DNA of 64,000 bases, taken from Dictyostelium discoideum. Lineage: Eukaryota. Below are positions 1 to 64,000 of the stretch, one piece after another. Both the position numbers and the translations under genes were made by a program. Numbering within the stretch: position 1 is the stretch's first letter; the number at the start of each line of letters is the position of its first letter. Where the stretch lies: positions 3,872,001 to 3,936,000 of the forward strand of contig CM000153.2 in the NCBI GenBank assembly GCA_000004695.1, in the 5' to 3' direction. The notes under the pieces were generated by a model. The model was given only the letters and a program-made list of their open reading frames with translations. It was not told the DNA's origin and searched no databases.

Positions 1-3
1 TTA

Positions 4-1575
4 TTGAAACAAATTGAAGAATTAAAGAAATTGACACCAATGCTTATCTCTGCTATGAAACCAGTTTTGGAGAATCCAAATGATCAAGAAGCTCAAAAAC
101 ATTTAGAATCTGTAATTTATTCAACCCAAAAAGCATCTGAAGCATTGGCAACCGCAGTTGTTTCTTCACCAGCAGAAATTGTTGCAGCATCTGGTGTTTC
201 ATTAGCAAGAGATTTAGATTCTTTAGAGGAAGCAATTGCATCAGGTGATAAGAAACGTGCTCAAGTTATTCTCTCTCATATTCCAAGTGCAATTGATAAA
301 CATATTGAATTGGCAAATGCTCTCTTAGAGACTATTACAGATCCAGGTCAACGTCATCAAATTAAACAATCCATTGAAAGATTACAAACACTTAAACCAA
401 GAATCATTGAAAATGCAAATAGAGCAATCGCCAATCCAAATGACCATGAAGCTCGTAAAAATCTTTCATCAGATATTAAAGAAGCCAAAAAAGCAATTGG
501 TCAAATCAGTCAACCATATGAAGTCGTTTCAGCTCTCAATACTAAAATTCATAATGATCTTGATTCACTCATTAAATGTATCGATGAAGGTGGTCCAGAT
601 ATGCAAGTTAAAGGTGTTCAATATGCTAAAGATATAGCAAACTCTATTAAAAAACAAATTGAAGCAGCCGAGGCATACGCTCAAACTATCACTGATCCAG
701 ATCGTAAGAAACAAGTACTAGATTCAATTGAACAACTTAAAAAACTTACTCCACAACTTTTAGAAGCAATTAGAGCATGTTTAGCAAATCCTGATGATAA
801 AGAAGCTCGTAAGAGACTCGATGATGTCGTCAGAAGAGTTAAAGAAGCAAGTAGTAATCTTAGTCAAGTCATTCAACCAACTGCTGATGAACTTAAAGAA
901 GAAAAGAGAAAGAGAAATGAAGAGATTGCAAGAATTGAAGCAGAGGAAAAAGCAAAAGCTCGTGCCTTATTAAAAGCTGCTGAATTGGCAAGAATTGAAG
1001 CAGAGGAAGAAAAGAAACGTTTGGCTATAATTGAAGAAGAAAAGAAACGTTTAGCTGCAGAGGAAGAGGAAAGAAAACGTGCTCCAAAACTCGTCGTTCC
1101 AGAAGGTCCAGTTAATAAAGCAGTTTTCGGTGCTGCCGCTGATGTCGCTCAAGCTTTAGAATCAAAAGTTCGTGATGGTACACCATTGGGTATACTCGTT
1201 CAATTATCCGACGAAATCGCTCAACAAATGGCTTTAATCGCAAGTTTCGCAATGAATGGTGATGTTAAAGGTATGATTACTGCTGCTCGTAAAATCGCAG
1301 ATACCATCAAACAAGTTCAAACTCAAGCTAAACATATCGCTGACAATTGCACTGATCCACGTTTAAAACAAAATGTTTTAACCTATTGCGATTGTGGTGG
1401 TAATTTCAGTACCCAACTTAAAATCCTTTGCGCCGTTAAATCAAATGATTTTAATGATCCAACCGCTGAAGAACAATTAGTTACTTGTGCTAAAGGTTTA
1501 TCAGGTGCTGTAATTAATCTTGTAAAATCTTCTGAAGCTGCATCAATTAAACAAAGAAAAGTACCACAACAATAA
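4..1575 (+). CDS. Vinculin/alpha-catenin family protein, C-terminal part (5' end lies outside the window); helical-bundle repeats plus a vinculin-tail-like C-terminus
   Basis: Continuous ORF from the window edge to TAA at 1573-1575. The C-terminal segment CTDPRLKQNVLTYCDCGGNFSTQLKILCAVKS...EAASIKQRK aligns with the vertebrate vinculin tail ([32 protein letters not shown]...EAASIKIR). Upstream are repeated ~110-aa helical units with NP(N/D)D.EA.K.L motifs and a charged coiled-coil linker. Confidence 0.8.
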   Translation: MKQIEELKKLTPMLISAMKPVLENPNDQEAQKHLESVIYSTQKASEALATAVVSSPAEIVAASGVSLARDLDSLEEAIASGDKKRAQVILSHIPSAIDKHIELANALLETITDPGQRHQIKQSIERLQTLKPRIIENANRAIANPNDHEARKNLSSDIKEAKKAIGQISQPYEVVSALNTKIHNDLDSLIKCIDEGGPDMQVKGVQYAKDIANSIKKQIEAAEAYAQTITDPDRKKQVLDSIEQLKKLTPQLLEAIRACLANPDDKEARKRLDDVVRRVKEASSNLSQVIQPTADELKEEKRKRNEEIARIEAEEKAKARALLKAAELARIEAEEEKKRLAIIEEEKKRLAAEEEERKRAPKLVVPEGPVNKAVFGAAADVAQALESKVRDGTPLGILVQLSDEIAQQMALIASFAMNGDVKGMITAARKIADTIKQVQTQAKHIADNCTDPRLKQNVLTYCDCGGNFSTQLKILCAVKSNDFNDPTAEEQLVTCAKGLSGAVINLVKSSEAASIKQRKVPQQ

Positions 1576-1725
1576 ATAATAAAAAAAAAAAAAATAATAG
1601 TAATAATAATTAATATTTTTAAAAAAAATAAAATAAAAAAATGTATAGTTTATAATTGTAAAAAAAAAAAAAAAAAAACCTTTTTAAGAATGAGTTATAA
1701 CTTGAATAATCTTTATTTTATTTTT

Positions 1726-3188
1726 TTAAAAAGCAACAAATTTTTTATTCTTTACCTTTTCATTTTTAAAACTATTTTCTTTAGGTGATGGATAATCTTT
1801 GATCTCTAAACCAAATTTATCATCAGATTCTAAAATTTTAACCACTATATTGTTTTTAGTTGGACGGAACAATATTAATAAAACTATATAAAAGATTGCA
1901 TTTATTGTTTGATATAGTATTGAGATGACTTTGAATTTTACCCATGGTTCTGTGAAATGAGCACAAACAACAATCATTGGTTGAGCAATGAACCATAATG
2001 TAAAAATGATGGTAAATATTAAAATGAACTTCTTTTTCATTTCATCATTTTGTTTTCTACGACTTAGAGTGTTTCCAATTGTAAAAAAGAAAATAATGAA
2101 AACATAGATAGCCAATAAAGCGTAACCTGGGTATGTATCATAAAAGTAAATGTAGTTATTAAATTCTGGTGCTTTGAAACAAACGAAAATGTATACAATT
2201 ACACCAAAAACAAATAATAATCCAGAAACAGATAAATTAACCATTCTTTTTATCATTGAGCCATAATATAGAGAGGTTGTCCAACCTTGTCCAACCATTA
2301 AAATGAGTAATACAAATAATGAATTTGCCAAAATACTAAAAATATTACCAAATAAATTTGCATATTTTAATTCAGGTCCATCATATTTTATAATGGTTGA
2401 CCAATTTGCCAAAAATAATACCAATGAAATCAATTGCACTCCAAGTATTACAATAAAGAATTGTAATACTTTTGATTCCAATTGTTTTTTCTTTAATATT
2501 ATAATAAATACAATGGTTATTACAAACATTATGATATATAATAAAAAGTAAAACATTTGAGATTGTGGAATTGATTGTTGATCAGCTGATAGTACACTAT
2601 CGATATGATCACCATTATTTGATAATGAGAAAACATATTCTGCAAAATATTTTTTATTAACATTTGAACCAGTACCACCTCCAGTTGATCTATTACCTCT
2701 TTCACAATCAGCAATTGCAACAATCCAAAAACGATCTCTCTGTTGCATTACACTTTTAACTTGCATTCTACTCTCCCAATCCAAATCATTTGGATTATTA
2801 ACAAATGGTGAAAATTCATAGTTATTCCAAGAAACCTTTTTAAAAAATTAAATATATTAATATACTGATGTATTAAAATTTTTAAAATACCTATTAAAAA
2901 ACTTACTTTTTGTTCACATGAATATTTATTACCATAAATATCATCCAATAATTCATTATAATTCGGGTTTTTGTCGGAATATAATAAAATTTTTGTATCT
3001 TTTGATAATGAATGGAATAATTTCATTATTACATGGCCTCCTTGGTCTTGAAAACAAAATTTAGTTATAAATTTCCATTTACCTGGTGTTGAATATAAAC
3101 CACCAACTGTTATTGAATTTACAACACTAAAAAATGTACAACATGATAATAATAATAATATTATTTTTAATATTTTAAAATTTTTCAT
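1726..3188 (-). CDS. Seven-pass membrane protein with N-terminal signal peptide and a ~170-aa luminal domain (GPR107/GPR180 lung-7TM-like architecture; family assignment tentative); 2 exons 2907..3188 and 1726..2835, 71-bp intron, 463 aa
   Basis: ATG at 3188-3186 followed by a hydrophobic signal peptide (MKNFKILKIILLLLSCCTFFSVVNS). Donor GTAAGT at 2906-2901 (minus) and acceptor AAAAAG at 2837-2836 keep the frame (..SCEQK|VSWNNYEFSPFVNNPNDLDWESRMQ..). Exon 2 encodes seven hydrophobic helices and a charged C-tail. Confidence 0.6.
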
Positions 3189-3696
3189 CTTTTAGATTAC
3201 TTGTATTTATCTTATTTATTATTATAATGATTTTTAGTTTTTTATTTTTTTTTTTAAAATAATTTTTTTATTTTTAATTTATTATTATTATATCTATTAT
3301 AGTTATTATAATTATTATTATTTTTTTTAAGTACTTTTTATTTAATATTATCTTAATAATGTAAAGTAAAAAGGAAATAAGAATAATTAATAATTATTTT
3401 TTAATTATTTTTTAAAAAAAATATAAATAAATAATAATAATTTAAATATAAGAAACTCAAATTTAAAAAATAAAAAAAGAAAATTAAAAATAAAATGTTT
3501 AAAATAAAAATAATTATAATTAAATAATATCAAAAATACAGAAAAAAAGAAATAAAAATGTTTAAACAGTTTTAATTTGTTTAACCCTTTTTTTGAAAAT
3601 TAAAAAATAACAATTAAATTATTTATTACTTCCAAAAGTAAATCCACCTTATCTCACCCACCCTTTTAAAATATTAAAAAAGAAAGATAATTAAAT

Positions 3697-3739
<43 letters not shown>

Positions 3740-4089
3740 CCCCCACTTTTATATGATACCAAAAATGATGATATGTTATTAGTTTTATATTTAAAGGGGG
3801 TGGGTTTATTTTATTTTTTTTAAATATTAAAATGATTTTTTGATAAAATTAAAAAAACTTCTTGTAACCCTCCCATTTAATCAAAAAAAAAGTAAATCTA
3901 ATTTAAAATAATAATTTATATAAATCTGTAAAATGGTTATTTTTATTCAAAAAGAGATTGAAATAATATTTATATATATATATGGGGGGTATATATTTAA
4001 TAACCATATTTTATTTTAAATTATATAAAAAATAAAAAAATTTAAATCATAATAAAAACAAAAATAAATCCTATTTTTTAAAAATTTAA

Positions 4090-4137
<48 letters not shown>

Positions 4138-4351
4138 TATAAACGATTGTATATCTTTTTTCTTTATTTAAAAAAAAAATTGAATTTATTTTAAAATAGT
4201 AAAAAAAAAAAGACTAAAAAAAAAGATAAGATCTTTAAACATGTTTTCCAACGTTTGTCCCTTTTTTTTTTTTTTTTTTTATTTTTTTTTCTTTTTCCTC
4301 TTTTTGAAAAATTAATTTATAAAGAGTTTGTGATTTGTAGTTTGTAATTTG

Positions 4352-4389
<38 letters not shown>

Positions 4390-4402
4390 GTATTTTAAAT
4401 CT

Positions 4403-6652
<2,250 letters not shown>

Positions 6653-6768
6653 TTATTTTATTTTATTTTATTTTATTTTATTTTATTTTATTTTATTTTA
6701 TTTTATTTTATTTTATTTTATTTTATTTTATTTTATTTTATTTTATTTTATTTTATTTATTTACTGTA
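6653..6768. repeat. (TTTTA)n pentanucleotide microsatellite, ~22 units, abutting the ATG of the FHA-kinase gene
   Basis: Perfect ttttattttattttatt... tract read directly from the sequence. Confidence 0.95.
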
Positions 6769-6868
6769 TATATATAAGTATAGCATGAATTATTATAATA
6801 GTTCTTATTACCTTTTTTTTTTTTTTTGTTTTGTTGTTATTATGTTTGAAATAAAAAAAATAATACCC

Positions 6869-6905
<37 letters not shown>

Positions 6906-7549
6906 ATTATTATATTATTTGAAATAATAAAAGATTCATACACATATAGAAATTTTTTATATATCTTAAAAAAAAAAGTATAAAAAAGGTGTTTGTGCGA
7001 ATGTGTGTTGCTAGTGAAAACTAAAATAAAAAAAAAAAATAAAAAAAAAAATAGAAAAAAAAAAAAATAATAAAAAAAAAAATAAAAATAAATTAAAAAA
7101 AAAATGAAAAAAAAAAAATAAAAAAAATAAAAATAAATAAAATAAAAATTTAAAAAAAAAAAAAAAAAAACCCTATCAATGATTTTGGGGAGCTATTTTC
7201 AAAATCTTTTTTTTTTTTGATGTTTCGCCCAAACCCTTTTTTTTTTTTTTTTTTTTTTCCCTCCTTTTTTTTTTAGTTTTTTGTTAAATACCTAATAATA
7301 TGATAATTGTTGACAAATAAAAAAAAATAAATAATTTCAAAAATAAAAAAAAAAAACTAAATAATAAAAATTTCAATGAATATTTTTGTGTATCCGATTA
7401 ATTTATAATCCAATCCTCCATTTTTGTTTTTTTAATTATCTTTTTCAAATTTTACAGATATAGTTGTAATCTTTTTTTTTTTTTTTATTATTCTTTTTTT
7501 TTCAAAAAAAAAAATTAAAAATCAAATAAATAAAAAAAAAGATTGTTGG

Positions 7550-7580
<31 letters not shown>

Positions 7581-7685
7581 AAACAGTATTTATTTTTTTT
7601 TTTATTTTTTTTTTTTTTTTATTTTTTTTTTATTTTTATTTTTATTTTTTTTTTTTTCTAAAAATAGATTAAATAAAATTACAAT

Positions 7686-8068
7686 TTATAATATAAATAA
7701 AAAAACTAAAATTAAAAAAAATGGAAATGTAAAATTAGAACTAATTGTATTGAAAGCATTATTTGGTATAGGTTTAATTAGGAAATTTGGATCGTTTGGG
7801 TAAAAATAATGTGACCCTGTTTCACCATTTTTTCTTGTCGAATATGAAATTGCATTATTTGACATTTTTGTTTGTAATTTTATTGAGAGGTTTGTTGAAT
7901 TACAATAATAAAAATAAGTAAAGTCCTCATCACAATCAATACTTCCACCATACAAACAAACACCCTTTTTAAATACTTGTAATCCATCTAATCTATATCT
8001 CCAAATTCTTTCATCAGAAAGTTTTGTTTTACTATAACTTTATTATATAATTTTAATAATGGGGGGGG

Positions 8069-8116
<48 letters not shown>

Positions 8117-8541
8117 CATTATAAATTAGCAATTACCTACGTTTCAGTTATTTGACAAAAATCCTTTTCTTTATAATTTATTATTTTATAAACAACTTTA
8201 AAGGATGTATTTAATACTTGAACGCATTCATTTAGATTTATATAATATCTACAATCTTCTCCACAAAAACAAGACATAGAAAAATAACAATCCCTTGTGC
8301 TATTTTCAAATCCACCTGAACAATCAAGTTGGAAATATGGCATGGAAAAACAATATTCTGTCCCTTTTAAAATTGCTTGGTATTGTATAGGTCCACCCTC
8401 ACAATTTGGGTTATTAAATGATTCAACTTGATAATATTTATCTTTTGATGTACCATAAAACGAATTTCCCATACTACCATTTATTAATATAAATAAAATT
8501 GATATTATAAAATAACTTGGAAAATAAAATTGATTTTTCAT
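7686..8541 (-). CDS. Secreted cysteine-rich protein with signal peptide and C-terminal hydrophobic tail (possible GPI anchor); exons 8141..8541 and 7686..8031, 109-bp intron, ~248 aa
   Basis: ATG at 8541 with signal peptide (MKNQFYFPSYFIISILFILINGS) and 16 Cys in exon 1. Donor GTAGGT at 8140-8135 (AAC|GTAGGT, phase 2) and acceptor TTATAG at 8033-8032 restore the frame (..QITE|TKTKLSDERIW..). Exon 2 ends in FTFPFFLILVFLFIL-stop. Alternative reading: exon 1 terminates at the in-frame TAG at 8139-8137 and the downstream ORF is separate (no ATG). Confidence 0.5.
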
Positions 8542-8885
8542 TTTTTTTTTTTTTTTTTTTTTTTGGGGATAAATAATAAATAATATTTTAATGAAATAAA
8601 ATTATCAATATTAAAAATAAAAAGTGTAAAATTATTTTTGTTAATTTTTTTTTTTTTCTAAATAATAAAAAGAAAAAAAAAATAATAAAAAATTAATAAT
8701 CAAAAATAAAAAAAAAAACCACACCCTTCAACCCTCATTTTTTTGTGATCTATTTTTAATTTGTTTTCAATATTTTCAAAATAAAAAAAATAAATAAAAA
8801 AAACAGTGACAGAGGTCAATATTTTTAAAATAAAAAAAAAAATAATAATTATAACGGAAATGATAATTATCTATCTGTGTAACCT

Positions 8886-8933
<48 letters not shown>

Positions 8934-9073
8934 AAATAAATAAAAATAAATAAAAAAAAATATAAATAAATAAAAGAAATAAAAAATTAAATAAAAAAAA
9001 ATTTACAAAAATATAATTTTATATATCTCCTTATTACTTTATTTTAATTTAATTATTATTTATTTATTATTAA

Positions 9074-10987
9074 CTAAGTTGAAGTATTTGTTGTAGTTGT
9101 TGTATTTGAATTATTTGATTGTTGTGGTGGTACAAAAGCATTAACTAAAGTTGATAAAGAGTTATTTGATGAATCTAATTCATTTTTTGAATGATTTAAA
9201 AAATCTTTTCTTCTTGTACCTCTTAAAGATGGATAAGCAGTTTTAAAAGTTTGTTTTCTCATTTGACGATGAAATGAAGGATAGAGTAAAGTTTTACGTT
9301 CACCACTATTTTTCAAATCCTCTAAATGAATTTTAATTGAATTTCTAAATAATGATCTACTCTTATTTAAACAAAACAATGGTGCATCTTTTTGAATTGA
9401 TGATGATAATGGTGAATTTGATGGTGATGTTGAAGGTGATGTTGATGTTGATGATGTTGAACTAACTACATTATTTGTGGTGGTGGTAGTAGTCGTTGAT
9501 GAAGTGGATAATGATGATGATGATTTTTCAGAAATTTGTTGACTATTTTTTAAAGATGTAATTAAAGTATGTTGAATATGAATTTGAGTTTTTCTTTTTA
9601 AGATATCTTCATTTCTACATTTTTCACAAATTGATTCACCATTCTTTTCAAAATATTTACCACCTTCTAAAACCTCGTTACAACAGAAACATCTGAAACA
9701 AGTTGGACATAAATTTTTACCATTAACTTTTAAAAACATGCCATCTATATATTGGTTGCATTGGTCACATTTGGTACCTACCAATTCTTCGAAATGATCT
9801 TTACAATAGATTAGACCTTGATGGTCACCCAATTGACCCTCTATTTGAATAGCACATTTAGAACAAACCAAACAAGCTACATGCCATTTAAAATTCAATG
9901 CATCCATCATAACTTCGTCAACTATTGGTAATTTACAACCATAACATGTGATTTCAGAATGAGCTTCATTCATTATATGATTAACATCGCAATCAAAGCA
10001 AACCGGTTTATCGTTTCTAATATAATATAATGATGGATCCATTGGGGTTTCATCAAAACATTCTGAACATTGAAAACATTCTCTATGATAAATACCACAA
10101 TCCAATATAATTGGTCTACTTTGATTAATTGCCAATTCACATTTACTACAAATCATTGATTCAACTGTCATTTGTCGCCTTTTTCCATTATCTTCTAAAT
10201 CATTAAATATCATTGATGGATCAATTGATGATACTGGTGATGGTTCTGTTGATTTATCAATTTCAATAACTAATTTTATAATCTCTTTATCTAATTTATC
10301 ACAAATTTCTGGTATTTTATTCTCCAAAATATTTTCAATATTATCATTATTATTATTATCATCATCATCACCATTTTGTCGATTTTTATTATCAATACAA
10401 CTTGAACATTTAAATCTTCTAATATTATTGATATTTTCAACTATAAAATCTTTACCACCTAAATAACTTGTGCAATAATAACATAAAAAGCATGATCTGT
10501 GATAAATATGGTCACCCAATTCTTCAAAATCTGATGTTTTAATAACTAAATTACAACCTGAACAACTCTTAAAAAATTCAGTACCACAATCTGTACATAA
10601 CATTTCATTATTTTCAAATACACAATCTAAATTATATTTTTTTAAAGAAAAAAAAAAATCAACTTTAGTATATTATATCACAATTTTTCATTTATTCGTT
10701 TTGAATATTTATTTAAAACTTACCACTTTCACCACCCAATGGTTTTGAACATTTTACACAAACTACACATTTCCAATGATAATTTTCAGAATTTCTATTA
10801 ATTGATGGATCAGTTGCAGTTATAGGAAGATTACATTTTGGACAAATAAATGCTAATTTAGATCCTCTATTTTTAACAATTTTACTATTATTACCCCAAG
10901 CTGAAAAACTGTTATTATTAATAATGTTATTATTATTATTATTTTTATTTGAATTCTCATCGTTAATTTTATTATTATTACTATTAA

Positions 10988-11030
<43 letters not shown>

Positions 11031-12386
11031 TGAAATGATTTCAAAAGTATTATTTGTACTTGATGATAAATTTGAAGTTGATGATGTTGATGATGTTAAT
11101 GATTTATTATTACTATTACTATTATGATATAATTTTGCTAAACCAGTTGCATAAGAAGTATTGAATACTCTTTTTTCTTCAACAGATTCTTCTGAAACTG
11201 AACTAGAGTCATCATCTCTGTCATCCTCTAAAAATATTAATTCAATTGAAAAATTACTATGGAAATGTTTTAAATCTTTATGTGCTTTATCAATTTCTTG
11301 TCTTCTTATATGAATTTTAGTTCCTTCAATAAATGCTGTATGAAAACAATAACTAAACATATGACCCTTTGAATTTCTATTAAAAAATTGAATTTGAACA
11401 TCATTAACTAATAAAATATTACCACAATCTAATTCAACTTGTTGATGAATTGTTCCTTTTTTTAATTTCTTATTTTTTTTAAAAAAAAAAATAATAATAA
11501 TAATTATTAATTAATAATTAATTATAATCAATATAGTTAATAAAATAAAATAAATAATACATACAACTGGTTTTGAATAAAATACAGATTTACCTTGTTG
11601 AACAATTGATAAATATGGTTCACAACCACCACCTATATTAAAATTTGGTAATGAATTCATTTTTATCATTGATAAAACTTTTGTAATTGATGGTGGTTTT
11701 GGTATTGGTTTACCATATTGTAGTAATGCTTCGAAATATCTAACATATCTGATTTGACTTGGAATTGTTACACCCTTACTATTGTGTGTTCTTTTATTTG
11801 CAAATAATCTCATTGACTCTGATCCAGTTTGACATTGTTTATTATATAATAGCCAACATGCTAACATTGTACCAGTTCTACCTTTACCTGCTTTACAATG
11901 AACTGCAACTACATTTTCTGGATTTTGATCCAACCACATCTCCTAATTTAAAAAAATAAAAAAAAAAATAAAAAAAATAAAAAAAATAAAAAATTGTTAG
12001 TATGATTGATTGATTTATTAAAAAAAAGTATAAATAAATAAATATAAATATAAATATTCACATACCATATCATTACAAAATTCTGAAATTATATTTAAAG
12101 TTGGTGGACAATGATCATCAAATGGATATTCACTAACTCTATCTTCAAATCTGCAATGTTCATATTTTCTTTCAGAACAAAGATTATAAACTTTATAATG
12201 GTCTGCATGTAATGTATTGAAAAATCTTTGGACATCCCTCATTCTATTCCTATATAATCCTTCCAATGATTCACTAGGAAAACCCATTGCTATAACTCTG
12301 TCTGTGATATATGATAAATCAAGATCAAAATTATACATTTCAAAACGTCTTTTCTTTTTTGATACCATTTTTCTTACTAAGTCCAT
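9074..12386 (-). CDS. PTEN-family lipid/protein phosphatase (phosphatase + C2 domains) fused in frame to five C-terminal LIM domains; 4 exons 12066..12386, 11565..11942, 10724..11468, 9074..10626; 998 aa
   Basis: Exon 1 MDLVRKMVSKKKRRFEMYNFDLDLSYITDRVIAMGFPSE..YKVYNLCSERKYEH matches the PTEN N-terminus. Exon 2 carries the exact PTEN catalytic loop HCKAGKGRTG and KGVTIPSQIRYVRYF. Exon 3 begins with a PTEN-C2-like segment (ELDCGNILLVNDVQIQFF..MFSYCFHTAFIEG, compare human PLPVCGDIKVEFF..MFHFWVNTFFIPG) and runs without a stop into a LIM zinc finger (CPKC-x18-H-x2-C-x2-C-x2-C). Donors are GTATGT (12065-12060), GTATGT (11564-11559) and GTAAGT (10723-10718). Acceptors are TTAG (11944-11943), TAAG (11470-11469) and TTTAG (10628-10627). 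The exon 3/4 junction completes LIM1 exactly (..C-x18-CTDC) and four more perfect LIM domains follow. Introns are 123, 96 and 97 bp. Confidence 0.75.
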
Positions 12387-12736
12387 TTTTCTTTATATTT
12401 TTTTTTTTTTTTTTTTTATTTTTTACCCAGGCAAAAAAAAAAAAAAAAAAAAAATCTTAAAAATAAAATTTATCTCTATGTAATTATTTTTTTTATTTTT
12501 GTTCTGTTTTTATTTTTTAATTTTATTTTTTTTTTTTTTTTTTGATGTAAAATTTTGGTCGTTTCTTGGTGTTTTTTTTTTTATTTTTTTTTATTTTTTT
12601 TCTTTTTTTTTTTTGAAAACCTCTATTATAAAAAAAAAAATAAAAACTATTGTTTGCTAAAATGATATGTTGTGACAAACAAATAATGGCAGATTAAGAT
12701 GAAACAAAAATCCAAACAATTACGACAGTGCCACGC

Positions 12737-12796
<60 letters not shown>

Positions 12797-13432
12797 AGTA
12801 AAGAAATTTTTGTTGGATTGTCCCAAAAAAAAAAAAAAAAATATTTTTAAAAAAAAAAAATTTAAAAATAAAAAAAAAAGATATTTTAAAAAGATATTTT
12901 TTTCAACATTAATGAAAAAAATAAAAAAAAAAAATAAAAATAAAATGAATAAAAAATTGATTATTATTTTAAAAAATAAAAATTTAAATATTTATGCTGT
13001 GGGCAAATATATTTTGTTTATTTATAAATTTTTCTTTTTTCTTTTTTTTTTTTTTTTTTTACTTTGTGTTAATATTTATATAAAAAAATGTTTAGAAAAA
13101 AAAAAAAAAAAAAAAAAAGAAAAAAATTAAAAAAAAAGAAAATTAAATTTTATCAAAATAAAAATTGATTTACACATCAAGATTTTTTTTTTTTTTTTTT
13201 TTTTTTGTTTTATTTTAATTTGTTTGTTTTAAAACCCAATTCAATTTTATTTTCTCTTTTTTTTTTGTAACCAAATTAAATGAAAATAAAGTAAAAAAAA
13301 AAAAAAAAGAAAATTGGAAAAATTTGGTTAAAAAAAAAAAAGTGGAAATTAACTCAAAAAGTGTAAGAATTTTGAGTAATACCAATAGGTAAACACATAA
13401 AATAAAAATTTATATGTAATAGTTTTATTTTA

Positions 13433-14050
13433 TTAAAAACCCATTAAAGTTTTTACTTTTTTAGCTTTATTTTCATCAGACAAACGAGATAATAATTCAA
13501 AAGCAACATATGGAGCAGTTTGTGGATTGTATGATGTAATTACATTTTTATCAATTACAATTGATTGATCTGCGATAACGTTTGCACCGAAATCTCTTAA
13601 TTGTTGTTGTCTAACACTATGTTCACGAAGAGAATTTCTGTAGGTTGTTGCATTTCTACCCTTTAAAATCCCACTTTTACCAAGTGCTAAAGCAGCAACA
13701 CAAACCGAAGCAATATGTTTACCCTTTGAATCGAAATCTCTTATTAATTGTGATACATCTTCACTATAGGCTTCTTCATAAAATGAATAATTTTCAAATC
13801 CACCTGGAATTGCCAATGCATCAAATTCATCCAAAGATTTAACAACTTCACCTAATAATACATCCACTTGAACTTTAACACCAAATGTACTTGTAACCAT
13901 TTTATTATACAATCCACATGTAACAACTTGAATATCTGCTTTATCTTCATTATTATCATCCTCTCTAGCCCAACCCATAACATCAACAAATGGTGTAAAC
14001 TCCATTACTTCAAATCCTTTACATAATAATAATAATATTTTTTTGGTCAT
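13433..14050 (-). CDS. DJ-1/PfpI (ThiJ) family protein, 205 aa, single exon
   Basis: ATG at 14050. Conserved nucleophile-elbow Cys in [15 protein letters not shown]-1/PfpI-like fold motifs ([18 protein letters not shown]). Confidence 0.85.
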
Positions 14051-14589
14051 TTTTTATTTTATATTTATTTTTTAAATCTAATAATATTTTTTTTTTTTTT
14101 TTTTTTTTTATTTTATTTTGTTTAATGTTAAAAACAAAAAAATTTAATCTGGGTGTCCACTTTTTTTTTTTTTTTTTTTTTTTTTGTGAAAATTAAAAAA
14201 AATTTATTTATGTAAACCACCCATACCCTTAAAAAAAAAGAAAAAAAAAAAAAACAAAGAATAAATTTTTTTTTTTTCTTTTTTTTTTAAATCTTTTCAT
14301 TTAAATATTTTAAAATGATAATTAAAATAAGAAAAAAAAATAAAAAAAAATAAAATAACAAAAACAAAAAATATTTAAAAAAAAAATAAAATAAAAAATA
14401 AATTAATCAAAACAGTGTGCGCATGTAACGAAACTTTTTTTTATTTTTATTTTTTTTTTTTTTTTATGACAAAGTCACTTTTCGCACAAAATTTTTTTGA
14501 AAATTTTTGAAAAAAAAAAGTCTTTTGGGGTGTAGATTTCAAAACCAATTCGTTTTTTTTATTTTGTTTTTTACATAAGATTTCATAAA

Positions 14590-15209
14590 ATGGTATGTGT
14601 ATACTATGTCAAATTTTATATCTGATATCACATCAAAGTTATTATGTTTTTCTTGAATAAATAATAAAAATATAATAATATCAAATAATACAATAATCCA
14701 TAATATTGATGATTGATTGATGATTGAAATTTTTTGATAAAAAAAAAAAAAAATAGAAAGAGGATTATGATGAAAACTAATACCAATCTCATACACCAAT
14801 CTATATCATATATCATCAATCTTTTATTTCGAAATAATAATAGACTAAAGGTACATTCAGTTTTGGTCGTAGACACACCAAGTCCCACACCTTATGCAGA
14901 AGATGCGGTAAATCATCATTCCACATCCAAAAGAAGACCTGTGCTTCATGTGGTTATCCATCCGCCAAAACCAGATCTTACAACTGGAGTATTAAAGCTC
15001 AACGTAGAAAGACCACCGGTACCGGTAGAACCAGATATTTGAAGACTGTCCACAAGAGATTCAACAGTGGTTTCAAAGAAGGTATGTTTTTTCTTAAATT
15101 CACATTTATATATATATATATCTTTACATTTATTGTTCTATACTAATTTTATTATTTATTTTTAACAAAATTAGCCTCTTTAGCCGTCAAAAAAACTGCT
15201 GCTAAATAA
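14590..15209 (+). CDS. rpl37: 60S ribosomal protein L37 (C4 zinc-ribbon), 91 aa; exons 14590..14592 (ATG only), 14844..15081, 15175..15209
   Basis: ATG|GTATGT at 14590-14598. Acceptor AATAATAG at 14841-14843. Exon 2 encodes [79 protein letters not shown], a strong match to eukaryotic L37e. Donor G|GTATGT at 15082, acceptor TTAG at 15171-15174, C-terminus [11 protein letters not shown]-stop. Locally GC-rich, highly-expressed codon usage (GGT, ACC, AAG). Confidence 0.85.
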
Positions 15210-16844
15210 ATAAAATCTTCAAATTAAATAGTACCTTTATTAAAAAAAAAATTAGTGTTTAGAAATTTATTGTGGAATTTTAGTTATATTTACAATTTAT
15301 TTGTTTATTAGTCTTTCTAAAAGAGACACCCATATTATTTTTATTTTTTCTCTTTTTTGTTATTTAAAAGCTTTTTTTTGTATGAATTTATAGAAACTTT
15401 ATAACTTTTTTTTTTTTTCATAAAAATAACCTGTCGATCAATATCAGAAAAAATAAATCAGTTTTTAAAACAAATAACCTCACACTTTTAACCAAAAATT
15501 TATTGTTTTTTTTGATTGAAAATAAAATAAAAATGAAATTTCCAAATATATACACTCAAAAATATCAATAAATTCGTAAAAACCTTAAAAGGGTAATTAT
15601 TAAAATAGTAAAAAAAAAATAAAAAATAAAAAAAAAAATAAAAAAAAAAAAAAAATTTTATTTTATTTTTTTTTTTTTTTAGAAAATTAAAAAGAAAAGA
15701 GTAAAAAAAAAAAAGTAAAAAATAAAAAATTAAATAAAAAAAAAAAAAAAATTAAAAATAAAAATAAAAATAAAATAATATCCTAATATCGGTAGGCCCT
15801 TAATTGTAAAATATTTTTTTATTTTTTATTTTTATTTTTTTTTTTAAAATTCTAATATTTTTTTCCTTTACCTTTTCTAAATCTAAAATAGCACAACAAC
15901 ATATAAACACTAAACATATAAAACATACGCAAATTATCAAATTTTAAGAAGACACAAGAAAATTATTTTAAAAAAAAAAGGTAAAAACAATTTTAAAAAT
16001 TATTATTATAATTTAGATTTAATTTTAAGTTTATTATAATTTTTATTTTTATTATCATTATTATTATTATTATTATTATTATCATTATTATTACTATTAT
16101 TATTATTATTATTTTTAATTTTAGATAAATAGATATATTATCCTAGTTTTGTGGATTATAAAAAAAAAAAAAAAAAAAATTTCAAAAAATAAAAACTATT
16201 AATGAATAATTGAAAAAAAAAAATAAAAAAATAAAAAAATAAAAAAAATTAGATTGTATTGCTACTTGCACCTTTCTCTTTATTTCTTTCTTTATTTTTT
16301 TATTTTTATTTTTTTTTATTTCTTCATTTCCCCCTTTTTTGTATTTTCAAATATAAACATCCATGGTGCCATTGTTTAAAATAAAACTAATTTTGGCAAT
16401 AATTATACATTTTTTTATTTAATATTTTTATTTTTTAATTTTTTTATTTTTTTATTTTTTTATTTTTTTTTCTAATAAATTAATAATAAAAAAAAAAAAA
16501 AAAAAAAAAAAAAATTTATTTGTAAAAAAAAAAAATATGGTGAATAGTAATAAAAATAAAAAAGAGAGAAAAGTAAAGAGGGTTTACACAATAAAGGGGG
16601 AAAAAAAAAAAATTTGAAAAATAAAAAAAACCAAATAAAATAATTCTTAATAAAAAAATCAATATTTTTGAATAACATACCCTTTCATCAACATCATATT
16701 AATCATCATTATTGGTTGTTGTTTAATAATTACTTTTTTTGTTTGCAATCTATACTTTTGTATCAAAAACAAACAAACACTCACCCTAATCTATTGTATT
16801 GTTATAAATATCCACCCAGCAGTTTTAATAATTATTATCAATCT

Positions 16845-16880
<36 letters not shown>

Positions 16881-17013
16881 GGGATCTATTAATTTAATAA
16901 TAATAAAAATAATAAAATAAAATAAAAAATAATAATAATAATTATTTATTTCACTCCTATTCTCTTTAAAACTTTTTGAGCATGTTTATCAGTGGTTAAA
17001 ATTCCAATAGATT

Positions 17014-17049
<36 letters not shown>

Positions 17050-18562
17050 TGTGTGTGTGTGTGTTTTTGTGGGTGAATGAGTGTGTACTATATATAAACT
17101 TTATAATAATAATAGTAATAATAATAATAATAATAATAAAAAATAATAGTAAAATTTTATAGTAGTGTTCAATAATTCATTAGTTATCGGGGGTATATTA
17201 TTAGTGGAGTTGTGTCGTTTTGATTGATGGATCAGTTTTTAGCCCATACCTTTTTATAATATTATTAATTTATTTTTCAGTTATTATCACACTCTATTTC
17301 CTTCCCCACTCACTATTATTTATTTTCATAAAATAATAGTTATCCATATAATAATTTTTAGTGTGTCAATGTGTGTTTAACTATTTTTGTTAAGAAATAA
17401 ATTAATGTAATTTCTATTTGTGTTTCCATGTTTGGTTATTAGAAATCCAAAAAAAATAAATAAAAATAAATAAAAAAAAAAAAAATAATAATATTAATAT
17501 TAAATAAAAATAAATAAAAAAAAAATAAAAAAAAAAAAAAAAGACAACACATCATATATCATATCATATCTTTTTTTAACATTGATTTTTTTTGTTTAAA
17601 AAAAAAAAAAACACATTTCCTTATAAAACTATTCACAACACTACCCCCACAATAGTGTGTTGGCACAAATTTGTTTTTTTTTTTTTTTTTTTTTTTTTTT
17701 CCTCTCACCCACTATCTCTCACATTCTCCCACTACTATTACCACTATTGCTTCTGCTGCTACTACTATTAGTAGACACATACACACACAAAAAAAAAAAA
17801 AAAAAAAAAAAAGTGGGAGAATACATCAATATTATTAATAACAATAAATTAAAAAATATATGTATATATATAAATATATAAAAAATTATGTTCATTTATT
17901 TTAATATGTGTTATGATGATCTAAGATATTGAAATTAATTATTTTAAAATTCGCCTATTAAAATTTTAATTTTTATTACTATTTTATTTTATTTTTATTT
18001 TTATTTTTTTTTAAAAAATACACACCCAAAATTTGTCTCTATTTCTCTATTCCATCTTTTTTACAAACACACCCCTCACTATTACCATCATATCAATAAC
18101 AATAATAATAAAATTGTAGTGTGTGCTGGTGGGTTGGTTTTTGTTGTTGTTGTTGTTTTTGGTGTTTTTTTTTTTTTTTTTTTGTTTTTTGTTTTGTTTT
18201 GTTGTTGTTTGAATAGATGTAACCAATAATGATAATATTGTTTTTATTTTTTTTATTTTTTTATTTTATTTTTTATTTTTTTTTTTTTTTTTTTTTTTAT
18301 TTTAAAATAATTATTTATAAATAATTTGATTTTTGGTGTTTTCCATCTTAGTGTTTTTTAATTTTTTAATTTTTTTTTGGTTGTAGTTAATTTTATTTGT
18401 TTTGTTTTTCTTTTTTTTTTTTTTTTTCTGTATCAATAATAACAATATTTAGAGGGAAAAAAATAATAAAATAATAATAACCATATCTTTTTAAATTCAA
18501 TTTTAATATTATAATATTTATTTATTTTTATTTTTTAATTCTATAACAGACCATTTGTACGT

Positions 18563-18614
<52 letters not shown>

Positions 18615-19367
18615 GGGTTTTACACCGGCTCCCATTCCCCTTGAAACATTAATTACCAAAGGGGTGGTTTTTTTAAAATTAAATTAAACCTTCCCTTTTT
18701 CGGCTAAAACCCCTAAAAAAAAAATTTTTAATTAATTAAAATAAATTAATTAATTAATTAAAATTAAAAAAATTTTTAAAAAAATTAAATTAAATTAAAT
18801 TAAATTAAGGAAACCTTTTCTTATTGGAAAATTTTTTAAAAAATTTTTTTAATTGGGTTTTTTTTTTTTTTTTTTTTAAAAAAATACTTAGATTTTTTTT
18901 TTTTTTTTTATTGTTTTGTGAACCCGAAAGACTTTTAATTTTTTATTATTTTTTTTTTTTATAACCAAAAAAAAAAAAAAAAAAGAATATTATTAAACAA
19001 TAAAACTATATACACAAGATTAATAAATAATACTTAATCATATATAAATACAAAAAAAAAAATAATAATAATAATAAAAATAAAAATCACGATATATCCA
19101 TTGGCAACGAGAAATTAAGACCATACTAATTAATTAATTTAAAAAACAGTTGTCTTCATTTTTTTTTTCGAAACCAGCACAAATCTGATTAAAAAAAAGT
19201 ATGTTATTTCTTAAAAAAAAAAAATTAATTTTATTTATTTTTTTTTATTTTTTTTTTTTTTTCCTCCTCGAAAATATCTTTTTTTTTTTTCAAAGAGAAA
19301 AAAAAAAAACCAATCATCGTTGATGCTTTTTGCTTCCCAAATTTCTATTACAAAATATAAAAAATAA

Positions 19368-19400
<33 letters not shown>

Positions 19401-19727
19401 AAATCACCAAAAAAAAAAAAAATTTTCAAAAACTTTTTTTCACATAAGCGTTTCATCACAACTTTTCTCACAAAAATAAAAAAAAAAAAAAAAACAAAAT
19501 AACAATAATAGAAAAATTTATATACAAAATTCTATTTTGTTTTGAACAAATCCTTAGGAATAAATATTTATATTATATATAAATAATTAAAAACAACTAA
19601 ATATATTGGCTTTATATTTTTTTTTTGAAAAAAAAAAACAAAAAAACAAAACTAAAAAAAACAAAAAAAAAAACGAAACAAAAAACAAACAATCTATTTA
19701 TTTATTAAATCTATTTATTGATTTAAT

Positions 19728-19739
19728 ATATTTATTAAT

Positions 19740-19802
<63 letters not shown>

Positions 19803-19805
19803 TTA
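19728..19805. repeat. (ATTT)n tetranucleotide microsatellite
   Basis: tatttatttatttattt... tract read directly. Confidence 0.9.
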
Positions 19806-20252
19806 TAAAACTTAAAAAAAAAAAAAACAAATAAAAATAAAATTTTTTAAAAAAAATAAACAATAACCACTGTTGATATAGGTATATATTTAATAATAAA
19901 CAATTAGTTCTCTCAATGTAATATCAAAAATTATTTAAACTAACCTGATACACAATCATATGCACAGGTTCATATAAAATAATTTTGTCAAACTACACCA
20001 CCCCTTTTTCACACATTTTTTATCTATACATATAATTAAAATTTTTTTTTTTATTTTTTTATTATTTTATTTTATTTTTTTTGAAAATTTGTTGCACACT
20101 TCATATAAAATTAAACACAATCATTCAAACACAATAAGTTATATATAACTGTTATAATAATAATAATTATTATATTAAAAAAAAAAAAAAAAAAAAAAAA
20201 TAAATAATAATAAAAATAATAATTATTCTCATATAATGCAACAGGAGTAATT

Positions 20253-20286
<34 letters not shown>

Positions 20287-21037
20287 TAAAAAAAGTGAAC
20301 AGGAAAAAAAATAAATAAAAATAAAAAAAATAATAATAATAATATAACTCCAACTCCAACTACAACTATTATTTTTTATTATTAATAATTTATCAGTTGG
20401 TATCAAACAATTTAGTTAAAAGGTTTATTTCACATAATAAAATTTTTAAAGAAAATAAATAAAAAAAACAATAAAAAAAATAATAATCTTAAAAAAAAAA
20501 AAAAAAAAATCAAAGAAAAAAATCTTTTTTGAAATTAGTTTCTTTATTTTTCTCGTTATAATAAAAAACAAAAAAAAGAGAAAAAGAAAAAAAAAAAAAG
20601 AAAATAAAATTTATAGTTATATATCGGGAAACTCAATAAAAATTTAATAAATAAAATAGTCCATATTAAATAATATATTTTTACAACCACACCCCCAACC
20701 AATAATCAAAAAAAAAAAAAACCAAAAAAAAAAAAAAAATAATAAAACTTTGATTGATTAATTTATTATTTTATTTTATTTTTATTTTTTTTTTAATGTT
20801 AGAGTGTGTGTTAACCCCTTTTATTCACCAACCCACCATTCATCAGAATCATAAATTTTTTATTTAATATATATATATAATAATATATCTAACATATTAT
20901 TATTTTTATTAACTTTTTTTTTTCTTTTAAAAAAATAATCAGATATCAAATATTTAGATACCCCTACACTCAATAACTTTAATAATAATTTCTACCAATT
21001 AAAAAACACTTAATTTCAAGTTGATTTATTATAGAAA

Positions 21038-21072
<35 letters not shown>

Positions 21073-21364
21073 AAAAACTATCAACTATTTCAGAAAAACA
21101 AAAAAAAAAAAAAAAAGAAAAAAAAAAAAAAAAGAAAAATATATATATATAAATATATAACACAAAGTTGTAAGTATATATAAGTAATAGATAATTAATA
21201 ATAAGACCGCACGACAAGAATCACATATTACTATATTTTTTATTTCAAATTGCCCACCCATTTTATAACAAACACACTCGAAAAATTCTATTTTTTGATA
21301 GTAGTCAGGATTACTTTAGGTTTTTTTTTATTTTTTTTAGAGAATTTTGATATATATTATTTAT

Positions 21365-21403
<39 letters not shown>

Positions 21404-21445
21404 CACACACATACACCAAATTATTTATAATGTTTAGATATTATA

Positions 21446-21487
<42 letters not shown>

Positions 21488-21518
21488 TTTAATATTTTTA
21501 CCAACCACATATAATAAA

Positions 21519-21623
<105 letters not shown>

Positions 21624-22324
21624 AAAAAAACCCACATATACACACACATTTAATATATTCATAAAAAACCATAATAGATCTATTCATAAAATAATAATAA
21701 TAATAAAATAATAATAATAATAATAAAAAAAATAAAAAAAATAAAATAATAATTTGTTTTTATAAATTTATTTTATTTATTCCACCCTCTTTATTTATTC
21801 ATTTATTTATTCTTTTTTAGTCAAAAAATTTTATATACTAACATAATAATAATTGTTTAAGCAGATACTTTTATATATCTACCAATATATAAGAAATTTC
21901 TTTATTATGTTTTTAGAGAATCTCATATGAACAAAAAAAACATTCATCCAATAGCAATATATTTATTTATTTAAACAAACAAAATAGCATAACAAAAACA
22001 ACCAAAAACCCAAATCTCAAATTTATTTATTTAATTTATTTATTTATTTATTTATTTATTTCACAATAATAACAACAACACAAATTATTTTTTTTTTTTT
22101 CTTTTAATATTTTTTAATTTCAATTAGACTTTACAATTTATTGTCTCAATATTTTTTTTTTTTTTTTTTTTTTTTTTATTATATTAAATTTTATTTTTTC
22201 ATTTTTTTTTTTTATTCAATTAACACAATTTAAATCGTAATAATATTATACCCTTAAAATATCTATATAAAATATACTTATATTTTTAATTATATATTTA
22301 TAAATTCTATTTATATTATTTTTT

Positions 22325-22368
<44 letters not shown>

Positions 22369-22502
22369 AACAGATAAAAAAAAAAAAAAATAATTTAAAA
22401 CACCACAATCATACACACAATAATAAATTCTTTAAAGAAATAATTTTTTTTTTTTTTTTCCACCACAAAAAAAAAAAAAAAAAATTTTAAAACTTCAAAA
22501 AG

Positions 22503-23906
<1,404 letters not shown>

Positions 23907-24202
23907 ACAAAAATAAAAATAAAAAAATAAAAAATAAAAAATAAAAAAACAAAAAAAAAAAAAAAAAAAAAAAAGAAAAAAAAGAAAAAAAAAAAAGAAA
24001 AAAAAAAGAAAGAAAAAAATCAATTAAATCAAAAGAATAATATTTATTAATTTAAAATTTCCTTTTTTTTTAATATTTTTTTTAATTGTATAATAATTTA
24101 TAAATAATAATATAATAAAAAAAATAAAAAAAAATTAATTCAAACACTTATCAAATTTCTTTCTTGTTTCTTTCCAAATTTTTTTTTTTCTTATTAAACA
24201 AA

Positions 24203-24340
24203 ATATAAATATGATTTTTAAAATTATATTTATATTTTGTTTAATAAGAATATTTTTAAAATCATATTTATATTTTGTTAAATTGTAAAATAAACAATTT
24301 CTATTGGATATCCAATAGAAATTGTTTATTTTACAATTAA
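24203..24340. repeat. Two adjacent perfect palindromes (19-bp arms with a 13-nt loop at 24203-24253; 27-bp arms centred on GATATC at 24283-24340) in the intergenic region between the CCCH gene and VIT-vWA copy 1
   Basis: ttaaacaaaatataaatat-gatttttaaaatt-atatttatattttgtttaa and ttgtaaaataaacaatttctattggata|tccaatagaaattgtttattttacaa read directly. A third near-copy of one arm (tcatatttatattttgtt) lies between them. Confidence 0.8.
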
Positions 24341-24572
24341 AAAAAAAAAAAAAAATTTAAAAATAATTTATTCAAAGAAAAAAAAAAAAAAACACATCGA
24401 TAAAGAAATTTGGCAAGAGTGTTCTTGAAATGAGAAATTAAAAAGAAATTATTTTTTATTTTTTTATTTTTTTTATTTTTTTTTTTTTATTATTTTTAAT
24501 TATTCTTGAAATTTTTTATTTATTAATCTATTTATTTATTTATTTATTTATTTGTTTTTTATTTATTTAAAA

Positions 24573-27326
<2,754 letters not shown>

Positions 27327-27795
27327 TATTTTTTAAACATTGAATAAAAAAAAAAACTTGTAAATAAATGGAAAAAGCAAAACAATAATTTAAAATAAAT
27401 TTCAACACTCTTATTTTTTTTTTTTAAATTAATTTTTTATTTGTTTTAAAAATTAAAAAAATGTTTTTATATTTAAATTACACCTAAATTAACTTTGTAA
27501 ATTAAAATATTATATTTTATTAAAAGCAGTTTTTCCAATTTATAAAATTCATTGAATTTTTTAATTTCATCCAAACATAAATTTTTTTATTTCCATGAAT
27601 TTTTTTTTTTTGAATTACCACAAAAAACATATTGAATAATATTTTATATTTTTTTTTTTTTTTTTCTCAATTTTTTTTTTAATCAAAATTAAATATCCAA
27701 AAAGATTTTTTTTATTTATTTTTTTATAAGAACTTCTTTTTTTTTAATTTTTCTATTTATTTGTTTTTGTGAATGAATTTATATTAAATAACAAA

Positions 27796-28845
<1,050 letters not shown>

Positions 28846-29445
28846 TATTTTTTAAATATTGAATAAAGAAAAAAACTTGTATAAAAGGTAAGGGAGGTCG
28901 GGTGTAAAAATTTCAACATTAAAGTGGTAATTTTATGAGGTACTGATGGGTTTGTCACCTCTTTTTTTTATTTTTTTTTTCACTTTTTTTTTTATTTTCT
29001 GTGTGGCTCCCCTTAACAAAAGTCAAAACAAAAATTTAAAATAAATTTTATAACTTTTTTTTATTTTTTTTTTTTAAACTAATTTTTTATTTGTGTAAAA
29101 AATTAAAAAAATGTTTTTAATTTAAATTACACTCAAATTAACTTTGTAAATTTAATTATTATATTTAAATAAAAGCAGTTTTTACAATTTAATAAATTCA
29201 TTGAAATCATTTAATTTCATTCAAACACCAAGTTTTTTATTTCAAAGAATTTTTTTTTTTGAATCACAAAAAATTAATAACCCCATCAATTTTTTTTTTT
29301 TTCTCAATTTTTTTTTTTTTTTTTTTTTCTTATCAAAATAAAAAAAAATAAATATAAATAAAAAAAATCTTTTTTGGATATATTTATATTATTTTAATTT
29401 TTCTATTTATTTGTTTTTGTGCATGAATTTATATTAAATAACAAA

Positions 29446-31941
29446 ATGTTACAAAGTTTAAAAAATGTTTTTTTTTCAGAAACCACAACTACAACAACAA
29501 CATCAACTACAACACCAGTATCAAATTCAGCTATTAAAAGATACATTGGCAATATAAATGATTATAAGAATGCAAACTATTTTAATTATTATAGAATTTT
29601 GGAGAATAAATATGACTACCTTAGGGACACCTTTGGTTTAAAAACTTTTTCAAACAATGAAACATTCAAATTAATTGATTTTACAATTGATTCAGAAATG
29701 AATAATACTTGTATAACATCAATTTGGAATCAAAAGTATTCAAATAATTCAAGTATACCAGTTGAGGGTATTTATAAAATTCCATTAGCACCATATAGTG
29801 TCATTTCAGGATTCACAGTAGAATATCAAGATAAAGTTTTCATCGGTAAAATTAAATCAAAAGAAAAAGCACAAAATCAATACTCTGATTCAATCGCAAG
29901 TGGTGGCCAAGCATTCCTCGCAGAGAAAACTCAAGATGGTCAATTCTCATTTAGAATCGGTAATTTACCACCAAATGAAAATGTTACAATTCATTTAACA
30001 ATTATTTCAGGAGTTTGTCCTCATTTATCAAGTTTGCAAAATTGTTTCCATCGTTTCTTATTCCCAAATTATTCATTTAATTTCCAATTCAATTTAAATA
30101 TTAAATTAACATTACCAATTAAAACTATTGAATTATTATATTATCCAAATAGAGAAATTAAATTCAAAGAAAACTCTAATAATAAAGAAGCAACTCTTAC
30201 ATTCTCTTCAAAAAACGGTATTGATAGTGATATTGTCTGTATAGTTGAACCAGAGAATGATATTGAAAGACCACAATCAATTATTGAACATTCAAAATTA
30301 AATAATACATATGCAGTCAGTGTCAACTTTACACCATCATTCAGTCATTTAACATCGGATGATGTAAATCAAAAAAGTGAATTTATATTCCTCATCGATT
30401 GTTCAGGAAGTATGAGTGGTGAACCAATTAAAAAAGCAAAAAGAGCTTTAGAAATTATTATTAGAAGTTTAAATGAAAATTGTAAGTTTAATATTTATTG
30501 TTTCGGTAGTAGATTTACAAAAGCATTCGACAATTCAAAAATGTACAATGATGAAACATTAGCTCAAATTTCAGGATATGTTGAAAAAATTGATGCAGAC
30601 TTAGGAGGTACAGAATTATTACCACCAATCCGTGATATCCTTTCCACTGAATCAGATTTCGAATATCCAAGACAATTATTCATTCTTACAGATGGCGAAG
30701 TCAGTGAAAGAGATAGTTTAATAAACTATGTAGCAACAGAATCAAATAACACTAGAATCTTTACATATGGTATTGGAAATAGTGTAGATACAGAATTAGT
30801 AATTGGTTTATCAAAAGCATGTAAAGGTTATTATGAAATGATTAAAGATAACTCAAATTTCGAAGAACAAGTAATGAAATTAGTTTCAATTGCATTCGAA
30901 CCAACACTTTCAAATATTAAAGTAGATTGGGGTACAGAATTACAAATTGAACAAGGTCCAACCAAAATTCGTCCACTTTATTCAGGTGAGACTTTAATTG
31001 TTTATGCATTATTAAAAGATAATAAAATTCCTCAATCAACAGTACAAGTTTCATTAATTGGTGATGGACCAACTGGTTCAAAATTAGAATTCCCAATTAC
31101 ATTAGATTTCTCAAAAACAATTGATTATGAAAATAATTCAGTTCATACATTAGCAGCATTTAACATTATAAAAGATTTAGAAGAAGTTGAAAGAAAAGGA
31201 AATCATTCAAACAATAGAGACAGAATAGAAGAGTTAGGAAAAAGCTATGGATTAATATCAAAGTATACTTCATATATTGTCACTGCAGCTTCTGAACAAG
31301 TAACTGAAGAAACAATGAAAACTTTAAATATTATCCAAACACCAACAACAACAACAACAACATCACACTCAAATCGTAGAAGAGAAGAAGCAGATCATAC
31401 TATGAATCAAACTTTGCTTAAAAATTGTGCTGTTGTTGATGATTTATTTGAAAGTTGTGAAATGTTATCAGAAACCTCAATTAAATTTGAATGTAATAGA
31501 GTGTACAAAAAAATTCCTTCCTCTTTATCAAAGATTTTTTCATTCTTTTCATCACTATCCACATCTTCCTCTGTGAGATCAGAAGTTGTATCCAATTTTG
31601 ATAATGATATAGAATCAGAGGAAAAGAAAAATAATAGTATTAATAATAATAGTGATAGTTTATTAAAATTAATTAAACTTCAAAAAGCCAATGGATCATG
31701 GAGTTCACCATTTAGTGAATTCAAAATTGATTTATCAAAGAAACCATCAAACATTGATAGCGATGATATTTGGATCACTTTAATAGTAATCAACAAGATT
31801 CTTAATGATTATCCAACTCAACAATCTCAATATGACCTTGTAATTCAAAAGGCTTCAAAATGGGTAAAACAACAATTAACAAGATTAAACATTCCAAATC
31901 AATATGGCTCATTATTAGCTACTTCAAAATTACATATTTAA
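29446..31941 (+). CDS. VIT + vWA domain protein, tandem copy 3 (831 aa)
   Basis: ATG at 29446. About 95% identical to copy 1 through the VIT and vWA domains. C-terminal third diverges (unique Cys-containing segment NRRREEADHTMNQTLLKNCAVVDDLFESCEMLSE.., no poly-Asn). Shares the terminal KLIKLQKANGSWSSPF..QYGSLLATSKLHI block. Confidence 0.8.
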   Translation: MLQSLKNVFFSETTTTTTTSTTTPVSNSAIKRYIGNINDYKNANYFNYYRILENKYDYLRDTFGLKTFSNNETFKLIDFTIDSEMNNTCITSIWNQKYSNNSSIPVEGIYKIPLAPYSVISGFTVEYQDKVFIGKIKSKEKAQNQYSDSIASGGQAFLAEKTQDGQFSFRIGNLPPNENVTIHLTIISGVCPHLSSLQNCFHRFLFPNYSFNFQFNLNIKLTLPIKTIELLYYPNREIKFKENSNNKEATLTFSSKNGIDSDIVCIVEPENDIERPQSIIEHSKLNNTYAVSVNFTPSFSHLTSDDVNQKSEFIFLIDCSGSMSGEPIKKAKRALEIIIRSLNENCKFNIYCFGSRFTKAFDNSKMYNDETLAQISGYVEKIDADLGGTELLPPIRDILSTESDFEYPRQLFILTDGEVSERDSLINYVATESNNTRIFTYGIGNSVDTELVIGLSKACKGYYEMIKDNSNFEEQVMKLVSIAFEPTLSNIKVDWGTELQIEQGPTKIRPLYSGETLIVYALLKDNKIPQSTVQVSLIGDGPTGSKLEFPITLDFSKTIDYENNSVHTLAAFNIIKDLEEVERKGNHSNNRDRIEELGKSYGLISKYTSYIVTAASEQVTEETMKTLNIIQTPTTTTTTSHSNRRREEADHTMNQTLLKNCAVVDDLFESCEMLSETSIKFECNRVYKKIPSSLSKIFSFFSSLSTSSSVRSEVVSNFDNDIESEEKKNNSINNNSDSLLKLIKLQKANGSWSSPFSEFKIDLSKKPSNIDSDDIWITLIVINKILNDYPTQQSQYDLVIQKASKWVKQQLTRLNIPNQYGSLLATSKLHI

Positions 31942-32474
31942 TATAAAAAAAAAAAAAAAAAAAAAAAAAAACTTGTAAATCTTTTCTTTTCTTTTCCAAT
32001 AAATAAACATTTTAATTATTAAAAAAAAAAATAATAAAATAATTTTATGAAATTGTTTGCATAAATAATATTATTGTTTATTGATTGGTATAAGAATAAT
32101 TGCAAATTACAAAAATGTACAATTAATTCGATATATATTAAAAAAAACTTTTTAAAAAAGAAAGAAATTAAATTTTATTTTAAAATCAATAAGAATTTAA
32201 AATGTGAGCTCTTTATTTTTAATAATTAAAAAAATATACCAAATTCATTAATTAAAAATTTAATTTATTAAATAAATATTTGAGGAATTAGTTTTCCACT
32301 TTAATTGTTTTTTTTTTTTTGTTGTTTTTTTTTTTTTTTTTTTTTGATGCTTATATTTTTGATGTTTGTAAATATGTAATTATAACAAAATTCTACAATA
32401 TGAAAGATTTGATTGATGGTTTACTAGGTGATATCATCTCATCTTTCTTTTTAATTGATTTTTTTTATATATTT

Positions 32475-33183
32475 CTAAATTCCTACTTCAGCTCCTGATG
32501 ATGAAGAAGATGAGGATGATGAAGAGGATGAAGAGGATGATGAAGATGATGAGGAAGACGAAGATGAAGATGATGAGGAAGACGAAGATGAAGATGAAGA
32601 GGATGAAGAAGAGGATGATGATGATGAGGATGATGATGAGGATGATGATGAGGATGATGATGAGGATGATGATGAGGATGATGATGAGGATGATGATGAT
32701 GAAGAGGAGGATGAGGATGATGAAGATGAAGAAGAAGAGGATGAGGATGATGAAGATGAAGAAGAAGAGGATGAGGATGATGAAGAAGAAGAAGATGAGG
32801 AAGAAGAAGAAGATGAGGAAGAAGAAGATGATGATGATGAAGAAGAGGATGAAGAAGAAGAAGATGATGATGATGAGGAAGATGATGAACTATAAGAAAG
32901 CAAGTTTCTTGAAGTTTCAATAACCAAAGAAAATCCTCCTATTTTATTTTCTAATAAATCATTTCCATTTAAATTTTTTCTTAAAAATAAAAAAAAAAAA
33001 ATTAGTATTTACTGGATTTATTTATTCTAGGAAAAAAAAAAAAAAAAAAACCTACTTTAAAGAGTATAAATTTATTTTTGGTTCTTGATTTGTTATATTG
33101 ACGCTTTTTCTATGAGGGTTAATAAACATCGGAATTGTTATTAACAAACATGCAAAAATTATGAAAAACCATTTATAATTCAT
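32475..33183 (-). CDS. Candidate secreted poly-serine protein: exon 1 33056..33183 (signal peptide) and exon 2 32475..32889 (~135 consecutive Ser), 166-bp intron; ~180 aa
   Basis: ATG at 33183-33181 encodes MNYKWFFIIFACLLITIPMFINPHRKSVNITNQEPKINLYSL. Donor AA|GTAGGT at 33055-33050 (phase 2) and acceptor TTCTTATAG at 32891-32890 join in frame to TCA/TCT/TCC Ser codons and the C-terminus GAEVGI-stop. The poly-Ser ORF has no ATG of its own. The opposite strand reads the same tract as poly-Asp/Glu (see finding). Confidence 0.4.
32495..32890. repeat. Imperfect (GAT/GAA/GAG)n trinucleotide tract of ~400 bp (Asp/Glu on the plus strand, Ser on the minus strand)
   Basis: Read directly: gatgatgaagaagatgaggatgatgaagagg... 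with internal higher-order (GATGATGAGGAT)n blocks. Confidence 0.9.
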
Positions 33184-34523
33184 TTTATGATAATTTATTA
33201 TTATATGTATTATTATATAATTATTTATTAATTTTTTAAAAATTATTTTTTTGTTATAAAAATTGATGTTGCTTATAATACAATTATTATTTATTATTAT
33301 TAGTTTATTGTTTTTTTAATTATTTTTTATAGAAAAAAAAACTATTTAAAATTTTTATGTTTATAAAAAAAATATTTTTAATTTTTGGAAAAATAAAAAA
33401 AAAGATATTTTGAGAAATGAATAAAAAATAAAGAAAAAAAAAAGATGTCTGAGGAGACTTTGAATACCAAGTGGAAAATAAAAAAAATAAAAATAAAAAT
33501 AAAAAAAAATAAAATTTTAACGATATTACTTTATGATAAAAAATAATTATTTAATTTTTTTTTATTTTTATTTTTATTTTTTTTTTTAATTATTATTTTA
33601 TTTTTATTTTTTTGCAGTTAAGATGTAGAAAATTAAAAAAAAAAAAAAAAAATTAAATAAATAAAAAAAAAAAAATTAAAAAAGGGGTATTATATTTAAT
33701 TTAATTAAAAAAAAAAAAATCAAAAAAAAAAAAAAAAAAAAAAAAATTAAAATTAAATAATGTTTAGAAAAACAATAAAAAAAAAAAAAAAAAAAAAATG
33801 AAAATAATATATGAATAAATTAATTAAAACAATAAAAAAAAAAAAAAGAAAAAAAATGTTCACATATAAAGTAAAATTGATTATTATTAACTTATTTTTA
33901 TATTAATGTGTAAAAATTATTAAAATACCACTATATTGAATCGATTTTAAAAAAAATAAAAAAATTAAAAAAAAAAATTATTATTCCCAAAAAAAAACTA
34001 ATAGATTATTCTTTTGAACAGCAACACCAATGTTGTTTGTCTTTTTTTTTTTCTTTTTTTATTAATTACCAAATTATTATATTTATCTGTTTTGACATTT
34101 TTGGTTGCCTTGTAATTAAAAAGAGTATTTTTTCAGGTTGGGGGGTTTGTTTCCCACAAAATAAAAAATTTTAAAAAAAAAATAATAAAAATAAAAAAAA
34201 TAAATAAAGCAAATAAATAATTTGGTTTTGTATTTATTTGAATTAAAATTTTTAAAAATAAAATTATAGTAATAATTTAAATATTTTTTAAAAATGACGA
34301 TTGTTTTTAATAGAAAATAAAATTAATATTAAAAAAATAAAAATAAATTAGTAAAGTAGTAAAAAAATAAAAATAAATTAGTAAAGTAGTAAAAAAATAA
34401 TCGATTAGATTTTTTGTAATAAATATATTTTTTTTATTTTTTATTTTTTCTTTTTTTTAAAAAATAAATAATTTAAAAATTATTTCTTTTTTTTAAAAAA
34501 AATAAATAATTTAAATATTATTT

Positions 34524-35127
34524 TTAATTATTTTTTTTAATTTCTAAGTTAATTCTTGATTGAATAAAATTAAAACCATCACTTAAAATTGAAAGTATGG
34601 AATTCTTTTTTGTAGTAGTAGTAGAGGTATTTTTCGAATTTAAAAAATAATGAATCAAAGTATCAGGTAAAACTGCAACTAACCAACCTAAGATCCAACC
34701 ACCAATTGTTAAAAATTCTCTCCAATATATACCAAAGATTTCACCACCAGCAAAACGGCATTTCATAGAATTTAAATCTTCATTTAATAAAATTCCACCA
34801 TAACCTAATACCAATGAATGATATAGCATACCAATTGTAAATACTTGAACAAATAATCTTAAACGATTCTTTAAAGTTGATAATCTAATATTACCATAAT
34901 GTTCGATTGGTAATGATGTTGAACTCTTAAAATGTGCATGGAATCTATGATTAAAAAGCATATAATAAAAAGGAATTATTAACATAGCATAATGATGAAG
35001 ATAGAAAACCATTGGTTCCCATGAATAATAAAACCAACTATCATCTGGTACTGCTAATACACCAACCAATCTAATAATAATAAAAATTATAATAAAAAAT
35101 AAAATTTAATTAATATTATTTATTATA

Positions 35128-35180
<53 letters not shown>

Positions 35181-35663
35181 TACGGCATCCATAAATTATA
35201 AAAATATAAATAAAATATATTTGAATCGCTCTTTTTATTTGAAATTATATAAATTAATAATGCTGATAAAACATGACATGGTTGAAGCTAAAAAAAAAAA
35301 AATAAAAAAAAAAAATAATAAATATTAGTAAAAATTTTGTTTAAAAAAAATAATAAATAAAACCAATTTATAACTTACCAACCAAATTGGTACTCCTTTA
35401 ACAAAACGGAGAACTATATTTATTAAAGTTACTGTGACCATTATACCCAGAAATAAAATTTCAAATGGTTTTAATTTATATGTGTGTGGGTTTGAGTTTG
35501 ATTTTTTATTAATATTGTTTTGTTGTTGTTTTTCTTGAAGTTTGATAGGATCACTACGATTCATTAAATGTAATAGTGTTCCCCATATTATTGAATGAAA
35601 TGTGAAAACTACAAAATCATGTCCTTCACTTAATTTAAAACAAGTATCAACAAAATTTGACAT
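34524..35663 (-). CDS. Multi-pass integral membrane protein of unassigned family; 3 exons 35379..35663, 35184..35287, 34524..35070; 311 aa
   Basis: ATG at 35663. Donors GTAAGT at 35378-35373 and GTAAGT at 35183-35178. Acceptors TTTTAG at 35289-35288 and TATTAG at 35072-35071. Phases 0 and 2 join to ..GVPIWL|LQPCHVLSALLIYIIS..NLWMP|LVGVLAVPDDSWFYYSWEPMVFYLHHYAMLIIPFYYM.. with at least six predicted TM helices. Confidence 0.6.
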
Positions 35664-35758
35664 TAATAAAAAATTTAAAGGAACCTTTTAAAATATTTAT
35701 TTATTTAAAGGAATAATATATATTGAATGAAAAAAATAAATAAAATGGACTGTGGAAT

Positions 35759-35793
<35 letters not shown>

Positions 35794-35817
35794 TGTGTTT
35801 TATATTGCAATTTTGAC

Positions 35818-35849
<32 letters not shown>

Positions 35850-36513
35850 ACAGGTGGTAAAATGTATATTATTAAATATTTGTATTATTCTTTATTTTTT
35901 TATTTATTTTTATTTTTAATTTTGTTTTTATTTATTTTAAAACTATTTATAGAACAAAAGATTGGTTAATTTTATGTAATGTTATCTATATGGTTGGAAT
36001 TGAAATTTTGTTTTTTTTTTTTTTTCGTTAATTTAATTAAATTTATTAACTCAAAAAAATAAATAAAAAAAAAAAAAAAACAAAAAGAAAAAAAGAAAAA
36101 AAGAAAAAAAAATAAAAAATAAAAAAAAAAAAAAAAATAAAATAAAAAAAAAAAAAAACAAAAGAATCTCGTTGGGCATGTGATCATTACCACAGTCAAA
36201 CGTCATTTTTTTCTTTTTTGCGAATTTGCATTACTATTTGTGTTTTTTTTTTTTTTTTTTTTATCTTCTTTTTATTTTTTCTTTTTTTTAAATTATTGTT
36301 TTTTTTTTAATTAAATGAGATTTAATCAGTTGACCATGATTTTTTTATTTAATTTTACAATATGGTTTATTATTTTTTATTTTTTCATTTAATATTACGT
36401 TCACATCAAAAAAAAAAAAAATAAAAAAATAAAAAAAATAAAAATAAAATAAAAATTATTTAATAATTTTTTGAAAAAAAAAAAAAAAAAAAAATTTTAT
36501 TTTAATTTTTTGA

Positions 36514-37947
36514 TTATAGATTATTAATTCTATTATTAGAAATTATTGATAATAATTTTCTTTCCCATTTATCATATCTCTCTTCAGAATTTCTAATATA
36601 ACTTTTAAATGAACTGCATGCAGGTTTTAAAATTTTTAAATTATAGGTATGAGAATTTGAATTTGGTAATTTGAATAAATCTTCATCATTATCACTACCA
36701 CCTAATTGTTGTTGAGATTTATAATATTGTGTTATACAATCTTTGCAAAAGTTTTTAGTTTTATTTATTTCATATTCAAAAAATAAAGGATCTTTTAAAA
36801 CGTTATTACAAATACCACAAAGTATACCTATTGATAGAAATTCACCAATTTTGAAATTATTAAAATTTTTAGAAATTTGGTCAACCAATATTGTATTGTT
36901 TCCAAATGATTGAAGCATATTTTCAACATCCAATTTAATTAATTTCAAAGTTTCCAAAGAGTTGATAAGGTCAAGTTCCTTCTCAATAAAGAATTTATTA
37001 CCTAATGCTTCAACAACGATTCCACTAACAAATGAAAATGAACCACCAGCGATCATGAAAATTGAAGCCAATGCAGAGAATAATGAAATTCCTGCAGTAA
37101 ATGGAGCAAAAACTGCACCAATTATAACAGTTGCACAACCAATTATTAAAAAAAAGATACCACCAAAATTTAAAACTATTTTCTTTAAATTGTTTTTATC
37201 AATTAGTTTTTTAATACTTGGAGCTTGAATACTTTTACTTTGTAATATACATTTGGTTAGATTTTGAATATGTTCATTTGAGAATTGATTTTGGTTTTTT
37301 AATAATAATGGTGTATTACAAGTGGCACTCTCTGGTAATATTGATTTCTGAGAGAGAACACCTCTTTTACATTCATTGATACTTTTATCAATATCTTCAA
37401 TTAATTCATTAGCTAATAGCATCAATTGACAGTGAGTTTTCTCCAAATCATAAACATCAGATTTAATCTCTAAATTTAAATTTTCATGGTGAGTGTCAAG
37501 TGAAATTTCAGTTGCATCTTTATTAAACTTTGAAACCAATTTAAAAAATTTAATAAATAATTCAACAAGAGTTTGTATTTTTTTTATATAAGGTTTTAAA
37601 ACTGATTTCTTTGATAGTGATGTGAATAATAACACTCTACCAAACTCTGTTGGAACAAATACCCCGAATTTTCTAGCAGCTTCTCTCTTTTTTTTTTTTT
37701 TTAAAAAAAATCAATTAGTAAATAAAAAAAAAAATAAAAAAAAAAAATAAAAAAAAAAAAACAATTGGATTGTTTAGATTTTATTTATTTTTTTTCCATC
37801 ACTAATTATTAAAAAGAAATTACATACAATGATATCATTATCAGATTCAGCAAGTTCTTTAATATTTTTCATTAATTCACCAACAACATTTGGTTCTGGT
37901 AATTGATCATATTTAACTTTTTCACCTTTTAAAAAATCCAAAACCAT
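36514..37947 (-). CDS. Hypothetical 430-aa protein with a central glycine-zipper hydrophobic hairpin and a C-terminal Cys cluster; exons 37828..37947 and 36514..37686, 141-bp intron
   Basis: ATG at 37947 (MVLDFLKGEKVKYDQLPEPNVVGELMKNIKELAESDNDII). Donor ATT|GTATGT at 37827. Acceptor AAAAAG at 37688-37687, in frame to REAARKFGVFVPTEFGRVLLFTSL.. (the track ORF starts at an internal GTG). Hairpin FGGIFFLIIGCATVIIGAVFAPFTAGISLFSALASIFMIAGGSFSFVSGIVVEAL. CGICNN..CKDC near the C-terminus. Confidence 0.6.
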
Positions 37948-38287
37948 TTTAATAATTTATAAAATTATTTTTTATACAAAATAAATATTATCAAAACAAT
38001 AATAAATTAATTTTTAACTATTTACAAAAAATATTTGTTCAAATAGTTCATTTTTATTGTTTGTTTTTTTGGTTTATTATTAATTTAATTTTTTTTAAAA
38101 TTTTAAGTTGTTTTGATAAATGTATTAAATTAACTTTTTTTTTTTTTTTTTTCAAAAAATTGAGATATATTTAAATTTTATTATTTTTGTAATTCAATTT
38201 CACCGTTGCAAAGAATAATTACATTCATTTTTTGTAAAATATTCCAAAATTTCATTTTTATTTTTTTGAGTTATTTATCTTTGGTAA

Positions 38288-38427
<140 letters not shown>

Positions 38428-39399
38428 CTTTATGATTTATTTATATATTTATTTACTTATTGTCATTTTATTTATTTATTTTTTTATTTATTTTAAAAAT
38501 TCAAAAAAAATTATATATAGAATGAATTCCAAATGAAAGAGAATGATCATATTAAAGGACCTTTTTCAAAAAAAAAAAAAACACCCCCAAACTCACATTA
38601 TTTTTAAAAAAATAATTTATAAAATAATAAAAGTGAATGATATACGCAATTTATGAATAAATATTTAAATTTTAATAAAAAAAAATATGTTAATTGAAAA
38701 TTAAATAATCAAAAATAACAGTCAATGATTCATTTGTAGTTTGACAAATCTTATTGTTTTATTAAACATTTGAAAATCATATTAACATTGATCACACATT
38801 TTTTTATTAATGGATTATACATATACCACAAAAAATGAAGTGTTTAAAAATAGAACAAAAATAAAAAAATAAAAAAAGTGTGAAAAAAAAAAATAAAGTG
38901 TGTGAGAAAAAAAAAAAAAAAAAAAAAATTAAACAAAACAAGATGGGGTTCAGTTTTTGATATATCAAATATCTCATCTAGCTGAGGAGAGAAAAAAAAA
39001 CTGTTGAAAGTGTGTTTAATAACATTTTTTTTTTTTTTTTTTATTATTATTTTATTATTTTTTTTATTTTTATTTTTATTTTTATTTTTATTTTTTTTTT
39101 TTTTAATCCCATTTATTTTTATATTTTTTTTTTTGTTTTTTTTTAAAAACAAAAAAAAAATAATAATATATTTAGAATATTATCTGCCTCAAATCAAAAA
39201 TATAATATAATAAATATAAACTACCCATTAAACACAATCTTTTATTTCCAAATACATTTTTTATATATATTATTACTTTTCAAAATATAGTTTTTTGTTT
39301 GTAATTTAATAAAAATAAAATCTTAAAACAAAAAATATTTTTATATATATTTTTCTTCATTTATTATCAGTTATAAATAAATAAAAAAAAAAAAATAAA

Positions 39400-39433
<34 letters not shown>

Positions 39434-39475
39434 ACTTAAAAAAAAAAAAAAAAAAAATCTAAATCTTAAAAAAAA

Positions 39476-42400
39476 ATGGAATCAATAATTTGTAATAGTT
39501 GTTTTGAAGTTTATGATGAAGCATATTATTTATCACCATGTGGAGATACAATATGTAAGAAATGTTTGTCACCAAATATAAGTACATTAGTTAGTAGTAT
39601 TGGTGTTGTAAATAGTTGTGGTGGTGGGGGTGCTGCTGGTAGTAGTAATGGTAATGGTACTGGTACTGGTAATAGTAATAGTAATAGTAATGGTACTGGT
39701 AATAGTACAACAACAACAACAATTGATTATTGTAATCAAATAACTTGTAAAATTTGTGATAAAAAAGTTAATAGTTATTATATAAACAAAGAGATTCAAA
39801 TTCTATTGGATAGTTTAAAAGTTAAATCATGTCCAAAACATCATAGAAAAGAAACTCAATTCTATTGTTTAGATTGTAAATCAACTTGTTGTTCAAATTG
39901 TAAATCTGATAAAGTTCATAAAAGTCATCAAATTTCAGACTATAATTTAATTTTATTTAATTCAATTTATTATAATATTGAAAAACAAATAATGAATAAA
40001 AATAAAAATCCAATAAATAATAATCCAAATAATAAATTAACACAATTATCAAATTCAACTAATAATAATAATAATAATAATTTTAATTCAATTAAAAATA
40101 ATGTTAGTATAAAATTTAAAGATCAACGTGTAAGATTACATCATACATTTTTTAATAATTGTAAAGAGATTATTCAAAATGTTAATGTAATAAAGAATAA
40201 AATTAAAGATTTAATACCAAAGAATGGTGTATATTGTAAAAGAACATTTTATTTGAAATCAATTGAATTAAATAAAAATTCAGCAATATCTTATTTCAAT
40301 TTAGCAATTACTTTAATTGATTCAACTGAACAATCTGTAACACTATTTGATAATTCAGTATTAAAAGAAGATGATCTTTATTTACGTTCACTTTCAATTG
40401 ATCCAAATAATCCATTTTGTTATTTTAATCTTGCAATTGGATTAGGTTCATCATCACCAACCACTACAACTACTACAACTACTACTACAACTACTACAAA
40501 TAATACAAATACAAATTCACCACAACAACAAATTATAATTGAAAATGGTGCAAGTCCACCAATCATATCACCATCAACATCACAATCTAGTTCATTACTA
40601 ATAAATACAGAGAATGAATCACAAACATCAACAATACTATTACCAAATGGTAAAAAAGTTAATAAAGTTGGATTATTAATTAAAGCAATAGAGGTTGACT
40701 CAAATTATTCATATGCGTATTATAATTTAGGAAAATGTTTAAAAACAAGTTCAGTTGTATTTTCAAACTCAACAATAATGAAAAAGAAAGATTTATTTAT
40801 AAAATATATTAGTTTTCATCCAAATCATGCATTTGCATATAACAATTTAGCAATTAATATTAAACCAGAAGAAACTGTTACTCTATTAAATAGTGGTAAA
40901 ATAATGACACAATCTGAACTTTATAAGAAAGCAATTGATTTAAATCCATTTTACTCAAATCCATATATAAATTTAGCATCGATAATATGCGGCAATGAAG
41001 AACCTGTTAAATTATTAAATGGTCAATTAATATCAAAAAAGGAATTACTCATTAAAGCAATTGATATAGACCCATTGAATGCAAATGCTTATAATAATTT
41101 AGCAACAAATATTGAAAAAGATGAAATTGTTACATTGGCAAGTGGTAAACAAGTGAATAAGAAATACCTATACTTGAAATCAATCGATTGTAACCCGAAT
41201 AATGCCAATGCATATAATAATTTAGCATTATTTTTAAAAACTAATGAAGATAAAATTCAATTACTTAATGGTATTTGGTTAGATAAGAAATCATTATACA
41301 TTAGATCACTATCGATTGAACCATTAAATAATTTAATGGCATATAATAATTTAGCAAATTGCTTAAAACCAAATGAAAAAATTCAATTATTAAATGGTAA
41401 TTGGATAGATAAGAAAACCCTCTACATTAAATCAATTTCAATCGATCCAACAATTCCAAGGATTTTTATAAATTTAGCTAAAAATATGAATTTCATTGAA
41501 AAGATTCAATTAGAAGATGGTACAAAATTATTAAAAAAAGATATACTCATTAAAATCGTTGATTTTGAACCAAAACAATGGATTCATTATTACAATTTAG
41601 CAAATTCTTTAAAACTTAATGAATCTGTAAAATTACAATCAATGCCTTTAATTTCAAAAATTTCAAAAAAAGAATTATATTTGAAAGCATTAGATTTAAA
41701 TCCAAATTCAGATGCAAGATTATATAATGTTTTAGCTGGTATAATTAAACCAAATGAAACTGTTAAATTATTAAATGATAAAGTAATTTACACTAAAAAA
41801 GATCTATTCTTAAAATCAATTCAATTAGAAAAAGATAATCCAAATACATATTTAAATTTATCTTTAATTTTATTACATAATGAATCTGTAACAATGTTAA
41901 ATGAATTGAATGAAAATTCTTTAAAATTAATTAAAACACCAACAAGTACTACTACAAATACTACAAGTGAATTAAAATTATCAAAAAAAGAATTACTTAT
42001 TAAAACAATTCAATTAGATCCATCAAATTCAAAAGCATATATTAATTTAGCAGATGAAATTGATTCAACTGAAATTATAACAATATTAAGAGATGTCGAT
42101 CAAAAATTAGTACCATTTACAAAGATTGATTTATATATATTTTCAATACATGTATTTGCAAAGAATGCAATTGCATATTATAATTTAGCATTAAATTTAA
42201 CAGCAACTTATAAACAATCAGTAACACTATTAAATGGTAAAACAATGACAACTAGACAACTTTTAATCAAAGCAATTTCAATAAATAATAAATTTGCCGA
42301 TGCTTATCATTTATTAGCAAAAATATTAGATCATGATGAACAAATTCAAATTTTAATTAGAAATTCCACTAGTAAACCACCAATTGGTACATTAGAATCA

Positions 42401-43180
42401 TTTGGTAAAAAAGATTTATTAATTAAAGCTATAAAGTTAAACCCAGATCCAAACTATTTCTATACATTGGGTAATTATTTCAAGAATGAGTCAATCATGG
42501 TCAATTGTAATCTATCGGAGATGTATGTGAAATATAATGGCATTAAAATGAGACCAAGGGATATTTTCATACAATCGTTCACGAGAATACCTCCATTCTT
42601 GTTGTTGCAAACCATTGATAACCCATTCCACTATTTAAATGATGTTATGGCAATTGAAATCGATTATTCAAAAAGACAACCTACAATTGACAAATTTTTA
42701 AATCTCATCGATATTAATCCAAATAATGCCAATCATTATTTCACATTAGGTTATTATTTAGCCACAAAAGAAACTATTCATTTATTAAATGGTTTTCAAA
42801 TGTGTAAAATATCACTATTCGTTAAAGCAATTGAATTGGATCCAAATCATATTCAATCTTATTTTTCACTTTATCTTTATTTACATTTAACTCGTGATCC
42901 TGATATAACTTTTGTAACTTTATCAAATGGTGAAATCATGTATAAAGAAGATATAGTTAGAAGAATTGAATCAATGGATAAAAGATTAACTGATTTAATG
43001 TTTACTGTTTCAACTGCAACTACTTCTACCACAACTAATTCAAACAACAACAACAACAATAACAACAACAACACCAATACCACTACCACTACCACTACAA
43101 CCAATGGTATAACAACAACTTCAACAAATAATGGTTCACCATCATGTTCTTCAATTTCTTCAACTTTTCCAACTTCATAA
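39476..43180 (+). CDS. RING-type zinc finger + B-box (TRIM-like N-terminus) followed by about 20 tandem ~40-aa TPR-like repeats; 1234 aa, single exon
   Basis: ATG at 39476. CNSCFEVYDEAYYLSPCGDTICKKC ... CNQITCKICDKK RING-like Cys ligands split by a Gly/Ser/Asn/Thr insert. B-box CPKHHRKETQFYCLDCKSTCCSNCKSDKVHKSH. Then repeated units of the form KKELLIKAIDIDPLNANAYNNLATNIEKDEIVTLASGKQVN (consensus ..LYIKSIxIDPxNAxAYNNLAxxLKxNExIxLLNGxxxxKK). Confidence 0.8.
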   Translation: MESIICNSCFEVYDEAYYLSPCGDTICKKCLSPNISTLVSSIGVVNSCGGGGAAGSSNGNGTGTGNSNSNSNGTGNSTTTTTIDYCNQITCKICDKKVNSYYINKEIQILLDSLKVKSCPKHHRKETQFYCLDCKSTCCSNCKSDKVHKSHQISDYNLILFNSIYYNIEKQIMNKNKNPINNNPNNKLTQLSNSTNNNNNNNFNSIKNNVSIKFKDQRVRLHHTFFNNCKEIIQNVNVIKNKIKDLIPKNGVYCKRTFYLKSIELNKNSAISYFNLAITLIDSTEQSVTLFDNSVLKEDDLYLRSLSIDPNNPFCYFNLAIGLGSSSPTTTTTTTTTTTTTNNTNTNSPQQQIIIENGASPPIISPSTSQSSSLLINTENESQTSTILLPNGKKVNKVGLLIKAIEVDSNYSYAYYNLGKCLKTSSVVFSNSTIMKKKDLFIKYISFHPNHAFAYNNLAINIKPEETVTLLNSGKIMTQSELYKKAIDLNPFYSNPYINLASIICGNEEPVKLLNGQLISKKELLIKAIDIDPLNANAYNNLATNIEKDEIVTLASGKQVNKKYLYLKSIDCNPNNANAYNNLALFLKTNEDKIQLLNGIWLDKKSLYIRSLSIEPLNNLMAYNNLANCLKPNEKIQLLNGNWIDKKTLYIKSISIDPTIPRIFINLAKNMNFIEKIQLEDGTKLLKKDILIKIVDFEPKQWIHYYNLANSLKLNESVKLQSMPLISKISKKELYLKALDLNPNSDARLYNVLAGIIKPNETVKLLNDKVIYTKKDLFLKSIQLEKDNPNTYLNLSLILLHNESVTMLNELNENSLKLIKTPTSTTTNTTSELKLSKKELLIKTIQLDPSNSKAYINLADEIDSTEIITILRDVDQKLVPFTKIDLYIFSIHVFAKNAIAYYNLALNLTATYKQSVTLLNGKTMTTRQLLIKAISINNKFADAYHLLAKILDHDEQIQILIRNSTSKPPIGTLESFGKKDLLIKAIKLNPDPNYFYTLGNYFKNESIMVNCNLSEMYVKYNGIKMRPRDIFIQSFTRIPPFLLLQTIDNPFHYLNDVMAIEIDYSKRQPTIDKFLNLIDINPNNANHYFTLGYYLATKETIHLLNGFQMCKISLFVKAIELDPNHIQSYFSLYLYLHLTRDPDITFVTLSNGEIMYKEDIVRRIESMDKRLTDLMFTVSTATTSTTTNSNNNNNNNNNNTNTTTTTTTTNGITTTSTNNGSPSCSSISSTFPTS

Positions 43181-43271
43181 TTAAACCAAATTAAATAAAT
43201 AAAATAAACTAAATTTTTAAAAAAATACATTTTCTTTTTTTTTTTTTATTTTATTTATTTATTTATTTATT

Positions 43272-44373
43272 TTATAAAAATTTTAAATCAGCAACAATTG
43301 GAAAATGATCACTTGCAATTGTTGAATTTTTAGTAACTTTTGATGGATGATTATTAAATACTACAAATGTTTTTGCTTTAAATTGTTGATTTATAAAGAT
43401 ATAATCAATAGTTTCAGAATAGGCACAATCGAAACCAGTGAATGTTGAATCTGGTCCAATTTTACAATTTGCTATTGTTTTTGTATTGAATAATGTTTGA
43501 AATGCAATATCATCACGAATTGGAATCTCTAATAATTGAATATACTTTATTGCGAAATTGATATCAATAGTTGATGAAATTAAATTTTCAATTGGTTTTT
43601 GGTAATCGTTGGAATTGAAATCACCCACTAGTATCAATGGTATTTGAGGTTTTAATGTTGCTATGAAACTTTTAATTAACATTGTACCTTCACTTCTTGC
43701 CAATTCAGATTGATGATCTAAATGAGTATTTAAAAAGTAAAAACTTTTATTGGTCTTTTTTTGTTTAAATAATCCCCATGTCACTATACGTGTACATGCT
43801 GTATTCCAACTTTTACTTCCTACTTTATATGGTGTTTCACTAACCCAAAATTGATGTGAATGAACTAATTCTATCTTTTTTGTATTATAAAAAATTGGTG
43901 AAAATTCTCCTTTTTCATTTCCGTCACTTTATTTTTAAAAAAAAAAAAATAAAAAAAAAATAAATAAAAAAAACTAATTAATATATGTATTTTTTTTTTT
44001 TTTTTTTTTCAATAATATTATTAATACAATTTTTGTTACATACTCTCTACCAACACCAATAAAATCATAACTCATTTCATAATTGTTATTTAAATTTTCT
44101 TTGATATCTTTAATTTGGTGAAATAAACATTCTTGAAATCCAATAATATCAGCTGATATTAATTTTATTTTTATTTATTTTTATTTAATTTAATTAAATT
44201 AAAATTAAAATTAGTAATTGAAAAATTAAAATAAAATGATAATAGTAATAATTACCTTTTAAAAAAGAAATATTTGAAAAAACTAACATTTTTCTATGAA
44301 CCCAAGAGTTTTGTTTATCACTTGGGTTATCAAATCTAATATTGTATGAAACTGCTCTTAATTCATTTTTCAT
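43272..44373 (-). CDS. Endonuclease/exonuclease/phosphatase (EEP) family protein; 3 exons 44256..44373, 44044..44152, 43272..43926; 293 aa
   Basis: ATG at 44373 (MKNELRAVSYNIRFDNP..). Donors G|GTAATT at 44255 and GA|GTATGT at 44043. Acceptors TATCAG at 44154-44153 and AATAAAG at 43928-43927. Join gives ..FIGVGRE|DDGNEKGEFSPIFYN.. and the C-terminal SDHFPI motif typical of EEP enzymes. Confidence 0.75.
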
Positions 44374-44754
44374 TTTTGATTTTTTTTTTTGAGTTTTATT
44401 AATAAAATTAAAAATATGTTGATGGGTGTGTGAATGTATGTTTAAGATCTAATTTTTTTTTTTTTTTTTTTTTTTATTATTAAAAAAAATTAATTAATAT
44501 TTTTAGGAAAAAAAATAAAATAAAATAAAATAAAATAAAATAAAATAAAATAAAAATTATTATTAAAATAAAAAATGAAAATTGAAAAAAAAAAAAAAAA
44601 AAAAAAAATAAAAAAAATTTTATTATTTCAAAAACATTCCTTGAATTGTGTGTGTATGCGCGCGAATATCTTTGTATATTCATAGGATTTACTAAGATTA
44701 GATTCAAAAGAAGAAAAAAAAAAACAAACAATAATAATTATAAAACCAAAAGAA

Positions 44755-45692
44755 ATGGCAAGCTCTTCACCAAATATAGCATCACCTCAATTAGGTATAA
44801 GGAATAGATTTTTGAATACAAGTAGTGGAAATATAAATTTACAAACCAATAATAATAATAATAACAATAACAATAATAATAATGATATAAATGATAATAT
44901 AGCATCACCTCCAATTTCAAATAATAATAATAGTAATACAGCATGTTCGCCGCAATTAGTGTTACCTACAACACCTACACCAACATCTACCAATATTTTA
45001 AGCCCATTAACTAATAGCAACATACCGATATCANNNNNNNNNNNNNNNNNNNNNNNNNNNNNNNNNNNNNNNNNNNNNNNNNNNNNNNNNNNNNNNNNNN
45101 NNNNNNNNNNNNNNNNNNNNNNNNNNNNNNNNNTCTACAACAACAACAGCAACAACAGCAACAACAACAACAACAACAACCTCAAAATACTATACATCAA
45201 CATCATAGTCAACTCTTACAGTATCAACACCAACATCAACAACAACATAATCAACAGTATCCACAACCATTACAACACAACCATCAACAACAACAACATC
45301 AAAATCAACAACAGCAAAATCAACAACAGCAAAATCAAAATCAACAACAGCAAAATCAACAACAACAGCAAAATCAACAACAAAATCAACAACAAATTAA
45401 TAATGCAGCACCAGTTAGAAAGAAATATAAACCATTACAAAGAAATAATACAGCAAATCATGATTTAACAGCATTTTATGGATGGATTATTATTATATGT
45501 ACATTAACTTTTTTCATTATTTCAACATATTGTTTAGTATTTTCAAAGTTATTACCTGATACTGGTAACAGAATTTTAGATTTCATAAAGTATGATTGGT
45601 ATTATTGCTTATTGGTACCTGTTATTATACCTGTCACTATTATAACTGTTTATTTCAATTGGTTAAGTTTAAAGTTCTTTAGACATAATTAA
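44755..45692 (+). CDS. PIG-Y/Eri1-type GPI-GlcNAc transferase subunit (C-terminal two-TM domain) with a long Asn/Gln-rich N-terminal extension; CDS interrupted by an assembly gap
   Basis: The C-terminus YYCLLVPVIIPVTIITVYFNWLSLKFFRHN-stop (stop 45690-45692) aligns with human PIGY ..CFYSLLLPITIPVYVFFHLWTWMGIKLFRHN-stop. The post-gap reading frame is open and Gln-rich back to the gap with no in-frame ATG, so the start lies before or inside the gap. An ATG-initiated Asn-rich ORF (44755) runs into the gap from the 5' side. Confidence 0.55.
45034..45133. other. Assembly gap (100 N)
   Basis: Run of n characters; the length is a placeholder, so reading-frame continuity across it is unknown. Confidence 1.
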
Positions 45693-46231
45693 ATGAAGTT
45701 TGGGTGTGTGTGTGCTTGTGCCTGTATGTGCGTGTGCGTGCTTCATAAATGAAGCATCAATCAATTATTGCTTTATTATTTATTATAAATGATTTCTTTT
45801 TTTTTTATTTTTTTTTTTTTTTATTTCTAAATAAATAAAATAAAACAAAATAAAATAAAATAAAATAAAATAAAATAAAATAAAATAAAATAAAATAAAA
45901 AATAAAATAAAATAAAATAAAAAAGATCAAATCACATTTTTTTTTGTTTTTTTTATTTTTTATTTTTAAATTTTATTTTCATTAATTAATATTGAATTTT
46001 TCAAACATATTTCAGATTTTTTTTTATAATTTTAATTTTTTTTTTTTTTTTTTTTAATTTTTTCAAATTATATCCATTTTTCAAAAGCACACACAATTTA
46101 ATTGTGTGTTGTCCATTGTATTAATTTAATATTATAATATTTAAATAAAATATAATTTAAACCAATTCATTTTTTTATTAAACAAAAAATAAAAAAAAAA
46201 AATAATAAAAAAAAAAAATAAAAAAATAATA

Positions 46232-47175
46232 ATGGGTGTATCTAGATCTACATTAAGAACTGAAGAGATCGAGGAAATCAGAGAAGTATCAATTTGTATG
46301 TAAAAAAAAAAAAAAAAAAAAAAATTTGTATTTATTCACCAATATTACAAAATACTAACATAGCACCAACAACAATGATAACAACAATGATAACAACAAC
46401 AACAACAACACCAACAACAAAAACAATAACATTATGATAATTTTTAACAATGATTATCATTTAATTAGTTTCACAAAGAGAAATTAAAAGATTATATAAA
46501 AGATTTAAAAGATTAGATAAAGAGGAAAAAGGGTCAATAAATGTAGAAGATTTTAATCAAATACCAGAGCTATCAATGAATCCAATGTTACCTAGAATCA
46601 TATCTATATTTGATGTTAATAGAGATGGTCAAGTTAACTTTAAACAATTTGTAAAATCATTATCAACTTTTCATCCAAAAGCTGATAAAGCTGATAAAAT
46701 TAAAAGTTTGTAATTTAAATTTTATAATAAATAAATTATTATTATAATTACTAACAATCAAATCATAATAATAAAAATAATAATGATAATAATAATAATA
46801 ATAATAATAATTTATTTTAGTATTATTTAAAGTATATGATATTAATAATGATGGGTTCATAACAAGAGATGAAATTGAAACCATTTTAACAATGATGGTT
46901 GGTTCAAATTTAACAAAAGAACAAATTTCAAGTATTGTTGAGGAAACTCTCAATGAAGCTGATGTAAATGGTAAAGGGAAATTAGACTATCCAGATTTCT
47001 ATAATGTAATGTTTTTTAATTTATCAAAATACTTTTTTTTTTTTTTTTTAAACAATCATTAACTTATTTTTTTATTTTTTTATTTTTTTATTTTTATTTT
47101 TTTTTTTAGTCAATCGGATCATCAGGTTGTAATGCCGAAAATATGCTTTCCATTTCTTTTAATCCTTTTGAATAA
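46232..47175 (+). CDS. cnbA: Calcineurin B regulatory subunit (4 EF-hands, N-terminal Gly for myristoylation); exons 46232..46295, 46469..46705, 46821..47005, 47110..47175; 183 aa
   Basis: MGVSRSTLRTEEIEEIREVSI|FSQREIKRLYKRFKRLDKEEKGSINVEDFNQIPELSMNPMLPRIISIFDVNRDGQVNFKQFV..KADKADKIK|ILFKVYDINNDGFITRDEIETILTMMVGSNLTKEQISSIVEETLNEADVNGKGKLDYPDFYN|SIGSSGCNAENMLSISFNPFE. This aligns along its length with human CNB (..[68 protein letters not shown]..). Donors T|GTATGT (46296), A|GTTTGT (46706, non-canonical) and AAT|GTAATG (47006). Acceptors AATTAG (46467-46468), TTTTAG (46819-46820) and TTTTTAG (47108-47109). Confidence 0.75.
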
Positions 47176-47439
47176 GAAAATAATGAATAATATGTGTAAA
47201 TAAAATGAAACTAAACAAATGAAACAAAGATTGATGAGAATAATTCAGTGTGGAAAAATAAAATAAAAAATTAGTATAATAAATATAAATTTATGTATTT
47301 TTGTTTTGGGTATAGTTTTGTAAACTTTTTATTTTTTATTTTTTATTTTTTATTTTTAAGAACAAAGAGTAAGGAATGAAAAGGAAAAAAAAATTGATTT
47401 GATTTGATTTGGATTGGTTTATCAGGCACAGTTTTAAAA

Positions 47440-47600
47440 GGTTTTTCCCGTACAGGTTTAACAAGTTTAAGGGTACGGTTCAGGTTTATCAGTTACAGGT
47501 TTAACAGTTATAACAGGTACAAGCTTTGCAATCTTAACAGGTTTATTATTTAATATGTTAATCATCTTTGCAATCTTAGCAGGTTTAACAATAATTTGAT
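47440..47600. repeat. Degenerate tandem motif region (ACAGGTTTAACA-like units, CTTTGCAATCTTA(A/G)CAGGTTTA twice) 220-380 bp downstream of the tRNA-Asp gene; possible fragment of a tRNA-gene-targeted retroelement
   Basis: acaggtttaacaagtttaagggtacggttcaggtttatcagttacaggtttaacagttataacaggtac..ctttgcaatcttaacaggttta..ctttgcaatcttagcaggtttaaca read directly. The link to TRE-type elements is inference from their known tRNA-proximal integration in Dictyostelium. Confidence 0.35.
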
Positions 47601-47794
47601 CCAGTCTTTTTTAATATGAAACTACTCAAAGACTCCAATGCAAAAATAGAAATCAATGACAAACAATAGGCACTTTGAATTTTTAAAGTAGTGTTGTTGT
47701 GGTTTTCCTTAAACAATAAAAAAAAAAAAATTAATTATAATTTTTTAAAAAAGAAAAAAAAATAAATAACAGGAGGGTCAATTTTTTTCGAAGT

Positions 47795-47808
47795 TCGGAT
47801 TTCGAATT
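47795..47808 (-). promoter_or_regulatory. External B-box-like element (tRNA sense TTCGAAATCCGAAC) about 15-30 bp downstream of the tRNA-Asp gene
   Basis: Resembles the internal B-box consensus GGTTCGANTCC duplicated outside the gene, as described for Dictyostelium tRNA loci (exB box). Confidence 0.45.
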
Positions 47809-47821
47809 TTTAATAAAAAAG

Positions 47822-47893
47822 CTCCCTGTCCGGGAATTGAACCCGGGCCTTTCGCGTGACAGGCGAAAATCCTCACCACTAGACCAACAAGGA
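47822..47893 (-). tRNA. tRNA-Asp (anticodon GUC), 72 nt, intron-less, followed by a T6 Pol III terminator
   Basis: Minus-strand sequence TCCTTGTTGGTCTAGTGGTGAGGATTTTCGCCTGTCACGCGAAAGGCCCGGGTTCAATTCCCGGACAGGGAG. 7-bp acceptor stem (1 G-U pair). D-loop AGTGGTGA. Anticodon stem TTCGC/GCGAA with loop CTGTCAC (GTC at 34-36). T-arm CCGGG-TTCAATT-CCCGG. Discriminator G. TTTTTT immediately 3'. Confidence 0.85.
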
Positions 47894-48354
47894 TTTGTGA
47901 TATTTCTCAATTTTTTATAATCACGAAATATGGTAAGATAGTAAAACAATCTCCTTTTTTGGATTTCATTTTTCACATAAAAAAAAATAAAATTGTAGAC
48001 AAAACACAAATAAAAAAAACAATTTCAAATATGTCATCAACATCAATCACGAAGCCGACTATAAAATAAAAAAAGATTTAGAAAAAAGTTTGGACAAAAA
48101 AGATGTTTTAATCAAAAGTAATAATACAATTCAAAATTCGAAATAAAAAAAAAAAAAAAAAAAAGTAAACCAACCCCTCTTTTAGAGACCCTGTAAAAAA
48201 TACTACAAATAAAATGAGATCTAGCATTTCAAGGAGAAGTAACTAATAATTGCGTTATCCAATTCAAAAAAAGCAAAGATGGATAGCACAAAGGGGTCAA
48301 TTTCTATTACAAATTAAAATATCTTAAATGTGTGTCAAATTAATTTCAAATTAT

Positions 48355-48510
48355 AATTTTTTTAATATCAGTAAAGATTATAAAAATAATATTTTTTAAT
48401 TATTATTTTATTTATAATAATTATGTCACTACTTTAAATTAATATAAATATAAAAAATAATTTAATTTTCAATTCAGATTAATATTCTCATTTCTAAAAG
48501 ATAAAACTAT
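48355..48510 (+). repeat. Copy A of a ~150-bp AT-rich dispersed repeat (head ttaatatcagtaaagattataaaaataata ... tail caattcagattaatattctcatttctaaaagataaaact)
   Basis: About 92% identical to the reverse complement of copy B over ~148 bp (aligned by eye). Confidence 0.8.
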
Positions 48511-49387
48511 TTAAATAAATAAATAAAAATAAAAATATTGAAAATAAAATAAAATAAAATAAACAAAAAAAAAAAAAAATTTCATTTCGTCAAAGAATCA
48601 TATTTTCTCTTGCACGCCACATGCATTTCATTTGCTGAGTTCTTAGTTGGTTTCAAAAATTATATAATAAAAGGTGATTTTTTCAAACATTTAAGTGGAG
48701 ATGCCACTTAATTATTTGCAAAAAAATCAAATGATGCTAATTTTTGTCAAGATTACAAGTTTTCTTGAAAGATATATCATGGTTAGAAAAGTTATTACAA
48801 TTTCCAAAATCAAAATATGAAGGTTTAGAAACTTTAATTTTTAATTTCACAAATTGCTCAAGTGATTGATACTCCAGTTTAAAAGTGAATTGGTAAGAAT
48901 TTCCTCTGAATCGTTGCCACCTCAATTAAGAATTGAAGTTGAAAAACAAATAATTACTGATGTAGCTCATTGTATGGAATTGGTTAGAAAGATTGAAAAT
49001 GCTAATATCAGCATTTATGATAAATCATTATACACTGGTAAATCAGTTCAAAATCAATTTACAACTTATAATGCCAATAATGGTATAAATAATACAATAA
49101 TAATAATAATAACTATAGATATAAATTTGAAGATAATATAGATGATTATGAATCACCCTATAAAACTCCAAAAATTAAATCAAATCCTTCTTTAGATTCA
49201 TCTGGTTCATCTCATTATTCTTTTGTAATATTTATATAACCAATTATTTATTTACAAATTTATCTAATTAATATTTTATTTATATTTTATTGAATTTAAT
49301 AATATTATCTTAATTTTATATTTAAATAATCTTTTTATATTATAACACTTCATATATTAGTTTATATTTTTTTTTTTATTTATTTAA

Positions 49388-49545
49388 AAGTTTTATCTTT
49401 TAGAAATGAGAATGTTTATCTGAATTGAAATTAAAATTTTTTTTATATTTATATTAATTTAAATGAGTGACATAATGAGTATTGATAAAATAATAATTAG
49501 AAAATATTATTTTTATAATCTTTGCTGATATTAATAAAATTATTA
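49388..49545 (-). repeat. Copy B of the same repeat in inverted orientation: tail-to-tail with copy A across an ~870-bp internal segment, head-to-head with copy C across ~20 bp
   Basis: Reverse complement reads tttattaatatcagcaaagattataaaaataatattttctaattattattttatcaatactcattatgtcactcatttaaattaatataaatataaaaaaaattttaatttcaattcagataaacattctcatttctaaaagataaaact. Confidence 0.8.
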
Positions 49546-49565
49546 TTTAAAATTATATTTCAAAT

Positions 49566-49730
49566 AATTATTTTATTAAAATCAACAAACATTATAAAAA
49601 TAATGTTTTTTAATTATTATTTTATTGGTATTCATTATGTCATTCATTTAATACTAATATAATAAAATAATTTAATTTCAATTCAGATTAATATTCTCAT
49701 TACTATGAGATAAAAGCTATTAAATAAAAA
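49566..49730 (+). repeat. Copy C of the same repeat (~80% identity to A), forming a ~330-bp near-palindrome with copy B
   Basis: ..atcaacaaacattataaaaataatgttttttaattattattttattggtattcattatgtcattcatttaatactaatataataaaataatttaatttcaattcagattaatattctcattactatgagataaaagct read directly. Confidence 0.75.
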
Positions 49731-50004
49731 TATAAATAAATAAATAAAATATAAATAAATATAAATATAAAAAGTGTTTCAAATATAAAAAGAATTTATA
49801 ATGAGCTTTCCAATTCAAAAAAAATCTTCTCATTTCAAAACTTTAAATTGCTCAGTCAAATCAACAAAAAGGATTATAATTAAATTCAAAAGTGAATTTA
49901 TTTTTATTTTATCTTTTAAATGTTATTTTATTATAATAAATTTATATTTTTATGAAAATATCTTTTAATTTAAATAAACTACAAAGAATCTTTTTTTTTT
50001 TTTT

Positions 50005-50040
<36 letters not shown>

Positions 50041-50083
50041 TTATTTATTTTTTTTTTTTTTAAACATATAATGATTAAATTTA

Positions 50084-52210
50084 TTACAAGTTCCAGATCG
50101 CTTTTTTATAATCATTCCAATCACCATCAAAGTTTTTAACTTCTTTTGGTTCACCTTCTTCACCATCGAAATACCAAATTTCATCACAAACCAAAGAAAT
50201 TAATCTTTCATCGTGAGATACTAAAAGTATACCACCTTCGAAAACATTGAGAGCATGACAGAGAGCATCAACGGTATCAATATCCAAATGATTTGAAGGT
50301 TCATCGAGTAAGAGAATGTGAGGTTTGGTGTAAGAGATTTGAGCCAATACGACACGAGACTTTTGACCACCAGATAAAGTATTTACAGTACGAAGGGCGA
50401 TATCACCAGACAAACCAAATTTACCCAAATGAGAACGAGCAGTTTGAGCGGTGGTACCAGGATATTTGGCGAGGAAATTATCGAGTGGAGATTTGGAGAG
50501 ATCCAATTGATCGACGAAATGTTGACTGAAACGAGAGAATCTTAGCTTACCATTACGGATGACCAAACCATTGGTTTCTTCCAACTCGCCACATAACAAA
50601 CGAAGGAGAGTTGTTTTACCGGCACCATTTGCACCGACGAGAGCTACACGACTACCCATATCGATACCAAGATTGAGATTTTTAAAGAGGAGTTTATCTG
50701 GAGTGTAACCAAATGAAACGTCTTGGAATTGAAGAATGGGTGGTGCCAATGGTTCAGGTTCCAAGAATTGAAGGGTAACGGTTGGATCATCCAATACTTC
50801 ACCAATATCCTCCATACGTTCCAATTGTTTGATACGAGATTGTGCCATTTTTGCACGTTTAGCATTGTAACGGAAACGATCGATAAATGCTTGAATATGT
50901 TTTTTTTGAGATTGTTGAGCTTCGAATGAACGTTGTTGAGCCTTCAAACGATCAGAACGAGTACGTTCAAACACTGAATAGTTACCCTTATAATAGTCGA
51001 TCTTTTTATTGTTCAAATGCATGATATCGGTACAAACTGCATTGAGGAATTCACGTTGATGTGATACGATGACCAAGGTACGATTCCAATTGACCAAGTA
51101 GGACTCTAACCAAAGACAAGCAAACAAATCCAAATGATTGGTTGGTTCATCCAATAAGAGAACATCTGGTTGAATAAAGAGTGCACGAGCCAATGAAATT
51201 CTCATTCTCCAACCTCCACTGAAACTTTTGGTTGGTTGTTGTTGCATTTCCTCTGTGAAACCTAAACCCGAGAGAATTGCTGCAGCTCTTGATTCGGCGG
51301 TATGAGCATCGATATGATTGAGTTTCTCATAGATGCTATTGAGTTTCTCTGAGAGATTATTCTTTTCACTCTCTGGGAGAGCGTTTAAACGTTTCTCTTC
51401 CTTTAAGAGACGATCCCTCTCAACGTCTGCTTCGAGTACACACTCGATAACTGTGGTTTCATTACCATTGACCTCTTGTTCCACATGAAGAATTGAGAGA
51501 TTATTATCGATACCAATCTCTCTTGAGGCAATATGACGAAGAAGTGTTGTCTTACCAGTACCATTTCTACCAATTAAACCATACTTTCTACCATAGTTTA
51601 GATTGAGATCAGAGTTGATGATCAAATCATTCTTACCATAGGTGACATTGAATGCATCCACATGAATATCACGTGATTGATTGGTACCACGAATAGTTGA
51701 TGCCATCATGGTTTGTTGTTCTTTCAATGAGTTTAATGCTGCCAATGCTGCATTTTGACGAAGTTTCTTTCTCTCCTCTTTGGCAAGACGTGCTTCCTTT
51801 CTTGCATTGTAACGTTTTTCATTGGCTTCCAATTGATCCTTGTTCACAATGGAAATGCCTTCCTCTGCTTTCATCCATGATACTGCTGCTCCAACACGAT
51901 CATCCAATCTTTGAAGTGCTACTGGTTGTGATAATTGTGTAATTGTTTGTTTCTGTTTAATTGTAATGAGTTTTTCATTCACCAATGCCTCCACTATACC
52001 ATTGATTGCGCTATTGACTCCACTTTCATCATCTGCAAAACATGTATCCAATAATAATGGTGATAATATCTCTGTCAATTCATCCATATCACTATTGACT
52101 CCTTCATCTTCAAATACTCCTGATATATAATCAATGATTGTTTCATCTATATCTTTGGTTTTATCTCCTAATGTTTTTTCAATTACACTTTTAATTTCCT
52201 TTGATACCAT
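50084..52210 (-). CDS. ABCF-subfamily ATP-binding cassette protein (GCN20/ABCF3 orthologue type: N-terminal GCN1-interaction-like domain + two ABC ATPase domains, no TM domain); 708 aa, single exon
   Basis: ATG at 52210. Walker A GRNGTGKTTLLR and GANGAGKTTLL. ABC signatures LSGGWRMRISLARALF and LSGGQKSRV. Walker B LLLDEP twice. Collinear with yeast GCN20 (DIHVDAFNVTYG.. compare DIHIDTFDLYVG; SILHVEQEV compare SILHVEQEL). Confidence 0.9.
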   Translation of the reverse strand: MVSKEIKSVIEKTLGDKTKDIDETIIDYISGVFEDEGVNSDMDELTEILSPLLLDTCFADDESGVNSAINGIVEALVNEKLITIKQKQTITQLSQPVALQRLDDRVGAAVSWMKAEEGISIVNKDQLEANEKRYNARKEARLAKEERKKLRQNAALAALNSLKEQQTMMASTIRGTNQSRDIHVDAFNVTYGKNDLIINSDLNLNYGRKYGLIGRNGTGKTTLLRHIASREIGIDNNLSILHVEQEVNGNETTVIECVLEADVERDRLLKEEKRLNALPESEKNNLSEKLNSIYEKLNHIDAHTAESRAAAILSGLGFTEEMQQQPTKSFSGGWRMRISLARALFIQPDVLLLDEPTNHLDLFACLWLESYLVNWNRTLVIVSHQREFLNAVCTDIMHLNNKKIDYYKGNYSVFERTRSDRLKAQQRSFEAQQSQKKHIQAFIDRFRYNAKRAKMAQSRIKQLERMEDIGEVLDDPTVTLQFLEPEPLAPPILQFQDVSFGYTPDKLLFKNLNLGIDMGSRVALVGANGAGKTTLLRLLCGELEETNGLVIRNGKLRFSRFSQHFVDQLDLSKSPLDNFLAKYPGTTAQTARSHLGKFGLSGDIALRTVNTLSGGQKSRVVLAQISYTKPHILLLDEPSNHLDIDTVDALCHALNVFEGGILLVSHDERLISLVCDEIWYFDGEEGEPKEVKNFDGDWNDYKKAIWNL

Positions 52211-52572
52211 AATTTCTTCTATATATATATATATAATCTTTATTTATGTGTAACTGTTTTATGTGTGTATGTGTATTGATTATTAGTTTTTATATTTATT
52301 TAGGTGTTGTGTGTTTTTTTTTTTATTTTTTTTTTTTTTTTTTAGGAAAAACAATAGATTTTTTTTTTCTCTCTAAAATTTTTTTTTTTATTGACACCTT
52401 ATTAGGTTTTGATTGACTGAAAACAAAAAAAAAAAAAAACTTAATTAATGGTAGTACAAAATATGAACTTGTACTGAAATTTTTATTTCTATTTATATAA
52501 AAAAAAAATTGGTTTTTTTTTTTTTTTTTTTTTTGACCAGTTTGGTGTGCAGCTTTTCAAAAAAATTCGGTC

Positions 52573-52603
<31 letters not shown>

Positions 52604-53022
52604 GTTTTTTTTTTTTTTTTTCAAAATATTTTTTTTTATTTAATTTAATTTATTATTTTTTTTTAAAATTTTTTTTTTAATTTTTTTTTTCAAAAACACA
52701 ACTAGAAAAGATCTTTTTTTGATATCAACCAAATTTTCAGAACTAATCACATTTACTTTATCACCTAAACATATATATATCCCTATACAAATAATTAATA
52801 GAGATATACCTACACATACTATAATCATATTTATTTTTTATATTTTTTTTTTTTTATAAAAACACAATTATATCAAATTTAAACACAATTAAAAAAAAAA
52901 ATAAATAAATAAAAAAATAAACAAAAAAAATAAATTAAATTATAATAATTTTAATATAAATAATCAAAACGATAATATTTTTTTTTTTTTAAAAAAAAAG
53001 AAAAAATTAAAAAGAAAAAACA

Positions 53023-53610
53023 ATGGCAACAGTAGAACCAGAGATTGAAAAGAGTAATTAAAAATATATAATCAAGAAAAAAAAAAAAGTTATAAAATTA
53101 TTAATTTTGATTTCTTTTTTTTTTTTTTTGATTTCTTTTTTTTTTTATTTTTTTTCTTATTTTTTATTTTTATTTTTTTTATTTTTTTTATTTAATAATT
53201 TAGAGTTTATTGAAGATAGTTTAGGTGTAACAAGTCAATCATTTGGTGAACAAATTACACATACAATTTGGGTTGAAGCAAATAAATCACCAAATATTTC
53301 AGGTTCAACATTTAATAAAAGATTAATTGTAGTAGGAAAATGTAAAATTCTTTCAATTAAAAGAGGTGCATTTGGTAAATCAGTAAGTAGATAATCAAAT
53401 TGTAGAAATAGTGTATAAACTCATATTATTTTTCATTTTTTTTTTTTTTTTTTATTTTTTTTTTTATCTCACCACCCCCACACTCCCACCACAATATATT
53501 TTTTCATTACGTGGATAAAAATTAATGTGGAGGGAAAAAAAAAAAAAACAATAATACTGGTCCAAGATTAATTTCAAATAATTTGGCCTGGATTAAAAAT
53601 TTTTTTTCAA

Positions 53611-53642
<32 letters not shown>

Positions 53643-54069
53643 GGAAAATAAAACTGGGAGATTTCCTCAAGAAATCAACATTTTTTTCAACATGTTTTTT
53701 CATATATGAAAATTTATATATGAAAAATAAGGAAAGTAAACTAATTCCAAATATAATTTTTTTTCTTTTTTTTTTTTTTTTTTTAAGGTTGAACTCGAAT
53801 TTCATTTATATAATGTTTCAGAGATTTGTGCAGAGAGTGAAGACTCATTTACAATAAAATATAATGGAGATAATAATGAACAATTAGGTATTACAATGAA
53901 AGCTCCACTTGAAAAACTTCAAATTTTAATTAGAGCAATTAGAACAAGTTATAGAAGAATCACTTGTGGTTTCCCAGAAACTTCAATGATGAAATTAAAT
54001 TTACCTGAAAATAAGTAAGTTAAAATTAAATTCTTATACTTTTTTTTTTTTTTTGTCTCTAAAATTTTA

Positions 54070-54125
<56 letters not shown>

Positions 54126-54812
54126 TTTAGATTAATAGATTTTGAAGTACCATTAATTATGTCATCAGCACATGGTTTTGTGGATGGATATATTGCACAT
54201 TCATATTATTATCCAAAAGTTTATAAATCAGTTGGTACGTTAGATTTTATTAGATTGATTGATGCATTATATTCAAATGATGTTACAGAGATTGATTTCA
54301 CACAAATGGCAGGTATTGAACCATCTTCAGAGTTAAGTTTTAATTTGTTCACAGCAATTACAAGTTTACGTAATAATACTTATTTCAAATCTGTAAATTT
54401 ATCTGGTTTACCACATGCAAATAGTATGTAAAAAAAAAAAAAAAAAAAAAAAAACCAAACAAATATTCAAATTATTATCAAAATATTAAAACAAAAATAA
54501 TTTTTATGTATATATATGTATATAATTTTTTTTTTTTTTTTTTTTTTTTAGTTATAAGTGCAATTGGAATGTGTTTAGAAACAAATAAATCAATTACAAA
54601 ATTAAATTTATCAAATTTAAGAGTTGAACAATCATTACAACCTTTAGCAAATGGTTTAGTTAAAAATCCAAGTAATGTTATTCAAGCATTAGATTTATCA
54701 AAAAATAATATTCCATATCCAATTATGGCAACACTTTGTGAATGTTTTTCTAAATTTTCACATGGTTTAGTAAGTTTAAATTTATCAAAATGTGATTTAC
54801 TACCAAAGTAAG

Positions 54813-54844
<32 letters not shown>

Positions 54845-57117
54845 AATAATAAATAATATTAATTTAGATTTTATTTTATTTTATTTTTAGAACAATTTCA
54901 ATATTATTTGAATCATTTGAAAGAAATTTTGGAATGTCATTAGCAATTAAATATTTAAATTTATCACATAATAAATTTGGAGATATTGGATCACAAGCAA
55001 TTGGTGGATGGATGGCAAAGATTAGAGGATGTCATTCATTGGATTGTTTAGTTTTAGCCAATTGTAATTTGAATTTTCAATTGATGGGACCACCATTACG
55101 TGTTGTCGATATAGCAAGATTAGATTTATCATTGAATAGAATCGATAGAGCATCAGCAAAGATTTTAGGTAATGAAGTATTCGATACAGTTGTCAATTTA
55201 TGTGAATTGAATTTCAGTGGTTGTGGTATGAATGCTGATTCTTTGGAAGACATTTTCATTTCTTTCAATAGAAATAGAAAGATTGCAAATATCTCACTCA
55301 ATCTATCACACAATGCATTGGGTGCCCGTGAAGCAACATTAATGTCAAAATCAATTTCAGGTTGTCGTTATTTGGAGGCATTGGATATCTCAAACAATCG
55401 TTTAAATTGTCGTTCATTAATAGAGCTTTTAAATGCAATTAAAAACATTGATCAATTCAATTTACACGAGTTAAATATTGCAAACAATTACTTTGCACAA
55501 GGTCCTGAAGGTGACCTATTATGCCAACAATTGGCTCACCTAATTAATACTTTCCCAACCATTCGTACACTCAACATCAGTGGTGGTAAATATCCATTGT
55601 CAAAGAGTTTAACACCATTGCTAGAATCATTGGTTAAAAATAATTCACTCAAGGAATTGGATATCTCTGATAATGGTTTAGGTGATTCAATGGCTTCAAT
55701 CATTGGTGAGATGTTAAGAGAAAACACCTCTTTGATCTATTTAAATTTGGATAATAATCAATTTGGTTTATCAGGTTGGACTGCAATTGCTCAACCATTA
55801 CTCTTTGATATCAATAGAACTTTAAATCATTTAATCTTCCCAAAAACTTTAGCTTCTGCTTATACATCAACACTAATTCAAAATTTCGCTTCAACTCTTC
55901 AATCATTTGGTGCCCTTCCAAAAGATAAAAGAAATCAAATCATTTCATTATTCCAAAAAATGCAAGATAAATTGGCTGAAAATAGATTTGAAACTTCTGT
56001 ATTGGATTCAGTTTACGTCTCTGAATATTATAATAAAACTCCTTACACAGTTCATATACCCGAAGATTATGTTACACCATTGGTTGATGTACCTGAACAT
56101 TTATCTTCATTACCACCACCATCTTCACCAACATTATTTGAAAGTGTTAATAATAGTGGTACAATTTCAAATACTACTTCTACTACTACCACTACCGCTG
56201 CCACTGTTGTGGCAACCAATAGTAGTAGTAATGTTCTTCAACATTCAATTAATATGAATAATGGTGGTAGCAATATCAATACTTCAAATAGTAGTGTTGG
56301 TAGTGTTAATAATACAGGCACAACTAATAATAATGTTAATGGTAAACAACAACAACAACAACAATTAAATGGTGCAGGATCATCAACCCCAACAGTTTTA
56401 GCTGCACCATCTGGTGATAGAAATCAACGTTCAAGATCAAATTCAAACTCTTCAACAGCATCAAGTGTAATATCAAAACGTTCAAATGCATCAACAAGTG
56501 CAGCTCCTCCAAGACAATTAATTACACAAACATCAGATTGGCAACCAAATGAAGAAAGTGAAGCCGATATTTATGACACTAGCAATAACAATAGTTTTGT
56601 TGCATACAGTACAGATGATGAAAGTGATAACTATACTCAAGACTCTTATGATGATAATTCCTCAAGAAAATCTAAACAACAACAACTAATGAGAAAATCT
56701 AAACCAAAATCAATAAAGTCAAATGCATCAGTTTCTTCTGTAAAATCTTCAGCATCAATTAAATCAGCGTCATCAGTTAAATCAGCATCATCAGTTAAAT
56801 CAACATCATCAGTTAAATCAGCACCATCAGTTAAATCCTCAAATTCAGTTAAATCCTCAAAATCCTCACAAAAAGAAGTCCAACCACCACCACCTATTGT
56901 AATAAATCATGAGGATGATTCAGAGCAGGAAGAGGAAGAGCAAGAAGAACCAAAATTAGAACCATACCACGAAGAAGAAGAAGAAGAAGAGGAAGAAGAA
57001 GAAAATATTGAATCTCAAACTGATCAAGATGAACAAGTTGATTTCCAAGAAGATGATAACGAAAGAGAAAATAATAATTTAAGTGACTTCCATAGTGATT
57101 CTCAAAAAGTTTTATGA
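53023..57117 (+). CDS. CARMIL-family protein (N-terminal PH-like region, leucine-rich-repeat domain, Ser-rich and acidic C-terminal region); 6 exons 53023..53053, 53204..53382, 53788..54014, 54131..54423, 54552..54807, 54891..57117; 1070 aa
   Basis: The exon chain is collinear with mouse CARMIL1 (KRLIVVGKCKILSIKRGAF compare KVLVLTSCRAFLVTAR; APLEKLQILIRAIRTSYRRI compare [43 protein letters not shown] compare [25 protein letters not shown]). RI-type LRRs (LNLSHNKFGDIGSQAIGG.., LDISDNGLGDSMASIIG..) and an acidic poly-Glu tail follow. Donors A|GTAATT (53054), TCA|GTAAGT (53383), AA|GTAAGT (54015), A|GTATGT (54424) and AA|GTAAGT (54808). All acceptors are TTTAG/TTAAG type. Phases are consistent (1,0,2,1,2). 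Confidence 0.75.
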
Positions 57118-57377
57118 AAAAAAAATAATAATATTAAAACAATAAAAAAAAAAATAATAAAATAAAACCCAAAAAAAAAAAAAAAAATGCATTATGTAAA
57201 ATAAAAATATAATTAATTATTATCTATCTTTCCTTAAAGGGTGTTGTTATTAAATAAAAAATATATTTCTCAAAATAAACACCCATATTTTTTAAAAGTA
57301 AAAATAAAATGTTTCTAAAATAAAAAAAAAAAAAAAAACTGGAAAATTTTTTTGGAAAAAAAAAAAATAAAATGGTT

Positions 57378-57411
<34 letters not shown>

Positions 57412-57643
57412 GGGTTTAAAAAAAAAGGAGGTTGGTTGACTTAAAAAAAAAAATCTATACAATTAATGAAACTGAATAATTATAGAAGGAGGGGAAAGGA
57501 GGAGGAGTTATTTATAAAAAGATTTTTTTTATGTATTTGTTTTAAAAAAAAAAAAAAAAAAAAAAATTGTCGATTGGTTTTTTTTTTTTTTTTTTTGTTT
57601 TTTTTTTTGGGAATGGTTTCTTTTTTAGGTATTAATAATAATT

Positions 57644-57720
<77 letters not shown>

Positions 57721-57774
57721 GTGGAATAAATAAATAAATATGTTTAATTATTATATATTATATTAATTAATTAT

Positions 57775-59220
57775 TTAAATACAAATTGGATCACCTTGAT
57801 TTGGAATAATAATTCTAACACCATTATTATTTGCTTCTTTTAATTGTTGATAGATTACTCTTTGAGTTGTCCAACCATTTGGATCTTCAGCAACTTGTGG
57901 TTTAATGTGTTCGATGATTAATTTAACATGTTTGAGATTAGTCATTGGTGGAGAGGTTTGAATGGATTGAACCAAGAGTTGATCCATTAATTTCATGACA
58001 TCTCTTGGACGGAGATGACCAAACATAGCAGAGTCTGGAGTATTATTTGGGAAAGAAGTTTCGATGTAGATAGCTTTTAATTTATCGATTTTAATTTGTT
58101 TCCAGACGGCATAGATTTTACCTTCCCAATCACAAGCGACAGAGGATGGAACACCAGTATCAGAGAAGAAAGCGATTTGTTCACCAGAGATACTATCAGT
58201 GAAGAGGAAAGAAGTTGATATTAAATTATCGTGACACAATTCAAATGGTTTAACTTTGACAGAGAAAGGGAATTCATTGGCGACCAAAGACATAGTGGTG
58301 GCATTGTATGGGACCAACTCTGTGAATGGATATTCAATGCCACTTGCTAAACTAAAGTATTGATAACGACCAAATGATGGAAGATTTGGCCAAACTTGAT
58401 TATTGAAAAGATTAGTAGAGATTGAATTGATGGTTGATGGTAAACCCATGATGGTTTTCTTTTGGAGGATACTTGAAGAGGTGAAATCAGTTGGTTTGAA
58501 CCCTAATTTACGAATGAGACCCATGATACCATTGTTGATTGGTGGTTGAACATCGATCCAATTCTTTGCTAAATAATCCTCTGGTGAAACTAAAATTAAA
58601 CCACCTACATGATCTAAATGACTGTGACCAATGAAATAACTCATAACGTGATTCTTGAGGAACCATGAGGTTCTTTGCTCTGGTAAAACTGCCCATGATG
58701 GATAGGTAATATTGAAGAGTGTATTGAAATATTTGAAGGTGGTTAATCTTCTAACACCTTGCCATACTGTACCTGCATCCAATGCAATGAAAAGATTACT
58801 ACCTTTCTTTGTCAAGAGGAATGATGAGAGATTACCTTCATCCAATCCACCAGTTGTACCCAATGGTATGGTTATGTATGATGCATCCCTACAATCTTTA
58901 GTTGCAAATGATCCACTATAATAATTCCAATTCTCTGGTGTATAATAATCATTTAAATTATAAAAATTACTACCATCGTTACTGTTTTTAACTGATCTTC
59001 TTTCTGATCTCTCTGCTGAAATTCCTATATCTTCATCGTCATCATCACAATCTTCTTGTTGATGGGAATTTACAATATTTAAAATTATAAAAATTAAAAG
59101 TAATAAACTAATTCTATTTTTGGGAAAAAAAAAAAAAATAAAAAATAAAAATTTCCAAAAAAAAAATTCCAAAAAAAAAAAAAAAAAATTAGTATAAACA
59201 ACAAATCAATTTCTATTTTT

Positions 59221-59258
<38 letters not shown>

Positions 59259-59286
59259 CCACTTACAATTTTTTATTTAATGCCAT
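57775..59286 (-). CDS. pdsA: Secreted class II cyclic-nucleotide (cAMP) phosphodiesterase PdsA; exons 59267..59286 and 57775..59113, 153-bp intron; 452 aa
   Basis: ATG GCA TTA AAT AAA AAA TT|GTAAGT at 59286-59261, acceptor AAAAATAG at 59115-59114 (phase 2), giving MALNKKL|ISLLLLIFIILNIVNS (signal peptide). Class II PDE metal-binding signature IGHSHLDHVGGLIL. The 452-aa length matches the Dictyostelium extracellular phosphodiesterase. Highly-expressed codon usage. Confidence 0.85.
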
Positions 59287-59580
59287 TTTTTTTGTATATT
59301 TTTTGTAGTTATTCGAACTATATTAATTCTTTCTTCTTTTATAATAAAAAAAAAAGATAAAGATATTGGAAAAAAAAAAAATTTTATTTTTTTTTTTTTT
59401 TTTATATATATTTATAAAAAAAAAAATAAGTTAGTAATTTTAATTTTAGTTTTTTTTTTTTTTTTTTTTTTTTTTGATTAAATAAATAAATAAATAAATA
59501 AAATAAATAAAATTTAAAATTAAAAAAAATAAGTGAGTGTGTGGCGTTTGTGGGTTATTGTTATAAATATTTATATGTAT

Positions 59581-59628
<48 letters not shown>

Positions 59629-59923
59629 AAAAAAAAAAAAAAAAAACAAAACCCAATGATATTTTGAATCTGTTATTATTGTTTTAATTTTGAATGTATT
59701 ATTGTTTGAAAAATTAATTTTTTAAAAAAATAAATAAATAAAAAATTTTAAAAATTATATATCCCTTAAAATTTTTTTTTTTTTTTTTTTTTTTAATTTT
59801 TTTTTTTTTAATATCAATTAAATTAAAAACAAATAAAAAATAATAATAAAATTTATCGAGTGTTTTTTGTTTGTGTGTAAACATGAAAAGGTGTATCAAC
59901 ACATAAAAGATCAAAATAAATTA

Positions 59924-59964
<41 letters not shown>

Positions 59965-60479
59965 TAGTAGTAAATAAAAAAAAAAAAAAAATTTTTTTAA
60001 AAAAAAAGGAAATAATAAAACCCCTAATTGTTACACACAATAGATATCGACGAGGTTAGTGTAAAATATACACATTTGTTTCATAACAGTAGTGTTATAA
60101 TTGGTTTCGATCTTTGAAATCGTAAATTATTTTTATATATAATTTAAAATAAATATACTACTATTATACATTATAGAGCTATCCATTATGTCAATATATA
60201 GGGTTTAAATTATTTTTATTATTTTTATTATTCTTATTATTATTATTACTTTTTTTTTTTTTCCTTTTTTTTTTTTTTTTTTTTATTTTTTTTATAACTA
60301 CTTGTGACTTTCATTATTTTGTGTATGATTAATTATTATCACTCTACCCTTAAAAATATTTTATTTTTGGGTATTTTTATATATAGTTTTTGTTTTTGTT
60401 TTTTTTTTTTTTTTTTTAATCATAAAATTAAAAATATAACAATCAATGTTTTATTGTATAAAAAAAAAAACAATAAAAA

Positions 60480-60900
60480 TATCAAGTTTAGTAGTGGGGA
60501 GAAAGAGGGAGTGTGGGCGTATGTGTGGTGTTATAAAAATATAAACATTTAATTAATTTTTTATTTATTTATTTTTTTTATTTATTTTTTATTATTGGTA
60601 GTGGGTGGTGTGATTATTGATGTTTTTATTAAGTAGTGTTATATATGATTTAATTAAATTTTTTTATTAAATAAAAATGTTATATTGAAAAACAAATAAA
60701 CATCATAAAATGTTGATTTATATGGAACTTGGGATGATATAAAAAAATAAAATACATCATCTCTATCTACCATCTAAACACAAAATTAATTACTCACTAT
60801 CGTTTGAATTGAATTGGGCAGTGAGTGGTGTGAAAATCAATGTTGTTATTGAATATTACATAAAATTGTGTGTGGGGTGTTTGGGTGATTTTAGGAGAAA
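60480..60900. promoter_or_regulatory. Cluster of G/T-rich G-box-like elements 1.2-1.6 kb upstream of the pdsA ATG (candidate GBF-type sites of a developmental pdsA promoter)
   Basis: gtagtggggagaaagagggagtgtgggcgtatgtgtggtg (60490-60530), ttggtagtgggtggtgtgatt (60597-60617), gggcagtgagtggtgtg (60816-60832), gtgtgtggggtgtttgggtg (60868-60888) read directly. The assignment to GBF and to the pdsA promoters is inference from known Dictyostelium promoter architecture. Confidence 0.4.
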
Positions 60901-62672
60901 AAAAAATAAAATAAAATAAAATAAAATAAAATATATTATAATGGGTATTATAAAATTATATAATTATATTTTCTACTTGTATTCTAGATAGATAATAAAT
61001 AATAAATATAAAAAAAAAATAATAAAAATTCTAAATATTGATTAAATACAAACAATGAATAATTGTTGCTATTCTTATTGTTAAATTATTATTATTATTT
61101 TTATATTTTTATTTTGTTACAATTTAAGTACTATTACAGTTTTATGATTATTAATAATAATAAAAAAAAAAAAAAAAAAAAAAAAATAAAAGATATTAAA
61201 AAATAAAAAAAAAAAAAAGAAAAGAAATTGAAAAATAAAATAAAAAAAAAATAATTATAAAAAAAAACAGTTGGTGATTTTAAAATCAGACCACACACAC
61301 ACAACGATAAAATCACTGGATTTGTGATTAAATTGGATTATTATAAGGTTGGAAATTTTGATTGATTTCAAAAAAAAAAAAAATAAAAAAAAAAATAAAA
61401 AAAAATAAAAATTGGCAAACGCAAGATATTTTTTTTTTTCCTTTTGATTTGCGCTTTTCCTATACCCTTTTTTAATTTTTTCCATTGTCATGTTGGAATG
61501 AACCCGAAAAATAATTAAAAATTAAAATAATAAAAAAAAATGATTGGTCAAAGCGAACGAAAATAAGGAAAAAATAAAAAAACCAAATTTTGATACATTT
61601 AAATGGAATCATAATAATAAATAAAATAATAATAATTATATTATTTACATACCTTTTTTAATAAATTTTTTAAGGAGTAATAGTACAGAACGAGAGATAA
61701 TTTGATATGGTATTGTTTTTTTATTTTTTTTTTTTGATGTTTTTTTTTTATTTTTTTTTTTTTTTTATTTATTAATTATGATAAAATGGTTAATAAATAA
61801 TTAAATAATTTTTGGTTGGTTGGTTGATTATTTTTGGTATTAATTTATTTTATTATTAAAAATTTTTTTTTTTTTTTTTTTTAACGATTTATTATTGATC
61901 AAAAATTGTAAAAAAAAAATTAATAGTGTGGTAATGATACAAAATTAAATTTTTATTTATTTAATTTATAGTGTTACAAATACAAGTAATAATACAGAAA
62001 AAAGGGTGATATTGTTATTTTTTTACAATTTTGATTTTTTTTTTTTTTTTTATAAATTTGGATTTTTGATTTTTGATTTTTTTTTTTTTTTTTTTTTTAG
62101 TAGTGATACAATGGTGATTTAAAATAGATTGAGATATATAAATAATGATACAAAAAAAGTAATATGGAATTGAAGTTGGTATTTAAAATTACAAATTATT
62201 ATTATTAATGTTACAAGTTTTTTTTTTTTTTTTTTTATTTATTTTTGTTTTTTGTTTTTGTTTTTGATTAATTAAAAAAAAAATTTTTTTTTGATTTTAT
62301 AGACTTTTTTTTTTTTGAAATCAATTGTGGTTGGAGAAAAATAAAATAAAATAAAAAAAAAATAAAATAAAAAAAAAAAAAAATTAAAATTAAAAATAAA
62401 AATCAGATTTGTGAGTGTGATAGAGAGTCAAAAACACTTGATAATGTGAAAAGTCTCTATGGTGTTTGATATATTTACACTAAAAATTTTTATCTTGAAA
62501 TCAAGATGTGTAAATAAAAATAACAAAACTTTTAATACCCCCATTGCGATGCAATATTTAGAAAGTAAAGTGGTTATTTTAAAAAAAAAAAAAAAGTAAG
62601 AAAAACAATATCAACACAATTTTCAATAACTTAGATATATCACACCTATGTGATTGGGGATCTAAAAGTTGG

Positions 62673-62710
<38 letters not shown>

Positions 62711-64000
62711 CATTATTATTTTAACACACACAAATCATTCAAGATTTTGGGAGATTTAAGACACCGAATTTTTTTATTTTATAATGTAATGCGATTAAAT
62801 GAATTTTTTGAAAACTAGAAAAAAAAAAAAAAAAAAAAAAAAAAAAGATTTTTTTTATTTTCAAAAAATAGATTTATTGATTGCGTTTTGTGTGAGTGAG
62901 TATGTTTTTCAAAAAAAAAAAAAATTAAAATAAAAAACCCCCAAAACTTTTAATTAAAAACCAATAAAACACAAAAAAAAAAAAAAAAAAAAAAAGTATT
63001 GATTATTTTCTAATAATCCATATTATCGTTTTCCTCTTTATGTTTCACAATTTTATTGGAATCTATGTGATAAAAAAAAAAAAAAAAAAAAAAAAAAATA
63101 AATGAGTGGTTTTTTTTTTTTTTTTTTTGTAATTTGGTAGTGGTTCTAAAATTGTAAAATAACTAATTTAGATTTATAAAAAAAACCCCAATTTACACTC
63201 GCACATGCAACTTTGATTTTTTTTTTTTTTTTTTTTTTTCAAACAAATAAATATATGAACTGTTTTATTTATTGTCAGTTATTCACAATTTGAATGTCAA
63301 TTAATAAAACGACATCAATGAAAAATAAAATTGGATTTATAAAAATCCTGTGAATGTCTGATATTATTATTATTATTATTTTTATTATTATTAATGTGTA
63401 AGTTGAAATTTAATTGAAAGATTTACAAAATGATCACATATGTTAACCCCAATCAATTTTGATTTGGTCTAAAATTACAAAAAATAACATTCCAATTCTT
63501 AAGAAATAAAAATATTAAATAAATACAAAAATTTGGATAACATCACAAAAAATAAAAATAAAAAAAAAAATAAAAATAAAAATATTAATTATTAGCACGA
63601 AATACTGTTTCACACTTACCTTTTTAAAATTTAGATTTTTTTTTTTTTTTTTTTTTTTTTGTGAACTTTTAATTTGAAATTTGATTTGATTTGAAGTTAA
63701 AATTATCTTTTTTTTTTTTTTTTTTTTTGAATTAATTCAAGATATTTTTTTTTTTTTTAAATTATATCTGTACAGAAATTTTTTTTTTTTTTTTTTTGAA
63801 TAATATAAATAGATAATTAATATGATAATAATAAAATTTACGAATAATAATTATAATAATAATAATAAAGAAGTGATTGTTTTAATTAAATGAAAATATT
63901 TTTTTTAAAAAAAAACTAAAAATGGTGTTTTTATATTCCAAAACGATAAAACCATTTCTAATAATTTCAAAATTTTCAAAGATTTTAATTAATTGATTTT

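Follow-up and report, generated by a model that had tools for sequence, protein, structure and literature searches.

The PTEN-LIM fusion gene of Dictyostelium discoideum and its correspondence to lpten

Several described proteins join a PTEN phosphatase and C2 domain to another targeting or regulatory module, among them Ci-VSP, TPTE/TPIP and auxilin. In the voltage-sensing phosphatases (Ci-VSP, TPTE/TPIP) the partner, a voltage sensor, is located N-terminally, and in auxilin catalysis has been lost. Tensin, which was absent among our matches, is a fusion of the PTEN module as well, and here too catalysis has been lost. For D. discoideum, Lusche et al. 2014 (PMC4172592; GenBank KF430369) cloned, knocked out and named lpten, and the passages of their paper on this gene describe a phosphatase, a PTEN-C2 and five LIM domains encoded in four exons. 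The PTEN-LIM architecture is therefore already known, having been published in 2014 under a name that refers to its LIM domains.

Here we analysed a window of 64,000 nucleotides of the D. discoideum genome (CM000153.2, positions 3,872,001 to 3,936,000), whose own numbering is used throughout. With a probability of about 0.95, the PTEN-LIM locus in this window is D. discoideum lpten and forms a single four-exon gene. All 17 lpten primers listed in Table S1 of the 2014 paper (PMC4172592) mapped to the locus, within 8441-12711; 12 match perfectly and the rest have 1-2 differences. Start-codon primer P8 falls on 12365-12386, and the primer close to the stop codon covers 9075-9100. Of the two ptenA primers, the start primer had no match in the window and the second gave only poor, scattered matches. 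The gene is a paralogue distinct from ptenA, as the sequence-only reading had proposed. The predicted mass of the 998-aa model is 113.7 kDa, compared to 114 kDa encoded by the cDNA described in the cloning passages of PMC4172592, and five LIM domains are present in both. Compared by primers, domains and mass, the locus and the published Lpten showed no substantive difference.

The RT-PCR reverse primer P2 corresponds exactly to the spliced junction of exon 3 and exon 4 (GTG/ATTGTG), whereas against genomic DNA it has 2 mismatches, both within the last three 3' bases. The RT-PCR passages state that the probe spans exons 3 and 4 and give a fragment of '300 bp' (PMC4172592). P1 and P2 predict a spliced product of 366 bp, and we take the published value to be a rounding of this length. 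With 2994 nt of coding sequence and about 678 nt for mRFP, an lpten-rfp fusion is expected to be about 3.67 kb long. The corresponding passage reports an lpten-rfp RT-PCR product and mRNA of 3.7 kb (PMC4172592).

The comparison with protein databases that had been proposed for the 998-aa product gave near-identical strain variants, but no entry of the protein collection had the exact sequence. The closest entries are proteins of other D. discoideum strains, which are 980-985 aa long and differ mainly in poly-Asn length and small indels. The identity is therefore drawn from the published primers and these near-identical variants and not from an accession. Searching full texts for 'lpten' yielded nothing beyond the 2014 paper, a human TPTE2 follow-up and citations; PTEN is not mentioned in the LIM-superclass paper of Koch et al. 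2012, and Teep1, from a 2022 paper, is a different protein (PH-LIM). What the sequence-only reading had treated as an unrecognised gene is thus in all likelihood the published, functionally studied lpten (PMC4172592).

When the four minus-strand exons were joined, a reading frame of 2997 nt was obtained (998 codons and a stop), with 0 internal stops. The features of the gene are collected in Table 1. All introns are AT-rich and run from GT to AG, with a GC content of 5-13% versus 22-30% in the exons. The third intron interrupts LIM1 after base 1 of codon 482. The gene structure had been predicted before from the letters alone: 998 aa in 4 exons, with the P-loop, a C2 domain and five LIM domains in one spliced frame, and LIM1 split by a GTAAGT/TTTAG intron and completed by exon 4. 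The ORF translation and Pfam searches bore this out, and the ligand pattern of LIM1 is exactly as had been described.

Table 1. Features of the PTEN-LIM gene in window coordinates (all on the minus strand)
Feature	Position	Description
lpten gene, start to stop codon	9074..12386 (-)	4 exons, 3 introns, 998 aa; from spliced ORF and published primers
Exon 1, aa 1-107	12066..12386 (-)	basic PIP2-binding motif RKMVSKKKRRF; first half of phosphatase domain including D91
Intron 1	11943..12065 (-)	123 nt, GTATGT..AG, 8% GC
Exon 2, aa 108-233	11565..11942 (-)	P-loop, TI loop, start of C2 domain
P-loop HCKAGKGRTG	11900-11871 (-)	aa 122-131
TI loop KGVTIPSQ	11777-11754 (-)	exon 2
Intron 2	11469..11564 (-)	96 nt, GTATGT..AG, 5% GC
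Exon 3, aa 234-481 plus 1 nt	10724..11468 (-)	remaining PTEN_C2, linker, first zinc module of LIM1
PTEN_C2 end, aa 313	11229 (-)	exon 3
Low-complexity Ser/Asn linker, aa 316-436	(-)	exon 3
LIM1, aa 442-495	10586..10844 (-)	span includes intron 3; C-x2-C-x18-H-x2-C-x2-C-x2-C-x18-C-x2-C
Intron 3	10627..10723 (-)	97 nt, phase 1, GTAAGT..TTTAG, 13% GC, inside LIM1
Exon 4, aa 482-998 plus stop	9074..10626 (-)	second half of LIM1, LIM2-LIM5, Ser/Thr-rich tail, conserved C-terminal motif
LIM2, aa 503-558	10397..10564 (-)	7-residue linker from LIM1
LIM3, aa 641-694	9989..10150 (-)	preceded by 82-residue acidic, low-complexity spacer
LIM4, aa 709-759	9794..9946 (-)	C-x2-H ending; best Pfam LIM stretch
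LIM5, aa 768-818	9617..9769 (-)	8-residue linker from LIM4
C-terminal motif YPSFHRQM..FKTAYPS..RKDFL, aa 930-958	9197..9283 (-)	conserved among dictyostelid orthologues

Judged by its sequence, the N-terminal third of Lpten is a complete PTEN module with intact catalytic residues. Residues 6-315, comprising the N-terminal PIP2-binding motif, the phosphatase and the C2 domain, are collinear with the human PTEN crystal-structure sequences (PDB 1D5R and 7JUK; E about 1e-67). Among solved structures, Ci-VSP and TPTE2 ranked next (E 1e-59 to 1e-63), and there was also a match to auxilin. Pfam models of dual-specificity phosphatases match aa 85-172. The phosphatase domain is immediately followed by PTEN_C2, at aa 190-313, which scores 106 bits (E 1.2e-30; cutoff 27.1) and is aligned over positions 1-132 of its 133-position profile. 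The P-loop, a Cys-x5-Arg loop with the basic residues of PTEN, is the same as in human PTEN and invariant in 13 orthologues, and the PDB alignment shows the TI loop to be identical to the human sequence. In PTEN, the basic P-loop residues (K124 and K127 in Lpten) together with the TI loop enlarge and charge the pocket for PIP3. The loop with the general-acid Asp, equivalent to the WPD loop, reads FDDHCPP and corresponds to FEDHNPP in human PTEN; D91 and H92 do not vary among the orthologues, and neither do the catalytic residues in general. At the N-terminus (aa 5-15), RKMVSKKKRRF aligns with EIVSRNKRRY of human PTEN, and K10, K12 and R14 of this PIP2-binding motif are nearly invariant among orthologues. 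Given this conservation, the earlier suggestion that Lpten could act independently of a PIP2-binding N-terminus is not supported. Compared to human PTEN and PtenA, Lpten has about 680 extra residues (the Ser/Asn linker, five LIM domains and the tail motif), and it has neither the C-terminal tail nor the PDZ-binding motif that human PTEN possesses. In contrast to the voltage-sensing phosphatases the partner module is a C-terminal LIM array, and in contrast to auxilin and tensin the catalytic residues are intact.

Pfam LIM (PF00412) matched five stretches of the protein, with an overall E of 5.5e-37. All five domains fit the pattern C-x2-C-x16-23-[HC]-x2-[CH]-x2-C-x2-C-x16-21-C-x2-[CHD], with 8 ligands each, and are arranged as a pair followed by a trio, in which the linker between LIM3 and LIM4 is 14 residues long. 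In LIM1, 7 of the 8 ligands, among them C492 and C495 on the far side of the exon junction, do not vary in 13 relatives; the eighth, H464, is present in at least 90% of the 13. The ligands of LIM1-4 are nearly all invariant across these 13 sequences, with the remainder kept in at least 90%. The third zinc ligand of LIM5 is Cys in Lpten and His in most orthologues. In a search of solved structures, LIM4-5 matched the LIM4-5 pair of PINCH (E 2e-16) as well as LIM domains of paxillin, and LIM1-2 matched FHL1 (E 5e-8). The short linkers of 7-8 residues between LIM1 and LIM2 and between LIM4 and LIM5 are typical of tandem LIM adaptors such as PINCH/LIMS1, paxillin and FHL1. However, the likeness to PINCH, paxillin and FHL is generic and gives no sign of orthology with any of the metazoan LIM classes, and none of the matched chains of these proteins is described as joined to a phosphatase. 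Assignment of the LIM domains to a class was rejected, as the solved-structure matches (PINCH, paxillin, FHL1, LMO/Lhx) were generic only. No Pfam family matched the C-terminal motif at aa 930-958.

Phosphatase, PTEN_C2 and LIM domains were found together in 13 of 13 aligned Amoebozoan proteins, among them ORFs from Trinity transcriptomes; these three families of domains recur in each of the relatives that were compared, both across Dictyostelia and in Pelomyxa. Orthologue identity is 80% in D. firmibasis and falls to 39-54% in more distant relatives. The LIM1 intron shares its position and phase with D. purpureum and Acytostelium. In D. purpureum, the position of intron 1 is also the same and there is an intron at the place of intron 2. 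From this sequence comparison, the PTEN-LIM fusion is ancient, occurring throughout Dictyostelia and in other Amoebozoa, namely Pelomyxa and further relatives sampled by transcriptomes.

Read without splicing, the same DNA could be taken for a pair of neighbouring genes: the first, PTEN-like, would terminate at the stop at 10715-10713, and the second, encoding LIM domains only, would start from the ATG at 10603. Both signals had been named by the sequence-only reading, and both are present in the ORF listing: the unspliced exon 3 ORF (10713-11360) enters intron 3 and meets an in-frame stop at 10713; the second ORF (9074-10603) opens with the ATG at 10603 and encodes 509 aa. Nevertheless, we consider two genes very improbable. 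The 97-nt segment has the consensus donor, the acceptor and the low GC content of an intron, like the other two. Each separate product would hold half a LIM domain, whereas in the spliced reading LIM1 is canonical and its distal ligands, C492 and C495, do not vary in the 13 relatives. The fusion in all 13 relatives and the shared LIM1 intron also contradict this arrangement, as do an RT-PCR primer that crosses the spliced junction and a functional full-length cDNA encoding 114 kDa, both described in the methods and cloning passages of PMC4172592. Two separate genes were thus ruled out by splice sites, conservation and cDNA, although a minor LIM-only isoform is conceivable besides the spliced transcript. 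It is hardly conceivable that the gene model is a prediction artefact, in which a PTEN pseudogene and LIM-like low-complexity sequence are juxtaposed by chance. The AT-rich, repeat-rich context with its poly-Asn tracts is all that favours it. An artefact is refuted by Pfam E-values of 1e-30 to 1e-37, by orthologues that keep the catalytic and zinc-ligand residues invariant down to the lowest identities, and by the expression, knockout and rescue data in the genetic passages of PMC4172592.

A single gene still allows different views of what its product does. According to the phenotype passages of PMC4172592, the lpten knockout has a weak ptenA-like pseudopod defect, much milder than that of ptenA-, and overexpression of lpten, about 10-fold from the actin15 promoter, rescued all ptenA- defects; PtenA is thus genetically replaceable by overexpressed lpten. 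The conserved sequence, taken together with the genetic rescue obtained at about 10-fold overexpression, makes it likely that Lpten is a PIP3 3-phosphatase. Its PTEN module would act at the plasma membrane and, like PtenA and human PTEN, remove the 3-phosphate of PI(3,4,5)P3. This would explain why overexpressed lpten can fully replace PtenA. Upon loss of lpten, lateral pseudopods would not be suppressed and a weak mimic of ptenA- would result. Alternatively, the main targets may be proteins or another phosphoinositide, with the LIM domains bringing in the substrates and the rescue of ptenA- being an artefact of overexpression. Human PTEN has protein phosphatase activity as well. The weakness of the lpten- phenotype and the level of expression needed for rescue fit such a role, no biochemical substrate data for Lpten were found, and the passages of Lusche et al. 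2014 describe no assay of its phosphatase activity or substrate. On the other hand, K124, K127 and the TI loop are the same as in human PTEN, Lpten has kept both its C2 domain and its PIP2-binding motif, and every ptenA- defect was rescued. We therefore consider proteins or another lipid improbable as main targets, and PIP3 the likely substrate.

The five LIM domains, in the C-terminal two-thirds of the protein, would serve as protein-protein docking sites that set the location or the partners of the phosphatase. Such a docking role seems somewhat favoured, and the literature searched contained no experiment on the LIM domains of Lpten (zinc binding, partners). Their use for targeting to actin or adhesion sites, as the sequence-only reading had suggested, is speculative. 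In zyxin, paxillin and FHL proteins, LIM domains in tandem recognise actin filaments under mechanical strain, and the linkers in such strain-sensing arrays are typically 7-8 residues long. By analogy, the LIM array of Lpten, above all the closely spaced LIM4-LIM5 pair with the upstream LIM3, could conceivably sense strained actin and make Lpten a tension-recruited PIP3 phosphatase. We regard this as quite unlikely, and the longer 14-residue linker between LIM3 and LIM4 counts against it. If it were true, PIP3 signalling would be shut off where the cortex is under load, and the suppression of lateral pseudopods would have a direct mechanical input that is absent from PtenA.

As a discovery the locus matters little, because the architecture was published in 2014 together with knockout and rescue data. 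What our comparison contributes is the age of the PTEN-LIM fusion, including its LIM1 intron, and the conserved C-terminal motif. An ancient fusion with a conserved LIM1 intron and a conserved C-terminal motif suggests that the LIM part of Lpten is under selection.

On the minus strand, the four exons between positions 12386 and 9074 of the window join into one 2997-nt frame (998 codons and a TAG stop) that is free of internal stops, as the sequence-only reading had proposed. At 21.6% GC the window is strongly AT-rich, and it carries poly-Asn coding tracts, both usual for Dictyostelium; within the gene, GC content is 5-13% in introns versus 22-30% in exons. Pfam searches of the 998-aa protein placed dual-specificity phosphatase models at aa 85-172, PTEN_C2 at aa 190-313 (E 1.2e-30) and LIM in five stretches (E 5.5e-37). 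A PTEN phosphatase, a C2 domain and five LIM domains in a single frame were thereby confirmed, along with every other sequence detail of that reading, including the ligand spacing of LIM1 and its interruption by intron 3, which splits codon 482 behind its first base. By every sequence hallmark examined (P-loop, acid loop, TI loop, C2 domain and PIP2-binding motif) the protein belongs to the PTEN family, and LIM family membership was found five times, each domain with its eight zinc ligands complete.

Exons, introns and LIM domains of the PTEN-LIM gene (exons in window positions, LIM domains in protein positions)
Feature	Position	Length	Strand	Remarks
Exon 1	12386-12066		-	joined open frame
Exon 2	11942-11565		-	joined open frame
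Exon 3	11468-10724		-	joined open frame
Exon 4	10626-9074		-	joined open frame
Intron 1		123 nt	-	starts GTATGT, ends AG
Intron 2		96 nt	-	starts GTATGT, ends AG
Intron 3		97 nt	-	starts GTAAGT, ends AG
LIM1	aa 442-495			C-x2-C-x18-H-x2-C-x2-C-x2-C-x18-C-x2-C
LIM2	aa 503-558
LIM3	aa 641-694
LIM4	aa 709-759
LIM5	aa 768-818

A full-text search on Dictyostelium, PTEN and LIM domain gave Lusche et al. 2014 (PLoS One 9:e108495, PMC4172592) as top match. That article describes lpten (accession KF430369), whose cDNA codes for a 114-kDa protein with PTEN-C2, five LIM domains and a phosphatase domain. When the primers of its Table S1 were mapped onto the window, all 17 lpten primers fell on the locus, 12 of them exactly, four (the colony-PCR forward primer, two sequencing primers and the long P5) with 1-2-base differences and the seventeenth, P2, at the exon 3/4 junction. 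Among them, the start-codon primer P8 maps to 12365-12386, the stop-proximal reverse primer to 9075-9100 and the flanking genomic primers to 12544-12566, 12647-12711, 8585-8610 and 8441-8478, and the seven sequencing primers are distributed in order along the gene. The start-codon primer of ptenA, the canonical PTEN gene, had no match in the window, and a second ptenA primer gave poor, scattered matches only. For the RFP fusion, mRFP contributes ~678 nt. Added to the 2994-nt coding region this makes ~3.67 kb, versus the published 3.7-kb lpten-rfp RT-PCR product, and the computed mass is 113.7 kDa versus the published 114 kDa (PMC4172592). Because the primers map here and both mass and product size agree, with the same domain count, the locus is lpten. 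The exact 998-aa sequence was not found in the protein collection; its nearest entries were D. discoideum strain variants of 980, 982 and 985 aa (96-99% identical), differing mainly in poly-Asn length. The poly-Asn/Ser linker between C2 and LIM1 (aa 355-436; window 10980-11110, minus strand) varies in length between D. discoideum strains. On this sequence, primers P1 and P2 should yield a product (10602-11064) of 366 bp if spliced and 463 bp if unspliced or genomic; the published size of 300 bp (PMC4172592) was treated as approximate.

Read without splicing, the locus holds both a stop at 10715-10713 and an ATG at 10603, and there would be two genes if transcripts ended at the former and a separate mRNA began at the latter. 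We consider this very improbable, since P2, the reverse primer of the published RT-PCR (GTG/ATTGTGTATTTGAAAATAATGAAAT when read in sense), joins the final three exon 3 bases to the start of exon 4 and thus matches the spliced junction, whereas on genomic DNA it has two mismatches, both within its last three 3' bases. The RT-PCR probe spanned exons 3 and 4, with a signal that increased about ten-fold at aggregation, and the cloned full-length cDNA was functional as an RFP fusion (PMC4172592). Furthermore, phosphatase, PTEN_C2 and LIM lie on a single polypeptide in 13 of 13 aligned relatives, namely D. discoideum strains, D. firmibasis, D. purpureum, Tieghemostelium lacteum, Polysphondylium violaceum, Acytostelium subglobosum, Pelomyxa schiedti and several Trinity transcriptome ORFs. 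Their alignment is unbroken at the exon 3/4 junction, where the surrounding variable loop differs just slightly in length, and C492 and C495, beyond the junction, are invariant. In D. purpureum (GGT AGC A/GTAAGT...TTTAG/AT TGT) and Acytostelium (GAG AGC G/GTATGT...CAG/AC TGT) the LIM1 intron interrupts the same codon, likewise in phase 1, and the fusion is therefore older than the dictyostelid radiation. The single fused PTEN-LIM gene thus stands, and all that is left of the two-gene idea is that a minor extra isoform may exist.

Crystal-structure sequences of human PTEN (7JUK, 1D5R) align with Lpten along the whole of aa 6-315 (E ~1e-67). The two proteins share an identical P-loop, HCKAGKGRTG, and TI loop, KGVTIPSQ, whereas the human acid loop FEDHNPP reads FDDHCPP and the N-terminal basic motif SRNKRRY reads SKKKRRF in Lpten; among Lpten orthologs these residues vary hardly or not at all. 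As the basic motif is intact, the earlier suggestion that the fusion acts independently of the PIP2-binding N-terminus is unsupported. Cells lacking lpten grow and develop normally and suppress lateral pseudopods incompletely, a weak version of the ptenA- phenotype, and about ten-fold overexpression of lpten rescued every ptenA- defect (PMC4172592). From this rescue and the conservation of the PTEN module we infer PI(3,4,5)P3 as substrate, and the best-supported view is that Lpten would be a membrane-associated PI(3,4,5)P3 3-phosphatase, in part redundant with PtenA.

Any role for the LIM domains is something we infer. Solved structures of PINCH and paxillin matched LIM4-5 and FHL1 matched LIM1-2; all these matches are generic to LIM and do not point to a specific partner class. 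As third zinc ligand of LIM5 (~aa 788; window 9695-9709, minus strand), D. discoideum and D. firmibasis have Cys (NLCPTC), where the remaining aligned species have His (QLHxxC); this swap is lineage-specific and stays within the residues that LIM allows as ligands. A C-terminal motif, YPSFHRQM..FKTAYPS..RKDFL (aa 930-958; window 9197-9283, minus strand), is kept in all dictyostelid orthologs and missing in Pelomyxa and in a truncated transcriptome ORF. It matched no Pfam family and goes without mention in the accessible part of Lusche et al. 2014 (PMC4172592).

The cDNA-subcloning primer lptencDNArv, written in sense orientation, maps to 8591-8626, ~450 nt downstream of the lpten stop, with one mismatch and one deletion. 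Provided that its published use is correct, the lpten 3' UTR would extend to within ~50 nt of the next minus-strand ORF (8137-8541). This adjoining 134-aa ORF, which contains the knockout-verification primer P6 (8441-8478), has a hydrophobic N-terminus and many cysteines and may encode a secreted Cys-rich protein. The only tRNA gene in the 64-kb window is a tRNA-Asp (GTC) at 47821-47893 on the minus strand.

Some 58 residues at the phosphatase/C2 boundary are missing from the annotated D. purpureum ortholog (P0003, 886 aa). Positions 1890-2261 of the D. purpureum genomic stretch L002 (GL871198.1) align without break to D. discoideum aa 108-231, with a GTAAGT donor next, and the skipped residues are encoded at 2088-2261; the gap probably stems from a faulty gene model in that assembly. 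In two relatives, the EukProt Trinity ORFs P0012 and P0013, the LIM array is followed by a FYVE zinc finger (E 2.8e-21), which would add a PI3P-binding module to the architecture.

The PTEN-LIM combination is unusual across eukaryotes, but it is not new, having been in the literature since 2014 in a gene named for exactly that feature. What is added here is the conservation of the LIM1 intron, the conserved C-terminal motif, the probable annotation error in the D. purpureum ortholog and the finding that the PTEN-LIM fusion is widespread in Amoebozoa.

Follow-up and report, generated by a model that had tools for sequence, protein, structure and literature searches.

How two long palindromes came to lie between two genes of Dictyostelium discoideum, and whether they serve any function there, are the questions raised by this locus. 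The palindromes occupy a 666-bp spacer within the 64-kb stretch of DNA analysed here (hereafter the window), which has an A+T content of 78% and whose best protein matches come from D. discoideum and its close relatives (i.e., a social-amoeba genome and a eukaryote). Both genes bordering the spacer are encoded on the plus strand. The upstream gene (22503-23906, with its stop codon ending at 23906) is a tandem CCCH zinc-finger gene, which we assign to the TTP/ZFP36 family from the zf-CCCH domains of its homologues and from their names, "butyrate response factor 1" in some sources. The downstream gene (ATG at 24573) is VIT-vWA copy 1, which opens a tandem series of such genes. Palindrome 1 begins 282 nt 3' of the CCCH stop and palindrome 2 ends 235 nt 5' of the VIT-vWA start codon, close to where the initial annotation had located two long palindromes between these genes.

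Palindrome 2 (24281-24338) is perfect and 58 bp long, with arms of 29 nt, AATTGTAAAATAAACAATTTCTATTGGAT and ATCCAATAGAAATTGTTTATTTTACAATT, that meet without any spacer. It is the object earlier described as having 27-bp arms around a GATATC centre, counted differently. Palindrome 1 consists of two arms of 31 nt each (24188-24218 and 24220-24250), 97% complementary, around a centre of one nucleotide, T24219. Its outer perfect stretch extends over 25 nt and its sole arm mismatch opposes G24213 to T24225, a pair that would become a G-U wobble in a plus-strand RNA. The hairpin with 19-bp arms initially noted at this position does exist, although its arms had been underestimated and a third copy of the arm had been overlooked. 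This third copy is 28 nt long (24252-24279) and contains a 22-nt core, AAAATCATATTTATATTTTGTT (24258-24279), which is the perfect complement of 24197-24218. The 29-mer AATTGTAAAATAAACAATTTCTATTGGAT and the 25-mer TTCTTATTAAACAAAATATAAATAT constitute probe sequences for the locus.

Palindromes of this length had been deemed beyond chance expectation even in AT-rich DNA, and our simulations agree. The longest arm encountered in 60 third-order Markov simulations of 64 kb was 10-15 nt, and dinucleotide shuffles yielded no match to the 29-mer, even with 3 mismatches allowed. The next longest non-low-complexity perfect palindrome of the window has arms of 10 nt, and no other palindrome outside low-complexity sequence reaches an arm length of 13 nt anywhere in the 233 kb made up by the window and the related loci. 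When folded as DNA, the 175 nt between 24176 and 24350 reach -51.5 kcal/mol (z = -12.9). A chance origin of both palindromes is excluded. Identical copies, which would point to a repeat family, were absent from the rest of the window, including the regions upstream of VIT-vWA copies 2 and 3, where the initial annotation had already seen none, and from the approximately 170 kb of related Dictyostelium loci. An exact-match scan of metagenome and viral contig collections with a 25-mer of the palindrome 2 arm also returned 0 matches.

The orthologous CCCH-to-VIT-vWA spacer was gathered from eight other assemblies by means of exact-protein look-ups and two homology searches, giving nine spacers together with that of the window. 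Most of the compared assemblies appear to come from a Dictyostelium genome set comprising AX2, two tropical D. discoideum isolates, two possible cryptic species, D. citrinum and others (PMC12745789). Exact matches of the CCCH and VIT-vWA proteins of the window were found only in GCA_054883475.1. This chromosome-scale assembly (L001/L004) shares 99.2% identity with the window across 7.4 kb and carries both palindromes base for base. Because an independent assembly has them unchanged, the palindromes are not an assembly artefact; the window and this assembly may nonetheless represent the same laboratory lineage. These two are the only carriers among the nine orthologous spacers. In two divergent isolates labelled D. 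discoideum (L003 and L005), 92-94% identical to the window in the spacer, a single segment that we call A (…CTTATCGAACAAAATATATAAATATGATTTTT) directly abuts a single segment resembling B, ACCAAGAGAAATAAATTTATTTCC, itself followed by an A-run. The two cf. discoideum assemblies also lack palindromes: one (L002) is devoid of the entire segment and the other (L006) contains an unrelated insert of 254 bp at the same spot. The two D. citrinum assemblies (L007 and L008) contain just one A-like segment, itself quasi-palindromic; its alignment to the inverted copy, A', is marginally better than that to A, such that its orientation is ambiguous. D. dimigraforme (L009) exhibits neither a palindrome nor any recognisable A- or B-like segment.

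Alignment of the nine spacers reveals where the palindromes stand relative to conserved DNA. On the plus strand, a 3'UTR-like block (24017-24146) is 93-100% identical in 7/7 assemblies from other lineages, which belong to four named taxa. It bears AUUUA/UAUUUAU motifs together with AATAAA signals and presumably is the functional 3'UTR of the TTP-like CCCH gene. About 40 nt separate the end of this block (~24146) from the start of the palindromes. The variable segment is bracketed on the left by a run of 11 T (24179-24189), a site at which a T-rich run is seen in all relatives, and on the right by a run of 17 A (24339-24355), also conserved in relatives, with which the T-run is predicted to pair. 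The middle zone (24187-24346) covers the ~150 bp in which the spacer is least conserved, with an identity to the window of only 0.07-0.42 and a differing state in nearly every lineage. Beyond ~24347, the relatives match the window again with an identity of 0.64-0.83. This last zone takes in a G/C-containing block on the plus strand, CACATCGATAAAGAAATTTGGCAAGAGTGTTCTTGAAATGAGAAATT (24392-24447), conserved among the assemblies of D. discoideum and cf. discoideum, which presumably corresponds to the promoter region of VIT-vWA copy 1. The palindromes sit exactly in the unconstrained, indel-prone zone of the spacer.

The two D. discoideum isolates devoid of palindromes allow the arms to be sorted into old and new DNA. 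Segment A (24188-24219, plus strand), i.e., the left arm of palindrome 1 plus its centre T24219, is homologous to the single A of L003 and L005, with direct-orientation alignment scores of 48 and 43, respectively, neither of which was reached by any of 300 shuffles. Segment B (24310-24338, plus strand), the right arm of palindrome 2, is homologous to the ACCAAGAGAAATAAATTTATTTCC that follows A in these isolates but has diverged from it; its direct-orientation score was reached by 4/300 shuffles for L003 and 2/300 for L005. No significant similarity to L003 or L005 was detected for the inverted arms A' and B' (300 shuffles). Since A and B match these isolates directly and A' and B' do not, the outer arms represent old local sequence and the inner arms new copies, which rules out the arrival of a foreign element.

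Deleting 90 nt (24220-24309) restores collinearity with L003 across the junction between GATTTTT and A(T)CCAA, without loss of any flank base relative to L003. The whole can be written A-A'*-t-A'-a-B'-B, in which the starred tract (24220-24250, minus strand), the right arm of palindrome 1, is 31 nt long and agrees with the reverse complement of 24188-24218 at all positions but one (30/31). It is followed by a linker T (24251) that, as read from the sequence, lies outside the templated tracts, and by a second tract of 28 nt (24252-24279, minus strand), the third arm copy, of which 27/28 positions match either 24197-24224 inverted or 24214-24241 in direct orientation. A linker A (24280), which would mark the join between products built from the left and right flanks, precedes the third tract (24281-24309, minus strand), the left arm of palindrome 2 and a perfect 29-nt reverse complement of 24310-24338 (29/29). 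Altogether, 88 of the 90 inserted nucleotides are templated by the two immediate flanks, located 0-1 nt away, with 2 mismatches in 88 nt. Judging from its sequence, the insert is a locally templated inverted insertion. Such events are rare here, as shown by a survey of ~60 indels of at least 12 nt that distinguish the window from L002, L003, L005 and L006: long inverted matches to complex flanking sequence were encountered at the palindrome locus only. One other indel (18962-18997) has an inverted match, of 17 nt, that looks like an A-run against a T-run, and the remaining ones are microsatellite or direct-repeat changes.

In our view, the palindromes are the scar of a recent mutation confined to one lineage, in which the two flanks of a single junction were copied in inverted orientation, a reading to which we attach a probability of roughly 0.8. 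It builds on what is directly observed at this locus, namely what the insert is composed of and where exactly it lies, that sister lineages and outgroups lack it, and that A and B are homologous to single-copy sequence of the locus. The direction of change depends on parsimony and on the perfection of the arms, neither of which is decisive. A gain on the branch leading to the window demands one event, whereas an ancestral gain followed by a loss in L003/L005 demands two. The arms differ by 1 mismatch in 60 pairs, and the window differs from L003/L005 at 6-8% of the aligned spacer positions. Arms already present when the L003/L005 lineage separated should have accumulated 3.6-6 mismatches, and the probability of finding at most one would be 0.02-0.13. 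The near-perfection of the arms therefore supports a recent origin without deciding the matter.

The opposite polarity, in which the palindromes were ancestral in D. discoideum and L003/L005 lost the inner copies through a centre-to-centre deletion (i.e., breakage at the hairpin tips followed by end joining), seems unlikely to us. Long AT-rich palindromes are unstable, and the interval missing from the two isolates runs nearly exactly from 24219/24220 to 24309/24310, as the cleavage of two hairpins at their tips predicts; a deletion of this kind would likewise leave a clean junction between A and B. Yet this scenario involves the additional event, no outgroup retains any inverted copy, and the arms are closer to identity than such an age would predict. 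Even then, the palindromes would still have been born by local inverted duplication, only earlier.

A mobile origin is the other way in which a palindromic insertion polymorphism may be read, either as a small foldback or MITE-like element or as the excision footprint of a hairpin-forming transposon (hAT, Transib, MULE). The arrangement of A-A' and B'-B is what would be expected from hairpin-capped flanks opened off-centre (PMC5499845), and another lineage (L006) bears an unrelated insert at the same site. Nevertheless, a target-site duplication is missing: A ends with the octamer TGATTTTT and B opens with a different one, ATCCAATA, and neither 24220-24309 nor 24188-24338 is flanked by direct repeats. 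The arms have single-copy homologues at the empty site of L003/L005 and consequently did not come from elsewhere, and further copies were found neither in the window, nor in the 170 kb of related loci, nor among the metagenome and viral contigs. Footprint tracts of the P-nucleotide type normally measure 1-5 nt, against 29-31 nt here, and the second A' tract is not predicted by such a process. Taken together, a mobile element or its footprint is a highly improbable source. Among the options listed in the initial annotation, a footprint or recombination-type event nonetheless comes closest to the comparative data, provided that it is not taken as a transposon excision footprint in the strict sense, given the missing target-site duplication and the clean A/B junction of the sister lineages. 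The 254-bp insert of L006 was itself considered as a mobile element and rejected, as it has no terminal inverted repeats, target-site duplication or repeated copies. It gave only low-complexity matches of 70-75%, and neither A, A', B nor B' resembles it significantly against shuffles, with no homologue in the B' orientation.

Returning to inverted copying of both flanks, the following course of events would account for the insert. The ancestor would have carried a single A (…AACAAAATATAAATATGATTTTT) abutting a single B (A(T)CCAA.AGAAAT…) in the unconstrained middle of the spacer. A break or a stalled fork at the A/B junction would have started the event, possibly nucleated by the AT-rich, quasi-palindromic A and by the inverted repeat formed by the flanking T-run and A-run. 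DNA synthesis would then have copied both immediate flanks in inverted orientation, A twice (31 nt, then 28 nt) and B once (29 nt), and joining of the products would have generated the present arrangement, with its 90-nt insert and intact flanks. Two rounds of synthesis starting at the left end, plus one at the right end, would cover the three tracts and both linker bases, as well as the one or two mismatches if these are copying errors. The single arm mismatch would represent either a copying error or a later substitution. Three tracts and two linkers fit one reiterated event as well as a cascade of events, no intermediate alleles being present in the compared set.

The cause would be either template switching or fold-back repair synthesis. 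We favour one double-strand break or fork collapse, repaired by templated synthesis that was reiterated and of low processivity, as in template switching or the action of polymerase theta. Since a fold-back needs a loop and the spacers here are of 0 and 1 nt, the template must have been another strand or molecule, or else a covalently closed hairpin end. It was probably the sister or the complementary strand. Much less probably, the spacer-free tracts of 29-31 nt would go back to covalently closed hairpin ends that were cut open at a distance from their tips; if true, this would disclose an unusual mode of break processing in D. discoideum. The insertion model leaves one feature unaccounted for, the excess divergence of segment B, which differs from its L003 version at ~30% of positions, far above the divergence of the flanks. 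Segment B encloses an internal 6-bp inverted repeat (AATTGT...ACAATT); a further template switch through this repeat was considered as the source of the differences and abandoned, as no convincing reconstruction was obtained.

Several known processes produce comparable structures. Template-switch mutations (TSMs), formalised in the four-point model of Löytynoja and Goldman 2017 (PMC5453318; see also Mönttinen and Löytynoja 2022, PMC8794818), make perfect hairpins in a single event (PMC5453318, PMC8794818, PMC10710096). As in TSMs, the insert is an exact reverse complement of adjacent DNA that creates a perfect stem at an AT-rich, quasi-palindromic site, and it is detectable only against the ancestral or outgroup state, in which the template is present and the inverted copy is absent. 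Unlike TSMs, it combines three tracts from both sides of one junction within 90 nt, which under the TSM model would take either repeated switching during one event or a succession of events. It is also our impression that tracts of 28-31 nt, and palindromes of 58 and 63 bp, are on the long side for published TSMs.

Polymerase theta offers a second comparison. Its flank-templated inserts include reverse-complement "snap-back" copies and reiterated, overlapping tracts mostly taken from one flank, are primed from as little as a single base and contain ~1 error per 30 nt; they are mostly shorter than 25 nt and usually accompanied by a deletion (van Schendel et al. 2016, PMC5068794). End joining by polymerase theta with templated insertions has also been described by Kent et al. 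2016 (PMC4912351), and D. discoideum encodes both PolQ (DDB_G0277749) and Lig3 (PMC8529158). The present insert resembles these products in that its inverted templates abut the junction (such templates lie within ~10-25 bp of the break), in its two overlapping A' tracts from one flank, in its minimal junction homology and in its 2 mismatches per 88 nt, to be compared with ~1 in 30. It differs from them by its 90 nt, its tracts of 28-31 nt and its intact flanks, and the spacers of 0-1 nt are incompatible with a simple intramolecular fold-back of the snap-back type. As regards mutational mechanisms, reiterated tracts of 28-31 nt drawn from two sides limit the models that are possible.

Cleavage with hairpin formation, as carried out by hAT, Transib and MULE elements and by RAG during V(D)J recombination, leaves palindromic footprints of the P-nucleotide type (PMC5499845). 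The locus is similar in its order, in which a flank and its inverted copy are followed by the other inverted copy and its flank, with spacer-free palindromes on both sides; it departs from such footprints by its lack of target-site duplication or known element, by its tract length and by its second A' copy. A last comparison is provided by the human PATRRs, AT-rich near-perfect palindromes of hundreds of bp that form cruciforms and behave as fragile sites. The Dictyostelium palindromes likewise are AT-rich and near-perfect, reside in non-coding DNA and have a high hairpin or cruciform potential, but they reach only 58-63 bp and no associated rearrangement was seen in the assemblies examined. 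The feature is best read as a fresh example of an already known kind of mutation, and not as a conserved signal, a terminator or a mobile element. Its value resides in providing a natural example, with both the before and the after states, of the birth of long perfect palindromes in an extremely AT-rich genome, here by inverted copying of both flanks and neither by transposition nor by selection for a signal.

This origin bears on the functions that could be proposed for the palindromes. A role in transcription termination had been suggested initially and does not hold. The genome is eukaryotic, and the 3' ends of RNA polymerase II transcripts are not formed by a hairpin followed by a T-run. 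The candidate also fails as an intrinsic terminator by its AT-rich stems and by the A-run that follows palindrome 2 on the plus strand. Moreover, the AATAAA-bearing 3'UTR block ends upstream, at ~24146, and relatives with an intact CCCH gene do without the palindromes. A palindromic transcription-factor site acting on the VIT-vWA or the CCCH gene is one form of the proposal that the palindromes are a functional element, and the centre of palindrome 2 does create inverted CCAAT boxes (ATTGG-ATAT-CCAAT). The palindrome is nonetheless missing wherever else both flanking genes are intact, including in the two D. discoideum isolates and in every other lineage. Striking palindromes in Dictyostelium spacers should not be annotated as regulatory sites or terminators without comparative support.

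The other form of a functional element would be a locus for a hairpin RNA or proto-miRNA processed by DrnB. If transcribed, the plus strand of 24176-24350 (175 nt) is predicted to fold into two adjacent, fully paired stems of ~30 bp (-63.8 kcal/mol, z = -14.3). The miRNAs of D. discoideum are mostly intergenic and nearly all recent, and they evolve by the gain and loss of hairpin "modules" (PMC11014262, PMC6161686); moreover, miRNA hairpins have been documented to arise de novo by template switching (PMC10710096). Against this, known ddi-miRNA hairpins are longer and imperfect. At gathering thresholds, Rfam recovered a single tRNA in the whole window, at 47.8 kb, and no family at the palindrome locus. 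Between 23800 and 24700, with E-values up to 10, only sub-threshold generic miRNA-hairpin matches were obtained, the best of them, mir-653, scoring 29.8 bits where the gathering score is 77. Sub-sequences of the arms, in DNA and RNA alphabets, were absent from the text-format supplements of PMC6161686, PMC4894637 and PMC11014262. We therefore give hardly any credence to a functional element of either form, and no sequence-specific biological function is assigned to the palindromes. Their likely consequences are structural only, i.e., a cruciform or hairpin potential and local fragility. It is a distinct and very unlikely proposition that the insertion, by making in one mutational step a pair of ~30-bp hairpins 3' of the 3'UTR of the TTP-like gene, would have created a newborn DrnA/DrnB substrate, if read-through or intergenic transcription extends over them. 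Were it true, the locus would represent a proto-miRNA or hairpin-siRNA "module" at birth, still polymorphic in D. discoideum, and a direct view of what fuels the fast turnover of dictyostelid miRNAs (PMC11014262). The palindromes are in this respect relevant to the origin of hairpin-RNA loci and to their quick turnover in dictyostelids.

The position of the palindromes at the edge of the tandem VIT-vWA genes had also led to the suggestion that they contributed to the expansion of the array. The homology shared by the upstream regions of VIT-vWA copies 1, 2 and 3 begins at ~24447, about 110 bp 3' of the palindromes, which places the latter outside the repeat unit. Every palindrome-free relative already possesses a tandem array of 2-3 VIT-vWA genes, and the palindromes therefore took no part in its expansion and have no bearing on it.

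The variable segment of the spacer between the TTP-like CCCH gene and the first copy of the tandem VIT-vWA array is bracketed by a T-run (24179-24189) and an A-run (24339-24355), and the site between these two runs is an indel hotspot across lineages. In the D. cf. discoideum assembly L006, an unrelated 254-bp AT-rich insert (9516-9769) occupies exactly the palindrome site, in the sequence orthologous to ~24190-24340 of the window. This insert has neither terminal inverted repeats nor a target-site duplication, and no repeated copies of it were found in the loci compared. Segment B (24310-24338), an outer palindrome arm homologous to single-copy DNA in the divergent D. discoideum isolates (7696-7719 in L003), differs from that DNA at ~30% of positions, with nearly identical flanks on both sides. 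It also contains a 6-bp inverted repeat, AATTGT…ACAATT. The divergence of segment B may point to additional mutagenesis at this site, or to another small template switch, tied to the insertion event, which left the 90-nt inverted insert at 24220-24309.

Alignment of the spacer with seven other-lineage assemblies, comprising D. discoideum isolates, cf. discoideum, D. citrinum and D. dimigraforme, revealed a block of ~130 nt shortly 3' of the CCCH stop codon (24017-24146) that exhibits 93-100% identity in all seven; the remaining spacer aligns poorly among them. This block contains AU-rich motifs of the UAUUUAU/AUUUA type along with AATAAA signals. Since AU-rich elements of this type are bound by TTP-family proteins, the block may, judging by its motifs, constitute a putative autoregulatory 3'UTR of the TTP-like CCCH gene. 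A second, G/C-containing block, CACATCGATAAAGAAATTTGGCAAGAGTGTTCTTGAAATGAGAAATT (24392-24447), lies ~125-180 bp before the ATG of VIT-vWA copy 1. It is conserved in the assemblies of D. discoideum and cf. discoideum and is likely a promoter element. Directly after it, at ~24447, the sequence begins to resemble the regions upstream of copies 2 and 3.

Within the array itself, the middle copy (copy 2, 27327-29445) appears truncated, its sole open part in the window being a C-terminal-like ORF of 192 aa (28131-28709). The matching called gene in L004 (GCA_054883475.1) encodes 288 aa. Relatives carry 2-3 full-length VIT-vWA copies, and therefore both the copy number and the integrity of the array differ among lineages.

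Between 16357 and 31729, the identity of the window to L003 and L005, both labelled D. discoideum, is only ~88-95%, which places them nearly as far from it as "D. cf. discoideum". Such a distance is consistent with the deep structure that PMC12745789 describes in Dictyostelium, and with the possible cryptic species reported there.

Further along the window, a long simple coding-type repeat (32299-32927), GAT/GAA-rich (Asp/Glu) on the + strand, is overlain by a GC skew of +0.6 (32001-33000) and differs in length between strains, with a 51-nt indel relative to L005. The 150-aa poly-Ser ORF on its minus strand is probably spurious. Past an assembly gap of 100 N (45034-45133), a single tRNA-Asp (GTC) gene on the minus strand (47821-47893) is the only above-threshold Rfam family match in the 64 kb.

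Follow-up and report, generated by a model that had tools for sequence, protein, structure and literature searches.

A probable two-exon poly-serine gene of Dictyostelium discoideum with a signal-peptide-like head

The spore coat protein SP96 and the cysteine proteinase cprG carry O-linked or phosphodiester-linked sugars on a Ser-rich stretch; this stretch is attached to a folded domain and contains residues other than Ser. Phosvitin, dentin phosphophoryn and Plasmodium SERA are likewise secretory, and their Ser runs are substrates for dense post-translational modification. Such runs are far shorter or are interspersed (DSS repeats; ~14–35 Ser), in proteins that also contain other domains. Dictyostelium discoideum has many triplet repeats that encode homopolymers, Ser included (PMC3460934, PMC3188802), and its slippage rate is high (PMC7466956). 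Both Ser-linked GlcNAc-1-P and mucin-type O-glycosylation occur in this species, according to references cited in PMC11795075 and PMC4920372.

The 64-kb stretch of D. discoideum DNA analyzed here (the window) very probably contains, on the minus strand at positions 32475–33183, a two-exon gene that encodes a signal-peptide-like head, a 30-residue linker, 132 Ser and the tail GAEVGI, 210 aa in all, and that belongs to a family of the same layout. A literature search found nothing on this D. discoideum poly-Ser gene.

The triplet tract and the minus-strand gene

The tract consists of 131 consecutive GAN codons at positions 32497–32889 of the plus strand (63 GAT, 42 GAA, 24 GAG and 2 GAC). Only the third codon position varies across the 131 units, positions 1 and 2 being invariant, and higher-order periods of 24, 30 and 36 nt are detected by TRF with a match of ~80%. 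Elsewhere in the 64 kb, runs of at least 10 GAN codons are no longer than 11 codons. A first-pass annotation had described a (GAW)n repeat of ~400 bp; the tract is real, but by these codon counts it is (GAN)n and not strictly (GAW)n, and it measures 393 bp. On the minus strand it reads as 132 uninterrupted Ser (positions 32891–32496; 64 TCA, 41 TCT, 24 TCC, 2 TCG and 1 AGT). The earlier figure of ~135 Ser codons was thus too high, the count being 132 in the genomic frame and 131 with an acceptor at 32890.

The Asp/Glu frame is open on the plus strand from 32479 to a TAA at 32893–32895, and the Ser frame is open on the minus strand from about 32997 to a TAG at 32477–32475. ATG is absent from both of these long frames, as had been noted before. 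Overlapping open reading frames of 150, 145 and 141 aa are listed at the tract. Several frames are open here because any (GAN)n is stop-free in three minus-strand frames (Ser; Ile/Phe/Leu; His/Leu/Pro) and two plus-strand frames (Asp/Glu; Met/Lys/Arg), which is an arithmetic property of the repeat. “Bidirectional codability” of the tract carries no signal by itself.

Codon usage was considered as a strand discriminator and was dropped. Within the tract, GAN has a codon log-likelihood ratio of 232 versus non-coding sequence and TCN one of 159, i.e. the plus frame fits better, and TCC is ~3.6-fold over-represented for Ser while GAG is only ~2-fold over-represented for Glu. The repeat units are non-independent, and (GAN)n and (TCN)n represent one and the same constraint.

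Assembly GCA_054883475.1, which carries NCBI annotation, has a 709-nt gene on the minus strand whose product is 210 aa long, and the DNA of this called gene is identical to window positions 32475–33183. This gene call may be purely predictive. The sole single intron that yields 210 aa is that at 33055–32980 (76 nt, GTAGGT...TTTTTAAG).

Exon 1 (33183–33056, minus strand, 128 nt) starts with an ATG at 33183–33181 in an AAAATG context, encodes MNYKWFFIIFACLLITIPMFINPHRKSVNITNQEPKINLYSL plus 2 nt, and ends in phase 2. One frame among six is open in this region, and its start coincides with that of the called gene. The ATG, the 128-nt exon and the GTAGGT donor proposed in the first-pass annotation all agree with the annotated gene. 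The intron carries GTAGGT at 33055–33050, followed by T-runs. Its GC content is 14.5%, compared with 22%–23% in exon 1 and the linker; the introns of neighboring genes are 91, 94 and 140 nt long with a GC content of 3%–11%.

Exon 2 begins with the linker (K)KNLNGNDLLENKIGGFSLVIETSRNLLSY at 32979–32892, where the Ser frame is open and GC is 22%. In frame, the linker has a codon log-likelihood ratio of +10.5 (p ~0.05 against GC-matched segments); the two shifted frames give −15 and −25. The poly-Ser tract (32891–32496) is the reverse complement of (GAN)131 and forms 63% of the 210-aa protein. It is an in-frame single-residue run, encoded by a trinucleotide repeat that lies within an annotated coding sequence (132 Ser in 32475–33183). 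The C-terminal tail GAEVGI and the stop codon TAG (32495–32475) close the gene at the same position as the called gene. The C-terminus thus consists of six hydrophilic or small residues, with no hydrophobic stretch and no GPI signal.

The open reading frame next to the gene at 29446–31938 is identical to D. discoideum DDB_G0285981/Q54MG1; the poly-Ser gene sits between it and a TMEM164-like gene. Paralogs of the poly-Ser gene were not found within the 64-kb window. Two 749-aa open reading frames are present in the window and are unrelated to each other. An exact look-up in the protein collection returned neither the 210-aa product nor the 143-aa plus-strand and 43-aa exon-1 models. The gene model is already annotated; re-annotation is unneeded, and at most the acceptor calls for confirmation.

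Homologs and the conserved head

When the 43-aa exon-1 peptide was run with HMMER exhaustively against 1.84 billion proteins, a single match was obtained, P0003 (E-value = 2.5e-5). On the scaffold of P0003 (L003), an open reading frame with 165–169 Ser lies ~310 nt downstream on the same strand, and exon 1 likewise ends in phase 2; ELO and PTP-like phytase genes flank the locus on L003. A metagenome scan with the head added two loci, L004 and L005 (tblastn E-values 1e-10 and 3e-8). Each of these is one unbroken open reading frame composed of a homologous head, a linker, 283 Ser (L004) or 219 Ser (L005), and Ala-stop. All three homologs come from environmental contigs.

The pure Ser runs are therefore 132 (D. 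discoideum), 165–169 (L003), 283 (L004) and 219 (L005) residues long, and the tails that follow them are GAEVGI, GDN, A and A, respectively. The linkers of the homologs have 14–26 aa and end in ...IS[YF]. The Ser runs of the homologs draw on all six Ser codons, with AGY at 37%–48%, and there are 0 non-Ser codons among ~800 in the four sequences. The purity of the homolog runs despite the use of six codons indicates selection on the amino acid. The antisense of the homolog runs is a mixture of L, E and D or contains stops, and is never pure D/E; thus Ser on the strand of the head is the only conserved reading.

The head shared by the four sequences extends over ~40 residues and has the consensus M..[KT][YW]F...LL..P....P.R[KR].V.I.N[EQ]EP[KQ]I[DN][IL][YF]. 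There are 12 invariant columns in the alignment, 8 of them past the hydrophobic core. Residues 1–21 (33183–33121, minus strand) form a signal-peptide-like or signal-anchor segment with the n-region MNYK, the core WFFIIFACLLITI and Pro18, i.e. a basic n-region, an h-region of 7–15 residues and a helix breaker, as in a signal peptide. Over 11-residue spans, Kyte-Doolittle hydropathy peaks at 3.16 (residues 7–17); the homologs reach 3.2–3.65 with a like profile, and Pro18 is invariant in the D. discoideum head and the three homologs. With respect to small residues at −1/−3, the homologs have LPS↓I and LPA↓I, and in D. discoideum the sole candidate is LIT↓I. Because there is no obvious small −1 residue for signal peptidase, cleavage of the D. 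discoideum head is uncertain.

The post-hydrophobic motif NPHRKSVNITNQEPKINLY (residues 22–40; 33120–33064, minus strand) has the consensus P-x-R-[KR]-x-V-x-I-x-N-[EQ]-E-P-[KQ]-I-[DN]-[IL]-[YF]. Its invariant columns in the four-sequence alignment (A2) are P23, R25, V28, I30, N32, E34, P35 and I37, and it includes an N-I-T sequon.

Neither the heads nor the complete L004 protein match a Pfam family at E ≤ 1. A word-indexed search with the 72-aa head yielded no homologs, and the database failed to return the D. discoideum protein itself. A search of the word-indexed database with the head alignment returned P0003 only, the D. discoideum protein again being missing, so that empty results from this source carry little weight. 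Such proteins can vanish entirely from word-indexed, clustered protein databases. As low-complexity filtering and clustering hide proteins of this kind, membership may extend well beyond these four. In D. purpureum, the locus of the TMEM164 ortholog (P0002, L002) has RFC1 as the next gene and no poly-Ser gene; it shows no tblastn match to the head and no GAN/NTC tract.

The four members form a small, undescribed family with a conserved head, a short linker, 130–280 pure Ser and a tail of 1–6 residues. It may well be, although somewhat more doubt than confidence attaches to it, that this family is conserved among eukaryotes, probably amoebozoans, and that its mature product, after the signal peptide and a motif of ~20 residues, is essentially a Ser homopolymer of 130–280 residues kept pure by selection.

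Alternative readings of the locus

A plus-strand gene would have a 28-nt exon (32400–32427, MKDLIDGLL), a 64-nt “intron” (GTGATA...TTCAG, 32428–32491), 131 Asp/Glu and Leu-stop, and would encode a hyper-acidic protein of 143 aa ending in DDEL. The first-pass annotation had placed the mini-exon at 32399–32426; the phase works, but the ATG is at 32400 and GTGATA starts at 32428. The mini-exon does join the acidic frame in phase, the tract codons are closer to D. discoideum Asp/Glu usage than to Ser usage, an oligo(dT) run (32308–32345) lies upstream of the plus ATG, and an AATAAA is found 60 nt past the stop. However, AATAAA/ATTAAA has a frequency of 10.7 per kb per strand, which makes poly(A) hexamers uninformative. 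The donor, rightly called weak before, agrees with GTAAGT in 3 of 6 nucleotides, the “intron” is 22% GC, and the exon has only 9 codons, with a non-significant codon log-likelihood ratio for the mini-ORF (p ~0.12). The product would be without a signal peptide (MKDLIDGLL is non-hydrophobic), so that DDEL would be meaningless. An acidic ER-resident [KH]DEL protein was ruled out, since there is no signal peptide, the end is DDEL and the acidic frame is unconserved in the homologs. Moreover, exon 1 (33056–33183) would be left unexplained. What is decisive is that the antisense of the Ser run is no acidic homopolymer in the three homologs, and that the conserved head is on the opposite strand. A plus-strand gene can therefore hardly be entertained; the Asp/Glu frame is unused, and (GAN)131 is the mere antisense of (TCN)n. 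The first-pass annotation had preferred a secretory exon joined to poly-Ser on the minus strand, and this is upheld by the annotated gene at 32475–33183 and by three homologs on the same strand; it had given excess weight to the plus-strand alternative, the openness of both strands being (GAN)n mathematics. It is very unlikely, too, that no functional protein exists and that the tract is a neutrally expanding microsatellite, the annotated open reading frame being a prediction artefact or a decaying gene. Conservation is lacking in most D. discoideum homopolymers, which are viewed as weakly selected (PMC3188802), and the D. purpureum locus examined is without the poly-Ser gene. On the other hand, the 131 units differ from one another solely in their third codon position, the head is intact with its invariant columns across four sequences and one architecture throughout, and the homologs hold 165–283 Ser pure with six codons, which points to selection on the amino acid.

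Two other readings retain the minus-strand gene and differ in its details. Further in-phase acceptor AGs are present on the minus strand at 32909–32908 (148-nt intron, 186 aa) and at 32891–32890 (166-nt intron, 180 aa), and either might be used in vivo, alone or alternatively. The acceptor TTCTTATAG ending at 32890 was that of the first-pass annotation; it is in phase with the phase-2 donor as stated there, but the annotated 210-aa product needs 32980 and a 76-nt intron, not one of 148 or 166 nt. All three acceptors are in phase with this donor, TTGCTTTCTTATAG is a good pyrimidine-rich acceptor, and L003 also has two in-phase routes into its Ser run. Against this, the 90 nt that would be skipped (32979–32890) are open with an exon-like GC of 22% and a positive codon log-likelihood ratio, and their final residues, LLSY, are similar to the ...IS[YF] ahead of the Ser runs of the homologs; on these grounds 32980 is favored over 32890. 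The homolog linkers have at least 14 aa with the ...IS[YF] end, and acceptor 32890 would remove such a linker; the 166-nt intron would have a GC content of 19%, versus 3%–14% in local introns. Use of 32890 or 32908 is thus rather unlikely; 32890 is probably 90 nt too far downstream, and both AGs are possible alternative or cryptic acceptor sites. With regard to the head, the hydrophobic segment might be an uncleaved signal anchor, in which case the gene would encode a type II surface protein with a poly-Ser brush and not a soluble secreted protein. The hydrophobic stretch of 17–19 residues (Kyte-Doolittle 19-residue mean 2.1–2.5), the lack of A, G or S at a plausible −1 position in the D. discoideum head, and a sequence conservation of the hydrophobic region that is unusually high for a signal peptide all favor this. 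The c-regions of the homologs nevertheless look canonical after a 12-residue core and the helix-breaking Pro, and an uncleaved anchor is considered somewhat unlikely.

Proposed function and comparison with known systems

For the two-exon minus-strand gene the following mechanism is proposed. The low codon diversity of the Ser tract (TCN plus one AGT) and its higher-order repeat units are characteristic of slippage, and triplet slippage has very probably homogenized the D. discoideum tract; this accounts for TCN-only higher-order repeats in D. discoideum versus the AGY/TCN mix in the homologs. The head would direct the protein into the ER, where the Ser homopolymer could, as an unstructured chain, receive O-linked groups at high density (mucin-type GlcNAc or GlcNAc-1-P/Fuc-GlcNAc-1-P-Ser). 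This would yield a brush that is hydrated and possibly polyanionic and that is either secreted or, through an uncleaved N-terminal anchor, retained at the surface. Secretion and dense O-glycosylation or phosphoglycosylation of the product are predictions from the sequence.

The ambiguity of the locus is settled in that the tract is coding, on the minus strand, within a pre-existing gene model. Most D. discoideum homopolymers are seen as weakly selected by-products of slippage (PMC3188802), whereas here the run is the protein and is pure in relatives with mixed codons. If the proposal is true, the family would be a counter-example to the view of Dictyostelium homopolymers as non-conserved “junk”, and would represent the minimal core of a mucin-, proteoglycan- or poly-phosphoglycan-like extracellular polymer. 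It offers a tractable case for the role of a pure poly-Ser chain in the secretory pathway, e.g. as a substrate for dictyostelid O-glycosylation or phosphoglycosylation, which is poorly understood (PMC11795075).

Phosvitin, phosphophoryn and SERA have no sequence relationship to the poly-Ser gene product. The polyserine linkers of bacterial carbohydrases (Teredinibacter, Saccharophagus, Cellvibrio; PMC2699552) are secreted, as is predicted for the poly-Ser product, and likewise have long, near-pure Ser stretches, whose functional significance is unexplained. These linkers average ~44 residues with 80%–83% Ser and join catalytic or binding modules (PMC2699552), whereas the present runs have 132–283 residues, are 100% Ser and join nothing, in a eukaryotic gene with spliceosomal-type introns. 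A bacterial polyserine-linker carbohydrase or a serine-rich repeat adhesin was rejected, as no domains were detected, the run consists of Ser alone and the intron is GT..AG.

SP96 (Fuc-GlcNAc-1-P-Ser) and the Ser-rich domain of cprG (GlcNAc-1-P) are the subject of titles cited in PMC11795075 and PMC4920372. These proteins have an ER-targeting N-terminus and an unstructured stretch dominated by Ser, as is predicted for the poly-Ser product. Unlike them, the poly-Ser product shows no evident folded domain, and Pfam and the C-terminal tail gave no sign of SP96/PsA/cprG-type homology, a shared folded domain or a GPI signal.

There is also a likeness in kind to the homopolymers of D. discoideum itself (Asn, Gln, Thr and Ser; PMC3460934, PMC3188802), with an in-frame exonic repeat, low codon diversity and slippage-like units, and with Ser as one of the four favored residues. 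Typical D. discoideum runs comprise tens of residues inside ordinary proteins and are mostly unconserved between species; the run described here has 132 Ser, and those of its relatives have 165–283.

The triplet repeat and the gene that contains it

Positions 32497–32889 consist of 131 GAN codons in a row (63 GAT, 42 GAA, 24 GAG and 2 GAC), with higher-order periods of 24, 30 and 36 nt (TRF). The window is extremely AT-rich (14%–38% GC per 2 kb), and its open reading frames are separated by long runs of A and T. The ORF listing of the window shows three overlapping open reading frames of 141–150 aa over the tract. The plus frame reads IPTSAP-(D/E)131-L-stop and the minus frame reads ...LLSY-(S)132-GAEVGI-stop; inspection of the ORFs and frames bears out the first-pass annotation that neither has an ATG. 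The bidirectional codability of the tract carries no information, because any (GAN)n is free of stop codons in five of the six frames. “Only Asp/Glu” and “only Ser” are one DNA constraint (GA fixed, N free), so the strand cannot be read from the tract itself.

In the annotated D. discoideum assembly GCA_054883475.1, the gene after the DDB_G0285981 neighbor lies on the opposite strand, is 709 nt long and has a 210-aa product. Its DNA is identical to window positions 32475–33183. Only one GT..AG intron yields an open 210-aa product: 76 nt at positions 33055–32980 (AAA/GTAGGT ... TTTATTTTTAAG/AAA), with 14.5% GC. In this solution exon 1 is at 33183–33056 (minus strand, 128 nt), and exon 2 extends from 32979 to the TAG at 32477–32475, the stop codon of the annotated gene. 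The first-pass annotation had proposed the same strand, start (ATG 33183), first exon (to 33056) and GTAGGT donor, and an TTCTTATAG acceptor ending at 32890. All of these coordinates are exact on the DNA, but the acceptor does not agree with the annotated gene.

Window positions 19412–41989 show 22 mismatches and 17 gap openings with GCA_054883475.1 over 22.5 kb (99.53% identity). The 709-nt gene with its 393-nt triplet repeat is identical in both, despite the differences elsewhere. For triplet repeats of the D. discoideum coding kind, a high degree of polymorphism is reported (PMC3460934).

The donor has three in-phase acceptors (32980, 32908 and 32890). Introns rebuilt in neighboring genes are 91, 94 and 140 nt long, with 3%–11% GC and GTAAGT and GTATGT donors; the 76-nt intron resembles them in its low GC. 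The 90 nt additionally removed by the 32890 acceptor (region 32890–32979) have 22% GC, equal to exon 1, and contain no stop in the Ser frame. Read in frame, they score a codon log-likelihood ratio of +10.5, versus −15 and −25 when read out of frame; among GC-matched segments from outside long ORFs, about 5% score this high. The linker end LLSY also resembles the ...TISY, ...TISF and ...VISSF that precede the Ser run in homologs. Intron GC, openness, codon score and the LLSY resemblance, together with the 210-aa product, thus favor 32980 and disfavor 32890. This sequence-based support for use of 32980 is good but not conclusive, and the in-phase acceptors 32908 or 32890 may be used alternatively.

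Homologs and the coding strand

Within the tract the codon log-likelihood ratio is 232 for GAN versus 159 for TCN (absolute-frequency model trained on 8,537 codons from long ORFs within the window). TCC is ~3.6 times its usual level for Ser, and GAG ~2 times its usual level for Glu. Such codon statistics are weak evidence of strand because the units of the repeat duplicate each other. Local statistics are ambiguous; it is homology, by sequence comparison, that decides the strand.

The 43-aa exon-1 peptide, run by HMMER exhaustively against 1.84 billion representative proteins, had a single match, P0003 (49 aa; E = 2.5e-5, 39% identity over residues 1–41). P0003 is encoded on L003, an environmental scaffold of 26.7 kb and 33% GC. 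On the same strand, ~310 nt downstream of this N-terminal head, is an open reading frame of 165–169 consecutive Ser that ends in GDN-stop. Exon 1 has a phase-2 end in L003, where the donor is GTAAAC, as it does in the D. discoideum gene. Two more environmental contigs, L004 and L005, came from scanning metagenomes with the two-sequence alignment. Each, which may be genomic or cDNA, has one uninterrupted open reading frame with a MKNTYFILALVG[MV]LLVLPSILQPARKRVQITNEEPKIDIY head, a linker of 14–15 residues, 283 or 219 Ser, and Ala-stop.

The Ser runs of all three homologs use all six Ser codons (37%–48% AGY), and their antisense strands show Leu/Glu/Asp mixtures or stops, in no case an acidic homopolymer. 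What is conserved is thus a homopolymer of serine encoded on the same strand as the hydrophobic head. This excludes that the tract serves to encode an acidic protein on the plus strand. The plus-strand mini-exon of the first-pass annotation is present, one base from where it had been placed (correctly 32400–32427). Its donor has 3 of 6 matches, the “intron” has 22% GC, and the 9-codon first exon lacks a significant coding signal; the DDEL end of the product is meaningless since there is no signal peptide. The preference given earlier to the minus strand is upheld by the annotated gene and by the homologous head and poly-Ser on one strand.

L003 (4036–4353) displays a possible 66-nt middle exon at 4253–4318 (SAEHVVSRVISSFSLSSVSSSS), placed after the head exon and before the Ser run and followed by a putative 35-nt intron (GTAAAG...TTTAG). 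Skipping this exon is also in phase; as in D. discoideum, the Ser run can be reached in phase by several routes.

The gene is lacking at the D. purpureum locus beside the TMEM164 orthologue. A word search of the protein database for a D. discoideum TMEM164-like protein returned only the D. purpureum orthologue, and the 210-aa D. discoideum protein is in neither the exact-match protein collection nor the representative library. Such sequences are evidently lost or collapsed in protein databases, and database negatives on low-complexity or D. discoideum proteins are therefore unreliable.

Neighboring loci

The open reading frame just upstream, 29446–31938 (+), matches DDB_G0285981 exactly (Q54MG1, von Willebrand factor A (vWA) domain protein, D. 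discoideum AX4). This match places the window in the nuclear genome of D. discoideum, where genes follow eukaryotic rules and introns are short, AT-rich and of the GT..AG type. VIT + vWA tandem paralogues at 24510–27323 and 29398–31938 (+) are 96.6% identical over 1.9 kb. Partial duplicated blocks lie between them (85%–94% identity; also 26624–27362/28142–28881), and the arrangement resembles a recent local expansion of the gene family, immediately upstream of the poly-Ser locus. Short-period repeat blocks at 22590–22790, 26889–27036, 28404–28566 and 6249–6414 cross-match at 91%–98% in many shifted registers. These are probably coding low-complexity tracts common to vWA-family and CCCH genes, e.g. 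the Thr runs of the vWA open reading frame.

A 38-nt T-rich run at 32308–32345, 130–170 nt past the minus-strand stop, lies in the intergenic stretch that the poly-Ser gene shares with the vWA gene 3′ end. Read on the plus strand it is an oligo-dT run, ends ~55 nt before the plus-strand ATG at 32400, and is similar to the oligo(dT) stretch of D. discoideum promoters.

A single tRNA gene, tRNA-Asp (GTC), lies in the window, at 47821–47893 (−); D. discoideum tRNA genes are landing sites of TRE retrotransposons. The GC-richest block (50087–52243 (−), 37.6% GC) is an ABCF-type double ABC ATPase open reading frame (PF00005 + PF12848), and a GC content this high suggests strong expression. The open reading frame at 57778–59205 (−) matches class-II cAMP phosphodiesterase (PF02112, E = 1.8e-145) and is presumably the extracellular phosphodiesterase gene pdsA.

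Protein architecture and relation to known serine-rich proteins

All four heads have an n-region that is short and basic, then a hydrophobic core 12–13 residues long (Kyte-Doolittle 11-residue maxima 3.2–3.65), a conserved Pro after the core, and the conserved hydrophilic motif P-x-R-[KR]-x-V-x-I-x-N-[EQ]-E-P-[KQ]-I-[DN]-[IL]-[YF]. Twelve columns are invariant (M1, F6, L14, P18, P23, R25, V28, I30, N32, E34, P35, I37). Beyond the motif the proteins continue with a variable linker and the Ser run, and they end in a tail of 1–6 residues without a hydrophobic C-terminus. A Pfam search gave no family match for these sequences.

From this anatomy, the head can reasonably be predicted to target the protein to the ER. 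Candidate signal-peptidase sites are present in the homologs (LPS/I, LPA/I). The D. discoideum site is less clear, and here an uncleaved type II anchor is possible instead of a cleaved signal peptide. Right after the core, at residues 24–27 (33103–33114), is a basic cluster, HRKS, with SRRR, ARKR and ARKR in L003–L005. In the homologs it resembles a dibasic/furin-like site and could represent a site of pro-peptide cleavage, not a part of the mature N-terminus.

The chain of 130–280 Ser with no other domain would most simply be a disordered acceptor for dense O-linked modification. In D. discoideum, mucin-type GlcNAc and phosphodiester-linked GlcNAc-1-P or Fuc-GlcNAc-1-P are attached to Ser-rich parts of secretory proteins, for example SP96 and the cprG serine-rich domain (work cited by title in PMC11795075 and PMC4920372); PMC11795075 remarks that these pathways are poorly understood. 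In D. discoideum the tract is TCN only, with nested repeats, which fits recent homogenization by slippage, a frequent process in this genome (PMC7466956, PMC3188802).

In kind, the protein groups with low-complexity secretory proteins rich in Ser and with the homopolymer proteins of Dictyostelium. Coding triplet repeats, Ser among them, are a D. discoideum hallmark (PMC3460934), and only 5% of the repeats in genes with D. purpureum orthologues look homologous (PMC3188802). Here, in contrast, three other sequences carry a homologous head, each with a longer and equally pure run after it. Bacterial polyserine linkers have ~44 residues, are 80%–83% Ser and join domains (PMC2699552), whereas this run is longer and 100% pure. 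The locus was already annotated; what is unusual is the degree (63% of the 210-aa D. discoideum protein) and the conservation of the run.

Follow-up and report, generated by a model that had tools for sequence, protein, structure and literature searches.

What is known of proteins that join a zinc-finger head to a solenoid of repeats? The layout that the protein described here has in common with the TRIM/RBCC family is an N-terminal RING, a B-box2 within ~25 residues of it, a helix, and a C-terminal repeat domain that is presumed to bind substrates; TRIM2 and TRIM3 have the identical layout, but with NHL repeats as the C-terminal domain. TPRs go unmentioned in two surveys of the TRIM family (PMC2533329, PMC3503706), and D. 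discoideum has been credited with a single TRIM protein, the TRIM37-like DdTRIM (DDB_G0273381) (PMC5758549; PMC3503706). TPRs are found with a U-box in CHIP/STUB1 and with a RING in TTC3. However, these proteins contain three or four canonical TPRs, their order is the opposite one (TPRs N-terminal), they lack a B-box, and beyond generic folds their sequences are unrelated to the one analyzed here. On the solenoid side, the TPRs of OGT and SPINDLY come nearest among solved sequences and folds, and they share with our protein a long uninterrupted superhelix; the role of the asparagine ladder in OGT has been described (PMC11145291).

Here we analyze a protein of 1234 residues encoded in a window of 64,000 nucleotides of D. 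discoideum DNA. Sequence and structural modeling show a RING-B-box head followed by ~20 units of a TPR variant with a predicted hairpin (hereafter hairpin-TPR) that form a TPR-type superhelix, and on balance we favor reading the two parts as a ligase head and a solenoid receptor. The gene would be the second TRIM-like, or RING-B-box, gene of D. discoideum. It shares with DdTRIM the organism group and the RING-B-box head, and it is unmentioned in the surveys that describe DdTRIM (PMC5758549, PMC3503706). The tails of the two proteins are different, and the 1234-residue protein does not belong with TRIM37, of which the listed solved-structure matches contain no chain.

The gene and its TRIM-like head

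The gene is a complete, single-exon open reading frame at 39476-43180 of the window, on the + strand like every feature below, comprising 1234 codons and a stop codon. As the first-pass annotation had claimed, the frame is uninterrupted; it begins with an ATG in an A-rich context. Its product shares 97% of residues with an annotated protein of D. discoideum, 90% with the D. citrinum orthologue and 46% with that of D. purpureum. The annotated orthologues open with the identical MESIIC and close with the identical STFPTS, and because they have the same termini the gene is colinear with them and intron-less, as had been proposed. Its length and cross-species conservation rule out a chance reading frame, and at the level of sequence the ORF is confirmed as a real, conserved social-amoeba gene. 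The neighborhood had been called intron-rich, and the flanking genes on both sides do look intron-split as read from the DNA alone; intron-less genes are ordinary in Dictyostelium. The neighbors encode a VIT-VWA protein, an ABC-F-like ATPase and an EEP-family enzyme, none of which provides a functional hint. The protein ends in a low-complexity Thr/Asn/Ser tail, read from the translation (43001-43177, aa 1176-1234), whose length differs between strains and between species.

The full RING/B-box/repeat protein has so far been found in Dictyostelium alone, namely in D. discoideum, D. citrinum and D. purpureum. A word-index search using only the head with its low-complexity parts removed returned zero matches, and it missed the known orthologues too. 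No curated NCBIfam family matched, and literature searches found nothing relevant on this gene or on any Dictyostelium RING-B-box-TPR protein.

The RING finger lies at 39491-39757 (aa 6-94) and is defined by invariant ligands, by Pfam models on the loop-deleted sequence, and by profile alignment to the TRIM2 RING. Its eight ligands, C6, C9, C22, D24, C27, C30, C91 and C94, form a C3-D-C4 pattern in cross-brace spacing and are invariant in an alignment of four Dictyostelium sequences from three species. In the native sequence, the RING matches are partial, cover residues 6-33 only and fall below the Pfam threshold. Alignment places a low-complexity Gly/Asn/Ser/Thr insert in RING loop 2 at 39614-39721 (aa 47-82); its DNA is a microsatellite (6-nt and 30-nt), and its length varies between species, the insert being shorter or absent in D. 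citrinum and D. purpureum. When the loop is deleted, zf-RING_5 (33.2 bits, threshold 27.9), zf-RING_UBOX (27.5 bits, threshold 25.2) and zf-C3HC4 (22.4 bits, threshold 21) all match end to end, bearing out the first-pass description of RING-type Cys ligands split by a low-complexity insert. The D. citrinum sequence, in which the loop is naturally shorter, matches zf-RING_5 over 2-41/43 with 25.8 bits.

Is this RING likely to act as a ligase? It departs from the TRIM/RBCC pattern in several respects. Asp takes the place of His as fourth ligand, and a loop of 32-60 residues separates the ligand pairs. Most active RINGs carry Ile, Val or Leu between the first Cys pair, and this residue touches the E2, as do I26 of BRCA1 and I383 of c-Cbl; in our protein this pair is C-N-S-C (C-T-S-C in D. 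purpureum), placing Ser at the E2-contact position. In addition, the last Cys pair, C-K-I-C, is without the usual Pro. Together with the partial native matches and the many relatives that bear the repeat without a ligase head, the Asp, the Ser and the long loop speak for a non-catalytic scaffold, in which a degenerate head would serve zinc binding or oligomerization and the protein would be an adaptor assembling partners on the solenoid. We regard this alternative as rather unlikely, since all RING ligands are invariant in three species, the loop-deleted RING models match full-length above their thresholds, and modified RINGs with an Asp ligand are known to be active, RBX1 being an example.

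The B-box type 2 zinc finger directly downstream (39821-39937, aa 116-154) is matched by Pfam zf-B_box with 31.1 bits against a threshold of 24.1, and with 34.2 bits in D. purpureum. Its ligands, C119, H122, C131, C134, C139, C142, H148 and H151, are all invariant in the alignment of four Dictyostelium sequences. The B-box2 assignment of the first-pass annotation thus stands, whereas the spacing it gave, H-x7-C, should read H-x8-C because the conserved histidine is H122, not H123.

Compared with solved structures, the head profile finds TRIM proteins as its top matches throughout. The best is the RING-B-box of TRIM2 (8ams_C), which covers profile positions 4-121 with an E-value of 1.8e-4, and it is followed by TRIM63, MID2, TRIM3 and the B-box2 of TRIM54, with MID1 also counted among the best family matches; the B-box2 itself matches the solved B-box2 domains of TRIM63, MID2 and TRIM54. 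The order of RING then B-box2 is that of TRIM proteins, and the proposal of a TRIM-like N-terminal module is well supported by these matches.

The linker between head and repeats (39938-40225, aa 155-250) shows helices only in the AF2 model of the head, which was built on a 4-sequence alignment and has a pLDDT of 33. In that model, two short helices of ~26 residues each (~152-176 and ~221-247) flank an Asn-rich insert, and with ~55 helical residues in total they are much shorter than the canonical TRIM coiled coil. Judged by eye, the helices have heptad-like spacing. The alignment to the MID2 B-box extends into the first of them, and alignments to B-box-coiled-coil chains of TRIM5 are non-significant (E 1.1-1.5). 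The linker may form a short coiled coil.

The hairpin-TPR array

The array of ~20 units takes up ~900 residues at 40232-43000 (aa ~253-1175) and is delimited by a unit HMM and by Pfam TPR_17 and TPR_11. The unit HMM identifies 17 units at a domain E-value below 0.01, and three extra degenerate units are recognized by their spacing, in agreement with the ~20 repeats first counted. Every match of the unit HMM in the 64-kb window falls inside this one ORF. Spacings in the protein range from 40 to 46 residues and are mostly 41-43, and 221 of 337 spacings in the wider hairpin-TPR family are exactly 41 residues. The original estimate of the period had been 40 residues. Tandem Repeats Finder detected no 123-nt tandem repeat at the DNA level; the units must thus be old, and neither a recent amplification nor an assembly artefact explains the array. 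The most regular part is a core of ten consecutive units at 40709-41965 (aa 412-830), with unit scores of 43-72 bits. Upstream of it, a low-complexity Thr/Asn/Ser insert at 40439-40630 (aa 322-385) interrupts the third unit after helix A, ahead of the hairpin, leaving HMM half-matches at aa 313-321 and 386-410; this insert is missing in D. purpureum.

What fold do the units adopt? A profile search, proposed as a check for a known non-TPR fold, instead gave TPR_17, with 14 stretches matched at an E-value of 2e-55, and TPR_11. The structure prediction that had also been proposed was made for residues 452-746 (AF2, pLDDT 93.7, pTM 0.86), and fold searches with this model return TPR solenoids. Each modeled unit comprises a helix A of 8-10 residues, a beta-hairpin of two strands, and a helix B of 11 residues, and the antiparallel helix pairs stack into a superhelix. 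The TPR signature residues, known from TPR positions 4, 7, 8, 11, 27 and 32, are found at unit positions 4, 7, 8, 11, 34 and 39. The spacing, on the other hand, is not the 34 residues of a canonical TPR. The unit is thus predicted to be a TPR with seven extra residues in the turn that joins helix A to helix B, folded as a two-stranded beta-hairpin. The first-pass annotation had spoken of TPR helix pairs with a 6-residue insertion; the helix pairs are upheld by TPR_17 and by the fold searches, and because the family period is 41 the insertion amounts to seven residues, not six.

A period of 40-43 residues overlaps with that of long TPR classes already described, such as the 42-residue kinesin-light-chain TPR_10/12 repeats ('42PR'), the 40-residue LGN type and Sel1-like repeats, whose additional residues make helices or loops longer, and one could imagine that our units belong to one of them and hold nothing structurally new. 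We consider this extremely improbable: TPR_17 and TPR_11 are the only TPR families among the Pfam matches listed, with no TPR_10, TPR_12 or Sel1; the extra residues of the model form two beta-strands between short helices, whereas in 42-residue TPRs both helices are about one turn longer; and Foldseek TM-scores, normalized to the query, reach only ~0.5. Literature searches for a hairpin-bearing or 41-residue TPR found nothing relevant. The prenyltransferase alpha subunit repeat (PPTA, PF01239), also considered, does not match the 1234-residue protein. PPTA does pass its threshold on some pure-repeat relatives, where the matches are restricted to the helix-B, turn, helix-A segment, and we read them as cross-reaction.

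A putative peptide-binding groove

The solved sequences closest to the repeats are the TPRs of OGT (E 1.5e-12), in which the ladder Asn aligns with the N of AYNNLA. OGT and SPINDLY share the motif A-Y-x-N-L-[AG] with its ladder Asn. A ladder-type Asn is present in 12 of the 15 core motifs of the 1234-residue protein and in 65% of 231 family units. There are differences too: OGT units are 34 residues long and lack the hairpin, and the OGT effector is a C-terminal glycosyltransferase, whereas here it would be an N-terminal zinc-finger head. Comparison of the 1234-residue protein with its D. purpureum orthologue suggests where specificity might reside. At helix-A positions 2, 5, 9 and 10, identity between orthologues is 0.60-0.87 and identity between units only 0.08-0.18, so that helix A houses the residues that set the units apart but are conserved across the two orthologues. 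The variable hairpin positions, in contrast, are poorly kept (0.18-0.31). By TPR precedent, we infer that the Asn and the helix-A residues face the concave side.

We propose that the protein, TRIM-like in build, most likely works as an E3 ligase or adaptor and binds extended peptides in a groove that is lined with asparagines like that of OGT. By homology, the RING/B-box head would recruit a ubiquitin-charged E2 and could self-associate in TRIM fashion. The solenoid would be the receptor for substrates or partners; its concave groove would accommodate unstructured stretches of peptide in extended form, and the conserved Asn of Y-x-N-L-A would act there as the asparagine ladder does in OGT. Specificity would be set by the unit-specific helix-A residues, and the hairpins would be structural or peripheral decoration.

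Relatives in protists and chlamydiae

Databases contain hundreds of protist proteins with the hairpin-TPR unit, joined to heads as varied as RING, B-box, MYND, ankyrin, trypsin-like, PARP-like and pentapeptide domains, and this variety fits a portable binding domain; many members of the family carry the repeats without any ligase head. The eukaryotes concerned include Heterostelium, Echinamoeba, Flectonema, Symbiodinium and a marine protist transcriptome. The suggestion that TRIM-like heads are rarely combined with TPRs agrees with the literature searched but not with the databases, in which RING and B-box heads recur on the same repeat, for example in the protist proteins P0068 (two B-boxes), P0145 (RING, Flectonema) and P0056 (RINGs). 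A common origin of the B-box heads with that of P0068 is not indicated, as a profile comparison aligned the B-box alone (probability 14%).

Outside the protists, the same 41-residue unit is found in 'Reclusachlamydia socialis', an intracellular symbiont of D. giganteum from the Rhabdochlamydiaceae, and in other environmental chlamydiae, with 36-44% identity over long stretches. WP_404665010 is one of the hairpin-TPR proteins of the symbiont. These bacterial proteins, however, are without RING or B-box, and the N-termini examined are unrelated to the Dictyostelium head or match other domains. In a scan of 185,579 genomes of prokaryotic species, real units occurred only at loci of Chlamydiota and of one further bacterium, and 18 of 18 non-chlamydial loci had zero units; no repeat relatives were found in viral contigs. 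Did the array then come from chlamydial symbionts, a bacterial unit having been fused to a host RING-B-box head? We think this very improbable. Chlamydial proteins make up many of the best-scoring relatives, and a single organism, the D. giganteum symbiont, carries at least 13 loci of 3-18 units, but the unit is present in phylogenetically scattered eukaryotes, its prokaryotic range in the scan is as narrow as just described, the Heterostelium protein outscores every chlamydial relative, and the authors who described the symbiont already count its large TPR proteins among the eukaryote-like ones (bioRxiv 10.1101/2024.11.28.625222). The pattern of the scan favors transfer from eukaryotes to chlamydiae.

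A bolder possibility, improbable in our estimation, is that hairpin-TPR is a host recognition module copied by intracellular chlamydiae, with the Dictyostelium protein serving as a TRIM-style ligase for cell-autonomous defence or quality control and the symbiont proteins as secreted mimics. One chlamydial unit gene adjoins a gene for a CesT-type secretion chaperone. If mimicry is true, dozens of symbiont hairpin-TPR proteins would compete with the host ligase for its ligands or hijack them, at least one mimic would be encoded beside a type III secretion chaperone gene, and the unit would be a structurally new, widespread and unnamed repeat class.

Finally, for the evolution of TRIM proteins, the gene would add a second RING-B-box protein to a model organism reviewed as having one TRIM, with a type of C-terminal domain, the TPR variant, that is not mentioned in surveys of the family (PMC2533329, PMC3503706). 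For repeat proteins, it points to a coherent TPR variant, 41 residues long and predicted to carry a beta-hairpin in each unit, which is present in hundreds of database proteins, has no solved structure and, as far as our searches went, lacks a model or name of its own. Cross-matches to hairpin-TPR may account for some 'prenyltransferase' annotations of chlamydial genomes of this kind; 'Reclusachlamydia socialis' has 15 proteins labeled 'prenyl transferase'. For host-symbiont biology, the confinement of the unit to Chlamydiota in the prokaryote scan and its strong expansion in a Dictyostelium symbiont provide a concrete hypothesis of host mimicry.

A conserved gene with a RING and B-box2 head

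What does the uninterrupted 1234-codon ORF at 39476-43180 (+) encode? Its start codon is an ATG with A-rich surroundings, and the window as a whole is about 20% G+C, with many coding tracts of poly-Asn and poly-Thr. The encoded protein shares 97% identity with the D. discoideum hypothetical protein P0001, 90% with P0002 of D. citrinum, and 46% over 95% of its length with P0003 of D. purpureum (DICPUDRAFT_96644). The N-terminal MESIIC is common to all three orthologues and the C-terminal STFPTS to P0001 and P0002. The exact sequence has no entry in the protein collection searched, and in the alignment the between-strain differences are mostly length changes of low-complexity tracts. Because the frame is uninterrupted and the orthologues match in identity and termini, we conclude that this is a genuine Dictyostelium gene, conserved and carried on a single exon, as the first-pass annotation of an intron-less 1234-aa ORF had it. 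The gene is already deposited; its database entries are named either hypothetical protein or "B box-type domain-containing" protein.

None of the neighboring genes for a VIT plus von Willebrand A domain protein (29419-31941, +), a split endonuclease/exonuclease/phosphatase-family protein (43272-44373, −) and an ABC-F-like double ATPase (50084-52210, −) is evidently linked to it. The upstream neighbor at 36514-37947 (−), apparently of two exons, has no match in Pfam; one part of it is hydrophobic and membrane-like, and a C-x2-C...C-x2-C motif (CGICNNVLKDPLFFEYEINKTKNFCKDCI) resembles one half of a RING or U-box. Downstream, a 100-N run (assembly gap) at 45034-45133 lies within an Asn-rich ORF (44755-45468).

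Two sets of putative zinc ligands are common to the four orthologous Dictyostelium heads that we aligned: C6, C9, C22, D24, C27, C30, C91 and C94, followed by C119, H122, C131, C134, C139, C142, H148 and H151. Residues C48, C86, H123 and C138 are not conserved. The second set is identified by its Pfam match as a B-box2 (zf-B_box on residues 116-154, 31.1 bits against a threshold of 24.1; 34.2 bits in D. purpureum), and its spacing is H-x8-C rather than the H-x7-C first read. The first set has the RING spacing C-x2-C-x12-C-x-D-x2-C-x2-C-x(32-60)-C-x2-C. When its low-complexity stretch is removed computationally, three RING models match end to end and above threshold, namely zf-RING_5 (33.2 bits against 27.9), zf-RING_UBOX (27.5 against 25.2) and zf-C3HC4 (22.4 against 21). 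The D. citrinum RING, with its naturally shorter loop, matches zf-RING_5 over positions 2-41 of 43 (25.8 bits). Every match of the four-head profile to solved chains at E < 0.2 is a TRIM protein; the best is the TRIM2 RING-B-box, aligned to profile positions 4-121 (E 1.8e-4), and next come the B-box2 domains of TRIM63, MID2, TRIM3 and TRIM54. Ligand conservation, Pfam scores and TRIM matches thus bear out the original description of a RING with a low-complexity insert followed by a B-box2. An AlphaFold2 model of the head, built from the four sequences only, reaches a pLDDT of only 33; in this low-confidence model the linker to the repeats shows no more than two helices, each of some 26 residues, on either side of an Asn-rich insert.

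The head carries two of the three TRIM hallmarks, RING and B-box2; for the third, a coiled coil, the linker helices may provide a short version. We propose that the head would act as a TRIM-like E3 module. The main alternative is a pure scaffold whose atypical RING lacks catalytic activity. In active RINGs an Ile, Val or Leu that contacts the E2 usually stands between the first Cys pair; here the residue is Ser (C-N-S-C), against C-S-I-C in the aligned TRIM2. The fourth ligand is Asp, and with the insert in place the Pfam RING models match only in part and below threshold (residues 6-33). These features speak for a scaffold, which we nevertheless consider unlikely, and we prefer the E3 reading. 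The D. discoideum TRIM literature names a single TRIM, the TRIM37-like one (PMC5758549, PMC3503706), and TPRs go unmentioned in two surveys of the TRIM family (PMC2533329, PMC3503706).

The hairpin-TPR unit

Pfam TPR_17 matches 14 stretches of the protein (E 2e-55) and TPR_11 matches eight. A profile HMM built from ten units finds 17 at a domain E below 0.01, and three further, degenerate units are recognized by their spacing. The array thus comprises about 20 units between residues ~253 and ~1175, in agreement with the earlier count; two units are interrupted by low-complexity inserts. The HMM finds no other units elsewhere in the 64-kb window. No 123-nt repeat was found at the DNA level in the array, and the units are therefore ancient.

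AlphaFold2 modeling of residues 452-746, from an alignment of 20 seven-unit segments, gave a pLDDT of 93.7 and a pTM of 0.86. Each modeled unit has a helix A of 8-10 residues, two short beta-strands with a turn, and an 11-residue helix B. In the consensus of 231 units of exactly 41 residues from 82 other proteins (a.AY.NLA.tL..gEsI.LlnG..mTkqqLYLKAI.LDP..), TPR signature positions 4, 7, 8 and 11 are in place and positions 27 and 32 are displaced by +7. This placement and the modeled helix-strands-helix order identify the predicted unit as a TPR with a 7-residue insert in the A-B turn. The first-pass annotation was therefore right about a regular array of TPR helix pairs, but its 6-aa insertion is one residue short, and its 40-aa period is 40-46 residues here, with 41 the commonest in the family. 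The TPR fold and signature are present and the 34-residue period is absent. We also considered the helix-extended 42-residue TPR class and rejected it; the extra residues lie in the A-B turn and the modeled helices are short. Literature searches found no paper on the unit, and we found no NCBIfam model or solved structure of it.

How might the array work? Alignments and models together show the domain order RING, B-box2, short helices and about 20 hairpin-TPR units, the last in a predicted TPR-type superhelix, and we propose that this solenoid would serve as a receptor. The closest solved sequences are those of the TPR domain of O-GlcNAc transferase (OGT; E 1.5e-12). There, a ladder of asparagines inside the TPR lumen holds unstructured peptides by their backbone (PMC11145291). 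In the alignment these asparagines coincide with the Asn of Y-x-N-L-A, and a ladder-type Asn is present in 12 of the 15 core motifs of the protein and in 65% of family units. Comparison of 18 aligned units with the D. purpureum orthologue locates the residues that differ among units yet are kept between species in helix A: positions 2, 5, 9 and 10 have orthologue identities of 0.60-0.87 against between-unit identities of 0.08-0.18. Variable hairpin positions have orthologue identities of only 0.18-0.31. This pattern of conservation points to the helix-A face as the place of binding, a long surface specific to each unit, and to a decorative, structural role for the hairpins.

Distribution in amoebae and chlamydial symbionts

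Residues 400-830, compared exhaustively by phmmer with 1.84 billion representatives, matched 1366 proteins at E ≤ 1e-3, of which 404 reach ≤ 1e-10 and 88 reach ≤ 1e-30. Among the best 150, units are spaced by 41 residues in 221 of 337 cases, and a first pattern count found 34-residue spacing in only five of these proteins. Many unit-bearing relatives come from Chlamydiota; named eukaryotes include Echinamoeba exundans, Flectonema neradi, Symbiodinium kawagutii and a marine protist transcriptome. In the dictyostelid Heterostelium album, P0005 (PPL_02511) joins two trypsin-like peptidase domains to 19 units of 41 residues, whose near identity indicates recent amplification on a different head. 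Across the relatives the fused heads vary widely: two B-boxes (P0068), RING (P0145, P0056), MYND, ankyrin, trypsin-like, PARP-like and pentapeptide repeats. Thus, judging by P0068, P0145 and P0056, the combination of RING or B-box with hairpin-TPR units is not unique to Dictyostelium. Alignment with the P0068 head is limited to the B-box itself, and the best 150 relatives include no RING-B-box orthologue outside Dictyostelium. On metagenomic/Logan contigs (L046), P0009 and P0015 carry a PARP-like or ADP-ribosyltransferase-like catalytic domain with 9-10 units.

One genome per species, from 185,579 species of Bacteria and Archaea, was scanned with a pattern narrow enough that divergent members may escape. 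The scan gave 43 loci, which the unit HMM separates cleanly. Twenty-five have 2-18 true units at 40-41-residue spacing, and all are from Chlamydiota save one unnamed bacterium; the other 18, from other phyla, have none. At least 13 loci, with 3-18 units each, belong to Reclusachlamydia socialis, the Rhabdochlamydiaceae symbiont of D. giganteum (its loci include L001-L011, L014, L017 and L024), and the remainder to Parachlamydiaceae, Protochlamydia and chlamydial metagenome-assembled genomes. Viral contigs held no relatives. R. socialis encodes 102 proteins of more than 1000 aa; of the 91 among them annotated as hypothetical, 48% contain tetratricopeptide repeats, and the authors read them as eukaryote-like and probably secreted (10.1101/2024.11.28.625222). 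For example, the gene for its hairpin-TPR protein P0004 (L001 8001-11237, reported alongside L001 11422-11952) adjoins a CesT-family type III secretion chaperone gene, with a second TPR_17 protein and a DDE transposase nearby.

The Pfam PPTA model (prenyltransferase alpha repeat) exceeds its threshold on the pure hairpin-TPR proteins P0140, P0066 and P0150 and is just below it on the symbiont proteins L009:2737-6705 and L014:2449-4335 (26.5 and 28.6 against 29.5), so the "prenyl transferase domains" reported for R. socialis may partly be cross-hits to this repeat. Several unrelated Pfam families (Pox_vIL-18BP, Neopullulanase-like_C, HIT-like) likewise give spurious above-threshold matches to these repeats.

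Finally, since the unit is scattered in eukaryotes and limited to one obligate intracellular bacterial phylum, its distribution favors transfer from eukaryote to chlamydia. The value of these observations lies mostly in the repeat class and in the fact that amoebae and their chlamydial symbionts share it.

Follow-up and report, generated by a model that had tools for sequence, protein, structure and literature searches.

DGLT-A is a Ty3/gypsy LTR retrotransposon of Dictyostelium discoideum with 265-bp LTRs that integrates 13-33 bp upstream of tRNA genes and is known solely as partial copies and solo LTRs, the latter termed 'H3R' elements, and it stacks at one tRNA gene (PMC5006619). Its single ORF encodes Gag with a CX2CX4HX4C motif, followed by RT, RNase H, and integrase (PMC5006619). 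Dd_Skipper-2 (formerly DGLT-P, AF474004) is a degenerate, tRNA-gene-associated Ty3/gypsy element present in 8 copies and having an LTR of 208 bp, and in the DIRS-1 element the terminal repeats are inverted and ORF1 has no known function (PMC5006619).

The locus described here, the spacer between abcF and a tRNA-Asp gene of D. discoideum AX4, is of an ordinary kind for this genome. We read it, with a probability of roughly 0.55, as a pile-up of decayed insertions of tRNA-gene-targeted LTR retrotransposons, in which a repeat we name R, present as copies A (+), B (-), and C (+), is an LTR-type repeat. Coordinates are positions in a 64,000-nt stretch of AX4 DNA (CM000153.2, 3,872,001-3,936,000), referred to as the window, and the features of the locus are collected in Table 1. 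The AX4 spacer was compared with the orthologous loci of nine other assemblies (ten in total), among them two divergent isolates (L009 and L010) and D. firmibasis (L014). An independent AX4-type assembly (L001) was 100% identical to AX4 over 45200-50400 with the same arrangement, which was also seen in Logan read assemblies, and the arrangement is therefore not an assembly artefact. Logan contigs of other runs had the AX4 sequence and were broken at the repeats, and so carry no information on polymorphism.

Table 1. Features of the abcF-tRNA-Asp locus of D. discoideum AX4, in window coordinates.
Feature	Position	Strand	Basis or remark
Downstream motif, B-box-like TTCGAAATCC, overlapping the 'external B-box' of the first-pass annotation	47789..47808	-	motif scan, orthologue comparison
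T6 run, Pol III terminator directly 3' of tRNA-Asp	47815..47820	-	read from sequence
tRNA-Asp(GUC)	47821..47893	-	ARAGORN; Rfam RF00005, 61 bits
TX unit, second LTR-like repeat	47914..48296	+	begins ~20 bp (~20-24) upstream of tRNA-Asp
R copy A	48301..48545	+	full head 48301-48340; directly 5' of Gag relic, same strand
Gag relic, frameshifted, start-less, N-terminal ~200 aa	48581..49239	+	HMMER, nucleotide alignment, tblastn
R copy B and tail-side flank	49255..49555	-	without first ~40 nt of R head (multiple alignment)
Palindrome center, 3-nt spacer between B and C heads	49554..49556	.	repeat alignment
R copy C, mirror image of B	49557..49802	+	without first ~40 nt of R head
Last ~20 nt of older X copy (CTTTCCAATTCAAAAAAAA), then abcF-side spacer	49803..49875	+	orthologous to L009/L010

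The tRNA-Asp(GUC) gene and its T6 terminator, both noted in the first-pass annotation, were recovered. The tRNA sequence is identical across eight aligned orthologous loci, except for its 3' end in L012, and the gene is present also in D. firmibasis. It is the landmark, and probably also the target, for insertions on its upstream side, which is the right side in window coordinates. On the downstream side, the proposed external B-box proved to be B-box-like merely, as a scan of 47600-48000 for the published motif GTTCRANNC (PMC5391098) matched solely the tRNA-internal B box at 47834-47842, with no second match downstream of the AX4 gene. A 13-nt motif, AATCCGAACTTCG, overlaps the proposed box, and most of the eight orthologues examined carry it, with small variants, downstream of their tRNA. 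L009 and L010 carry GTTCRANNC matches (GGTTCGAATC in L009) ~35-45 nt downstream of the tRNA end, whereas AX4 does not. The adjacent tandem-motif block does have a weak 15-nt period (4.1 copies, 66% matches), but it sits inside the last exon of an EF-hand gene model (L001 annotation, window 46232-47599).

The tRNA-Asp gene is kept in all ten assemblies while the spacer separating it from abcF varies, measuring 231-245 bp in D. citrinum, 679 bp in L012, 1019-1021 bp in L009 and L010, 1070 bp in D. firmibasis, 1606 bp in L011, 2190 bp in AX4, and 5137 bp in D. dimigraforme, which favors the LTR reading. The presence and absence of R, polarized by the abcF tree, favors it too. Only AX4 has three copies; L009 and L010 have one, L011 has a partial copy, and R is missing from the spacers of L012 and the outgroups D. 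dimigraforme, D. firmibasis, and D. citrinum, the last being empty. The single R of L009 and L010 lies in the orientation of copy B and comes without Gag. Copy B is its positional orthologue, the homology extending beyond R itself into flanking sequence (L010rc 9243-9529 aligns with window 49266-49553, and L009rc 9256-9525 with 49288-49553), and this agreement in orientation and extra flank again argues for the LTR reading.

The three homologous copies of R had been recognized in the first-pass annotation in their correct orientations (A and C direct, B inverted), but the unit is ~245-270 bp long, not ~150 bp. Measured from A, R has a length of 245-265 bp, and in L009 it spans 265 bp (9303-9567), although the ends are fuzzy in AT-rich sequence; copy A may extend to a CA at 48564-48565. 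Homology of A with the single R of L009 and L010 begins at 48301 (87%, E 6e-80). Copies A and B, in inverted orientation, share 128 nt at 90% identity and are pairwise 88-90% identical, while A and C share ungapped pieces of 79-84% identity and 83.3% over 204 columns in gapped BLAST. The block common to A, B, and C is ~205 bp; AT-rich background alignments in the window reached ~62-68% at most. A 26-nt core motif of R occurred exactly 3 times versus 0.00 expected from shuffles, and neither this count nor BLAST revealed further copies in the 64-kb window. BLAST against the orthologous loci compared and L002, the D. citrinum locus discussed below, returned no R beyond the abcF-tRNA-Asp locus, and Smith-Waterman alignment of A, B, or C with L002 detected no similarity above shuffled controls. 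Exact-pattern scans of collections of metagenome and genome contigs, in which Dictyostelium is almost absent, gave 0 hits to the R core. The GC content of R, 9-10%, is as in the neighboring non-coding spacer, and its ends show no clear TG...CA and no definable TSD. Multiple alignment revealed a tail motif, AAAAGTGTTTCAAATAT, in C, B, and the R of L009 that is missing from A. The four R copies are near-equidistant (82.5-87.7% identity), and because the quartet site counts of 6, 4, and 1 are star-like, the site patterns do not settle the order of duplication. A candidate inverted R-head remnant at 48085-48125 was rejected, as its score falls within the shuffle distribution.

The segment between A and B had been taken for ~870 bp of AT-rich DNA. 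It is ~790 bp, has a GC content of 25% versus 9-10% in R, and holds the coding relic of a Gag protein, which the AX4 annotation lists as a hypothetical protein, DDB_G0286001. The relic spans the ORF at 48866-49141, which starts with TTG and is without ATG, and the ORF list contains no transposase at the locus, both as originally noted. A HMMER search with the relic returned as homologues its own gene model and D. citrinum P0003 only (the latter with E 9.9e-11 and 52% identity), and it recovered none of the annotated Dictyostelium retrotransposon proteins. A word-indexed protein search with a trimmed alignment returned DDB_G0286001 alone, and another with P0003, swamped by poly-N words, returned only P0003 itself. 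At the nucleotide level, the relic is 67.7% identical to L002, the D. citrinum locus encoding P0003, over 711 columns (E 3e-60). Its match to the P0003 protein, assembled from three reading frames, is 47% over ~200 aa, and the tblastn alignment consisted of four HSPs spread over three frames (E 1e-22). Most likely, then, the gene model DDB_G0286001 is a Gag pseudogene annotated in error.

P0003 combines a CX2CX4HX4C zinc knuckle with a retropepsin domain (Pfam gag-asp_proteas, a hit exceeding the cut-off), and has weak PDB matches to a retroviral nucleocapsid, a copia VLP protein, and a retroviral-like aspartic protease. Its ORF and the adjoining sequence showed no RT, RNase H, or integrase, and its AlphaFold model, with a mean pLDDT of 35.8, was unusable. 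L002 is non-syntenic with the AX4 locus. Its Gag-protease ORF is flanked on both sides by direct TGTAACGAAAG repeats, which we call T-type, and a tRNA-Lys gene begins ~210 bp past the start of the 3' repeat copy, the end of the repeat being undefined. The LTR reading is favored because the interior is the Gag relic of an LTR-type element, and because this relative is non-syntenic, flanked by direct repeats, and located beside tRNA-Lys. It is favored also by the placement of copy A, which shares the strand of the relic and precedes it by ~50 bp on the 5' side; the sequence after copy A is A-rich.

Between tRNA-Asp and copy A lies the TX unit, whose degenerate start, ATAATCACGAAAT at 47917, corresponds to TGTAACGAAAT in L011, where that sequence lies 22 bp upstream of tRNA-Asp. 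The X part of the unit (48178-48293) is dispersed and tends to accompany tRNA genes on their upstream side. It matches L009, L010, and L011 on the right-hand side of the R copy in each, and also L002 (15201-15301, E 3e-12), where it sits upstream of tRNA-Lys. The recurrence of X and T units upstream of other tRNA genes likewise favors the LTR reading. Because R adjoins opposite ends of X in AX4 and L009, a stacking model must assume two independent X-type insertions, a point against the LTR reading. Apart from A-rich runs, AX4 47895-48620 and the 5' region of L002 showed no colinear similarity. A possible 7-bp direct repeat, TCAATTT, at 47907-47913 and 48297-48303 is weak and could be chance. 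The poly(A) at 48145-48165 was considered as a truncated TRE5 tail and rejected, as it aligns with an internal A-run of X in L009 and L011.

Fold-back inversions, palindromic duplications, and DUP-TRP/INV-DUP structures form at DNA breaks. The head-to-head palindrome that the first-pass annotation had seen in B and C is present, with 3 nt between its arms, but it measures ~2x265 bp and not ~330 bp. The arms (49285-49553 and 49557-49823) are 86% identical over 258 columns, and folding of 49330-49760 gave -148 kcal/mol (z = -21), in keeping with a strong hairpin. The outer end of B is ~40 nt shorter than the head of A, and these ~40 nt are carried by A and by the single copies of L009, L010, and L011. 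Since B and C are without the same ~40 nt at the palindrome center, 3 nt apart, copy C appears to be the product of a fold-back copying event rather than a separate insertion, contrary to its earlier description as a foldback or solo copy, and the shared truncation favors the LTR reading as well. Arm B is orthologous to the solitary copy in other isolates, so the palindrome would have arisen in place. The + - + order, the 3-nt center, the arms truncated alike, and a one-sided deletion resemble fold-back and DUP-TRP/INV-DUP products, a mechanism that we infer from the structure alone; the arms, however, are only 86% identical, which suggests that the event is old. Outside the palindrome, window 49806-49875 is 82% identical to L010rc 9674-9750, and 49806-50021 matches L009rc 9670-9865.

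The claim that mobile-element debris occupies the zone adjoining the tRNA gene is supported by these data, and the following events could have produced it. Elements that integrate upstream of Pol III-transcribed tRNA genes, always at about the same short distance, would shift older ones outward with every new insertion, and the old copies would decay. If R is taken as a terminal repeat of LTR type, ~250-265 bp long, copy B would be an old solitary copy, common by descent with related isolates, and copy C a hairpin-primed fold-back mirror of B, formed following a break ~40 nt inside R that also deleted ~144 bp toward abcF. A second insertion, oriented the other way, would have left copy A and the Gag relic as its 5' end, having since lost its protease, pol, and 3' LTR. 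Lying ~20 bp from the tRNA, TX would be a separate LTR-like unit not placed in the insertion order, and the DNA at the locus would be inert today. We rejected A as a mirror copy of B, because X would then have to be inverted on the left of A; the X there is in + orientation.

That DGLT-A targets the upstream sides of tRNA genes, has 265-bp LTRs, and stacks (PMC5006619) also favors the LTR reading. The AX4 locus is similar to DGLT-A in its position on the tRNA upstream side, with TX starting ~20 bp from tRNA-Asp versus 13-33 bp; in the length of R, ~245-265 bp set beside the 265-bp LTR by description; in the CX2CX4HX4C knuckle, found here in the D. citrinum relative; and in consisting of partial copies and solitary repeats only, stacked at one tRNA gene. 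Copy A now starts 408 bp upstream of the tRNA gene, and its original distance can only be inferred. The locus differs from DGLT-A in that the relative P0003 is a Gag-protease without RT, RNase H, and integrase; AX4 keeps ~200 aa of the Gag N-terminus. The DGLT-A primer-binding site, TGGCGACATCGTCTTTC, was found neither near 48545-48620 nor elsewhere in the element with up to 4 edits allowed, which weakens membership but does not exclude it, because the copy is degenerate. The 208-bp LTR of Dd_Skipper-2 is near the ~205-bp A/B/C block when compared by description, but the polypyrimidine tract that follows the left LTR of Skipper is not seen after A, where the sequence is A-rich.

Other points count against R as an LTR: its occurrence solely at this locus among the window, the orthologous loci, and L002; the lack of clear TG...CA ends and of a definable TSD; the absence of the DGLT-A primer-binding site near A; its dissimilarity to the sequence flanking P0003 in D. 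citrinum; the missing tail motif of A; and the near-equidistance of the four copies. As the flanks in L002 are T-type and a T-type start lies at 47917 in AX4, the LTR of the Gag relic could be TX, and R could then be a leader sequence or unrelated.

R may instead not be mobile at all, an explanation we consider unlikely, although it is the strongest competitor. A local AT-rich spacer would have been triplicated in AX4 and its middle copy inverted during replication or repair, in a fold-back or DUP-TRP/INV-DUP-like rearrangement. This would have taken place around the insertion of an unrelated retrotransposon with TX as its LTR. The confinement of R to this locus in the sequences searched and its spacer-like GC content agree with such an origin, and rearrangements of this kind classically yield the + - + order and the symmetric truncation seen in B and C. 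It would also accommodate the T-type repeat, instead of R, on both sides of the D. citrinum Gag-protease ORF, as well as the T-like start 20 bp from tRNA-Asp in AX4 and L011. However, the absence of R from the spacers of D. citrinum, D. dimigraforme, D. firmibasis, and L012 argues that R arrived as an insertion, the + orientation of X contradicts the inverted X predicted at the left of A by a mirror origin of that copy, and A lies exactly where the Gag relic would have its 5' LTR or leader.

We give little credence to a combined proposal in which the Gag relic and P0003 would represent an unclassified, tRNA-upstream-targeting LTR lineage in the D. discoideum/D. citrinum group, and the hairpin of B and C would be transcribed and diced into small RNAs directed against it. 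Such a lineage would be non-autonomous because it would encode Gag and protease alone. Even with up to 2 mismatches allowed, none of the known D. discoideum miRNAs of Table S1 in PMC6161686 matched the window. If R and the Gag relic do form an unclassified family, one more tRNA-targeting dictyostelid lineage would be added, and the known picture would be unchanged.

More doubtful still is the class assigned in the first-pass annotation, a non-autonomous DNA transposon with ~200-bp TIRs, or a foldback-type element, made up of A, the interior, and B, with C as a solo or foldback copy. Inverted repeats of 88-90% identity do enclose ~790 bp, B and C do form a long hairpin, and transposase is absent, all of which recall MITEs and foldback transposons; the arms of ~2x265 bp, the 3-nt center, and the z of -21 would fit an FB-like element as well. 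Yet the interior is a retroelement Gag relic, and B, truncated by ~40 nt at its outer end and so not equivalent to A as a 'TIR' end, is orthologous to a solitary copy. The orthologous site in L009 and L010 has R singly and without Gag, so that A, interior, and B have not been seen moving as one unit. No TSD was found at the proposed ends, where the sequence left of A and that right of B share copy-C sequence alone; none is possible there because copy C itself adjoins B on the right. A decayed DIRS-like (tyrosine-recombinase) retroelement with a Gag-like ORF1 right after its left inverted repeat is barely credible, since the order A (+), Gag (+), B (-) resembles DIRS-1 but the only relative of the relic has the zinc knuckle, retropepsin domain, and direct flanking repeats of LTR (integrase-type) elements, DIRS elements are not known to have a protease, the ORF list holds no RT/recombinase ORF or remnant, and B is found solitary in other isolates too.

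With the locus read as stacked remains of tRNA-targeted LTR retrotransposons, the ten-assembly comparison would provide a clean natural case of a tRNA gene as a recurrent landing pad, its spacer varying between 231 bp and 5.1 kb and its resident elements differing from lineage to lineage, and would suggest that old insertions are reshaped, here into a fold-back palindrome, and not simply eroded. For curation, the AX4 hypothetical protein DDB_G0286001 is very probably a retrotransposon Gag pseudogene; the last intron of its gene model is the palindrome of R copies.

The tRNA-Asp(GUC) gene proposed in the first-pass annotation was confirmed, with a T6 run immediately following it, and across the spacer lies abcF, the AX4 "ABC transporter-related protein" XP_637946.1. 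Window positions 45200-50400 were 100% identical to the independent assembly L001 (GCA_054883475.1), and 48550-49746 were exactly reproduced in Logan read assemblies, so that the arrangement of the three copies of the repeat R (A, B, and C) is real and no assembly artefact. The copies, earlier described as ~150 bp long, were present in the orientations A (+), B (-), and C (+), and the unit proved longer than thought. The inverted arms of A and B span 128 nt at 90% identity, and those of B and C 95 nt at 87% identity with a 3-nt gap between them. Gapped BLAST gave 90.2% identity over 194 columns for A-B and 83.3% over 204 columns for A-C, whereas AT-rich background alignments within the window reached only ~62-68%, and a 26-nt core motif of R occurred three times against 0.00 expected. 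The start of A was set by comparison with other genomes. The longer arms of the B|C palindrome were 86% identical over 258 columns, and the suggested secondary-structure check bore the palindrome out, the region folding at -148 kcal/mol (z = -21).

The segment between A and B had been regarded as AT-rich, but its GC content was 25% versus 9-10% in R, and it is protein-like in three successive frames. Its only database match was the hypothetical protein DDB_G0286001 of D. discoideum AX4. In a full HMMER scan with this 121-residue protein (P0001) against 1.84 billion representatives, only two sequences besides the query were accepted: an ORF fragment from its own locus, and P0003, which comes from D. 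citrinum, is 692 aa long, and shares 52% identity (E 9.9e-11). The internally repetitive protein P0004 (E 5.5e-4, without an aligned stretch) was disregarded as spurious. The matching part of the window showed 67.7% nucleotide identity to the P0003 locus (E 3e-60); the four tblastn HSPs were spread over three frames (E 1e-22), and the conceptual translation was 47% identical to P0003 residues ~1-210. P0003 carries a zinc knuckle of the form CX2CX4HX4C (CHHCGRIGHIQAHC) along with the Pfam domains gag-asp_proteas and Asp_protease_2, both above cut-offs, and in the PDB it weakly matches copia VLP protein, a retroviral-like aspartic protease, and a nucleocapsid of retroviral type. On these grounds it is the Gag-protease of a retroelement of the LTR type, and the segment in AX4 is a start-less, frameshifted relic of the N-terminal third of such a protein, with copy A ~50 bp upstream on the same strand. 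DDB_G0286001 was assembled from this relic and is probably a misannotated pseudogene on which a gene finder placed a model; the final exon (IKAIK) falls within copy C, and the last intron thus crosses the B|C palindrome. The L001 annotation instead has a 126-aa model ending inside copy B.

The P0003 gene resides in D. citrinum at a locus (L002, GCA_054859145.1) non-syntenic with the window. Direct repeats of ~40 bp, starting TGTAACGAAAG, stand on either side of its intact ORF, and the 3' copy begins ~210 bp before a tRNA-Lys gene. No reverse transcriptase or integrase was found near the ORF in L002, and the element may be non-autonomous or domesticated. The protease motif reads VEAGAT, versus the canonical D-T/S-G-A. 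A palindrome between the element and tRNA-Lys occupies the same kind of position as the B|C hairpin.

Other repeat units occur in the spacer. Unit X matched sequences in L009, L010, and L011, and also in D. citrinum L002, where a second tRNA-Lys gene has it ~90-190 bp upstream; it was oriented away from the tRNA in every case, and is therefore a dispersed, tRNA-gene-associated sequence. The 10 nt TGTAACGAAAT that begin the repeats around the Gag-protease ORF of D. citrinum also open a unit found in L011, 22 bp upstream of tRNA-Asp. A degenerate form, ATAATCACGAAAT, occurs in AX4 at 47917, ~24 bp from tRNA-Asp, and runs on into X to form the TX unit. It is the T-type repeat that has a direct link to this Gag family.

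Proteins that cluster with abcF at 90% identity led us to the orthologous spacer, measured from the abcF stop codon to tRNA-Asp, in nine other assemblies, the AX4-type L001 among them. tRNA-Asp was kept throughout; the Gag relic and the triple R were seen in AX4 alone among the assemblies compared. In the abcF coding tree, L012 branches off first within the discoideum group; divergence from AX4 was ~1.4-1.5% for L009/L010 and L011, and ~6.3% for D. citrinum and D. dimigraforme. Since R is absent from the outgroups and L012, it came into the spacer by insertion within the discoideum group, and the triple arrangement is specific to the AX4 lineage.

Features of the tRNA-Asp/abcF locus and of loci compared with it
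Locus	Feature	Position	Length	Content
AX4 window	EF-hand gene model (L001 annotation)	46232-47599
AX4 window	Supposed tandem-motif block	47440-47600
AX4 window	13-nt motif	47789-47801
AX4 window	tRNA-Asp(GUC) (-)	47821-47893
AX4 window	TX unit	47914-48296
AX4 window	X	48178-48293
AX4 window	Copy A	48301 onward
AX4 window	Match to P0003 locus	48517-49185
AX4 window	DDB_G0286001	48731-49727
AX4 window	B|C palindrome arms	49285-49553; 49557-49823
AX4 window	abcF ORF (-)	50084-52210
AX4 window, L001	Spacer		2190 bp	R x3 and Gag relic
D. citrinum (L007, L008)	Spacer		231-245 bp	R and Gag relic absent
D. cf. discoideum (L012)	Spacer		679 bp	R and Gag relic absent
"D. discoideum" isolates (L009, L010)	Spacer		1019-1021 bp	Single R; Gag relic absent
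D. firmibasis (L014)	Spacer		1070 bp	R and Gag relic absent
D. cf. discoideum (L011)	Spacer		1606 bp	R head (~120 bp) alone
D. dimigraforme (L013)	Spacer		5137 bp	Other content; R absent
L009 (reverse complement)	Single R	9303-9567	265 bp	Orientation of B
L009 (reverse complement)	Hairpin	9150-9225	~70 bp	Ends GTTACATTTTAACTC / GAGTTAAAATGTAAC
L011 (reverse complement)	Duplicated tRNA-Asp start	8393-8412; 9014-9040		First ~5 nt of tRNA-Asp and ~15 nt of upstream flank
L002	Gag/zinc-knuckle/protease ORF with flanking repeats	9429-12300	692 aa	Intact
L002	Palindrome	12177-12263	87 bp	90% identity
L008 (D. citrinum isolate 2)	Non-LTR ORFs	12564-16894		RVT_1, weak Exo_endo_phos match
L013 (D. dimigraforme)	Non-LTR ORFs	16285-20316		RVT_1
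L014 (D. firmibasis)	Non-LTR ORFs	13550-20000		Unclassified ORFs

Because B shares the orientation of the single L009/L010 copy, and homology continues ~60 bp past the end of R into the flank, B is the positional orthologue of that copy. In L009/L010 the R head is followed by 4 nt, X, and the abcF-side spacer. In AX4 the head of B is ~40 nt short and joined across 3 nt to C, which is cut at the same position; beyond C no more than the final ~20 nt of X remain. The equal truncation of the arms, the minimal spacer, and a one-sided loss of ~144 bp are suggestive of a break inside R followed by fold-back (hairpin-primed) repair, which would have yielded the mirrored B|C. Symmetric truncation and a minimal spacer are not what one would expect from two insertions made independently. 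Copy A has the full head and lacks the tail motif AAAAGTGTTTCAAATAT common to B, C, and L009. Over 171 unambiguous columns the R copies were nearly equidistant (82.5-87.7% identity; 6, 4, and 1 informative sites), which makes the duplications about as old as the AX4/L009 split.

The locus looks like a stack of remains of tRNA-targeted LTR retrotransposons, and we give a probability of about 0.8 to the broader view that a tRNA landing pad has here collected debris of retroelements, as opposed to a TIR DNA transposon. What is observed comprises the Gag relic with its relative, the presence/absence pattern, the orthology of B, the way B and C are symmetrically truncated, and the dispersal of X and T; from this we infer that R is an LTR and that A belongs with the Gag relic, as well as the fold-back step and the order of events. 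Published behavior of DGLT-A fits such a stack at tRNA-Asp: this element, whose LTRs measure 265 bp, inserts at D. discoideum tRNA genes 13-33 bp upstream and survives as partial copies and solo LTRs ("H3R") alone, later insertions displacing earlier ones (PMC5006619). The DGLT-A primer-binding site, however, is absent here. R was found only at this locus (among the 64-kb window, orthologous loci, and L002), showed no clear TG...CA ends, and did not resemble the sequence flanking the D. citrinum element, whose family is linked to the T-type repeat instead; target-site duplications, sought at the proposed ends, were not found. Because of these points, we hold R to be the LTR-type repeat of a tRNA-targeted retrotransposon with only slightly better than even confidence, and think it rather unlikely that R is local spacer DNA which a rearrangement around an inserted retroelement triplicated. 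The TIR/MITE reading of the first-pass annotation and a DIRS-like reading each failed specific tests of membership.

Nothing indicates a present function of the locus. A possible role of B|C as a hairpin RNA is unsupported: none of twelve published miRNA loci maps to this place. The locus is of an ordinary kind for the D. discoideum genome, though what it holds may be an unclassified member of a class already known.

The duplicated tRNA-Asp start in L011, its copies ~620 bp apart and bracketing the block that begins TGTAACGAAAT, resembles a long target-site duplication. The L009 hairpin, upstream of tRNA-Asp, is absent from AX4. Non-LTR retrotransposon ORFs or fragments lie downstream of tRNA-Asp in L008, L013 (where the model runs across it), and L014, at a TRE3-like position that is empty in AX4.

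Downstream of tRNA-Asp, the external B box claimed earlier stood as a B-box-like element; the motif GTTCRANNC (PMC5391098) matched the internal B box alone within 47600-48000. A 13-nt motif overlapping that element, AATCCGAACTTCG in the tRNA sense with small variants, recurs ~15-35 nt downstream of tRNA-Asp in most of eight orthologues compared. L009 and L010 have external B-box matches further downstream, which AX4 lacks. The supposed tandem-motif block does show periodicity, which is weak (15 nt) and falls inside the last exon of the EF-hand model; it would encode a hydrophobic tail (…TGLTVITGTSFAILTGLLFNMLIIFAILAGLTII*). This stretch aligns with L009/L010 and had no BLAST match to D. citrinum. 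Elsewhere in the window, 100 N at 45034-45133 mark an assembly gap within an N-rich ORF, which L001 spans with 86 bases, and the composition profile showed a GC skew of -0.35 to -0.50 at 14-16% GC over 19001-23000 and of +0.60 over 32001-33000.
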